Of a stretch of 64,000 bases of DNA, positions 1 to 64,000 are shown in pieces. Where the stretch lies: positions 9,260,129-9,324,128 of the forward strand of contig OZ037769.1 in the NCBI GenBank assembly GCA_964035545.1. The letters are read 5' to 3'. This stretch comes from Bugula neritina. Taxonomy: Eukaryota; Animalia; Bryozoa. Under the pieces are notes generated by a model. It searched no databases. It was not told the origin of the DNA and was given only the letters and a program-made list of their open reading frames with translations. The position numbers were made by a program, and so were the translations under genes. Every line of letters starts with the position of its first letter. Position 1 is the stretch's first letter.

Positions 1-2372
1 AGGACTTCGAGCCATCTGGCGACTTGGCTGGACGGTTCTGCTCTCTTGCATAACCAAATCAAGGAGGCGTGGTCGGTCCGCAAGCGGAACTTCCTGCCGT
101 ATAGATAGGGTCTGAAATGCTTCACCGACTTGATTACTGCCAGCAGTTCCTTTCGGGTAGTGCAGTAATTTCGTTCAGTGGGTGAGAGAGACTTACTGTA
201 GTAGGCCACGACCACTTCGCGGCCCTCCTGCACCTGGGACAGCACAGCGCCGACATTTTGGTCACTGGCGTCGGTATCTAGGATATACTCCAGGGCAGGG
301 TCTGGATAGGCTAAGATAGGGGCCTCTAGCAGGCGGCCCTTGAGGCAGTCGAACGCTCTTTGTTCGACGGGAGTCCACTGCCAGGTCACCCCCTTTGCGG
401 TGAGCCGATTTAACGGCTGCGCTACCCCCGCAAAGTCTGGTATGTATTGCCTGTAATACCCTACCAGCCCCAGGAAGGCCCGTAGTCCGGTCAAATCCTG
501 GGGGGTTACCCAATCTTCTATAGCTCGTACCTTTTCAGGATCCGTCGCCAAACCGTGACGGCCGACGACGTGCCCCAGGTACTTCACCTCTGGCTGCAAG
601 AGAGCGCACTTGGAGGGTTTGAGCTTCAGATTGGCACCTCGGAGTCGATTGAAGACCTCCCGCAGACGGCTGATGTGTGTTTGAAAGTCTGGGGAGATCA
701 CGATGACGTCGTCGAGGTATACCAGCAGTGTCTTCCAGTGGAGTCCACTGAGGCCCTGTTCCATGAGCCTCTGGAATGTGGCGGGGGCAGAAGTCAGTCC
801 AAAGGGGAGGACTTTCCACTTCCATAAGCCGTCCCGCGTGATGAATGCCGCCTTCTCCTGGGCGTCGGGGCTGAGGGGGACCTGCCAGTAGCCGCTCAAC
901 AAGTCTAACGTACTGAAGTACTTGCTGCCGGCCAAGGCGTCCAGAGATTCGTCGATCCTGGGTAAGGGGTAGGCGTCCTGTATGGTCACGCTATTGAGCT
1001 TGCGATAATCCACACAGAACCGCCAACTGCCGTCTTTCTTTCGGACCAGGACGACCGGCGAGCTCCACGCACTATGTGCTGGCTCGATGAGGCCGCGGTC
1101 CAAAAGATCCCGGACTTGTTGGCTGACCTCCTTTTCCTTCTCGGGTCCCAGCCTCCTAGTGGGCTGTCGAATAGGGGTAGTCCCTGCAGCTAGCGGTATC
1201 TCATGACGGACGGCCGTGGTCAGGCCGACGTCATGGTCCCCGCTGCTGAACACGTCGCTATAATCACGTAGCAACTGAGCCATGGCCTGGCGTTCCACGT
1301 TGCCCGTGCAGCCGTCGCACGCTGCCTGGTATAGCTCTTTGACGTGTGGTGGGACGGTCCCCCGCCTAACTGACGGGCTCTGTTGGGGACCTTCCGTCGC
1401 AGCTCCCAGCGACGGCCCTATATCTTCCTCCTGGATGGAGTGGAAGCGGCCCAGCATGGATCCTGACGGTAATTGTACCGCTTCGGAGAAGGGGTTGACA
1501 CACTGCACCAAGATCTCTCCTCGGTCAGTCAGCCGGTTGAGACTGCTGGCGAGTTGGATTCTTGTGTGCGCACCTTCGACAACCCCTAACCCCGAGAGTT
1601 GGCTATTGTTCACTCTGCAGTGAACGGTAGCCCGGGAGCGGCCGGGTATAGTACAGTTCCGTACTACCTGCACGCCTCCCGCTAGGGGACGACCGAACTT
1701 GTCGACACAGGCGAGCTCCCTGCCGCCCATTAGCATGGCTGACTTGCTAAAGTCAATACGGCACCCGTGTCTCTTCAAGAACGGCATCCCCAGTATAGCA
1801 TCCTCTTCAAGTTGGCTGATGACGAAGGTTTCCTGGATGGCCTGGTCGCGGATGCGCCCAGTCAGCTCTATGATACCGTAGAAAGGAATCCGTGACCCGT
1901 CAGCTAGGGTGCCCGGTTCCCCGGTATAGGGAGCTAAGGCTCCCCTCTCCCTAGGGGGGAGGGTGTCAAAGACCCGACGGCTGAGGAGATTAGTGGTACA
2001 CCCGGAGTCTAACAGAAAGGTGACAGCTCTGCCAGCCACCTTTCCTGGCAAGAAGTAGCTACCTCCGTGAGGTTGTACCCGTACTCCCCCAGCGTGCTCG
2101 GTCTCGGCCGAACGGGGCTGTGTCCGTTTGTTCCGCGGTTTGCGGGGCCGGTGAGAGTTTCCTTGCGGGGGGGTGTATTGATCCCCCCGATGCCCTGAGG
2201 GGCCTCGCTGGTCGGCTCCATTTCTGGTAGCGGACCGAAGCGGTTGGTGAGAGGTAGAGAGAAGGGGTCTCGTGGTCGACCCGGTTGGCTGGTTCGGCGG
2301 GGTGTTTGCCACTGATGGGGGCGTGCCGCTGGGCCCGTACGGGCTCCTGGCGGTACCCACCCCGTTTTCCTT
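1..2372 (-). CDS. Gypsy pol (protease, reverse transcriptase, RNase H), 3'-truncated by window edge
   Basis: One stop-free frame from the TGA at 2373-2375 to position 1. Motifs: FLLDSGCTTN (Asp codon 2007-2009), LPFGLTSAPATFQR, LVYLDDVI (Tyr codon 717-719), VKYLGH, LDTDASDQNVGAVL, ELLAVI, RTDH. Missing from the ORF track, probably because it has no stop inside the window. Confidence 0.93.
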
Positions 2373-3243
2373 TCAGTTTGGGTCCGCGGAGCTTTGGAGG
2401 TCTCCGGGGAGGTTGGGGTTTCTGCTGCCGTCTGAGTCGTGGGCAGCTTGAGCGGCGGTGTCCCTTGATGCCGCATTCCCAGCAGTGTACAGTGGGTCTG
2501 GGGGGTTTTACTGCTGGTCTCTTATACTTCCTTGGGTTGTTGTATGTTATGGTTGCCACCAACTGTCCCAGTTTAGTCATCAAGCGGTCAACCTCCATCT
2601 CTATAGGGAGGCTAGTGGTAGCGGCAGCTATTCGGACCGGGTGGTCTGGTTCTCTAGAGGTCTGCGGAGTAGTCTCCTCCGCCTTGTAGAGCTGCTCGGC
2701 CCCAACGTAGGCCTTGTCTTCTTGTATTGCGGCCTCGATCGTGGTTACTCCCTTTGCTTGTAACTGGTGGTGGAAGTTCAAAGAGTTGAGGGATTGTACA
2801 AAAGCTTCGAATGTATAGCGCCGTCTGTGTGTTTCTGGCAGATCGCTATACGCGATCCGTGCCAGTCTCTGCACCAGAGTAGCGTGATCAGGAAGCGGTG
2901 TACATGTTTTGCGGAGCAGTCCTTGCAACCGGGACTTGGCGACGGCAACGGGTATGCCAAAACGGGCCCGTAGTTTAGCAATGATCCCGTCTACGCTAGA
3001 TCCCCACCCGTACGGCTTGGCTTCTTCCGTCAGTGCCATTCGTAGTTTCATCAGGGTTACTCTTGGCGGCCATCTTGTAATGGCTGCAGCTTCACGGAAT
3101 TCTTGAATGAACTGTTCAACATCTTCAAGGCCCGTGAATACGGGAGCCTCTAATGTATTCCTATACGCCTCCTCTCCAACTTCGAGAGGGTCTATGATAA
3201 TGTTTCGCTCACCTTCTTCAGTTGAAGCTACACTTTCGGCCAT
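2059..3243 (-). CDS. Gypsy gag with CCHC zinc knuckle
   Basis: 394-aa ORF starting just after the PBS; contains CWECGIKGHRRSSC (CX2CX4HX4C). Confidence 0.9.
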   Translation of the reverse strand: MAESVASTEEGERNIIIDPLEVGEEAYRNTLEAPVFTGLEDVEQFIQEFREAAAITRWPPRVTLMKLRMALTEEAKPYGWGSSVDGIIAKLRARFGIPVAVAKSRLQGLLRKTCTPLPDHATLVQRLARIAYSDLPETHRRRYTFEAFVQSLNSLNFHHQLQAKGVTTIEAAIQEDKAYVGAEQLYKAEETTPQTSREPDHPVRIAAATTSLPIEMEVDRLMTKLGQLVATITYNNPRKYKRPAVKPPRPTVHCWECGIKGHRRSSCPRLRRQQKPQPPRRPPKLRGPKLKGKRGGYRQEPVRAQRHAPISGKHPAEPANRVDHETPSLYLSPTASVRYQKWSRPARPLRASGGSIHPPARKLSPAPQTAEQTDTAPFGRDRARWGSTGTTSRR

Positions 3244-3285
3244 GACGTTCTAATACTTTCCCATTGTCTTTATATAGTAGCTAGT

Positions 3286-3304
3286 AATCCCACCGCTGCC
3301 ACCA
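3286..3304 (-). promoter_or_regulatory. Primer-binding site complementary to tRNA-Leu 3' end
   Basis: - strand reads TGGTGGCAGCGGTGGGATT one base inside the LTR end. The + strand AATCCCACCGCTGCCACCA matches a metazoan tRNA-Leu 3' terminus including CCA. Confidence 0.88.
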
Positions 3305-3305
3305 C

Positions 3306-3577
3306 TGTAGTAATTTGTGCAATTACCGTGCGTGAGTTCCTAGCTTGTAATTATAGTCTATTTATCCACATCAATAAAGTATTTAAATAAGATTCAACGA
3401 GATTTATTTACTACTAAGTATAATAAGAGATACAAAAAGTACGCAGATTAAAAACACTACATCTTTACTCTTTTAGTACGCTCTCTCTACTGCTTTCTAC
3501 ATCGCTGGGGGTTATCACATGACGCACTCTTATTGGCTAAAGGGCTTGGGGGACACGCGTATTACGTACTCACTACA
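3306..3577 (-). repeat. 5' LTR (272 bp)
   Basis: TGTAGT...ACTACA terminal inverted repeats (TG...CA), abutting the PBS. The partner LTR and TSD are outside the window. Confidence 0.85.
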
Positions 3578-4881
3578 CTATAACATTTTCTAATGAAAAA
3601 GTGTGCTCATAATGATCATTTCATAATAATTATTTCGAGTTTATGATAATCAATTAATATCATTACAAACACAATTATTATGATAATGATAAATTTAATT
3701 ATAATCATACTCATACTGATAGTGATACCGTCTCACCTAAACCGGGCAAACGGATAATCATAATCATTATGATTATCATAATTATAATGGATATTATTAT
3801 TATAATTAATATCAATATGATTACGATTTAAATGATATTAATGATATTTCACTTACAGTTACACTTATCATCATAATGATAATGATTAATGATAATAATA
3901 GTCCCAGTGACTAAAAGTAATTCAAATTGTAAATCACAAGTCACAACGATAACCACTAATTCTAAATCAGAATTTTTACTGAAATACAAATAGAATAAAT
4001 GATTAAATCATAATCATAGTCAATGTCATAATCCTAATCGTAATGATTATGATAATTTAAATTATAATAACCTATTGTAATTGTACGTATATCATAAATA
4101 TAATACATACTCATAACAAAAACACTTACAAGCTGTAAACTGTAAGTGTTAAACTTAGTGCACGTACATTCTATTAAATTTAAATAAGGATTTATTAATA
4201 TCAGCACCAAGTTGGGGGTGACTGAGTACAGCACCTGCATACACATTATTGTCAGATCTTCAAACCAATAACTCTCGAATTAATGACCACCAACTTAGTG
4301 CTGTTTCAAACGATTTCTAACCACACTACTACGGCAAGAAATTGCTTGCGGCAACACAATGTTTGCGATTATTAAGCGTTGTGATTTGAAATAATAAGGT
4401 TGGGCCAATGTGCATACGAATACTGCCCTTAGTAACTTCCAAACTCTGTGCTGTATATAACGATCCTTAATGTTATCTAGCTCTTCCACCCTTTGCTATC
4501 TTCTCTATAACTGAGATTGAATAGAATAATGATAATATTTTTCCAGTGTAGTGTCTGCAAGGAGTTCAGGCTAATTTAAACTTTGATCTGAAAAATTCGA
4601 TGCAGTAATAATAAAATTAATGTTGTTGTACGAAGGCATAGCAGCAAAGCTATTGTTTTTTTAAACATCAAACGGTCAAATACATGGACCCCCGTAAAAT
4701 TTTTACTGAACGTTGGAACTTCAACAAAGCAAAAGTGAAACGGCATGTTTCGATTTTATTCAAAGTACTCGATGTTAATCATAATGATTATGATTGTAGT
4801 TAAATAGTAAACGTTGATTGTAATAAAACACCGTGAAATAGATATTTATGTTCATAGTTTTGGCAAAGTGTCTATAAAGTT

Positions 4882-5433
4882 ATGGGATTGCTGTCAAACC
4901 TTATTACTCGAACTTTCTTTTACCCTTCAATAGCTCTGAATGCTGGTTCGAATTTGATTCTTGGTCAAAACTGGTATGACAGAATAAATGAACATATCGT
5001 TCTTGGAGCCTTACCAATGCCGTTCATGACAGGGGGACTAATCAAAGAAAAAGTCAAAGGTATAATTTCTCTAAATGAAGACTATGAGCTGAAACACATT
5101 TACAACAGCCAAGCCAAGTGGCAAGAATTCGACATCAAGACCCTTCGCTTGCCAACACCAGATTTATTTTATGCACCGACTATAGCTCAAGTAATGCAGG
5201 CTATCAGCTTCATTGATGAAGTAAAGTGTAAAGATAATGGCAGCGTCTACGTGCATTGCAAAGCAGGAAAGACTAGATCAACCACTGTTGTTATTTGTTA
5301 TTTAATGTACAAAGAAAATATGACACCAACAGATGCCTACAACTTTGTCAAATCAAAACGACCACAAATCTGGCTACGTAAAACACAGTTTGATTTTATT
5401 CAAAAATTTTATAACACGAAGCTAAAAATCTAA
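4882..5433 (+). CDS. PTPMT1: Mitochondrial phosphatidylglycerophosphatase / dual-specificity phosphatase, intronless, 183 aa
   Basis: WYDRINEHIVLGALP, NEDYE, LPTPD, and CX5R P-loop VYVHCKAGKTRS. N-terminal 'RTFFYPSI' and C-terminal 'KRPQIWL..Q' are typical of PTPMT1. Confidence 0.92.
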   Translation: MGLLSNLITRTFFYPSIALNAGSNLILGQNWYDRINEHIVLGALPMPFMTGGLIKEKVKGIISLNEDYELKHIYNSQAKWQEFDIKTLRLPTPDLFYAPTIAQVMQAISFIDEVKCKDNGSVYVHCKAGKTRSTTVVICYLMYKENMTPTDAYNFVKSKRPQIWLRKTQFDFIQKFYNTKLKI

Positions 5434-5591
5434 ATGTTTTTATGGCAAATACCAAAGACAATGACTGTGTAAGATGTATTCTGGATTATTTATTAATGAA
5501 CTCAACAGTAGGTACTAGTACAACAGTAAATAGACAGTGAATCTTTGTCAAACAATAAACTATATTTATAAATATTATACATTGTTGTCTT

Positions 5592-8500
5592 TTACCAAAT
5601 ATTACGGTATTTTAGTTGCAAAAATGATGTTTGTGCTTTTTGCTCCAATAGAGCCAATTCGCTTACAACTGGAGCCATTGAGTCCACATGGTCTCTGTAA
5701 GTCGAACCTGCAATGTAATAGAGTGTAGATTATGTTACATATGCCATCAGTTTCTCAACTGAATAGTAACTTTTTTGTCGCTAGCTCAAGCTAAATGTTG
5801 AAAATTATGTACTTCATGTACCGTATAAATAATTATGCTTTTAAAAAGAAACTTGAATATTTTTTAATCAGATTGGAAACAATTGTACTAAAAGAATTTC
5901 ACTTTGGTTCTATAGCATTTACATAAATGGCACTCTATAGTAATAAGTTTTTGTTACAAAAAATACCATTAGTAGTTAACTAAACCAAGCTGAGGTAAGA
6001 TAATAGCAGTGATTACCTGCAGCTTTTCTTTTTTGCCCATACGTTACTTTACCATCAAACTCATTGACTGGGATTGTCATTTCACAGTCCACCTGATCAA
6101 TTGTTATCCCAAGATGTTCTTCCACGTTAGCTAGTAGCGCAGGTTCATCATACCATATGCAGCACCCTCTTCTCTCCACCAAATCAGTGTTGTAACAATT
6201 TTTACCCCTGTTCTTGCAGTTACTGTGATACCACACCTGTCGATGAATACAGTCACATCATGGAGCAAAACATTTTTTATTAAGCATGGTTTTAGAGTTT
6301 TTTCTAATGGCTTAAAGATAAATTGTGACTAAATGGCATCTTTAATAAGACAGATACACTCATTTGCTTTGCACTAAATTTGTCGAAAATAGATCACACA
6401 TACCCTAATCTAAACATAACATATAGCAGTAGGTAATGTAAAAGCATACAGAATAAGTACAATTTACAGTAGGCTATAGCAGTTCACCTTCTCTGGTACT
6501 GTAGAGACTAATGATATAGCTAAACCCATTTTCTCTGCTCTGCCAACTCTACCAATACGGTGAACATAATTCTGCTTTTCATCCGGCAACGTAACATTTA
6601 TAACTACAAAAATGTAACTTTGATGTCAACATATCGGAGGTACGTTTTATGCTGTAACTTAGCAAAAACCATAATATGATTAGCAACTGATGCTTTATTT
6701 CTACAGTATTAAATCTGTGACAGTATTACATTTATTTTGCCGCTCTTTTGCTCCCAAAAACATAATAATAATCCAAGGCTATCATCACAATAAATATAAA
6801 CTGTCATAATGCACCTTCACATAAATGGCCCAGATTCACACCAAAGCTAATAAAACACATATAACCCTGTACTGCATATATGTACACTGCTGTTTGCTCA
6901 CCAAAGGGGAGACCAGACACGTCTAACCCACGGGCTGCCACATCTGTACATATCAAGAATCGAACTTCATTCTTCTAAAAACGAGGTGAAACAAGACCAC
7001 ATAAGCAATTGTTTTAACATAAGCAGCATGGCTAATAATTTCCTAGCACCAAAGTATGTATTTTGTCCCAAGTAAATGCTTAGTACACTTCATGCAGATT
7101 TGACAGAGGGAATTCTGACCTAGCAATAATCAGTCTTTTCAAGTTTAATTTGAGTGAATAAGCTTATATTGATTCATGAAACTTAGCTGTAAAAGTCAAT
7201 GCAATTAGTAAAGGAAGCAAAGTTTGTAAAATATTTATTATATAACTATCCAATCCAGTTAGAATAAAATTACAAACATAGCTGGATAAAAGTAATGAGT
7301 GTATTTGAGAAATTTCAAGTCGCAAGACTTGTATATTACTTGAAACTTGACCAAACTTGAAAGCAGCATGATTCAGCTTTCAGTTCACATTATAAGTTAT
7401 TATGCACAAAATATGTGAATGGGTGTTGTAGTCAAGTTATCGTGTTCACAGTAAAGGAGTTAGAGTTAGTGTTATGATACACAAGTTAAAGCAATGATAC
7501 ACAAGTTAGAGTGCTCATACACAAGTTTGAGTTTATTATGCAAAAGTTTGGTAACATTAACAGTATTTACTATATACGAGTATTATCTATGAGCACTTTA
7601 TATTTCATCAATCTAAACGCATATCTAGTATTTCAGAGTTGTGTTCTCTGAAAGAATTGATGCTCTAATCATACAACAGCCTACAATAGTGACCAGAATA
7701 TTTCTATTACATAAGTTCAGAGAAATGTCTAAAAACACTTAAACCAATAGCAATTGAAAGTTAACATGAAGAACAAGAATAGCCCAATAAACCTGATTGA
7801 CAGGGTTTGAACCATTGGCTTCAACAAAAATAAAGTGCCAGAAATTTCAGGCATGGTGTTGTTTAGCATGCAGCAAAAATCATGTGAGACTGCAAAGAAT
7901 TGAAATGGTCAGAAATCTTTTCTTTTTTAGTGGTTAGTATTCTTTTATGTTTAGAACTTCTATGCAACACATGCGCTTTATGAACTTAGCATATTGTTTC
8001 ACAAAATGTTTTTTACAAAGCTAGCAGTATTTGCACTCAGTAGAACCTGTATTTCCATATGTGTAATGATGCACAGAAATATTGGTACTTGTATTACCAT
8101 GCCAAGGATTTCAAAATATTCTGACAAACTGGGTGAGGACAAAAAGGTCTAGCTAAGCAAGTTATACTACAGATACTAAAAGCCCTAATAATTCTTTACC
8201 ATCATAAGACAGTTCAATGAAATGGCAAAAACAGATATATAAATTCTTTTTTACTCCCCTTATGATTGGCTGAATCTTTGTCACTGATCAATATTTACAA
8301 ATATTACAGATTGATATAGATATGAAAACTGACTCAGAAACTGACCTTGAACTTTTCTAGATTGCCTCTTCTCTCACCAGGGTTCCTGTCGCTATGCAAG
8401 CACACGCATGAGTATTTATGGTTTCTTGGAGCACCAGGACCTGTGGGATATTCTCATTAATTGACAACAGTAAAGAAATTTTTACTGTGCAGGAGAGGGG

Positions 8501-11500
8501 GGGGGGGCAGAGAAATAACGTGGGAATTGTAAAGAAGACAGTCTATCTTGTTCAGTACACAGCAGTAACACAGAGGTACCACAGAGGTAACACAGCAGTA
8601 ACACAGCAGTAACACAGCAGTACCACAGCGGTAACACAGCAGTAACACAGAGGTAACACAGAGGTAACACAGCAGTAACACAGCAGTAACACAGAGGTAA
8701 CACAGCAGTAACACAGCAGTAACACAGCAGTAACACAGCAGTAACACAGAGGTAACACAGCAGTAACACAGAGGTAACACAGCAGTAACACAGAGGTAAC
8801 ACAGCAGTAACACAGAGGTAACACAGCAGTAACACAGCAGTAACACAGAGGTAACACAGCAGTACCACAGCGGTAACACAGCAGTAACACAGAGGTAACA
8901 CAGAGGTAACACAGCAGTAACACAGCAGTAACACAGCAGTAACACAGAGGTAACACAGCAGTAACACAGAGGTAACACAGCAGTAACACAGAGGTAACAC
9001 AGCAGTAACACAGAGGTAACACAGCAGTAACACAGCAGTAACACAGCAGTAACACAGAGGTAACACAGAGGTAACACAGCAGTAACACAGAGGTAACACA
9101 GAGGTAACACAGCAGTAACACAGAGGTAACACAGCAGTAACACAGAGGTAACACAGCAGTAACACAGAGGTAACACAGCAGTAACACAGCAGTAACACAG
9201 CAGTAACACAGAGGTAACACAGCAGTAACACAGCAGTAACACAGCAGTAACACAGAGGTAACACAGCAGTAACACAGCAGTAACACAGCAGTAACACAGA
9301 GGTAACACAGCAGTAACACAGCAGTAACACAGCAGTAACACAGCAGTAACACAGCAGTAACACAGCAATAACACAGAGGTAACACAGCAGTAACACAGCA
9401 GTAACACAGAGGTAACACAGCAGTAACACAGAGGTAACACAGCAGTAACACAGAGGTAACACAGCAGTAACACAGCAGTAACACAGAGGTAACACAGCAG
9501 TAACACAGAGGTAACACAGCAGTAACACAGAGGTAACACAGCAGTAACACAGAGGTAACACAGCAGTAACACAGAGGTAACACAGCAGTAACACAGAGGT
9601 AACACAGCAGTAACACAGAGGTAACACAGCAGTAACACAGAGGTAACACAGCAGTAACACAGAGGTAACACAGCAGTAACACAGCAGTAACACAGCAGTA
9701 ACACAGAGGTAACACAGCAGTAACACAGCAGTAACACAGAGGTAACACAGCAGTAACACAGAGGTAACACAGCAGTAACACAAAGGTAACACAGCAGTAA
9801 CACAAAGGTAACACAGCAGTAACACAGCAGTAACACAAGGGTACCACAGCAGTAACACAGCAACGACATGTGATGTACACCACTTGTAATATTGCTTGAA
9901 ATTAACAAAATTGAAAGGGCAAGTTTTGAAATCTTCACATAATTCATATAATTTGTTTCATCATTGAAGTACATCAGGTTCTGTGGTAAAGAGAAGAGAA
10001 TATTAAAATAAAGAGAGTATGCACTACCTCCACCATGTTGGGTGAGATACTTTTCTGCATTGTCACAGTCCAGTTTAGTTCTACAAAAAATAATGGCTCT
10101 GTCCATCTTATGCTCATCAATAGCCTTCATCATCAACTCCCCTTTCAGCATCTTGACAGCTTGTGACAGGTTCTCTGTAAAGACACATGAGGCATGTAGA
10201 CCAGTGAATTTCATAGAGTCACACCAGGATTAACAGACGTTAATTCTTTCTGGTTGGCTAAAATTACAAGAGCGGGTAAAAATTAACTACTACAACATAA
10301 AAGCATTTAACAAGTTCTCAAGATACATCTACAGTCAATAGCATAGAGTAGATGAATACCCTTCATACAACTCAATGTGGTCATTAATAATTTACCAGTA
10401 TAATCATATTACTTCTATAAACTAAGTTTATATTAGCTGTAACCATTTTCATTAAACTAATAGAGTGTTTAGAACCAGAGTGTTGCAACTAATCAACATC
10501 ATTTATATATAAATAGCAACTCCTTATCTTAGCATTGGAACAATTTTAGCTTTAATGTCATTCTTAGTTAATACCAACATATATTTTTAAATTTCATAGT
10601 TTAGGCATGGAATACAACTTGTAAAAAAATCAAAACGTGTAAAAAGAATGTGGAAATTAAAATTCATTACATATACTTTTACATGTAAACAAATAGTCAT
10701 TACTTCATTATCAATACAAGCTGTGGCTGACTTTCAACTTTTGCTTTCTACAAAACACTGTACTGTGTAAAATCTGGTATTATTTAACAACTTGGAAAAG
10801 AAGCGACTGCCTCTACTATAGTCTCAGGAAATTATAATAAAATATTATAATTATTTATGAAAAATAGACTATGTTCTCAAATTGCAAAATTTGAATGAAG
10901 ACTATTTTGGTTTCACGTTTCATCAGCTTATAAATCAGCATTATTTGGAGAGTTGATTCTTTTATGGGGTTGTCTTTCCAATGATTTTAGACCAGTAAGA
11001 TGGCACCTATTCATTCAAGCACATATTTTACAACATGCACAACGTAGTATATAGATAGAAAAGCTATAAGGTCTATTAGTAAGGTAGACTTTTGTGTAGG
11101 GTAATCATCTCAATGTAGTCGATATGCAAATTTCTCAAAGAGTTGCATTGAATATAGAGTTACATCAATATAGTATTCCTGGTTGAAGTGTTACTTCAAG
11201 ACATTACAGCTACAAACTTGCAGTCAATACAGGATACCTATGCAACACTACATGAATATAAATCGCAGCATGAGATGTTCTGGCATAGACTATTAGAAAA
11301 AGTTAACAAGCCAAGTTAAGGTTCACCCCCCCCCTCCCTTGGAGAAACGACTGCATATAATACAAAGGTGAGTCGCCATCTAGAGGTAGGTGCAACATGT
11401 GAGCTCATCATCTGAGTTGATGCAGTTTTCATGGAACTTTTGCAACAAACTACAGATATTGAATAGTAAATTTCAGCCAATTGGTACACATTCAGGAAGG

Positions 11501-14500
11501 ATTCAGAATGAACAGCACCCCTTCAATAGACTTTTGGAGCAATGCGCTAGATAGCTACTGTGAAGACAACATGGACCAAAATATATGCATGGAATACATG
11601 TTCAAAGATGTGTTCACTTTTTATGACGTGGGGTATGCTATAGACATATCTGGAGACCCCAGCTCAGCAATGCTTGGTTAGTATTTGTTTTAGCACTACT
11701 TTAAGGTAGTTATATTACTATATGGTGTATTGTTTATAACATTTCTGGTAGCATGGTATGTTAACAGATCCAAGTTCTGCCGATTTATTAGAACCTGAGA
11801 AAGTCTTGCTCAACTTTAGTACCAACACTTATTTGAACGAAATGTTTATTCCTATAATTTATTTCCTCCACTAGGTTACCATGTAACAGCTGTCATCATG
11901 GCAATTGGTTTGGTTGGCAATATTCTGGGACTAGTATTGCATTTCACCAGATGTACGACCCAGTTCCATGTGTACTTGACATTCCTTTCTATAATCAATA
12001 TGGTAAGTTTATTAAACACATGTAATTAGCAAGTTCATTAGGTTTGTAATTGCCTACATCCAATATATTATATGTTTAAAGCATATGGAGCATACAGTAT
12101 TGCTAACATATGTGTGCTTTACCAGCTAGCTTTTCCTTATACATTTCCTTTGCAAGCTACCATGAAAGTTATTGACCCAATATCCATTTTCACTAAATTA
12201 AAATCAATATCTCATAGCAACAATATTTAATGTCATGCTATTTACGGGATTGAACTTTTCTCAAGTTTCATGATGAACGGTTACCTGGATATACTGAAGG
12301 TATATACTGGGATATACTGGGCAATACCATGTATTCAATGTTGCAGGTATACTTATGCACTGCAAGTCTAGCACAAGCTCTGCACATATCTGGGGCCATA
12401 GACCCTGTAGTCCTACAGTCTAATGTGGCGTGTAAACTCTGGCCTCCCCTTATAGAAACAGTGAATGATATCACCGGGTGGACTGTAGTTGTTATGGCTT
12501 TTCAGTTACCTATCAGAAGTAAATACCATAGCCCTGCCTCCAACAAGAACACCAGTCTCAGGCTATTCTATGTAAGCTTGCTATTTCCTCGGGCATATCT
12601 CACTGTCCCCTATACTTACAGTTCAGTTTAAACTCCTTAGGCTACCATTAAATTTGAAGATAATGTTATTTCATCTATTATAACTTTAGCATGGTATATC
12701 ATTTGCCTGTTCAATCAGTAACAATTTAGTGAAGTTATTGGCATTATTTTTAAACTTACAGGCTAAGCTACAGTGCACTAGCATTACAATTCTGGTTTTG
12801 TTCTTGCACTACAGTAGCACACTACTGCGGGATCAAAACGACGACAAGTGTACTGTATCCCCAAGAGCAGGAAAGTTCTATAGGAATGTTTGGCCATGGA
12901 TACAAGCCACTTGTGGCACTTACATGTATGTTAGTATGTAGTTTATCTACACTGAATTATGATGGTGCGTACTAGTGTGTGGCAGTCTATTTATGCAAAA
13001 ATATTAGAGTAATATATAGCGTAATTAGAGGTAAAAACTAGCAAATTCTACACACTAGTAATTTACTACATCAAAAAAGACAATTAAATTTTAGTTCAAT
13101 TTAAACTTGATATGAAAATTTACAGGAATTTGTTCAAAATGAATGTAGGAAAATTAACCTACAATTAATATTTACTTTTAAATCACTTCTGTCCAATGAA
13201 ATGGTAATGGAAGTTAAGGAACCAATCACTAATATAGAACGTTTGACATCACGAAGATGAAATTACCCTTCTTCAATAATTATATTAAATATACTTAAAA
13301 TATTTTACCATCTATCAAACTCAAAATACAGCTCAGGAAAGAATTTTAACTTCTTACTAATTAGTTTCATGTCAGAACCAGAGTTGCACACAATGATGAG
13401 ATGATAGTGAAAGGCTTCGTTAAACTATCACTAAAAGCGAAATTGATGGGTTTCTGGTGTAACTACTTCCACCATTATATAAGATGATAGTAGGTCTAGT
13501 GAATAACAAGTATAATCAAATAAAATTTAAGCACTTCTTATCAAGTTTTCAACAGTTTTCTAAATATCTTCACAAAACTGCAAAAATTCACTCAATATTA
13601 AAAAACTTCACACTTTCAAGTAATTGATAGTTCGAAAAACTTGAAATTTTAAAATTTTTCAAATTTGAATAAGATTATACCTGGAGACCCCTTAAATTAT
13701 ATATATAATGATTATTTTATATTATAATACTTGGTATAGTGTTGTTCCATTGCTACCAATATTACTTGTTTATTCCTATTATACTTTAGACCGTGTATTG
13801 CTTCCATTGTGATCATAATCAAAAGAGTTTTTGAAGCACTAAAGATGCAAGCCGAAGAGCGGTGTAGTTCGTTTTGTGGGGTTACTATATGCATCTGGTA
13901 CACCATACTGACAACTGCATGCAGGTAAAACAAGTGCTGTGTCTATATGCTATTTGTATAAATTATAACTCCCTTAGGGAGTACAGAGTTTGATGTCATG
14001 GTAACAGGGCGACACTCATTGTAACTAACAAGCTAAGCTCATTACCTATGCACACAGAAACATTGCTACTAGTCTCAGGGCAGCAAGCTGATGATCTTGC
14101 AATAACAAGTTTCATGTTCTAACTACGCTGACTGCCATTTTGTGAACAGTAACCAAATAACATTTCTTGATTTAATGCCAATTGAAAGTGAGAAAAAGTA
14201 TGTGCTGTTTACATAGAGTTATTTAAAAGCTTATGCCACTATTATTATCAATATAAAACTATGTATATCATATGTTGCATTTATAGCTTCTTCACTACAC
14301 CAACTATACTATACTAATTATACTGTATGTATGTAATCACAGTGTAGAAATCAATGCTTCTATCATCCCTGACACTCCCTTAAACAGTCAAGTCTTGACA
14401 TACTAGATATAAAAACTGTGTTTTCTGGCTTTCCTTCATCAGAAACAGGATATTCTAACAGTTTCAAACAATTGTAGGATGGTAGTGCTACCTTATGAGT

Positions 14501-17500
14501 ATTATTTGCTCACATCAAGTAGTGAAGACAACTCCAACAAAGTGACATTGGTACACTTGGAGCTAGCACGAAACCTTTGTGAAACAACCATGCATTCTTT
14601 AGCCGTACTACCAGCATTGGTGTTGATGCTATGTAGATAAATATATCCATCAACTGTACACATATACAAGAGGATTCACAAACACGTTATGCTAATCTGA
14701 CACATGTAATAGCTTCACCTACCTATGATAATGTTACGCCATATAAAAGTATAAAAGACCCGAGAAAGGCAAGCCTTTATCAAATAATTATTCAATGCAA
14801 TAATTGACATATATTTTTATTGATTTCTCCCAAATACAAAATCCCATCTTACTCCCCTGTTTGTTGTATTTATTGCCTTTGGCCATGGAAATTAAGTTTC
14901 AATCTAAGGACACATATACCTTTAGAGGGTTGATTAAAATTCATCCTGTCCTTGGCATGCACTCCATCAGTGTCCCAGTGTCTGCTTAATTGCTTCCAGT
15001 TGGTTACAGCCACTGGATCCACAAGACACACGACATGGTGCACAGTGTCGGGCACAGAGTCCTGGCCTTTCAAATCAATCCACACTGGAAAGTTCATCAG
15101 TCTGTCCTGAATATAAAATAAATATGTAACGTGAAAACTAGATGGACTTCTTTAACCTCTGGTGCCAATATTATAATATAAGTGAATGCACTAGTAAAGC
15201 ATATAAAACCTCAAGCTGTATATATGATATACTGTATGATGTAGAATTATATATACTATATATACTATATTTCTTGGCATGCTGTAGAATCATAGATATC
15301 TACAAGATGATGTATGTTTTTTATAGTATATACACACAGAATCATATCATACATGATTGCTTTATATAAATTGTAGTATATTATACTCTATTGTACATTA
15401 TATTGAAAACATTATATATAATATATAATTATACTATATTGAGTTATATTGCATTGGATGATACTGTATTGGATTATATATTCTACCGTACTATACGGTG
15501 AACACACATATATTTTAACTCACAGCCATTCGACGGACATCAGGAGAATGTAGTGTGGCAGAGCAGACAACCATTTGCAACTTTTTACCATCCGCCGTCA
15601 CTTTGGGTATTTTAGCATGCATTCTGTTAATAAGATCTGTGTTACCCTGAGAGAGCAATCCATCCTGCAAGGAAATTGCACACACTTCTCAAACATTTTG
15701 AGAAAGCAGATAATAACCAGTGAATGCAGCCATGAACATGTTCAACAGTGAGAACTCTGTGGTAATTCGTAATTAACACTTTACTTGTCCATCTTGCATT
15801 TTCAACTCATTCAGATTTTGTCATTATTCAAATAAGAAAAAACATACATCCTGTATTACTCCTAAATTGTATTCATTACACAACTAACTCAACGAGGTAT
15901 GATATGAGCCACTTACAGCTTCGTCTAGAACAAAGAATCGAACTTGAGACAAACTTAGATTCCCCGTAGATACAAGGTCTTCTATTCTTCCCGGAGTGCC
16001 GCATACAATATCAACCTATAGAAATCAGCCATGTGTCATAACCTGCTGGAACTATGCATTTTCTGGTCAATAAATTTCACAGAATTTATCAAATATACAA
16101 AGCACTTGAATTTAAATATAATAAGTTAAAAAAATATGCAGTTGATCACTGGGCCAAAAACCACTCATTGCACTACCAAACAAAGTTTCAAACTGTGAGT
16201 ACAAAGCATTAGTGATCCCATTATAAACAAAGACAACTCAAAGTTTAATCACCATCTGATCATCTTTCCAATTCCAAGATGGTAGACATTATAAACTCAC
16301 TCCACTTTTCAATGCTGCTATTTGTTCTTTTACCGCAATACCACCGACACACAGGAGTTCTGAGATACCAGGAGCAGCCAACTTCTTCTTGAAAATGTTT
16401 ATCTGTTTATGGGTTTGTTCAGCTAGCTCCCTGGATGGCTACAAAGTCATTTGAAGATACATATTCAGGTTGGTTTACATTAGAAGTATACTAAATAGGG
16501 TGTACAAATATATAGATATAAACAGGTGTATATTGTATATATAAAACCGATAGAAACATACGAAAGTAAAGCCAAACTTTCCACAAGTTTCATATTCAAT
16601 ATAGATTGCAAACTAATATCAAAATATTGTAAGCGTTGACTAATGAAAATACTGAGTCATCGTGTTTATCTGCTACCCTATGTGCAGGAAGTCCCAAGCT
16701 TCAGGTTCTTGAATATTCTGAAACATGGCTGGGTATGGCAATGTCTCTGACGGGTTAATAAGAGATCAATGAACAATATACAGGTGGTCTTCAATAATAC
16801 ATGTCTTTAATGACACAACTGAGATAAGCAGATAAGTGCATTTTTTTCCACACAAGCACCAGCTAAACTGGAGGTAATCATAAAAATAGAGCAATAGACA
16901 TACTTCAAGAATGATGGCATATGGTGCGTTATTAGCTTTTGTTTTAGATGCCACGGCACCAGAACCTACAAAAAATAAAGCTATATATTTCTAAAGTTAC
17001 ACACAATTTCCTGTTGCCCTTTACACTACATCACGTGTGCTCAGCGTTTCAGATTTTGAGAATATTTATAATAGATGAAATGTCCAAATTATCAAAAGTG
17101 TCACTGTTGGCATCGCAATAATGTGTACTAACCTGAGAAAACTTTCATCAAGCTCTGCTTAACATATCTAACCAAACATTTTTTCAACAATTGAAATTTA
17201 TTGCCCCTTACATGCATGCTAGTACAATAAATGATTTTTGGATAGATTCTAGAGTCAATTATTTTGAACATTTCATAAATTCAGTATACTAAGGTATAGT
17301 AAAAATGGAGGGTATGAAGTTCTCACTTCACGTTCTGCCAGTTGAGCAAAGTACTAGGCCAGAGAAGCGCACAGGTTGCATTTCATCTTTATTTTTCTTA
17401 CATAACAGACCAAACTTTCTTATATAACCAACCTTTCTTATATGACCAACCAAACAACCTTGAAACCTTGTGGTTCTGTTCCTAGTAAGATACTAACTAC

Positions 17501-20500
17501 TAATTTTCATCTACTTGCTTGCTATAAATAACTATAAATAGCTATAATAGCTAACAGTAGCTAGCTATACAGCTGAGTCAAGCTAGCTTTAAATTTGAGT
17601 TAGTAATCAAAACCAGTGGTGGAACGGGCACAAATCCCAGCCCAGGTGAAGTGCAAGAAAAAACTTGACAGAGGGTAAATGGTATTACTTTCAGTTCATA
17701 GCTTTCAGACATGTTTATTCAGCTGATAGGCTGATTATCAGCCACCAGAATGCAGAGTTACTCACCAACAACTGTTGATGCTCTGCAACACTTCTCACTG
17801 GCTCTGTTCAGCGCTATATGTCCCTCAACAGGCTCATACTTGAAAGGGGAGTCCCCAAAGTTAAACTTCATCTCGGCATTCTACAATAGTGATGAAGTTA
17901 CCTGCCCACAAAACTGGTACACACTTTAGATAGAATAACTCAGGAAACAGGCTGATATGTAGAATAAACTAAGTCAGGCAGGTGCACCGAGAAGTGGTAC
18001 TGAAAACCTTCTAAATTAAATAACAGAGAAAGTTTTGAGGGTATGGCTTGAGAAGTCATTTTACTGCAGAGGTGCAGTTGTTAAACAGTAAGCAATAAAA
18101 CATGGAGTACATGTTGAATACACTTTGAGTAAATATTAATTCACAATGACATATTATCTCAGTCTTGTTCTTTTAGCTTTGCCGCAGCTCTTCATTTATA
18201 GTATTACAAATTTAGTATTAACAGAAACACAAAGCGTAGCATATATTTTTGGTAATTATAGTGCAGCTTGAAACACAGGGTATACATAGTCTGAGAAAAC
18301 AAGCAATTACCAGCGATTAAGAACAAAGTTACTGCTAGAAATTAAAATTAAAATAATCTATTTTCAAAACATAACAAAACTACTTGACAATATTTGATAA
18401 CCATTTTCCATGGATTAAGAATCTGAGAACACAGGTATATGAAAAGGCTAACTGACTGACTTGCACCCTTTCATTCCTCACATTGATTGCATTAAGTAGT
18501 TTTGATTAGGTTTTATATTACAAATGATTTTAGTGCATCTACCATCTATTACAATGATAATGCATCAATTAACTGTAAACTATTACCTTCAACACAACTG
18601 CAGCATAAAATTCACTTCTTTTCAGGTCTTTGGGGATATCGAAGGCTAGCCCCAAATCTTCCCCGTTTTTGGTATAAGCTATTTCACTAGAATCTAAGTC
18701 TATGTAACAACCAAGTACATCGTGTTGTCCGAACGCCTAAACAACAAAAATATACAAGAAGTTATAACACAGTTTTCATATCAAACCATTTATAAGAAGT
18801 AATAATCGTGTAACATGCATCAATACAATACAATATAGTGCCAAGACTCAATACACTCAACATGCTTCTTGTATAAGTTTGAGTTTTGAAGTACAACTAA
18901 AACACAAACAGAGTACGTGTTTACCAAAAGTTAATAGCCTAACAATTTGCTTTCGAGTCAATGAACAACAGCTACCAAGTTAATGTAAATCAAATACCGT
19001 TCCATAGTCATCAAATTGTTTATTGTTGGACTTTTTCCCAGTTCCACCAAAACCAAAGCCAAATTTGTCAGTGCCAAGGTTTCGGTTTGCTTTTTCAGTG
19101 GCCCAACCAACACGACACAATCCTTCGTCTGTTACAGTAGCTTCATAGTAGTATTTACCTACAGGAGTATTAATCGGGCTGTAAGACACATTTATTGTAT
19201 AAACAGAGCCACATCTAGTACCACGGTGTACAGGTGGACTAGCTATGAGCTCTATAAACAAATGGCTCTGGGTGTCGGTTGTCCGTAGCTACAAAGACAA
19301 GTCCCATTTATGCATTACCTGTCACACCACTCAGTCTCACACACTTGTATTCTGTTTTACTAACCTGAGCCAAAAACAGCCATTGAAGATCTCGTACCAT
19401 GCCAGCCAGCCTGATCACGGCTTTGGCAAAGCAACCCACTGCTATCAATAGCTACAATGTAGGAAATGAATGCTAGACAAAAATTAGGACAGCCAAGGAT
19501 TCTTGAAACTTGCGAAAAACATTCTAATGAATAATTCTTACAGTTACTTTAGAGATAAAATATTTTAGAATTTTATAAAAATATTGAATATGGAATTGAC
19601 TTTTTGGAGATGCAAAAAATATTTCTTGAAAATGGTCAAGTTGTAAAAAATAAACTGAGTTTAGAAGAAAATATCATAGATAATGGGCTATAAAATCAGT
19701 CAATAAAAAAATCAAAGAAGGGTCTATAGTTCGGGCTTTAGAAACTAGTTTGAAGGTGAATTTATACTTTTTCTAAAGAAGTGCTAAATTTAAGTTAATT
19801 CAACTCTGCTGCCACCCTTTTATGAATGACTTTGCTTTTATAATACAAAAAATACCGAAATCGTCTCTATGTCACATTAGTTTCAACGGAAAAACAGTCA
19901 GAGAATTATAATGGAATAATGTAAGTGTGGCAACTACCAACCAACATACAACGGCATTCTAATATCCCAACATATCAACTTACAAAAATGCTATGTACCA
20001 GAGAGAGAAAACAAGAGACTAAAACAAGTGAGAGACAAGAATAAGAAGACTCTAGGAAGAGAGCCACTGCTCAGGCCCACATGATAACTTGAGTAAATTT
20101 GTTGGCCTCAGCAGCCACAGAAATGAGTAGACAGACTGTGAAACCAGTTACAAGATGATTTCAACTTCCTAACTACGAGTGACTACTAGTTACACAACCA
20201 AGTGCTGTCTCATGTCCTTCATGACCTTTGTATATTAAGTTAACTATTCACAAGGCTATGACTTCTCACTGCGTCTTAATATTATAGACTACTGTTGAAT
20301 CGCAGTGTGTGCTTATGCATGTGTGCATGTGTGTGCTAGGGCTAGACCTACTGTACATACCCATTTTAGAATCTCTATCAAATGCATTCATTCGCCATTC
20401 TTTAGCAGTCACATTTCCTGTAAAATACATGACACACACTAAAACCCCACGCCATTACAACATTGTAACAGTAAAAAGTAATTATTATAATGCGTAGTTG

Positions 20501-22609
20501 AATGACATATTTAGGCTTAAAGCACATTACCTCCATTGGCTGCAGGGTCCTTCATAACTCCAGTCCCTTTTGAGCTAATACTTTCCCACACAATTTGTAT
20601 AATTGGTAGACAGAATGCCTGAATGTATATCAACATAACAATTGTAGTTGTATAAATATGCAGCAATTTTTTGTACCATAAACAATAACAATATATGAAT
20701 AGATTTCTGTACAGCTTACACCAGTTTTACCAGAACCCGTCTCAGCAGCCATGAGAACATCTCCACCTCCCAGTATGAGAGGAATAGCTTCAGCCTGAAT
20801 ATCAGTTGGTAGCCTAAAATTTATCCATATATTAAGTTGCTTTAAACACCATATTTTGTTATAAATAGAAAATGTATTATTATGAAAGGTAGGCTAAAGA
20901 ATCTATGGCATATGATCAACATAGTATAAAGTAAAAACTGCAACCCTCACAAGTGGCATTGCATGATAAGATACTGCAGTGAATACTACTGTGAAGATCT
21001 GTTGATGTATCAGCTACATCTTTATAGGTTACAGGAAGCCTCAATTTAGAAACTATATAACTTACATCCATTCTATTTCTTCCACTGCGGAGCCTAGCTC
21101 AGGCATAATTCCCATCTCTAAAATAATATTATCACTATATGATCACATGAGAGAACCTTAAAACAAGATGATATCAAACATATTACAATATAGAAAGAAT
21201 GATAAACTTATGTCTCTACAATAACATATCTCCCAAAATATCACACTGCAGCTATTAATTACTTAGATATATTTTAAACTTCATAAAATATTACTTATCA
21301 ATAGTAGCTATCACAGTCATCCTTTAAATTTCGATTTAGTTTATCATCAGTATATTGACATCAGAAATTAGTGCTCAGTGAGTGTTAGCAATCCCAAATA
21401 TATCAGGTATATATATATGGTATTTTAGCATATTTATGAATTTTGGTACTCTGTACTTTCAGTATAACTCAGTAAACACTTGGGAGATGCTTTGTGAACT
21501 TTTAGGGCTATATGGCTCAACACCAAAAACAATAATCATTGAAAAGAATGGTAACTTGCTTATTGGCACCAAAATTATCATATCAACTTCCAGAAAACTG
21601 AAGGAAACAAAAATGAATACCAAAGATGACAAAAATATAGAAATACTGATACTCAGGGTGAGCTAAATGCAGGCTCAATGATAAAGGGTAAAAAAGGCGG
21701 TTGCAGCTTTTTCATATGTTTAATCCGGAATCCTTAAACTCGTCTAGCCCTGGTACTTTGCTTATGTTTTGCTTCACATCAGCCACAGTAATAATCATGT
21801 TCTTCCGTCTTTCTATACACCTCAATTTGTTATTCACATTATTTGGCCATTCTGCATTGCTATTATGCTGAGTTAACTACTTTCTATTTCTTGCCAGAAT
21901 GTTTTGTCTAGTGCTTCTCTAAGTGCATTGTTTTCCTTTCGGTGCAATTTTCCCCTGTTTGTAAGCATCCCATTCTGATTACACTAATCTACTCATTTTG
22001 TATATGGTCTGGCTTACTTACAGCAGGTACATTTTGCTTCAGTTCTCACCACTATCCTATGACTATCATTAATAATACTGATACCATTGGCTTTAAACTT
22101 AGTATGTAAATAGTAAAATACTGAAAGCTAGAGAATTGCTTAATAAAATAAACAAATAAAAATAAACGAAGTAAAAGAAAATTACATAAATTAATACACC
22201 ATTAACTTTTACTAAGCCTAAGTTCTATCAATATTCAAACTTATTGAATGAAATAACAATGAATAAATAATCTATTTATGAGAACTTATCAATTACTAGT
22301 TCTGTTTGATTCAATAACCTACTTAGATAGTTCCTTCACTTACAACTATTCTAACTTTTAGTAACAAATGTAATAATATTAATAATCAATTTAGGTATTA
22401 AATCAGTATTTCTATAACAGTAAAACAGCAAAAACTGATTGTCAGCCCAACACCTACACAAAGGCTAACAATTAAAAAATAATATGGGACCGGAATCAAA
22501 TATTTCTAGCTACAGTTGCACCAACACGTCACTTGCCAACCAACTTGCAGTTGCTAATAATCAGCTTGACAGCCAAGATATAGTAATAATTACCTTCAAA
22601 TGCTGTCAT
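5592..22609 (-). CDS. DDX1: DEAD-box RNA helicase DDX1 with SPRY insert, 20 coding exons, 737 aa
   Basis: Exons (all GT-AG, phases consistent, sum 2214 nt): 22594-22609, 21066-21117, 20720-20813, 20531-20618, 20361-20417, 19365-19451, 18998-19158, 18587-18736, 17766-17880, 16904-16965, 16301-16438, 15917-16015, 15524-15664, 14920-15106, 10028-10174, 8346-8440, 6902-6974, 6488-6603, 6017-6236, 5592-5707. Motifs [22 protein letters not shown] (SPRY), PSRELA, DEA|[23 protein letters not shown]. Confidence 0.96.
8557..9862. repeat. 11-bp minisatellite, ~119 copies, two alternating variants (ACACAGCAGTA / ACACAGAGGTA), in DDX1 intron 15
   Basis: Directly visible tandem array. It produces the three spurious [11 protein letters not shown]-type ORFs on the - strand. 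Confidence 0.97.
11508..14640 (+). CDS. Nested antisense gene: divergent class A (rhodopsin-like) 7TM receptor, 6 exons, 327 aa, inside DDX1 intron 14
   Basis: Exons 11508-11676, 11875-12002, 12347-12571, 12762-12925, 13790-13924, 14478-14640; all GT-AG, sum 984 nt, no internal stop. N-terminal sequon NST, TM1 IGLVGN, TM2 [12 protein letters not shown]3 ACKL...[12 protein letters not shown]2 Cys (DKCT), VWPWI...YIPC (TM5), then TM6/TM7-like hydrophobic segments. Confidence 0.78.
21700..21905 (-). mobile_element. Degenerate non-LTR retrotransposon fragment (R4/Dong-like, RT domain-0 region) in DDX1 first coding intron
   Basis: Across two frameshifts the - strand translates KTFWQEI / [12 protein letters not shown]...[21 protein letters not shown] / [10 protein letters not shown]. 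This resembles the FWxxIW...HNxxAxW...IT..DV...APGxD...FWxK pattern of R4-clade elements. Confidence 0.6.
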
Positions 22610-23249
22610 TGCAATTGCTACTAAAGGCAGAACACCAATATGAATATGTACACAGGCATATACTTCTGTCTTATATTTGTAGATATCAGTCTGTTGCAGT
22701 GTGGGTGTTAGACCTGTTAGATGTGAAATCACTCACTAGATGAGTCGAATATCAATGTGCAGATTTGAGAGTAGGACTAGAACAGTGTCATCTTCACCAT
22801 GTAAACACCTATTAAAATGTAACATTGGTTAACTTCAAGTCAATTCTAGTGTCTACTGTGTTGTGTTCATATCATAATCATTAGCTAGAATATTACTATT
22901 AGTATTACTTTCAGCCATGGTATTACTATTACTATAACACTAACACTCAGTAACAGTAACGCATTTAGTGATTTACAATTACTGATTTAGTTTTACACTA
23001 ACAGTAAGAGTAAGTGTAACACTAACAGTAAGACTAACTCTAAGTGTAACACTAACTGACTTAAAATTAAAGTTTACAGAAAGCAACGCGGTAAAAATTA
23101 ATAAAATGCTATGGGCAGTGATATCAATAAAAATGATTGAAATGAAATAATCTCAATTACTATTACTATTTACTATTAGTAAAATAGTAAAAAAATAATG
23201 TACTTCATACACTTGTGGAAAATGCATGTCTATTAAAAGTTCAAGGTCA

Positions 23250-23650
23250 ATAATTTGACAACTCTCAGAGTTGTGTTTTCTTTTCGGTTCTAAGCAGATA
23301 CGTATCAACTTGATATATTTGTCGAGTACCGGTTTTTTATTCAAAATTACGATGTCTTGTATCGTTTTTAGCCAGATTGATTCACATTAGTAATAATAAT
23401 ATTATTGTTGTAATAATTCAAACGTATGGTTATCGGGAACTGAAGTGAAACCTCGCACTGTAATAGCAACGGCAACATAATCAACAATCGCGGTGTCGAC
23501 AGTGGAGTGAATAACTTGTTCAACAAAAGTCACCGTGTAAATAATAATATTCACTTCGATTGAGCTTAAACGATTCAACACAAAGCGTAAATGCTTCAAA
23601 AGCATGCTATAGCCATTTTTAACTGAATGGCCATGCGTAGTTGATTATCA
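23250..23650. promoter_or_regulatory. Probable CpG-retaining bidirectional promoter (DDX1 / PRODH)
   Basis: Lies between divergent start codons (22609 and 23754). CG dinucleotides are dense here compared with the nearly CpG-free introns on either side. Confidence 0.55.
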
Positions 23651-23753
23651 CAACTCAGAGTCAGACTCTCACTTTCACTTTGTCTGTGGAATCAAACTGC
23701 AAACCAAGCAAGTAATACTAATAGTAATAGTATTACTAATAGTATCAGTGACA

Positions 23754-26700
23754 ATGAACTTTAGGTTAATCTCAAACCTATACTCTAAAAATAGTGACAG
23801 TATCAAAAGGTGTACTCGATATAAATTTAAAACCACCTGCACGTACACAGACACTGGAATTGCTCAGATTGGGACTAATACTAATAGTTCTTTCAATATC
23901 AATCTGAATCATTATCCTCTGCAAAGGCATTTTACTGACCAATGTCGAAGTGGCTATGGGAAACAGATTCAGGGTGCTTTTAAAATACGTGGCTACTGCT
24001 GCAGAAATTTAGACTCGGTCAGCAGAATTGATAGGAATGTGCCTGTAAAATCAAGAACTCTTTTCACAAGCAGTTTCGCCTTAAGTTCAGAACCTACGGT
24101 TAACCAGCCGAATAATGAAAATGAGAAAGTGGTGTCTGGTGTTGAAAGAAATGATTTCTTACCCTTGGATACAAGTTTCTGTAGCTCTGAAGAAGCGTAC
24201 AAGTCTAAATCTACAGCTGAGTTAGCAAGAGCTCTGTTTGTGTTTCAGCTCACTTCATTCGATCCACTTGTAAAGCACAATATTCAGGTGAGTGAATAAG
24301 TTAATCTGTTAAATCTATCATTCTAAATCTATGCACATCGTTTATCTCCAACATTTTTAATGGGTATCGAATATTTGTAACTTTGCAGGTGTAATGTTTG
24401 AACAAAATTTATATAGAATTAAGAAAGCTTCAACTTGGCTTGCAAATTTTTTTAAGAACTCATAATCACTCAACGTAGCACTTGCTCTGCTTCCTCTCAG
24501 TCATTCTGGTTTGGTGTAAATTAACTAATATCCACGTTTTCAAAATCTAAAAGCTCTCATATAAAAAGTTATTTAACTATTTTCTTGGATTTGATATAGT
24601 ATTTGCAACACTTTGTTCATGCTGGTGGTGGATGCATTGTACCACCTAAGCTAGTACTAGTAGTAACAATAGTATAGTAGTACCAGTAATATAGCAGTAC
24701 CAGTAGTACCAGTAGTAGTAGTAGTAGTAGCAGTAGCAGCAGCAACAGCAGCAGTAGTGGTAGTGGTAACAGTAGTAGTACAAATAGTAGTACCAGTGGC
24801 AGTAGTGGAGTACTAGTAGTAGTAGTAGCAAATACCAATCGTAGTAGTACCAGTAGTAGTATTACTAGTAGCACATGTAGTAATAGTAGTATTAGTAGTA
24901 CCAGTAGTACATGTAGTAATAGTAGTATTAGTAGTACCAGTAGTACATATAGTAATAGTAGTAGAATAGCTGCACACAGAAATATGATTTCTCTGCCATA
25001 TTCCAGCAGTATTAAGTATCTTATACTGTATATTATAATAAGTTCATTTGTTACTTAGATTTTAAAATTTCTGAGGAGAATTTTTGGCAAGCGGTTGTTT
25101 CACTATGTGATGGAGCATTCCTTCTATGGACACTTTGTTGCTGGTGCTGATTTACATTCCATCAAGCCTGTGATCAGCAAGAACATGCAGTATGGTGTCA
25201 AATCTATATTGGATTACAGTGTTGAAGAAGATATGGAGGAAGAGCAGGCTAAGAATAAGACTAAAATGTCGTATGAGGAAACGTAAGCAACATATTTTTA
25301 GTTGTGATTTTAGTGTGTTACTGTGCTGTTTATTGAGTTGTAGTACTTTATTACTAACTTGGCATATGAACTGTGCTAGGTCTATGGCTCTTCCTATTAG
25401 TTGGGGTTAGTCATCGATTTATAAAGTTCTCTATGTTGTTCACATTTACCTTTTAGACCTGTGGAGGGTTCGCTAGTATCTCAGTCAGCAGGCTCCCGTA
25501 AGTGTTATACATATGTTCAATATCCATAAGCTAAAGTGTGTGTGAACTAAGTGCAATAATTTTTGTGTATTTCAAATATTCTCGTGCAACATTTGCTAAT
25601 TATGTGGGTGCTACTAGTTTAACCAACTGTTCCAATTGACAGTTTTCCCTGTGCATACCATCAGTGTATTGATTGTACTGTATGTTATGTCATTGTATAT
25701 ATAGCTATTACTATAATAAGTCATATGCATTCTTATAGACTTACTAAGGTTTATTACACAACATTTACATAAATGCTTTGCAATTGTTGCATAAGGAGTG
25801 TTGACATAAGTAAAGTACTAAATACTAAGGAATTCACAGTTCTATTTATAGTTCTTTGTCTGCTTTATGGTAATACAATAATTTTATGGTATTGATGTTT
25901 ACTACATAAGTTGTTACATGGCAAGAAATATTTTGTTTGAATTATTTTTATAATTATTACTGCAATCATAAACATTGACATAAACTAAGTACTTTAATAT
26001 AATTACACAAACACAGTAAGAACTCTGAAAGGGCTGTTCTGTGCACAGAACTGACTATCACAAAGCTGCCATTTCAACATTGAAATCTGTTAAATCAACT
26101 CTAAATAATTTTGCAAGTTGCTGACCAAGTATTTGTCCATATCTTTTAGCATGTTTCCAAAATTACAAAGTAATATATATATATATATGAATATATATAT
26201 ACATGTGTATATAGCTCAATGACCATAATTGTCAATAAAACTAGCAGTTTACAATCATGCAACTCTGTTTATGTAACTTGAGTCCTTCATAGTCAGTAGA
26301 TGAGTAGTAAAAGATCATAATGTTGCATAGGTGAAGCAACAATGTAGTAACACAATGGTAGTACTTGAGGGGAAATTATCTCATACTAATATCAGATATT
26401 CATTTAGAGATTATCATTACATAAGCACACAAGTTTTATAGTACATGATGTCATCTTTAAATGAAATCTAGCCCATCATTAGCAAGTATAAATTTGGTCA
26501 TCCACCTTACTGTATGGTTTAGCTCAATATTTAGACTTGAAGAAAAGATCATTGCCAAGACATTGCCCTGGTCACTGCTGCATGTATGAGTATCCATGGA
26601 TTTGTACTATAAGTCTTTGACTCTGGTCTTTCTACTAAAACAAATGATTTATCACAAATATTTTAGTTAACCTGTATATCTTGAAGATTTCAATAGTAGA

Positions 26701-29700
26701 GAGTTAAAATTTCTAGAAAATGTATAGCTATTGTTTTGACTTTTGCTCTCCATTCCAACAAAATAAGAAAATTCAATTTAATGAAAGTTATTCAAATTAA
26801 ATTACCTACTCACCATTTTATTGTTTCCTGTACTTTCTCTCTCTTTCGCATATTAGATTACTTGGCTATGAAGTTCTCTATTCAATGTACGCTAAAGCCG
26901 ATTTTCTGTTCCTTTAGATTATTAAAATTAAAGTGCAAATATGCCATAGTATATAGCTTAGCTGGGTCATTGTGTTAGTTGGGACTTGTAGCGTGTAGAA
27001 GAAGATAACTACTCACCCACTATTAGTTGTCCCTTAAATATAGTAATGTTGGTAATATACTCCCTGCCTTAAGCTATGTGCAATTAGTAGTGATCTTGTT
27101 GGACCAAGGAATATATATTGTGATAGCTTGCTTTAGAGTCTAGATAGACTACATCATTATATTATAATCAATACATTGTATATATGTAGGTGCCGTATAT
27201 TATCAAATCAGCAAAAACAAACAGGCATAAAATAAATAACCATTATTGTGTAATGTTGGTATACTGTATGGTGTATGCATTTGTATCTCACAATCTCACT
27301 ATGCTGTAACTGTTGTTATATAATATAAGAAAAACCTCTACCTAATTGATTTAGTAGAAATAAGTTAGGTGCACATGTTCTTGAGTGTATATAAATACAT
27401 ATTCACATGATCCCTGCAATAGCCTGTTTATGTAAATATTACTACATCAACACTACAAATAATAGTAATCATGTAGCATGAAGCATTTGAGCCTGGTGTA
27501 ATGTTATGGTCCTTTACTGTTAGTTGCATGTATCTGATTACTAAAGCTATACACAAATGCTGTAAGGCTGCTAATATACTCATCACTCAACCTTGACCTT
27601 GTACATAGCATATAATATAAATAATGATATTATTATTTACATTGCCATTTGAGAAATTGCTAGAACTGCTTTTCAGGGGGTTGTATATGTGTTGTAGGAA
27701 TCATCAGTAAATATTTCTTTAATAGGCTACATAGAAATGCACTAGAGAAATGTAGAGTGTTTTAGTAAACATAGATTAAACATAGTCAGACAGAAATATT
27801 ATCATTTTGAAATGCACGTATTTTAAAATTATTATGTTCAGTGTGTTCATAGTTCAAACCTAAAGTTATGAGAATAATGCTCACAGTACCATAATTACGT
27901 TAAACCCAAGTTCTGGAGAAGTATAAAAATCCCTTGCACTGAAATATTTCATGAAACTGAATTTTAACAAATGAGCAGATTTTCTCCGATTGATATTCTG
28001 TTGTTTGTGTCACCACATGGTATGCTGTCACTACTAGTGGTTTCCAGCTTCTATCTCTCCAGTTAACAACTGTTCTATACCATGATTATGTTGTATTCTA
28101 CCTCTTCAGTTAACAACTCTTCTATACCATGATTATATTGTATTCATAGGAGCAAACAAAGGTATATTTTCTTGTGGCTTCAGCTTTACGAATCTGGTTT
28201 AAATGTGTTTTTATGCCATCAGAGTTATAGCTTAAACATATGAGCTGCCTGGCTATTAATACACAGCATTAGAGAAATAGTGCTTGCTTGTGTGAACTCA
28301 TTTTACTCACTAATATTTCTTCTTTGAGTCACCAATATACATTTTGTTACACAAACATAACTAATATAAATTTCTTTTAATCTAATTACATTTATTGCCA
28401 ATACTTATAGTTTGAGTTAATTGCTATACAGATTGTTGTAGGTGTGATATGTATTCATAATACTTCAAACTTTGTCTTACTGTGTGTCCTTTACTGAGAT
28501 ATCAAGCCTTGTTGGCTGTTGATGTTTGTGACTTCATATAGTTTCCACATCTTGTTAACCCATGTATGTATTTGTACCTCAAATGTTGTTGAAACCCAAC
28601 AGTTTATGGAGAACATGCTTGTCTCTGTTATACTGAGCTGCTGTCAGTCTGTAGTTGCTGTCAGTCTGTAGCTGCTGTTGGCATATGTCTTGTATCAGTG
28701 ATGGCTGGTCTAAGCTCATAGCTCCTACTTATTCTACATGTTTAGGTCTCCAATTTGATGAATTTACAGTGAATTGCTAGTTTGAGTAGTCACATGTTTA
28801 TCCATTAATGAGTCACAATTGAGTTTTGCAATGTAAAGATTCAAACCATAGCAAGGCAGTTACACTAGTTTATCATTTCAGTTCAATATGAGTATCATGA
28901 AAAGTTTGGTGACAGACGTAAAGATGTGGTCAGCGCCAGAACCTACTTCTACGACAGCGAGGCGCAGTGCAACAAGAACATGATGAACTTCCTTGAGTGT
29001 ATAGACGTAGTGAAGGAGACTACTGATGGCACAGGTTTCGCAGCCATTAAACTAACTGCTCTGGGCCGGCCAAAGTTTTTGGTATTTTAAAGCATAAATA
29101 AAATTAATGAGTTAATTGAATTATGTATTTATTATATGTATAGTTGTAGGATGTTCAAGTCAGTCAAAATACTTTATGCTAATGAGGAAACTTCTTTCAA
29201 CTAATTAAAATATATAATATTTTTAAAGCATGTTTTTTAAACTTACTTTGTAGCTGTCTTTCAGCATTTTTCAAAGATATTGTTCAACTATTGACCACCT
29301 GAAAGGCTTCGTTTGTCCAGCTAATTGTTGTCTATATTATTTGTTGCATCAGCTTTAGTAAAACTGTTTTGCATTTTTAGCTGAATATGTCACGGGTTTT
29401 GACTGGCATGAAGGAAACTTTTGAGAAACTGACCGCTAAGGAAACAGACATTGTTCTGAAGAGAATTAGGAGTGACATGCTCTCATCCAGCTTAACCCAC
29501 ATGGGTATTCCCGTTAGTAGAGACGACTCCAAACAATGGTTTACATGGCTTGATGTGTCTGACCAGGGGTATGCCTCATCTGTCTGTAACATATTGTTGG
29601 TACTATATAGCATATACAATGATGCCTTATATACCATGATATGTACTCTACTCAACTATCTGTAACATATTGTTGGTACTATATAGCATATACCATGATG

Positions 29701-32700
29701 CCTTATATACCATAATGTGTACTCTACTCAACTGTCTGTCACGTGATAATAAAGAAGGCAATGCCCAGGATCAACTGGTGGTTCAAGAAATTTGAATGCC
29801 ATTAAATTATTTATCTCATCTATAATTTTGGAAATTTATTGATTTTCTTAATATATGTGCAAAATTTATTTTAATAGTCCTATTCTACGTAGTCTATGCT
29901 GTTTGCTTATCTAGCTTACTTTGTACATGAATATACCATAACTTTGTAGAGAAATTGATCTGTACACTTGGAGTAATCTCCTCAAGATGCAGAAACCTCT
30001 TCACAACTTCTTCACGGTGCCTAACTTAGAAGAAGGTAAACTAGAGAGTGTTCTTCCTAGGCTGTCCCCCGAGTCAGATATAGAGTTGAAGAATATGCTG
30101 GAAAGAATCAACAAAATTGCTGAGGTATTCACTTAAAAAAACAAGTTTGTAAAAGTAAACTATATAAATTTTATACAAAAGTTTTTTTAAACTGTGTTAG
30201 TCCCATGCATATTATTCATATTACGAGATATATAGTTGATTATCTGCATAGTTTTTCAGTAAATATTGCCAGTCTTTTGTTGCTACTGCGCAGCTAACTT
30301 GCTTTTAAGAGAGGCAATAATAATATGTTACCATGGTTACTAGCATTGCTAACAGTTACATTTCTAGTTAAATATTTTAGCATGCTGCTGACAGCGGTGT
30401 GAGGGTGTTGGTAGACGCTGAACAGACGTATTTTCAGCCAGCTATTAGCCGCCTTACTATGGAAATGATGAGAAATTTCAACAAGGAAAAAGCAGTAGTG
30501 TTCAACACATACCAGTGTTACCTTAAGGTATGCCACCTACTGTTGTTCTACTGCTTTAGAGGCTGTAACAGGGAGTGTCTCAACTTTCTCTTCTTTATAC
30601 ATGATGAATCTAGAGTAGACTAAGTGGAAGTTAAATCAGCTCTTCAATGCTTTACTGTCTCATCAACAGTTTAAACTATAGAATTGATAAACAGGTTAGG
30701 GGCAAATACAATGTCAGGCATAGAGTGTGGTCATAGACTAGGATTATTTAAACTTACATTCTTTGTACCTAAGTAGATAAAAACATCAGCATTCCTCACT
30801 AATGACACAAGAAACATCTGCGTGCGGGGAATCGATCTAGCCTAAAAATGAGCTGTTGTATTCAGGCTAAGTTCTGAACAACCAGTGCGAAAAGTTGGTG
30901 TGAGATTGATGGCTGATTATCATTTAGCGAGAACTGAAAACTGAATTAAAACTTTTTTCAATATTTTGCACTTTCCTAGTTTATAATATCTAGTCATCTT
31001 CTCTCTGCAGAGTAGGTGACATAGTTATAAAAACCTAGGCCTGTAGGCGAGCTGTAAATTTAATCACGGATATCATTGGCTAATGAATTTCTACACACTG
31101 TGTATGGTTGGTCATCTCCTCAATGAATTTTCACGCATTTGTACCCACAGGTAGAAAGTTCGTTTAATGTGGCTCTAACACTAGCTATCATACTATTAGC
31201 TGTTTCGTAATATTTCCTCGTACACATAAAATTGCGAGGTTGTGTTTGTGTTTGTAAATTTGTTATACCCTCAGGTCTAAGGATTACATTTCACTATTTC
31301 TAAACTTGTCAATGCAATGTCAAACTGTTGAATTTGTTTTATAGTATTTGGGAGCCATGTAAGGTTCCATTTGTAATAGATGCATACATTTTCACTGCTA
31401 GTAAAACACATCGTAATGTATTTATAGAATGCTCATGATAACTTCATTATTGACCTGGATCTAGCAAGGAGGGAAAACTTCCATTTTGGTTGCAAAGTGG
31501 TTCGTGGAGCGTACATGGATCAGGAACGAGAAAGGGCTGTTACGATTGGGTATTATATTTACCTTATTTCATGTACACTTATTTTATTTAGCTGGTCCTA
31601 AATGCCAGAGTATTTATCCTGAAAAGAACTAATATTTATTTTCTGTCATTGAAATATAATGAAAATATTGATTTTCAATTGTCATTATCAATTATCATAA
31701 TACTTTTTCTATATTGCAATAAAGGTATAATTTTGTAAAACCAATCGCTAAGGTAAAAAATTTAGACTAAAGGCTTTGAATATTTCAAATAAACTTTATA
31801 GAGATGATGCTGCAATGTTAGAAATTCATGCATCAAAACTCTACATTCTATTGTTGGTGACATTTTTTATGATTCATGTTGAGGAACTTTAGCTGCAAAA
31901 TGCCAATGATTTTGTTTGAATTGGCCTTGGCATTGGGAACAGGTTTTAACTTCTAGATTCCTCTATAGTTTTTCTAACTTAGTTGGAGTTGCGATCTCAA
32001 ATACCGGTGCCATGGCTATCTGGGACATGTTATGGTACCTAAGTTATTGGTTAGTGGTAGAGTGGAGTAGCACAGACTGGTTTAGAACAGAATAGCATAG
32101 TAAAGTATAATAGATTGCCTATGAACCTTGTCTTGTAGATATGAGGATCCCATCAATGTGAGTTTTGAGGCCACAACTGCAATGTACGAGAAAGTTATCG
32201 ACACAGCTATGAAGGAAGTAAAGTTGAGGCAACCTGGAGCTGTGGCTGTTATGGCAGCAACTCACAATGAAGACACTGTACGTTACTGTGTTCAGAAGTA
32301 AGTGTAGTGTAGATATAGTATCCTTCTATCAGTAACCTACAGTAACCTACAATAACCTACAATGAAGACACTGTACATTACTGTGTTCAGAAGTAAGTGT
32401 AGTGTAGATATAGTATCCTTCTATCAGTAACCTACAGTAACCTACAATAACCTACAATGAAGACACTGTACGTTACTGTGTTCAGAAGTAAGTGTAGTGT
32501 AGATATAGTATCATACTAACAGTAACTTACTTGTTACACAACACATGGCTTATTGGTGTTTCAATTGCCACTGCCTATTAGTTGCTACTTTACCAAACCA
32601 GCTTGCACAATATACTTTACTTGCATTACATGCTGGAATACAAACTTACCAATATATCTATATAATAGCACACTAATGTCAAGCAATGAAATGAAGCACT

Positions 32701-34283
32701 GTGTATTGTGGGGGTCATGATACTATAAATATAAGTAGTTTGTGCAGTTTGACTATCAAACAACTGACTTCTTCAATTGATCAGGTGATACAAAATATTT
32801 CAACTTATCAAATTTTATCAATACAATAGTTTTAATTTGTTCATTTAGTAATTTCATATAAAAACGAGGCTAACACTAACATGGCCACGTAATATATTTG
32901 ATGGCTATGTTTTACTTCCTGATCACCTAATAAAAGAACTTTCTAATATAATATTGTTTGTAGGCATTAGGCATTAGGTTTGCTTTAAAAACTAGTTGGA
33001 GTTATGGTAGTTTTTCAAACAAAGGCAAATGGCATGTCACAGTCGCAACGTTATTGACTCTTGTGCCCCTTGCTGTGGTACTACAGTAGTGCTATTTACC
33101 AACTTAATCAGTAGTAGTCACAGGTTTACTTGATAATGTTGCAGACTAAAAGATCTTGGGATTAGAAGAGAAGATAAAGCCATTTGTTTTGGTCAGCTGC
33201 TGGGCATGTGTGACCATGTAAGCTTTCCTCTGGGTAAGTACTTGCTATGTGCTGCTTGTACTACAAGTATGCTATAGTATGCCATAGTATAGGTAGTATT
33301 GTAGGTCTACAAGAACAGTTTATCATGATTAATACTTGGGTCAAAATTGGGGAAAAACAGTTTTTTAATTTTGTTTTGTGAGTTACTTGCTATTTATAGT
33401 TATACTCAAATATGCAAAAGTTGTAGCAAGCAGTTCCTACTTTGCTGCAACAGAAATATGTTTTCTTAGAAAGTGTGATAATTTTTTATCCTCCAAGTAT
33501 AAGGTCGTAGAAGTTTGCTGACTTTAAACTCCAAGGACTTTAGTTTCACAGCACAAGCTAGTAAGACTTGTGTTTTGTAGGTCACACTTAAGACTACTTA
33601 AGACCTGGTCTCTCACTTGAAACTTGCTCCCTGACTCAGTGTCCGATAATACTGGCACAGGTAATAATGGCACAGGTAATAATGGCGCAGGCAATAATAC
33701 CACAAATGGCAAAGTAGGTAAAAATGACACATCTTCAATCTTAGGGTTTGGAGGGGGATTAGGTTTGGGAATGGGGGTTTAAGTTTGGGGTTGGGGTTTA
33801 TGGGTTGAAGATTTGAGTTTGGGGTTTGGGAAAATTTCACATCAGTGTGCCATTTTTTCTACTTTTCTATTTGTGCCCTTATTACCAGAGCCATTATTAC
33901 CTGTGCCATTTTTACCTAAACTCCCCTGACTCACTACTTAGTACTTACTCCCTGACTTGTTACTTAAGACTTCTATCTATTTGATAACCGGCACTAAAAG
34001 TACTGTGTATATAAAGCTGTAACAATTTTTTTTCTAATGATTTAGTAAAATGTTACTGACCTCAACACCGTTCTATCGTTCACAAGGTCAAAGTGGGTAT
34101 TCGGTCTACAAATATGTGCCATATGGCCCCATCGATGAAGTACTTCCATACTTATCGCGCCGAGCTATGGAGAATCGTGGTATACTGGCTAAAGTGAAGA
34201 AGGAGAAACAACTTCTTCGAGCCGAACTAAAACAGAGACTGTTACCTAATAGAGGGGGAAATAGACAGTCTAGTGCCAAGTAA
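23754..34283 (+). CDS. PRODH: Mitochondrial proline dehydrogenase 1, 11 exons, 691 aa
   Basis: Exons 23754-24287, 25059-25282, 25457-25497, 28882-29081, 29381-29568, 29950-30124, 30381-30527, 31428-31549, 32139-32297, 33145-33233, 34087-34283 (sum 2076 nt). Motifs [83 protein letters not shown]. Confidence 0.95.
24652..24965. repeat. Degenerate (AGT)n/(AGC)n trinucleotide microsatellite in PRODH intron 1
   Basis: Visible AGT/AGC/ACC runs with higher-order duplicated blocks at the 3' end. Confidence 0.9.
29583..29735. repeat. 76-bp tandem duplication in PRODH intron 5
   Basis: TCTGTAACATATTGTTGGTACTATATAGCATATAC... occurs at ~29583 and again at ~29659 with few mismatches. Confidence 0.85.
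32264..32530 (+). repeat. 95-bp unit x ~2.8 spanning the PRODH exon 9 end and its splice donor
   Basis: ACAATGAAGACACTGTACGTTACTGTGTTCAGAA|GTAAGTG... starts at 32264, 32359 and 32454. Confidence 0.93.
33639..33923. mobile_element. Non-autonomous foldback/MITE-like DNA element (Mutator-like?) in PRODH last intron
   Basis: Left arm has tandem GGTAATAATGGCACA-type units, mirrored by inverted TGTGCCATTTTTACC-type units on the right arm, around a G/T-rich core. Flanked by the direct repeat CCCTGACTCA (33629-33638, 33924-33933). Confidence 0.75.
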
Positions 34284-35235
34284 TAAGGTATAGTTGTAGC
34301 AGTTCTTGCAGCACATGATGGGATGTTAGCAGTGTACTCGTCATGTCTGAATATAAGTTGGTAGATCACACTCATTTCCAGCTGCACTAATTGTTACTCA
34401 TCACTGACTATGTATCATAACATTTCTATGTGTTTCATAAAGTTGCTATTTTAGAAAAAAATAATTTGCAAACTAAATATTTTGGCACAAAGCTAATCAC
34501 ATGCTGAGAGTCATGTGATTCATAGATTGCAACATTGTTTGGTGACTGTTTATTAGGTTATGTTAGATGTAATTGTTTACTGATTGGCTGTTTAACAGAC
34601 TAAGTTGTAGTGAGTGAGTTGTCATAATATGATGGGCAGATGAACTCTGATACTAACAACTCCCAGAGTATTTCTAAAGCTAATTTAATGTTGGCATAAC
34701 TCCCACTGTGTTGAGGTCTAATTCAATCATTTATAGACACTACATTTTGAAAGGGCAGCTAAATTGCTTTGTATCAAAATTTGAATTTCTGAATGAAAAT
34801 ATGACTTCTAGCTTTGCATTATTTTTATTGTAGGCTTTGCTTACTGCAATATTTATAAAGCTTCAAAAGAAATCAGAGTTGAATTTACTGTTGAATCTGA
34901 CAATCACCTTCATTCAAGATTTTATCTTTCACAAGAAATATCATTTTATTTTTTATAATATTTTTCTGAGTTGTACTTGACATGAAATTTGTGCTGTTTC
35001 TTGTATTTTCTTTTTGTTTTCTTGGCATATTATATTTTATCTTGTCTTATTTAATGTTGAACCTTGGTGATGACATGTTCTTTTTGTGTTGATCATAATA
35101 CCTGTATTATATTTACACCGTGGGCTGCTTTTATCACATTCTTCTGTGAACCATCAATTAGAATCTCATGACGTTGTGCATTGAATATCTTTATCTGGTT
35201 GGCTCAAGCTGTGTTGTTCTTAATTGTATATATTT

Positions 35236-35241
35236 AATAAA
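35236..35241 (+). terminator. Candidate PRODH polyadenylation signal
   Basis: AATAAA ~950 nt after the stop codon, followed by a T/GT-rich tract. Confidence 0.4.
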
Positions 35242-36429
35242 ATATATTATATATTATTGTTTGTTTCATATAGTTCAGAGATTATTACCCAATAATGAGC
35301 CACTGGTACTTTGTCACTTGAACATTTTGTAATCCTTAACATGTTGTATTGTAAGTATATAAATTGTAGAATTTTAACTGTGTGTTAGCATAGAAGAAAG
35401 GAAATTGGCATTTAGTGTTGTATTGAAAATTTTCAACTTTTAAAAAATAAAAGTGAGATAGTATTAAATTTGAACTGCATTTTTTTAAACTTGGTGAATA
35501 TTCTATTTCCATGTCAGTGTGCTATATTAACTGGTAAATAATTGAAAGTTGTTGCTGATAAATGCAGTATTGGACAAATAATCTTCTGTAACAGGTGTTG
35601 ACCCAACTTGTAAAAGTGTTGCACCTTATTCACATGATATAGTATTAACAAAATTGCTACGCTATTGCCCATAATATAGTAGTGGCAAAAGTTTTGCACT
35701 ATTCATATACTGTAGTAGTAGTAAAAGTGCTACACTAATCATATAATATAGTAGTGTAGTATATCCAACTTGGATAAACAATATTGATCATTTTGTAGAT
35801 AATTACTTCATGACAATTTTCTGTAACTTTTTTGTTGAATGTTTTACTATAAATTAATGAACCTACAGCAAAGACTTAAAAATACAAAGTTACTATACAT
35901 TTAATGTACTGTGAGAACTCTTGGCTGTAAGGGTGTTTAAACAGTGTACCTCTAACCATGTTGACAACATGGTTTGTAGGGCATGTGTTTGTATAGAATA
36001 GAGTTAATTTATGACTGAATGCTTTTCCTGACTTCTCCAAAGGCCCTGCCACTAGTGCACACTTACCACTAAACCACAACTGCTTCCTTCACGGCTACCT
36101 GCGAAACTGCTCAGATTTCTGTACTCAATAAAGCTCATAATTCATAAATACTTCTTAGGGCTATTCCAGCTGTTCACAATTTAAGAGCTCGGAAATACAA
36201 CATACAACTATACCTACAATTAATTTGTTTTCCCTCTGTGATTGTGTACACTAGTTAGTAACACTGTCATGTCTATAGGTAGAGCCTACGGTTTAAACTA
36301 GCCGTCTGCATAAGCTACAGTACAACACAAGATTGATGAGCTGCCTAATTTAAAAATAGCTTAAGCTAATATTACCAAGTAATTCTATGCTCCTAGACTG
36401 GGTGCTTTTTAACTGTTCATGTATCAATG

Positions 36430-36586
36430 TACAGCTGTGTGTTCTATTCTATATCTATTTTATACAGTTGTGTGTTCTATTCTATATCTATTTTATACAG
36501 CTGTGTGTTCTATTCTATATCTATTTTATACAGCTGTGTGTTCTATTCTATATCTATTTTATACAGTTGTGTGTTCTATTCTATAT
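36430..36586. repeat. 33-bp minisatellite, ~4.8 copies
   Basis: TACAGCTGTGTGTTCTATTCTATATCTATTTTA tandem units. Confidence 0.92.
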
Positions 36587-37265
36587 ATTGACATAATACA
36601 CAGTAGGCTATATCAACTCCTATATCAACTCTTGATATAAACTCATATATTGACTTATAAATCATACTCGTATATCAATCACTTATATATCAACTCCTAA
36701 TATATAAGTTTATGATGTTGTATAGCTTCAAATGTTTGTTAAGTAAAACATGAAAGTGAGTCATTCTATGTAGGCTATGCAGTATGGCATATAACATTTG
36801 TTTATATAAATGCTAAACCCACACATTTGAATCATATATCATGATTCATAACCAATGGTAAGTGTGTTTTACAGAAATAAATAGATGTGATGCAATGATA
36901 GGGTTATGAAAATAAGTAAGTTTAAACTTGACAGTGATTGATGATGCTACTTGATAATTTCCATACATGTAATAATAATAATAGTTGTTTACAAGATGAC
37001 TGGAAAGGTAAATTGGTGGAACTAATGTTACCATGGCAACCTAAGACAACCACAGAATCACCCAATCAAATACAAGTATTATTGGCTGCACAAAATGAAC
37101 ATTATAAGTATACTGGCTGAAATGTACACACCATTTTGAGATAGAACAGGTGATTGAAAAGCACTAAACAAATTAAAGATAAGCCAACTTTAACCAGATC
37201 TGTGCCTAGAAGACAGATTGCTGCAAAAGTTAAGCTCCTGGACATTAACATAACAATCTAATAAC

Positions 37266-39266
37266 ATGACAACCCAACATGGATTCACCTATTACGACTA
37301 CAGAGTCAACAAAGCTCCACCTCAAGATTACAACCAGAACTCTACCAGCATTGAAGAACTCAGCAGTAAGTTTATCCCAGCATCTCAACTGAACTCATCC
37401 CAAAATATTAAATATAAATTGACTCCTTTATTTTTTCATTCAAGTTTTCAATCATATTAACTGGACACTATAGCTGCTTTAACTAATGGGAAAGCAACTT
37501 TGTTTACAACTGCTATTCAGTAAGTCCAATGTATATATTAATATTATAATTACTGATACAACTCACAAGATCTTGAGAGTGTCTAAACGTTGCGTGAAAA
37601 GGCATTTTTGTGATTATATTCAATTTTAATATCAACAAGTCAGACTAAAGGGCAGTAAGAAAGCTACAACTGCCTTGATCATACATATACAATCATACAA
37701 TGCCATGCATATATTAAATTTAATCTCAGGCCATTTTTACAGTTAATTTAATGACCTTTTTTGGTACAAATTTTGAGGTAGGTGTAGTATATACCAAGAA
37801 ACTGAAAAAAGCCTGTGTTCTAGATTTTAAATGTAGCAAAAGAAGTTATGTTCTCGCAAGAATTTCAACTTCCACCTCAAAGCAAAATTAAGAAAATTAA
37901 AAAGCTTAGGCAATCTCCACTTCTCCACTACTGCACCTAAATGGGAACCTCTCTAATTAGTGTTTTATAAAAATAATGTGTTGAATTTGTAGATAGAATT
38001 CCAGTTTCTCTGGCACTTGGTGGGAGGATTAAAACAACACGGCCACCTCCAGTTGCTCCTAAACCAATTATAAAAAATGTGCCTGTGAAAGCAGTGGACA
38101 TAACAGATGAGATTATGACTTTGAGTCCTCCAGAGGAGTTTAGAGATCCACCCTTACCATCACCACCCTCTAGTATTCCTGTACCTTCAGAGTTTGCTGC
38201 ATATCCAACATACCAAGAGCCAGCGAGGGTTGACATCCCACCGCCTTTGTTTAAAACAACTTCAAAGCAGCGCCAAGGTAGCGTTTCAAAGACAAGTTCT
38301 GTAGATTCCAGTAACAGTAACGCATCCAGCATAGCTTCCTCATGTGATTCTCTGCCCTCGTCACCCAGTATGCAGAGACCAAAGGCTAGAGTGAGGAAAC
38401 ATAGAGCTTCTATAAACAAAGAAATTTTGAAACGATTTATAGAGCAGCATGCTAAGAATGGCCTCACCCCAGCTCTGCCCATCACAGATGATACAACTTC
38501 AAAGCCTTACAAGGAAGATTGGATTAAGAAGAAGCAGTACTTGAGCTTTCAAAAACAGCACATGTGCAGAGATGCAAAGTTTGATTCGGAGTGTAACATT
38601 CTTTTAACAACAAAATTTTCTGTGCAGTTGTACGACAACAATGGCTTGTTTCAAGAGAAGCTATACCTCAACAGACTAAGTGAGCCGTGGGGTCTTTATG
38701 TAAATCACCAGTCTGGGCACGTTTTGGTCACTGACTACGAAGAAGGCTGTGTGAAAGAATTTAATAAAATTGGAATAGTTGTACAAGAATATGGCCCTAT
38801 TCCAACACCGTGTGGTGTTACTGCTACTTCGTCAGGCTATGTATTCTCATGCAGTGAAAGTGAAGGGTGTGTTTATGTATTTGACAAACGAGGAGAACTT
38901 GTTACAAAGCTAGGTAAAGGGGTTTTGGTAGCTCCCACACATATCGTGTTGCATGGAAAGTCTATTTTGGTATCAGATGACTCGAGCATTGTGGCCTTCA
39001 ACATCAGTAATGAAATAGAGTTCATCTACGGCCAAAGAGATGGATCTGACCACCCAGCCTGTCTCTGTATCGATACAAGAACAGGGTATGTTTTCTCAAC
39101 AAGCTACTATAAAGACCGAATAGTTGCTCTGAATAAACACATGCAGAGGGCTATTAAAATCAAGGATATCAAACGACCTCTTGTTTGTACCATCAGTCCC
39201 TTTGGACATTTATTGATAGGAGAGCACAACGTCAAAGGCATGCTCTTCCGAATGTTTCGAATGTAA
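37266..39266 (+). CDS. Proline/serine-rich NHL-repeat beta-propeller protein, 2 exons, 457 aa (no RING/B-box)
   Basis: Exons 37266-37365 (donor A|GTAAG) and 37993-39266 join in phase. C-terminal NHL repeats: LSEPWGLYVNHQSGHVLVTD, PTPCGVTATSSGYVFSC...VYVFDKRG, DHPACLCID, RPLVCTISPFGHLLIGE. Confidence 0.82.
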
Positions 39267-39663
39267 TATTATTTGACTATTTTTACAATCATATAAACTG
39301 TTGTTATTTTATGAATACTCTGAATAAAATAAATATCCCCAAAACTGTAGACAAATCTTGCATTATGTCAGGGTAATAAAAATTATAATGTAAATAGTGA
39401 AATTACTTTATTGCGCAAATGCTAGGGAGAGGTTTTCACCATGTATCATAGCAAAGTATAAATGAGAATGAGAGAAAATGAATGAATTTTTGCAGTATTG
39501 ATGAAAATAATCTTTATGTTTAAACAAAATAATAGCATTGCATGTTTATAAATATACAAATATCCAACAACCATTCCAGATTACCTTGGCGATGAGCAAT
39601 TACCAAACATATATAAATTCAAAACAAAACAATATTAAATGAAACCAGTGTGCAAGATGAGAA

Positions 39664-42600
39664 TCACATATCCCTCTGAAAGGAGTATTGTTCAACAGGC
39701 ATCAGTCTATAGTGAGCTATGCTGTCAAGAAGCCATGAAGGTGTGACTAGACTCACACCAGATAACTTGAAAGTGATCTTCTGATCTGCTGATATAACGA
39801 TACAAGCCGACTTGCTGAGCACTGAGCTCTCTTCTGCATGGTAGGCAGCTGTATGACTCGCAACTCTGGGGAGACGATTCAACTTCTACAGCAAAGTAGT
39901 GATGTAATTAACACGAGATACAAATCTCAGTTTGCTACCATGAATTGTGGAAAACTGCTTAGTTAAACTCAACTTTCAAGAGTAACAGTCATTTCTTAAT
40001 ATCTTTGCTTATTATGGGGTTTGGCGGTGAGTTTAACTGGTGATGGATAAAAGTACATTCAACAGTTAGACAGTCTATTTCTCTTACTATAGGCAATGAA
40101 CCAGTGCTGTTAACTAATCAAGTCCCATGGCTGAGTTTGCGCGTTACTATTTAGAGTTTAGACTGTTGAAGCAATAGGTTTGCTTGAGAGTCACAGAAAA
40201 GAAATAAACAGCAGATTTGTCAAAAAAAGTTCCTTTCAACTTCACACAAATTATATTAATATATTGATTCTTATATAAATAATTCAACAGAAAGTAGTAA
40301 GTTTATTTGATAATTACACACCCTGGGCTGTGAATAGTAAATATGTATAAATGTGAATGCATACAGCACCAGTTCACATATGCTAAATATTATACTAAGT
40401 GCATCAGCTCCTTTGTTGATTTTCTCATTTTTACCCAACAGGGAGCTCAGATGAAAAGATTATATACTTTGATTAGCATATTTGAACTTTCCATTCCCAT
40501 TTCAAGGAATATGGCACATCCTTTATAAGTACAATTAGTCTTGTCATTTCACTTACTTTGAAATTTAAATATAAGCTAGTAGATTTAGATGCTAGATGAA
40601 CTGCATACAGTAGCTGTTCCTATTATATTTATTTATAATGGAATGTAAAAGACAGAGCCGCTGAAAAGATGCGTGTAGATTAAACCAAATTACTCATTTT
40701 CTTTTTGCATTTTAAGGACATGGAAAGTAAACAGCATATATGAGGGCAGTTACACTGAAATAATGTTCTAAATTGGCCAATGCATAGTTGAATATGTAAT
40801 GAGATCAAAACAAAGTCACATTTACAACACATTCTCTACATCCTTCCACAGTAATCACTTCTGTCAAGGACATTCCATCATAAATAGCTTTTTCACTATA
40901 ACAAGTCTATCAGCTCCAGACATGGTGAAGACTGTAGATGTTTCTAAATAGGTCTCTGTGGTGGGAGATAACATTAAGTAGAAGTGACAGGGAAGGGGGG
41001 AGATAAGACTAATAACTAATACCTTAGCACCTCCTGCTTCTATCAGCTGTATGATATGCTCTCTTGAGGGAGAGGAAGCGGTGAAGTCGCCTACCAGATA
41101 GAATTCACAGCCGGCAAATAGACGTGGAATCTAACAAACCAAGAAAACTAACAGCAAAAAGTACAAATCAACTCATTTTGAAAAAAAGACAAATTCTCAT
41201 CAATACGAAAAAATTCTTCAATAGAATCATATTCCAAGTTTCAATGGACAGGATAGAATAGTATTTGTTATTATGCCAGTTGACATAGTGAAATGGGAAC
41301 CTAACGATAACACATCTACATTGGCATTTAAGCAACCTACAGATATTTATTTGTCTTCTCAAAATAAAAGCTAACTAGAGCAAGTAACTTACACCTTTGA
41401 GTTTATGCTGCCTAGAAATGATGGAGGCGGAAGACTTTGGAGCTATGGTACTGCCTACTACTTCAAATATCTCCTCAGGTAGGTGCTTGCTCTGTTCCAG
41501 GCAAAACGACGCCCCTGCAATCATTTAGCAGCATTCTTAGTGTAACACAGTAGGAAATTTAGATAATAAAAATGGTGACAACTAGAACAGTGAGATGTAT
41601 GCTACTGTCACAGCACCAGGGATTATATTATGAGAGGTTGAAGTTCTTACATTCTATGTTGACGACCCACTTGGCTTCCAAAACAGCCAACATATATTTG
41701 AGAGTTCTGGGGCAGCAGGAATTGGCATCCATAGAAGTGAGGACATGGGTGACTGCAAAACAAATACTATGAAGTAATAGAACGTTTTAGACAATAACAT
41801 GTGGATAGAAGTGAGGGAAAGACCTAGTGTGTGCAGTATTCAAGTTGTCAGTGCCCGTTGAATAGAATAATCTATCACATTCCTAGAGATTAGGAGCTGA
41901 ATTATAGCAGGATTCAAGAATGAAGAAAATAAGTTGATTAGATACAGCCACATGGTAATTACATATTCTACAGCTCCATCTTCTTCTGTCACACCCATCT
42001 ACGTCTCCTAACAGAAAATAAGTCTACTAATTAATGAAGTTGCGACTATTGATAAGCAATGGTTTATTTATAACACAAACCTTACATAGAAAAGTAACTA
42101 CTAAATGTCTGGAATGGCCTATGGTAATATGCATAGGTGAGGGGGGTTGATTAATACAGACCTTTGAAACAGAGTCTACAGGCCCTCAGGCCAAGTGGAG
42201 CAACAGAGAGTATATAGGAGAGAGTATATATAACAGAGAGAGATATAACAGAGAGTATATAACAGAGAGTATATATAACAGAGAGTATATATAACAGAGA
42301 GTATATAGGAGAGAGTATATAACAGAGAGAGATATAACAGAGAGTATGTAACAGATATTATGTAACAGAGAGAGATATAACAGAGAGTATATAACAGAGA
42401 GAGATATAACAGTGAGTATATAACAGAGAGTATATAACAGAGAGAGTATATAACAGAGAGTATATAACAGAGAGAGTATATAACAGAGAGTATATAACAG
42501 AGAGTATGTAACAGAGAGATATAACATAGAGATATAACAGAGAGTATATAACAGAGAGTATATAATAGAGAGTATATAACAGAGAGGTATAACAGAAAGT

Positions 42601-45600
42601 ATATAACAGAGAGGTATAACAGAGAGTATATAACAGAGAGAGATATAACAGAGAGTATATAACAGAGAGTATATAACAGAGAGAGATATAACAGAGAATA
42701 TATAACAGAGAGGTATAACAGAATGGAGTGAGATGGATCACTGCATCACAAAAACACATTATTTATATAAAGCTGTCATACATCTGGCAACAAAGCATCT
42801 ACCTTTCATAATGTATGGAATGCAATCAAGTATGAAATTTAAAGTTTGCTTATCACAGCTTTGACAGTTTCCAGTGAAAAAATTTTTTGACGAAAATAAA
42901 ATTATTACTAAAATAATGGGGATAGAGTAGGCATTTGACTACTAGAAGTTCCCATGGCGCTGTATTGCTAGACTGAAGTACCTATTAAATGCATTGTTTG
43001 ATGTTTGAGAGTGTACTGGCCACCACTCTAATCAAATACCAGGTGGTGCATGCACACTGATTATCATTTTTACAACTTCAAATGCACCCAAATTCATGGC
43101 CTGGGATATAAAAAATTAGAATCTCTCATTAAGATGACGCAGCAGCAGCAGGAGTGTGGGAAGAGAGACAATACCTTGCGGAGTGTAGCCCTGCACCATC
43201 TCAGCATCCATTATCTTAGCACAGTTGTCTACCATTCTCTTCTGCTCCTTGGAGAGCGAGGTACAGGTAAACACTAGTTTCGTGCCAATCTATAAAAGTT
43301 GACATGACAGAATGAGGTAATTTATGCATAGCTCTGCCTGTGCAGAATATATTAGAATATCCAAGCGTGTCATAATAAATTGTAGCAACTTTCCATAGAG
43401 CAGTTGAGGAGGTCTAATGTATTCTATACTCCACAGATCAAACAAATTCTTCATGTGCAGATGACTATGTGGACTTAGAAGTGTGAATAAACTAAATAGC
43501 TGGCATTCAAAGAATTTGACAGAGCAAAATAAATATTTACTAACTCTAATAAAGAGTGACTAAATCCCCTGTTAATATAAGTTGTATATAATAATAATAA
43601 GTTATATAGTTATATCATATCCATGGTTACACAAAGTCTACTAGTAGTAGTATCCACATTCACCTTACCACTTAGATCTACTCTCATAACCGCTGGACAT
43701 ACTACTAGCTGGACACCCTACCAGCCACAGAGAAGATTTGCCAGATTGAAACCATTTTAAGACAGTAGAATTATTACCACTTCCTCAATTACTTGATGAG
43801 GTAACACTATTAATTTATATTCTGTCCCATAAAGTAGCACAGAATAATGATTACACATATGTTATGCATCTGGTTAGAGCTGTAATCAACCAACCCATCA
43901 GACGGCTTACTTCCATATCTTAATTAAATACTAGGTGGGTGTAATAACACCAGAAGCCACTATATTGCTGTAGCCCTGTCCCCAGTTAGGCCATAATTCC
44001 CTTGAAGCCGGGCTGTAATTGGCCAGTGCAAGTAATTGTGAATTCAATTCCCTGAATTGTGAAGTAGTATCTTTCTTCCAGCAGGCCAATAAAAATAGCT
44101 TATGACAAAATATTGATATTAAAAAGCAATCTATTTCTAGAGGGTTGAGTGCTCAGTTAAATGTAATTATCTTACAGTAAAGTAGAGTGGAGGTAGAACT
44201 ATGCACAGTTCTTACTACTGAAACTAATCTAGAGAAAAGTCTGCACATCAGGTGTGAATAGAGTAGGAGCAGATTTCATACACTGAGGGTAGGAGGAGTT
44301 ATAGAGTAGTGCACAGGTGTGCTGTACCATAGTAGGTGAACACACCTGTGTGTTTCTGGTAGGCCTGCCAAACTGCTTGATCACAGGACCTTTCTTCACC
44401 ACCTCTTCCACTGCAACTTTTCCGTCATTTTCTTTCCCCACCTTTACAGTGTCATTGTTCCCTTTTTTCTGCTTCTAAATTAAACATATCAACAAACTTG
44501 GGAGAATGTGACCATTTAGTTTAGATCCTAAGAGAAGACAAATACATTACAAATTAAAAAAGGCAAGAAAACTAAACTTGTTTAAATCATTCAAGTGTAC
44601 TAAAACTGGCAACAGCATGAGAAACTTGGCAACATGACTGAATGCATAATTAAATTAAAATTAAATTAGTTGTTTTAAGATTAGACAATGAGTGACAGAA
44701 TAAAACTATTACTTTATTTTGGATTATCCAAATAACCTTACAGGTTCCCACAAACCCAAACAGCACTTAGGATTATTGCAGACTGGCTATCATTTAGCTT
44801 CTGGCAGCAACAACACTTCAAATAGTATTGAATTCTATAAATAAAAAACTCTGCACAGCTTTGCCAAGCCATCATAGATGAATTTTTTTTAAACATTTAA
44901 TTTTTATTGTGGTGACAAATTTGATTTATGCATCCAGTATAACTATAAAGAATTGCATTGCAATAGCATTTGCCTGCCAGTTTTAATCTTCAGTAACACA
45001 TCAACACTGTTGTCTTTTATGCATCATTGAACAGTTGGTTGTCTAGTGAATTTGAAACTTACTTTATATTGAATAACCCATAATCATAGTTTTACAACAA
45101 TATCCACATGGAAATATTTCAATGATTTAAAACTAGTATTGGAAAAAAAGCCAAATTTTAATAATTTTACAAGCTGGAGACTTGATCACAGGGTAAAGAC
45201 AGACCATAACTTAAGACATTGCACAGTCTACTTTTGTTGAGTTACCAAGAAGGAATCAACTGCTTAAACTGTCTGTTTAAGGCTTTAAGCTATTGATTAA
45301 CAAAGTAAAACAACTTGTACAATAAATTGCTTCTAGAAATTGGTCAATTGTGTAGAAGAAACCTTGAAGAGTACTATGACAAGGTGTGAAATATTGGTGC
45401 CAGCATTGCACTGGTAATTACACACACAACTGAACTGTGTCAAGTGGAAATGGCATAATTGAATAATCTAAAATCAATTAAATTATTCACCTGAATACAT
45501 TATAGTGAGCTAAAGCAAGCTGAATCCAAAATCATTGTTCTTCAGTTTTTGAAGACCTCCAACTATATTATGTATTTATAGACAAAACTTTGTATGGAGA

Positions 45601-48600
45601 AATAAGCAAGTAGGCATAAGATGGTTAGCAAACCACCACCAGAACTTCTCCAGTACCTGACTCAACTTCGCATTTATATTCTGTTTTTGAGTTCTTGCTT
45701 TCTTTGGTGCATCAGAACTGAGGGACGACTCTGAACCACTGGATATCACGAGTTTAGATCGACTTCTTCTAGTCCGTAGGACCGGTGAGAGAGTAGCTTG
45801 GAGACCTTGAAATGCATAAAAATACTTTTTGTACTAGTGATGATAGCAGTAGTAGATTAGTAGCTGTGGTAGTAGTAATGATAGCACTAGTAGTAGTAAT
45901 AGTAGTAATAGTAGTAGTAGTAGTAGAAGTAGTAGAAGTAGTAGTAATAGTAGTAGTAGTAATAGTAGTAGTAGAAGTAGTAGTAGTAGAAGTAGTAGTA
46001 ATAATAGTAGTAAAAGTATTAGTAGTTGTTGTTGTGGTTCTAAGAAGAGTTCTTGCACTAGTCAGCCCTGTGTAGTCAACAAACAAACACACCTCAACAT
46101 ATCTTAGTGATGACATGAATGACTTCTATAACATGATGCAGCCTAGTGTACCTGGATTACTGTTGCTTAAACAACCCAGTTGCTTGAATACAAGGTCTGC
46201 CAAGATATATACATTACATTATATTTCACAATCCTTTGTCTCTTGAAGTGACAAATCTATTTTAAACAAGGATCTCTTGTCACATTAGCATATGCTTCCA
46301 AGTTGGTTGGAAGAAATAAACTAGAGGAGCTGGTCTGAATGAAGCAATAAATGTAGGAATAATGCCCAACAGGATACTTACGATAATAATTTATTATACA
46401 AGGCAAGTGACTTTTTAACCTGAGCTAATTATTGCCCTTTATCAGCAGGAGACTACTGCACATAGCAACAAGACTAACCATTAGTAGACGCCTAAGGAGA
46501 AATTAAACCTTATCTAATTAGATGCGGCTCAGCCTGCAGGCTACTGGACAGTTGATTAGTATATTTAGATACATAAATTATTCTTAAGAAGTTGCAGAAC
46601 AAACAGCAACCGCTGAAATACTAACAGCTAATGTCCTTTGAAGAGTCCAGGTTGGTGGACATTATGGCACCTTTCTGTGTGTCTTTCTGTGTGTCTGTCT
46701 GTGTGTCTGTCTGTGTGTCTGTCTGTGAGTCTGAGTCGTTAATAATAGCTTTGAGAGAGCGTCGAAGTGGGCGTACCAAGGGCGATGGACTAGCAGTAGT
46801 CAAAGCATCAACAGCTAGCTTAGCTGTTCATAAAAGACAGAATGAAGTCATGTAACTTTAAAACAAACTGACACAGAAGCATTGCACTCAGAGCAATGAT
46901 CATATCTCTCTGTAAGGTTATTTCTTTATAAGATATAGTAAAATGCTCATCACTTGTCCACAATAAAAGCCTTAATAAATGCGTACAATTTTTACTTCCA
47001 AACAAATTGAAACATACATAGGTATTGCGTAGACAGTGTAAATCAGCTGTAAAACAACCTGGTGGCAAGGTATGGGTTGATGTGTCCAGGAAAGATCGAA
47101 TGTCTGATTGCACAGGTTTGTAGGTAACTTGAATACTGGAAGGGGACGTGTCGTCAGGCCCGATTTCAGTTTTGATGTCACAGGCAGGTAGAATCTTGTC
47201 TTTCTCTACATTCCCAGCTCCGTCTTGTTTCTTTGTTAAGACAGGTTTAATGGTTGACTTTTCCCTTAGCTGTATACTTCCATCAGAAACATGACTTTTG
47301 GAGGGAAGAGTTTCAGTTCTCTTGCTGACAAACTCTCCTGATTCACCATTTTGTTTAAGCTTTGCCCTTGCAGACAAAGTGCTCTCCGATACAATGTTAT
47401 TATCACTATAACCTTCAAATGTACAGTGCTTTTTCTGAGGCGCATCTTCAATTGTCAATGAGACATTCTGAACAATATCATTGAAGTGGTGTTCCATTGC
47501 TGTCGCCTGACTAATAACTGGCACAGCTAATGCTGACTCACCATCACAAACTTCTGAATAGGCAACAGATGGCCCACTTATGCCCCAGTCTTCGTTTAGT
47601 TGCTTGATTAATGCTTTCTTTTGAGCCAACATTGCCTTACTATTTTTTCGAGGCTTTTTGGATTTGTTACTTTTATTGAGTTTTGATTGCTTGCTTTTGG
47701 TGGTTTTTACCGGACTTGGTTGTGACGGAATAAAATCATAGACACTGGAGTCTACCTCTTTCGGTTGATCCATACCCATCAGGTTAGCTGCAGCAATTAA
47801 CACAGTTCTGGATTAAACAGCAAAAACGGAACGAAATTTTATGAAGCATATTAATCAAAATATAATTTAATATGAACAGGTACAAATCAATTTGAAGTCC
47901 ATTGTTGATATTAAGCTAAATAGCAACTGGGCTACACAGAGTATATGCACACAATTACATTACTAAATTACAGCCTATTTGTAGACCCTAGCAACTCAAT
48001 GACAGGTTCTACTGGATTTTTAAATGCAATAAATTACACATGTATGATGGAGACACTATTAAGGTTCACATTTATTATATTAATAGCAAACTTAAGCAAA
48101 AAATGGTTTATAAATAGGAAGTGATTATGGCTATAATGTGCATTGATTTAGTTAAGAATAAAACCCATGTTCATTGCGACATATCATTTAAAATGCAAGA
48201 GATAAACTGTTAACTAGTATTCAGACTTTACACCTAGTAAAATGTTTCAGCCCTGCTTTTGAAACTGAATCTTATTTAGACAAATTAATTGGCAATTTTT
48301 TGCAACTTAAATAAGCAAATATGATAAACATTAGCGTATCTTATGTTTACTAGAGGAAATGGCAATAAATCTGTTGGCATATAAAGTTACTAAAAATAAA
48401 TTTATAAATATACACAGGAGACTCTGCAGCCAATGAATTATCCACAAAGTACCACACACAAGGTTGGTATTTGCTCAAATTAACAACTAAATGAGTTGGT
48501 GCTCCTAAACATCACCTGATAACTCAAATACCACTCTTATTGTCTCCAGAAGCAAAAGTTTGCTAACTGCAATCATCTTGCAGTCTAATGAGTCAATGCA

Positions 48601-51600
48601 CTTACCTGGGCCTGACTCGCCACTGTTTATAGTTTGAGTGCTAGTGGCATCCACTGCAGAACAGATAGTGGAAGGTTCTTTGTACCTCTTTCCACTGTAT
48701 GATCGGTTAAATAAGTTAAAGACAGCTTCTGCCTTTGTAGGGTTGCCCTTCCCTTCGACGCTCTACAAGTGGTATAAAGAGCACAACTCCAAAAGTATAT
48801 ATTCTATCAATTCCATGTTTCACAGGTGACTCTAGTCACAAGAGACGGTGATTGCAATGATGAGAGTTTAATAACAAAATCTGTCTGTATGAGAAAAAGA
48901 ATAAAGAATTAGTGAGTTGAAGTTGCACCAAGCAGAAATATTTGAAAGTTGTTCTTTTTCAACAGTAAGCAGACTAATTTTCTACTTCAGTCATTTCTTT
49001 TATAATAATCATGTTACCTGCGTCTGTTTGTCACCAGGCTTCCTGTCGCCAGGCTTCCTGTCGCGAGCTACGGTGTACCGGGCGAGCCAGATAGGCTCTT
49101 TTTTCACTAACTTTTTATTCTTGGGAGGTTTAAAGCTATCATCTAGGGGAGAGTCATCCTGTAATATAACAGGAGAGCTCACTTTACTGTTTGGTTTGGG
49201 TGTAACACAGACACTGTACACCACCACTTAGAGTCATAGGTAAGAGTATAGTGCATAGCATAGTCAATGTACACGTTTAAACAATACTTCAACAAATGTA
49301 TGTAAAAACAGGATTTTATCAGCGGTATTTGTCATATAAACTCTAAAAAATTAGCAAATACAAATGAAATTTTTCCAAATTTAAAAACATCAAGAACAGT
49401 CAATTATTAAAAGTTGTTTAAAAACTTTTTTTGCAGATAATGATTTTATCATAGATCAAAGCATGTACTTTTTATAAACTAAGTTATGTTGTTTTGGCTG
49501 AAAATACTGAAGAAAGCACGTCAATTTAACAAATTTTCAATTAATATCCCACCTTTGCAATTGATTTTGATTGAGACCGCTTAGTGCCTGTTGCAGATTT
49601 AGATGATTTTCTTGTTTTGGTTTCAACAGTTGGAAGCTTAGCCGAGTCTCTCTGCAGATCAGTAAATACTGCTTTAGAAGGAGACTGCCTTTCACTTTCT
49701 GATATGGTTGTGGGTTTTAATTCAACACTGTCAAATTTTCTCTTTTTCACAGGAGGTGTAGCGGCAGTTTCAGCTCCTTCTAGTTGAGCACTCGTCTGCT
49801 TGTGCCCACATGACTCATCTGCTGCCACTGTAGGTTGTCCTCTCTTGGTGGAACCCTTTGCTTTTATTTGGTTAGCCTTTTCCTGCTTTCTGGTCTTTAA
49901 CAAGGGCAGTGGAGAACTGCGTGGCTCTCCACATTTTCCAGCAGCCGAGTCATTAACCTGCATTGACACATCCTTCTGTTCACTATCAACTGGCATCTCC
50001 ACAGGACCAAACAACTCATTTTCTGATAGATTGCTTAGTTTCCCCGAGTTTGACTCTGCATGCTTCAAGTCACAACTCAGCACCTCATCAACTAATGAGG
50101 TATTATACTGAGTAGTTTCTGGAGATATACGAGTGACAGTTGTTGGTGACTGGCCAATAGGCTGCAAAGCAGTGGCCGTGTCTTCCAGAAATTCTAACAA
50201 AGACTTGACATTCTCTGAGGAATTAAGCTGACTTATGGGTAAAGCTACATCTTCTATTACCAATCTCTCGTGACGATAATAGTTATACTTTCGCTTATTT
50301 TTTTTAGCAACTTGATCGCAATTGGTTGATGGAGATGTTAGTGAATCATCAGCCTTAGATACTGAGGGTGTTGAAAATGAAGAGCTAGCGGTTCTCTGCT
50401 TCCTAGAAAGACGTGCACTTCTACGACTACCACTTTGATTTCCCCCAACTGGTTCAGCAACATCAAATTTGTCATGTGAACCCGCATTTTCTTTTAAGTT
50501 AAAAAGTTGTGACTTTAGTGATTCACAATCCTCCTGTATCACTCGAGAATTGGTAACTTCTTCAGATGAAGATCTATTTTTTTGGCCTTCAGTTATTAAC
50601 TTTTGAATTTCATGTGTGTGTTGCTCCAAATTATCTTTGTCATTGGGTGTTGAAGCAGAGCTCAACAAGCTATCTACTAGTGAGCTACTACTCTCACTTT
50701 TTCGTTGCAAATGAAAACTAGATGAGATATTATCCCCACTCTGCACTTTCTCATCACTTGCTAATTGTTGAACCTCACTGAGAATCTTTTGATTAATTGT
50801 CTTGCCAGGCATTTCACACTGAATTGGTAGGTCTAGCAAAGCAGAAGGAGAAACTGCTGGAACCTGACAACTCCCTGTTCTCTGATTTTCCTCATTCAGA
50901 GAGAGATCTATGCAAGGCTCAACAGGTGATGCACTCTCTTTTCTCTTAACAATCCCAGCCACTTCGTCTTCGTCACTGGTTGTCATGTCTACAGAGTTAT
51001 CTGGACTCCCCAGCCTGCTACCTGGAGGTCTCCTCACACGTTGAAGACTCTTTTCAGAGTGTTTTGCAGAGCTCTCTCTAACAGGAAGTGAGACACACGC
51101 CGCTTTCTTTGTAGAAGCAGATGCAGAAGAACTCATTTTCTGACTGACTACCATCTTCTTTGTTTTAGGACAGGTGAGAGGAGAGGCAGACTGTTTGTTA
51201 TCACTGTGGCAGCTTGTGATTTGTTCACTAGGTCGAGGAGAGACAGCAATGGATGGACTCAGAACTGAGTCACCTTTACCAGCACCAGATTCATCCACAC
51301 TAGCATAGACAATGTCACCAGATTCACTAACAGCAGATATTGATATCTGGCGACTAGCAATCGTTTGTCTAACTGAAAAACATACAAGTAGCTTTAATTA
51401 CCATTATTAAAAGATACTACAACAAAGAAAAGTAGTGAAAGTCTACAGCAATAACATAATATTGTATTGTAATAATGAAGCTCAACATATGCCCTGCAGT
51501 TCAGTTACAAGGAATAGATTGTCATCCTATGAGCTGCTTAAAAATATCTTCATGAAGAAAATAAAATGACTAAAACATGCTCATCACTTAGCCTTTGTTG

Positions 51601-54600
51601 ACAAATCAATTTAATTTATGTAACATTTACCATGTATAATAATATGTAACGCTGTACAATATAACTTAGATTATATTGCATACAATATATATGGTATAAT
51701 GGTTTATAACCTTTTACTAAATAATGTTGTTTTGTGTCACTAAAAGTGATTAACTATACCAATACATGCTGACAACAGTGTGTGGCTAGGAAACAGTACA
51801 TGCTGACAACAGTGTGTGGCTAGGAAACAGTACATGCTGACAACAGTGTGTGGCTAGGAAGCAGTACACTCCTTACCAGGTGAAATAATGGGAGGAGTCT
51901 CTACTACTTTCTCCTGTGGAGTTTCCTTATCAGGTTGTGAAGATGCAGCCACATGGTTGTTACCTAGACATACAGAAAACAATCACAGTATGAATGGATC
52001 ATACAAATCTGAAGGCTGGCCCTGCTCTTTAGCTGAGCATCTGTATATGTAGCTTCCCAATCCTCATGTTTCACAGTAGTTGATGCATTGGGTGAAAATA
52101 CCATCTCTAAGAATGTGCACACAGGAGGTACTATGTCATTTAACAGTGTCAACAAATTATGCTACCAAGGATAAACAACATAGATTACAGCTGATAGAAT
52201 CCCAATTCTCCTGCAATACTTGTTTTCATAGCATGAGTCAAAATCTAAGTTAGGCGCAGCAAACGCTAACTTGGAATTGAAGATAACTCCCTGTATAATA
52301 TTAATCTTTGAGTTAACTTGGCTTCAATAATCACTGCACCTGCTAGCTGGCCATATTATGAATATAGCCAGTAACCATACGAGTTACTTATTCCACAAAG
52401 GTGTATCACTCAATCTTACACACCTATGTAAAACTATCAGTCAACTGGGCATCAGAATCAGAAGCAAATTGTTCTGGAACCAAAGTTAAAGTAGCTGACA
52501 GAAAAGGTAAGATAATGGTGCATTCAACAAGCAATATTCCTACCAAGGGGAGTGAAAAGGTGAAGGTGGAAGAATACTGACCATCATAGTGCTGAGGTGT
52601 GGAGTGGTCTAGACTTGCTGGTGCATACACTGTAGCATCAGATGCAGCTGAAACAATCACATTGCAGAGTGAGAGCCAAGAAACTAAGAAAAAAGAGCTA
52701 CTAATACAGTAGCAGGCTCCGTGCCTAGTGTTGGTGTAAAATAAATATACCAGCCAAAGCTGAGCTGGAAAATTATTACTCTGATTAAATACATGAAGTC
52801 AGAGAAATTTTGTGCTTGGATAGGTCATTCACATTAGGGAGTTTGCTGAACTAAAGTATATTTAGTATATTTAGTACGTGAGGGAAATGGCGTTACCAGA
52901 AGTAGCGGAGGCCGTGGTCATTATTGTCTCATCATTACAAGTAGAGTTGTTGTCTGTTTGAAGTAATCCAATGACCAGTTCCATGGGGGACTCCATCTCA
53001 GCTGGAGATTCACTGTAACCTGCTGCCACTTTATTCGAACTGCAACCCCCTGTGAAAGTCAAACTGTGGTAATAGTCAGCATTGATATACTAGAGAGACA
53101 GTATGGCATACTAGAGAGACAGTATGGTATACTAGAGAGATAGTATGGTATACTAGAGAGACAGTATGGCATACTAGAGAGACAGTATGATATACTAGAG
53201 AGTCAGCATTGATATACTAGAGAGACAGTATGACATACTAGAGAGATAGTATGATATACTAGAGAGACAGTATGATATACTAGAGAGATAGTATGATATA
53301 CTAGAGAGACAGTATGATATACTAGAGAGGCAGTATGATATACTAGAGAGATAGTATGATATACTAGAGAGATAGTATGATATACTAGAGAGACAGTATG
53401 ATATACTAGAGAGACAGTATTGATATACTAGAGAGACAGTATGGTATACTAGAGAGATAGTATGATATACTAGAGAGATAGTATGATATACTAGAGAGAT
53501 AGTATGGTATACTAGAGAGATAGTATGATATACTAGAGAGATAGTATGGTACACTAGAGAGACAGTATGGTATACTAGAGAGATAGTATGATATACTAGA
53601 GAGATAGTATGATATACTAGAGAGACAGTATGATATACTAGAGAGACAGTATGACATACTAGAGAGGCAGTATGATATACTAGAGAGACAGTATGATATA
53701 CTAGAGAGACAGTATGGTATACTAGAGAGGCAGTATGATATACTAGAGAGACAGTATGATATACTAGAGAGACAGTATGATATACTAGAGAGATAGTATG
53801 GTATACTAGAGAGATAGTATGATATACTAGAGAGATAGTATGATATACTAGAGAGACAGTATGGTATACTAGAGAGACAGTATGGTATACTAGAGAGACA
53901 GTATGACATACTAGAGAGACAGTATGATATACTAGAGAGACAGTATGATATACTAGAGAGATAGTATGATATACTAGAGAGATAGTATGATATACTAGAG
54001 AGATAGTGTACAGAATATAATATATAAACTAGAGAGAATATAATATATAAGCTGAGAGAATATAATATATAAACTAGAGAGAATATAATATATAAACTAG
54101 AGAGAATATAATATATAAACTAGAGAGAATATAATATATAAACTAGAGAGAATATAATATATAAACTGGAGAGAATATAATATATAAGCTGAGAGAATAT
54201 AATATATAAACTAGAGAGAATATAATATATAAACTAGAGAGAATATAATATATAAACTAGAGAGAATATAATATATTAACTAGAGAGAATATAATATATA
54301 AACTAGAGAGAATATAATATATTAACTAGAGAGAATATAATATATAAACTGGAGAGAATATAATATATAAACTAGAGAGAATATAATATATAAACTGGAG
54401 AGAATATAATATATTAACTAGAGAGAATATAATATATAAGCTGAGAGAATATAATATATTAACTAGAGAGAATATAATATATAAACTGGAGAGAATATAA
54501 TATATTAACTAGAGAGAATATAATATATAAGCTGAGAGAATATAATATATAAACTAGAGAGAATATAATATATAAACTAGAGAGAATATAATATATAAGC

Positions 54601-57395
54601 TGAGAGAATATAATATATAAACTAGAGAGAATATAATATATAAACTAGAGAGAATATAATATATAAACTAGAGAGAATATAATATATAAACTAGAGAGAA
54701 TATAATATATAAACTAGAGAGAATATAATATATTAACTAGAGAGAATATAATATATAAACTGGAGAGAATATAATATATTAACTAGAGAGAATATAATAT
54801 ATAAGCTGAGAGAATATAATATATAAACTAGAGAGAATATAATATATAAACTAGAGAGAATATAATATATAAACTAGAGAGAATATAATATATAAACTAG
54901 AGAGAATATAATATATAAGCTGAGAGAATATAATATATAAACTAGAGAGAATATAATATATAAACTAGAGAGAATATAATATATAAACTAGAGAGAATAT
55001 AATATATAAACTAGAGAGAATATAATATATAAACTAGAGAGAATATAATATATAAACTAGAGAGAATATAATATATAAACTAGAGAGAATATAATATATA
55101 AACTAGAGAGAATATAATATATAAGCTGAGAGAATATAATATATAAACTAGAGAGAATATAATATATAAACTAGAGAGAATATAATATATAAACTAGAGA
55201 GAATATAATATATAAACTAGAGAGAATATAATATATAAACTGGAGAGAATATAATATATTAACTAGAGAGAATATAATATATAAGCTGAGAGAATATAAT
55301 ATATAAACTAGAGAGAATATAATATATAAGCTGAGAGAATATAATATATAAACTAGAGAGAATATAATATATAAACTAGAGAGAATATAATATATAAACT
55401 AGAAAGAATATAATATATTAACTAGAGAGAATATAATATATAAACTAGAGAGAATATAATATATAAGCTGAGAGAATATAATATATAAACTAGAGAGAAT
55501 ATAATATATAAACTAGAGAGAATATAATATATAAACTAGAGAGAATATAATATATAAACTAGAGAGAATATAATATATAAACTGGAGAGAATATAATATA
55601 TTAACTAGAGAGAATATAATATATAAGCTGAGAGAATATAATATATAAACTAGAGAGAATATAATATATAAACTAGAGAGAATATAATATATAAACTAGA
55701 GAGAATATAATATATAAACTAGAGAGAATATAATATATAAACTAGAAAGAATATAATATATTAACTAGAGAGAATATAATATATAAACTAGAGAGAATAT
55801 AATATATAAGCTGAGAGAATATAATATATAAACTAGAGAGAATATAATATATAAACTAGAGAGAATATAATATATAAACTAGAGAGAATATAATATATAA
55901 ACTAGAGAGAATATAATATATAAGCTGAGAGAATATAATATATAAACTAGAGAGAATATAATATATAAACTAGAGAGAATATAATATATAAACTAGAGAG
56001 AATATAATATATAAACTGAGAGGATATAATATATAAGCTGAGAGAATATATTGTATAAACTAGAGAGAATATATTGTATAAACTAGAAGAACATATGGTA
56101 TAGGTTGAGGACTCTTACACACCTTTGGCCACAGCAGGCAGTTTAATTGCATCGAGATTCACATCTAGTTGAGAATCAGAGCTTGCACTGACAGAGTGGC
56201 TTCTCTTTGGATAACTGAACCTACTAAACATATCATCTGCTAGTCAATGATAACTTATAGATTACAATTGTAACTCTATAGCAAACTCTACATATCATCA
56301 ATTAATTGCTTTCTATGAAGATAAAATACCAATATTTATATAACATACCAGGTTCTAAGAAACCAGGTATTTTTATATTCACAATTATTTACTTGTTATA
56401 TTTGCACTGCACCTAAAGGTCCACAGATGGAAATGTGGTTACCACATCACCAACCACTAACAGGGAAAAGCTAGCACTCCGTATATTTTTTGCATCATTA
56501 GAAAATTTACCTTATAACAAATTTACTTAAACATATCCAATTAAGTTTCTATCAATCAAAAAATACTAACGTTTTCGAATTCATGCCCGCTCTCAATTGA
56601 AGTCTGACCAATCATTTAGTAAATAATTACAAACCTTCCAAGTCGTTTACCAGCTGATGGTGGCTTAGAGAGCTGTTGCACAGAGAAGGTCGAGTCTTTA
56701 GCAGAATTTGCACTAGTATCCTTCAAGAAGCTGAAATCAGGAAGGCAACGGGTTTGTTGAGTTTTATCAGGACTGAGTGTCTGTAGACTGTCTTCTTCCA
56801 CAACACATGGGAAGCTACTACTCCACATCTGAGAGGCTTCTGGACTTTTTGCTGGGCTTGTTGACAGATCTTTAACTACAAATACTTCCCCATTGTACTT
56901 TCTTATGCATAAGGAATAATGTACAACGCTAAACACAAGAATGATTATGCTAGTCACCACTATTATCTGCAGACTGTTTAGCTGATGGAGAAGTTCGCTT
57001 ATTAGTAGAATCTTTTATGTCAAGTCTATTGGCTGATTCTTCAGATAGGGACAGCCAATCAGTGTTAGCACCAGAAAACAACTCTTCATCATTCTCAAGT
57101 TGTTTAGCCAATTCTAAAATGTTGAGCAACTAAAATAATATATTTGTTAGACTTTGAGGCAAACGAATGCAAGCATTTAAAAAATAATAAGACATAACAT
57201 AGGAGGCGTTGTCACCTCATTTCATATCTTACCATCACTATCATCTACAGTGTGAGGCAGCTCTTTGCTACAAGGAAAGTCAAAGTTCAGGGAGTACTGA
57301 CTAATCCTTTCAGAAAAAAGATCTTGACTAATTTTTGTTGAGCTCTGAAGTGAACATCGATTTTCTTCTTTGTCTGAGTCTGACCAATAATCCAT
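39664..57395 (-). CDS. Large disordered protein with C-terminal BRCA1/BARD1-type tandem BRCT domains (~1,636 aa, ~19 exons); no RING found
   Basis: Phase-consistent exons: 57233-57395, 56958-57113, 56635-56875, 56123-56220, 52897-53049, 52582-52647, 51877-51963, 49553-51372, 49018-49158, 48606-48762, 47059-47787, 46671-46823, 45657-45805, 44346-44474, 43175-43289, 41651-41752, 41393-41514, 41023-41130, 39664-39885 (sum 4911 nt). BRCT motifs FTCTSL, VTHVL...CPRTLKYMLAVLEAKWVVNIEWASFC, PRLFAGCEFYLVGDF, LIEAGGAK, WLLDSIAHY. The BRCT exons are secure; the small central exons are less certain. Confidence 0.8.
42202..42722. repeat. Variable 14-18-bp minisatellite (TATATAACAGAGAG core) in BRCT-gene intron
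   Basis: Visible tandem array with variable GA/TA run lengths. Confidence 0.93.
45833..46035. repeat. (AGT)n microsatellite, intronic
   Basis: Visible trinucleotide run; source of the poly-T/L/V ORFs in the track. Confidence 0.93.
51763..51868. repeat. 34-bp tandem repeat x3 next to a splice donor
   Basis: TACATGCTGACAACAGTGTGTGGCTAGGAAACAG at 51763, 51797 and 51831. Confidence 0.92.
53083..54007. repeat. 21-bp minisatellite (~44 copies, GATATACTAGAGAGAYAGTAT)
   Basis: Visible tandem array; source of the YCLSSIS/YHTISLV ORFs. Confidence 0.96.
54013..56090. repeat. 23/22-bp minisatellite (~90 copies, GAATATAATATATAAACTAGAGA)
   Basis: Visible, highly homogeneous array with recurring 22-bp (GCTGAGAG) and point variants. 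Confidence 0.97.
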
Positions 57396-60024
57396 CTTAT
57401 TATTTAAAACAGTGGGCTAATACAACCTAAAACATATTTATATAATTCAGTAACACAGCAATACTATTAGTAAATCTATTTAAATCAAATGACAGTTGAT
57501 TCAAAACAATATAATTTCAAAGATTTCATGCAGATAGTAGCCATGAACAGCGACATCAGCTTATATGTTTACTTAATACCTCACAGCTAGGTTCAAGTTC
57601 TGATGATTCAAGTACATGAAACTATTTGACTGAGTCAACTAGTTACATTGACACAACTAGACTGGCTCCATTTCAACTGACTTACTCATTTAAGACAACA
57701 AAAAGATTTCTAAAATAAAATTAAACTAATCATTATGACAAATGTTTATAGTCTTATGTGGTAACCATTGTAATTTTATCAATTAGTAGGGCTCACTATT
57801 TGACAACATTATTAACTTTCATTATTGGATTTAGTTTCAATTCAAATGACTCGACTAACTTTTTATTTATAATGGCGTAGAGTACAATAAGGAGGAAGCA
57901 GCATGCTTCAACATTTCAATCTATTGTATCAATAATTTATCAACAGGTTTGCACAGTATTGCAATTTTTGTGAACATATACTACTTTAACTTAGTGTTGG
58001 TATACTTATGCACCACAGCCACAAGAAAATGCCAAGGCAATATAAATGGGCGGCTGCAATGAATACTCCACTCGAAGCAGCCTATATGGTCCTAGTAACA
58101 CTCAACCTGTAATTCACCAGCTTGTCACATGTGGAAATCAAGTTTTTTATGTTATTCTTTATTAAATAGAATCCTGATAAGAACAGCCATTTACAACTTT
58201 CTGCTCATTTTACACCGAACTGTTAATATTGCAAACCAACTTAATTCTGCATCATATCAATGCTGTGAAAAAATTATTTGTGATCAGAACCCCATGTGGG
58301 TGCTGCAAATTTTATAATAGGCTGATTTAAGCTCTTTAAAGCTTTAAGGGGAGACAGTTTGACCAAGTTTAGTAACTTGCATTGTTAAACTTTTGCAAAT
58401 GTGACTGAGCAAACAGAGAATAAATTGCAGAGTAACTCCAAGGCATGCTACCTCAAGTTTACCCAATTTTAATATTTTTCCTGAAAATTAACATGATGTA
58501 CTTGAAGGTTTTTTTTCTAAAAGTTATAATTTGTCACTAATTAACATTATAAATAGCTAGTTTGCAACAATTTTTTATTTCAACATAGCAAATATTACTT
58601 TGGCCTTAGAATTGTAGCTAAGAAATCTTCTCTTCAAAATGTCAGTATGAGCATACTACTGGCAAGCAGGATGATGGTGCAAATGAAATCAATGAGGTTG
58701 TTGGTATAGTGTATGAATGCAGCAGGCCCAGAGTCTTGTGGAAATCTGAGGTCAACTAGCAGCCTAACTGAAAATTCTAGTTTACTAGTAACTAGTACCA
58801 GGCTACTATACCAATATAGCTATGCTCATATTTATTTTGTCGCCCCCTTTTGTATGTGTGATTGTGAGTGAATCTTATTAACAAAGCTCAATTTTTGTGC
58901 AAGCACTAGCAAAATTAAGGTTGAGAGTATACCGTATGGAGCTGAATACAGAACGAGGATAAGTCATTCACCTTTAGTTTCAGTGATCATTATAATAGTT
59001 ATAATTTTAATTATCAAATTAATTTTAAATAATAATATTATGATTAACTTTAACTTTAGTCTTTAAGGCAAAAATCACTACATTTACTTTTAGTTTTACT
59101 TAAATCTGAATAGTACAGTCTTAATATTATAAGTACTATTACTATTAGCACTAGTATTACTAATACTACAACTAGTGAACTACAACTTAGTGAGATACAG
59201 TCATACTCAGAGTCATATTGATACTGATAGTGATACAGAGTTAGTCACTTAGTGAGTTACTCAGATACTCATACTGACAGTGACTACTGATTAAACCCTA
59301 AGCCTAAGAGCTAAGAGTAAGAGTCTGAGTGGGTCAGTACTCAGTAGCCGTAGGTCTAGTCTCGTTATGATGATCATAATGATAATCACTTTGACTTTAA
59401 GTTTATCATAATGATAATGATAATATTTAAATAATAATAATATTATTAATGTTCAACTTTATGCTATTGTTAAACTTAATCGTCAATTTTAAATTAATGT
59501 ATAACATCAACTACAAGATTAACTTTAAGTATAACTATAAGTATAAGTTATGACTATAAGTATAAGTGTAACTATAGTGATAGTGATACTGATAGTCTCT
59601 AAGTCTAACTTCTAAGTATAAGATTAAGTATAACTAATACAGTAATAGTAATACTAATACTAATAGTAATACTATAACTATAAGTTAGTTAATAAGTATA
59701 AGTATTAGTATAAGTATAACTATAAGTATTACTAAAACCAAAGGAGTACAGGTAAATGGGTAAATCTAGTAATTATTAATTTCATTATGAGTTGAAAAAT
59801 ATTTATATTAGTGACGTTATAAGTATAACAAATCCATACATCGATAATCTTGATAACGTTAACATGATCATCATCATGATGATGATTCCATACGCTGTAT
59901 GGATGTTTGCAAACGACCCGCCACCATTGAAAGCTTATTAATGCTAGTTGATGATTACATGAAAAAACAACAGACCTCATTGGAAAATAACCATGCGCAT
60001 GCTTGATAACTCTGTTTTCAAACG

Positions 60025-63000
60025 ATGGCGGCGTTAGCAACACCTATTTCAGAGGACTGGATTAGGGAAAGAGTTGGGTTAGATCATGAAAATCTAGGTA
60101 AGGAAAAACCTTGTTTTGAAATTGAAGTAATATTTTTTTACATGTTTTATAAATTTTTTATTTGAACATGAATTTACCTTCTGGCTGCCGCTTTACACTA
60201 ACTCCTAAGTCTTAGAAGTTCACTAGTACAGTAGTACTAGTAGTAGTACTAGTACTAGTAGTGGTAGTGGTAGTAGTACTGGTTGTAGTAGTACTGGTAG
60301 TAGTAGTATTGGTAGTAGTAGTACTAGTACTAGTAGTAGTACTAGTACTAGTAGTAGTAGTACTGGTAGTACTAGTTGGGCACTTGGTCTTGGACCACAA
60401 TAGTCAATATGAATATGAATAAAATTATCATAATATTATTTGTATTATATCAATATGAGTATCACTATATGAATTAGAATATTATCATAATCATATTGAT
60501 ATATCATATAGTTATATGAATAATTATGGATGAGTTCTTTAAGTTTCAAGTTCTAACTCTAAGTCATTTACTGATTTACTTTTAGAGCTCGTCTTACAGT
60601 TACTATAAGATTAAACGTAAGTGTAAAATCAGGGATAACTGCCAGTCTGCTACATAGTACATGTGCAGTCATGCTCATGCTGTACTACTACCACTACTAC
60701 TGCTAGACTAATAGTAATCATGATCACCTGTAACGAAAGTCATAGTCACATATCATTATTGTTGTAGTTTTATGCGAGTAACTACTGTGTGTGGGTATGT
60801 GCGTGTATAAAAAGCTAGAACATAACTCTTTGTATTTATCCAAGAAAGAGACCTGCGAGTATTTCGAAAATGATAATAAATATTTACAGACATAGCATTT
60901 GACAAAAGATATCAGGTAAAACGGTTGTGCAACATCGGAACCATAAATGAATAGTAATGCTAGTTAAATGTCCTTGGGCGCATGAATTGTCCTGCTTATA
61001 TAGAAAAGCTTAATCTTGATTGGCTCCACAAGTTCCGATCTCCCTGCGGATGGCTATCTGCAGCGGAGGCCGCTGTTCCGCCTAGAAGAGTGTGCGGAAT
61101 CCCAAGAGTGCCGTCATGCGGCACGTATGTGAGTGTCATAGTTAAAAATAGGAACGTGTACAGTACAGTTAGTCGAGTAGACTATGGTCTATATTGTGCT
61201 AAAGGGAAGGGGATAGCATTATGTATGCCACAACCATTGCAGTATTCACAAGTAACAGTTAAGGAGTTATACTTATACTTGGAAAACTTGTACTTGTAGA
61301 GAACTTGTACAAGTTAATTACTGTTATTAATGCATATGTTATTGCCATTAGAATTACTGTTGGTCATTAATAAAATAAATTATAACACCAAGTATGAAAT
61401 TAATTAAAGTAAGATAATTTTATTGGTACTATTTGTCATAATGTTAGTGTTACGAGAATAAAATGAAAACTTTTTCTTCAAATATTAAATATGTTTTGAT
61501 GGGCTTTAGTTTATAATTGTAAACGATTTTTTTCAACTGAAATGTCATGTTATCTGTGAGGTAATGAATATACGTTCTAAGAAAAGTAAGGTTGTATGAT
61601 AGCTTGTATTGGAGAAATTAGAATCATTGATGAGATGATTAGTTACTCACTTTTGTAAACTCATTCCGGGCTTCTATTTTTATCCATTACTTTGCAAAAA
61701 CTTAATTAATAGTTTAATAAAAAGTTAACCCCAAAACATTTCAAGTGGCTTTTGTTTGTTTTTTTCTGCAATGAATGAAAATAGCAACTGAATTGTATCT
61801 ATTACAAGTTTTCATCACAACTAGGTTCATGCTTGAGAAATAATTCTATTGAGTTGGATATCTGAACATTTTAAGTTTTAAATAATTAATTAGAAGAGAG
61901 TTTTGCTATAATTGTGATGATGCTATGTGGTTTCTGTTCACTTTTTAGTCAGACAGGGTAGGCTTATTTGTGCCACATTCTGTCGTGGTCATTAAGAGTA
62001 CTATCTTTATGCTCTCTGTTTAGTTACAAATGTTGAATACTTCAAGTGAAAAAAATTAGTTATTTAAATCAAGTATTTTGTTATTCCTTTGGTCACAGGG
62101 AAGTTCTAAAAAGTAGTGTTGCTTTTCTGTAAGCCAGATATAGCCTATGTACCTGATTAACTCGTTTTCTATTGATATTGCTTCAAAATAAGCTAATGGC
62201 GGCAAAAATGTTTTTATACTTTATTTCACAATCATTGTTGTAGAAGATGTAAAATCATTAGCATTACCTGGTACATATCATGAGAAGATAACTTCACTCG
62301 GAAAGTCTTTGCATAAGTTTACCCGTTTGAAAAGTTTGGACTTATCACGTAATAGTTTAGACACTTTAAAGGTATGGTATATCTTTAGAAATTTAATTTG
62401 TTTGCTTTTAATTTGTTGTACACAACTGTATTCCATGTAATAATTAAATTTCATGTCAAGTTAAATGTATAGTTTTGCAAAATATGCTAATATTCTCATG
62501 TGAATTGTTGTAGGGGCTAGAGAACTGTACATTGCTAGAAAATGTCAATTTGTACTACAACAATTTGAGTACGCTGGAAGATGTGGCTCCACTGCGTTTC
62601 AATTCTACTATCACCAACCTAGACCTTCGACTGAACCCTGTTGCTCGCACTGAGGCTGACTATCGTCTGTTTGTAGTCAACATTCTACCGAATTTAAAGA
62701 TCTTAGGTATGCATTTTCAAGAACAGTAACCACGCACTGTCAGTTTCTCAGTTTGCTATCAAGTTACTGTTTGCTTATTTTTAATTTCAAGATGACCGCC
62801 CAGTAAGAGAAAGTGAAAGAGAGGCTGCAACTTCACATTTTAGCTCCACTGAGTCTAAAGATGAAAAGGAAGCTTCTAAACCAACAAAATCTACGTCTAG
62901 CAAAAGCAGAATAATTCCGTCTGGTATTTCACATTCTTTCACTTCAATAAAGTCTGAGTGATGGCATTCACAGTTTTTGATGTCATTTTTAACCCACACT

Positions 63001-63807
63001 CAATCTTTATTTCCTAAGTTTAGTAATTTTTGCTAAATTCCCTGTTACAAGAACTAGTCATCATAAGTTTAAATTGAACTAGTTCCGCAGTATTTTTCAC
63101 TTTGCTATCTGTTACTTGAAGGCATTGTAAGTGGGAGCACCATGGATGCAGAAGATAGGGCGGTACTTACACTTCTGGCCAACTGTGAAGCTGGTTTACC
63201 TCAGAATACTGGCTCCTCGGTGACCATGCCAGTCGCAGAGAATTACCAATTATCTGGTCAGTGCTTTTAATTGTTGTATCAATTTCAAAGATGAATAATT
63301 CAAAGACTTAAAGTGTCAATATTGTTGTGCAACTTTTTTGTAGTACAAAGAAGTTTAAAGGAAGCTTGCAATGGAGCAGATGTGTGATGTTATGTATAAT
63401 ATTGGTTTTTGAAACTTAAGTTTATGTATATTGTGTCTAAAAGTTTAATTTTACTCATACTCTTGCATTACATGCCAAGATACTAATACTTTTTGGTCCA
63501 CAAAACAAATTTGTTCAAGTCACATGTTAGAATAGTTGGAGAAACCTAATTGGAAGATATTTACCTGCTGCAGTATATTTGCGATCTTTCTAGTTATAGT
63601 TTGTATATCTATTTTGACCATATATGAAATAAGAAGTGCCCATGTGCGTTGACTATAAGCATTCATATTCTATGCAGAGTTGAAAGCTTTAGGCGAGCAA
63701 GAGTTAGGGGTGACTGAGGAGAGTGCAGGTGTGAGGTTTGCACCTGAGTTAGATAATGAGAGAGCCAGTTACTACCAGGCTAGATATCCTAATATACCAA
63801 CCCACAG
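60025..63807 (+). CDS. CEP72: Centrosomal protein 72 kDa / LRRC36 family LRR protein, 5' part (continues beyond window)
   Basis: Exons 60025-60097, 62244-62371, 62514-62706, 62792-62923, 63122-63256, 63678-63807. Translation includes SLALPGTYHEKITSLG...LKSLDLSRNSL, NLYYNNL, LDLRLNPVARTEADYRLFVVNILPNLKILDDRPVRESER (LRR + LRRcap), as in CEP72. Confidence 0.88.
60221..60376. repeat. (AGT/ACT/GGT)n microsatellite in CEP72 intron 1
   Basis: Visible trinucleotide-periodic run. Confidence 0.9.
60763..61232 (-). mobile_element. Putative solo LTR related to the Gypsy LTR at 3306-3577
   Basis: TG...CA ends. Shares ordered blocks with the 3306-3577 LTR (TGTAGT, GTGCGTG, TATTTATCCA, GCTAAAGGG..GGGGA, ATTA.GTA...ACA) and is CpG-rich. 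No clean TSD. Confidence 0.45.
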
Positions 63808-64000
63808 GTAGGCAGCACACCGATTTTGTAATGTTTGCTGCATTCAACTAGACATTGCAGGCTCTTTCTTAGATTGGTTGAAGTTTCCTTAGATAAACTA
63901 TTGTAACATTAGCCCATTTCTCTGTCTATAGGGACACATGTGAGTCTAATATTCTGTCATATCTAGGAGCATATTGAATGTAGAATAGAGACACTAGTAC

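Follow-up and report, generated by a model that had tools for sequence, protein, structure and literature searches.

A class A-related seven-helix receptor-type gene lies antisense in a DDX1 intron of Bugula neritina and Watersipora subatra

Does an intron of the bryozoan DDX1 gene hold a second, intact gene on the opposite strand, and what might a rhodopsin-type protein do once the motifs of that class are gone? The question arose in the window, a 64,000-nucleotide stretch of Bugula neritina contig OZ037769.1, where a sequence-only reading had proposed a hidden seven-transmembrane (7TM) receptor gene running through DDX1. Rebuilt from the window, the proposed gene (11508-14640, plus strand) was reproduced exactly: six exons splice into 984 nt, that is, a stop-free frame of 327 codons plus TAA. 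All five introns are GT..AG, with donors gttagt, gtaagt, gtaagc, gtatgt and gtaaaa, and pyrimidine-rich tracts precede the acceptors. The borders given for the DDX1 host intron (10175-14919, minus strand) were also exact, and every quoted motif is present (NST at residues 2-4, TM1 GN, LSIIN, the TM3 and ECL2 cysteines, MAFQL, VWPW, TM5 IPC and the ...LMLCR stop). The coding region lies wholly within that intron, on the opposite strand, a position common to the ortholog in Watersipora. The features are as follows.

Exon 1, 11508-11676, plus strand: start codon and N-terminal ectodomain with a glycosylation sequon at N2; ends in phase 1.
Exon 2, 11875-12002, plus strand: TM1 (GN, N1.50), ICL1 and the inner half of TM2 (LSIIN, with N at the D2.50 position).
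Exon 3, 12347-12571, plus strand: outer TM2/ECL1 (invariant YLCTASL), TM3 with Cys3.25 and LWPP, AFQ in place of DRY, and ICL2.
Exon 4, 12762-12925, plus strand: TM4, ECL2 with the conserved Cys, FYRNVWPWI and the start of TM5; ends in phase 2.
Exon 5, 13790-13924, plus strand: 135 nt, frame-neutral if skipped; the rest of TM5 (IPC), ICL3 and the inner half of TM6.
Exon 6, 14478-14640, plus strand: outer TM6 (LPYEY), ECL3, TM7 (LAR-LC-T-MHSLA, with LPALV in place of NPxxY) and TAA.
DDX1 host intron, 10175-14919, minus strand: holds the entire nested gene; donor GT at 14919-14918, acceptor AG at 10176-10175.
DDX1 exon upstream of the host intron, 14920-15106, minus strand: lies 279 nt beyond the end of exon 6; its counterpart in Watersipora borders the ortholog there (L004 20371-20583).
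DDX1 exon downstream of the host intron, 10028-10174, minus strand: covers the beginning of the helicase C-terminal domain, its 3' end being approximate; Watersipora counterpart at L004 8908-9084.

The open frame itself was rejected as evidence for a gene, since chance GT-AG chaining reaches similar lengths in shuffled sequence. Dynamic programming for the longest GT-AG chain of at most six exons returned 243-414 codons in 30 shuffles and 334-973 codons in other pieces of the window. The length of the 327-aa frame is thus within chance, and the excess over chance comes from the GC contrast between exons and introns and from conservation. Each exon has a GC content of 40-45%, against 27-34% for each intron or flank. 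That spliced frames of this length arise by chance favors the view that the locus holds a pseudogene, or an incidental frame in non-coding RNA transcribed antisense from the DDX1 intron. The same view gains from a protein collection of 5.8 billion entries, in which no transcript-derived spliced product is recorded (a word search with the Watersipora protein returned only itself and no wider family); the case for transcription therefore draws on selection and on the Watersipora RefSeq model.

Comparison with a sibling taxon (contigs L006, L007, L011 and L012; non-coding divergence about 7%) argues against such a chance or decaying frame. The 984-nt coding sequence shows 0 indels and 0 stops and retains 10 of 10 splice dinucleotides, whereas the surrounding non-coding sequence carries all 20-22 gap events (P about 0.006-0.009). 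Mismatches reach 4.0% in exons versus 6.7% in non-coding sequence (Fisher p 0.0012), and exon 1 on its own has 3.6% mismatch and no indel. Coding differences fall 10:3:26 by codon position, non-synonymous differences number 13 against a neutral expectation of about 30 (P 4e-9), and dN/dS is 0.15 (NG86) or 0.23 (ML).

The gene is also present beyond Bugula. A search with exon 3 alone found the Watersipora subatra ortholog XP_067929405.1, which RefSeq names "uncharacterized protein". Three other matches of that search were set aside: P0005 and P0006, on reading, as repeat proteins matched over a short hydrophobic stretch, and P0003 (1,543 aa, five short stretches), a repeat protein, from the match table alone. 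At the Watersipora locus (L004), the ortholog sits inside DDX1 in antisense orientation, flanked by the same pair of exons. Its six-exon reconstruction is stop-free with the same phases and 36% identity end to end, and the two cysteines of the N-terminal ectodomain and the exon 1 sequon are kept. For exon 5, tblastn gave no match in Watersipora, but a phase-aware scan recovered a candidate counterpart (L004:17548-17673). The RefSeq model departs from the reconstruction in skipping exon 5 and shortening exon 3, a point on the side of a chance or decaying frame; its exon structure is probably wrong, and the GC donor and the skipped exon suggest that it was built from transcripts. Exon fragments aligned to the Watersipora protein with MAFFT came out in the wrong places, and that alignment was left out. 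A third taxon (L005) retains exons 3 and 4 with their borders. Decay had been expected to appear as disrupted orthologs and dN/dS near 1; instead, the orthologous frames in Watersipora and the third taxon are intact with identical exon phases, alongside the low ratio against the sibling. The chance or decay account, already strongly disfavored, is very improbable. The gene is maintained by selection and lies antisense in one DDX1 intron in at least two bryozoan lineages, and the Bugula-like and Watersipora lineages inherited this nesting from the ancestor they share.

The family of the product was not recovered by standard models. The Pfam 7tm_1 and Srw scan suggested by the sequence-only reading came back empty: exon by exon, no Pfam model matched at E 10 or below, 7tm_1 and Srw included, and the Watersipora protein had no 7tm_1 or Srw match even at E 10. 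The nested locus is not among the 143 genome-wide matches to Pfam PF00001 (7tm_1), and phmmer against PDB sequences returned noise only. Such blanks are what one would expect of a seven-helix protein of another family, or of no known one, that resembles class A through hydrophobic periodicity alone. Profile-profile comparison speaks against this. Aligned by hhalign to 31 class A open reading frames of the same genome, the nested-gene family reached 93.2% (P 2.9e-7), a match that spans TM1-TM5 in class A register and is of low confidence over TM6-TM7. Independent class A subsets gave 82.8% (P 9e-6; the subset without the nearest paralog) and 76.3%, and six reversed controls gave 0.2-0.8%. Reversed profiles keep composition and hydrophobic periodicity, yet they score 15-20 compared with 47-55 for the true ones. 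The register correctly aligns N1.50 and both disulfide cysteines, and the TM5 proline falls on P5.50 or at most 1 residue from it, depending on the run.

Seven hydrophobic segments are common to the window and Watersipora models, in agreement with the expectation of at least six or seven helices, and the N-terminus, with its conserved N-x-S/T sequon at residue 2, would face outward. Feature neighbors in the ESM Atlas (0.92-0.93) are all 7tm_1, although ten neighbors from one family are also returned for a third of shuffled proteins, which leaves part of the ground to a non-class A protein. The Watersipora protein as modeled in the Atlas (pLDDT 0.58) has TM scores of 0.6-0.72 to 7tm_1 clusters. 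AlphaFold2, given the Watersipora sequence alone, reached pLDDT 39.7; since structural matches to a model of that quality would carry no meaning, it was kept out of the fold search.

The search of the gene's own genome provided a further anchor. Exons 2, 3 and 4 as queries matched only themselves. Profiles of exons 3 and 4 brought in a single further gene, a distant one of 7tm_1/Srw type: run against the whole 216-Mb genome, the exon 4 profile matched this gene (E 0.003) and otherwise only its own locus. The nested gene is single-copy and has no close paralog. Its nearest paralog, L035 (G000:C4:17590719-17591492), scores 68 bits to Pfam 7tm_1 and 58 bits to Srw, aligns to the nested-gene family at 94% in hhalign and is identical at 12 of 20 positions across ECL2/TM5. 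The VWPW-type start of TM5, previously associated with peptide-receptor-like genes, was indeed found within this genome in this one 7tm_1/Srw paralog. With L035 and Pfam 7tm_1/Srw receptors, the nested gene shares seven helices, N1.50 in GN, the TM3-ECL2 cysteine pair, the TM5, TM6 and TM7 prolines and FY-NVWPWI at the ECL2/TM5 border, with a profile-profile probability of 93-94%. It differs from them in having no HMM match to either Pfam model, in the replacement of D2.50, DRY, W4.50 and NPxxY and in its lack of helix 8 and a C-tail, and its six exons contrast with the single open frame of most class A genes in the same genome. The GPCR relationship proposed from sequence alone agrees with the hhalign match, the nearest paralog and the Atlas neighbors, and a seven-helix protein outside class A appears improbable. 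The analysis shows a genuine gene that is maintained by purifying selection, keeps its position across lineages and has a relationship to class A receptors, and the evidence supports a predicted product that is a divergent class A 7TM protein of Srw/peptide-receptor-like type.

Which parts of the class A apparatus remain could then be read position by position. N1.50 and the pair formed by Cys3.25 and the ECL2 cysteine align to the class A consensus, and the cysteines are invariant in four taxa. The D2.50 of LAxxD is absent, with Asn in its place in both the window and Watersipora. At 3.49-3.51, D/E-R-Y gives way to AFQ (window), ASQ (sibling), TTH (Watersipora) and AFY (third taxon). Of CWxP in TM6 and NPxxY in TM7, the prolines alone are left, in LPYEY and in LPALV/IPILI, within a low-confidence alignment. 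In both the window and the sibling the chain stops 8 residues past P7.50, and in Watersipora 15 residues past it, which leaves neither helix 8 nor a C-tail. The erased motifs and near-absent tail described by the earlier reading are thus borne out by profile alignment (N at D2.50, AFQ at DRY, LPALV at NPxxY). Loss of DRY and NPxxY is no proof of lost G-protein coupling. Evolutionarily, the protein is a probable descendant of class A GPCRs that kept N1.50, the TM3-ECL2 cysteine pair, the TM6 and TM7 prolines and an N-terminal glycosylation sequon, and that lost D2.50, R3.50 with the whole of DRY, W4.50, N7.49, Y7.53, helix 8 and the C-tail.

Conservation is distributed unevenly across the membrane. 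Conservation against Watersipora in the outer halves is 83% in TM2, 71% in TM7, 64% in TM6, 54% in TM5 and 44% in ECL2, against 0% in ICL3, 15% in inner TM5 and 18% in ICL2. Overall, outer parts are 42% and inner parts 27% conserved, a difference with a modest p value (p 0.015) across approximate topology boundaries. Selection appears to act mainly on ECL2 and on the outward ends of TM2, TM3, TM5, TM6 and TM7, with ICL2 and ICL3 seemingly unconstrained. What is kept is accordingly most likely the binding, in the orthosteric pocket, of an extracellular (or luminal) ligand or partner. As to signaling mode, we infer an output that would bypass the canonical G-protein or arrestin interface; the protein may be a decoy or scavenger, or it may bind the ligand as one subunit and signal via another membrane protein.

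Alternatively, the product may be a working GPCR, for instance a lineage-specific chemoreceptor or peptide receptor, that couples through non-canonical residues. Coupling of this kind is assumed for many serpentine receptors of nematodes and for further divergent class A receptors. Descent from an Srw/peptide-receptor-like group would fit, as would L035, which reads LDK for DRY and NFFLY for NPxxY and yet scores as 7tm_1. Tail-less receptors with Asn at 2.50 that couple also exist: the mammalian type I GnRH receptor has Asn at 2.50 and no cytoplasmic C-terminal tail, as does the nested-gene protein, and couples to Gq. That receptor, however, keeps a DRS/DRY-type motif and DPxxY, and the nested-gene protein has neither. 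Coupling is further opposed by the absence of R3.50 and Y7.53 in all taxa seen, by the variation of the DRY-position residues among taxa, by ICL2 and ICL3 being the least conserved parts, and by the end of the chain 8 residues after P7.50, so that there is no helix 8. We regard a working GPCR as rather unlikely. Taken jointly, the locus is probably a genuine, single-copy, DDX1-nested, class A-derived 7TM gene whose product would bind a ligand without canonical output.

Atypical (decoy) class A receptors such as ACKR1/DARC have lost or altered DRY and bind ligand without classical G-protein signaling. By analogy, the conserved pocket and free intracellular loops of the nested-gene protein would fit a class A fold of this kind. 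ACKR-type receptors, in contrast, keep a C-tail for arrestin-driven internalization, and the likeness is one without demonstrated sequence relationship. The genomic arrangement has parallels in 2mit within Drosophila tim2 (PMC3786989) and Israa within mouse Zmiz1 (PMC8361231), likewise complete coding genes in one host intron, on the other strand, in an arrangement conserved between species; here, the host is DDX1 and the guest a receptor-type gene. A literature search found nothing on the nested gene or on a DDX1-nested receptor. We tentatively put forward a more far-reaching joint reading, itself doubtful: a bryozoan-specific, rhodopsin-derived pure ligand-binding module may have been kept through the cheilostome radiation without a G-protein/arrestin interface, scavenging its ligand or serving a heteromeric receptor as the sensing subunit, with expression tied to DDX1 by obligatory antisense transcription and with exon 5 perhaps switching between 7- and 6-helix forms.

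The locus adds to annotation, as a search of protein collections for this genome did not return the nested gene and the Watersipora entry carries no domain, and its conserved antisense nesting in DDX1 offers a synteny handle for other bryozoans. It illustrates the extent of class A drift that is possible under clear purifying selection. With the activation micro-switches and the C-terminal signaling platform gone and the pocket-facing surface kept, the gene may serve as a natural system in which to test what the rhodopsin fold can do independently of G proteins. Bryozoan larvae pick settlement sites by chemical cues, so the expression of a predicted orphan surface receptor would be of interest.

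An independent script rebuild from the window sequence reproduced the gene proposed by the sequence-only reading: six plus-strand exons, separated by introns that are all GT..AG, join into a stop-free 984-nt coding sequence (327 codons plus TAA). The proposed host intron also proved exact (10175-14919; minus-strand donor 14919, acceptor 10175). The host is DDX1, and Pfam SPRY matches its SPRY exon. The joined 327-aa product was used for frame, hydropathy, dN/dS and hhalign; other searches were run one exon at a time. The nested gene and its surroundings are as follows.

11508-11676, 11875-12002 and 12347-12571, plus strand: nested-gene exons 1-3
12762-12925, 13790-13924 and 14478-14640, plus strand: nested-gene exons 4-6
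18980-19261: DDX1 SPRY exon
1-3500: retroelement piece (58% GC vs 34% GC for the genome)
4882-5433, plus strand: single-exon dual-specificity phosphatase, 183 aa (Pfam DSPc 2.7e-22)
8553-9862: minisatellite in the next DDX1 intron (22 nt, ~60 copies, 92% matches)
53083-54007 and 54012-56095: adjacent minisatellites (21 nt x 44 and 23 nt x 91)

The retroelement piece carries a gag-like minus-strand ORF (2059-3243) with a CCHC zinc knuckle, and the phosphatase gene is convergent with the DDX1 3' end. The 22-nt minisatellite gives a spurious 585-aa minus-strand ORF (8457-10214) running into a real DDX1 exon, and the 54012-56095 array has only 19% GC and is strongly skewed for both GC and AT.

Dynamic programming for the longest stop-free chain of at most six GT-AG exons reached 243-414 codons when the host intron was shuffled (30 shuffles) and 334-973 codons in other pieces of the window. 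As equally long chains arise in the shuffled intron, the open frame was rejected as evidence beyond chance. Exon composition, short-range evolution and deep conservation of the nested gene are each beyond chance. GC content is 40-45% in every exon, vs 27-34% in every intron and both flanks. Searching with exon 3 recovered near-identical unspliced genomic ORFs (P0001, P0007) from a sibling taxon, in whose contigs (L006, L007, L011, L012) the whole intron is alignable at about 92% identity. Their coding sequence has no indels and no stops and keeps 10/10 splice dinucleotides; mismatches amount to 4.0% in exons and 6.7% elsewhere (p 0.0012), and none of the 20-22 gap events falls within an exon. 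Differences are distributed 10:3:26 over the codon positions, with fewer non-synonymous changes than expected (deficit P 4e-9). Rather than the disrupted orthologs and dN/dS near 1 of a decaying pseudogene, we found intact orthologs and a dN/dS of 0.15 (NG86) or 0.23 (ML). The nested gene is genuine and kept by selection, and it is without annotation in its own genome.

From the cheilostome Watersipora subatra, the same exon 3 search retrieved XP_067929405.1, which carries the name "uncharacterized protein". It is encoded antisense (locus L004) within a host gene for DEAD, SPRY, DEAD and Helicase_C domains, and the two DDX1 exons that flank it are those that flank the nested gene in the window; an ortholog does occupy this intron in another species. 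In the 260-aa RefSeq model (L004 10001-19827, OY755159.1), the intron after exon 2 begins with a GC donor, exon 3 is cut short at a weak internal donor and exon 5 is left out; the model probably represents a wrong structure or a minor isoform. A phase-aware scan located a candidate exon 5 (L004:17548-17673); its acceptor and its donor are both good, and it shares the junction arginine of the window gene. With this exon and an exon 3 donor matching that of the window, the frame is stop-free over 319 aa, and the rebuilt gene has six exons, equal phases and 36% identity over the whole length. Through a ~73-nt tandem duplication (L004 17459-17604), the acceptor and initial segment of this candidate are present twice. 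In a third taxon (L005), exons 3 and 4 are kept with unchanged borders. Antisense nesting in DDX1 is conserved between the window and Watersipora.

Pfam matched neither the exons nor the Watersipora protein; the class A kinship first proposed is supported by remote comparison (hhalign, a paralog and ESM Atlas), where the methods agree. A PDB sequence search also gave no match, and the locus is absent from the 143 7tm_1 matches of its own genome. Hydropathy showed seven segments common to the product and its Watersipora ortholog, no fewer than the 6-7 helices of the proposed fold. A four-taxon family alignment, compared by hhalign with class A ORFs from the same genome, scored 93.2% against 31 receptors (P 2.9e-7) and 82.8% and 76.3% against two disjoint subsets, vs 0.2-0.8% for six reversed-sequence controls. 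Across the 216-Mb genome, an exon 4 profile matched itself and one other gene only (E 0.003), a receptor (Pfam 7tm_1 68 bits, Srw 58 bits) sharing 12/20 identical residues at the ECL2/TM5 border. In the ESM Atlas, the Watersipora protein has 7tm_1 clusters as its neighbours (features 0.92-0.93; structure TM 0.6-0.72), which counts as supporting evidence only, since by the tool's own warning one third of shuffled proteins agree in this way too.

That 7tm_1/Srw receptor is the nearest paralog (G000:C4:17590719-17591492; L035:340-1269, minus strand). It reads LDK in the DRY position and NFFLY in the NPxxY position, a possible sign of a local class A receptor lineage whose motifs are relaxed. Elsewhere in the genome, clusters of weak (35-65 bits) single-exon 7tm_1 genes of ~315-380 aa (C9 2.3-2.4 Mb and 4.7-4.9 Mb; C6 11-13 Mb) are likely lineage-specific receptor expansions.

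The hhalign register places GN on N1.50, the TM3 cysteine on C3.25, the ECL2 cysteine on its disulfide partner and IPC on P5.50; at low confidence, LPY falls on the CWxP proline. The loss of canonical motifs noticed earlier held up: AFQ replaces DRY, Asn replaces D2.50 and LPALV, also placed at low confidence, replaces NPxxY. Helix 8 and the C-tail are indeed absent, the chain ending 8 residues past P7.50 (15 in Watersipora). Each taxon has its own residues where DRY is expected. Between window and Watersipora, the outer ends of TM2 (83%), TM7 (71%), TM6 (64%) and TM5 (54%) together with ECL2 (44%) show the highest identity, and ICL3 (0%), inner TM5 (15%) and ICL2 (18%) the lowest; overall, with approximate boundaries, identity is 42% outer vs 27% inner (p 0.015). 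The main rival reading of such a protein is non-canonical G-protein coupling. Outer-end conservation, the variable DRY position and the early chain stop favour instead a product that would keep a conserved ligand- or partner-binding pocket and lack the canonical transducer interface. The nested gene is a bryozoan-restricted, motif-less and tail-less class A receptor derivative, in which the pocket may be what has been retained.
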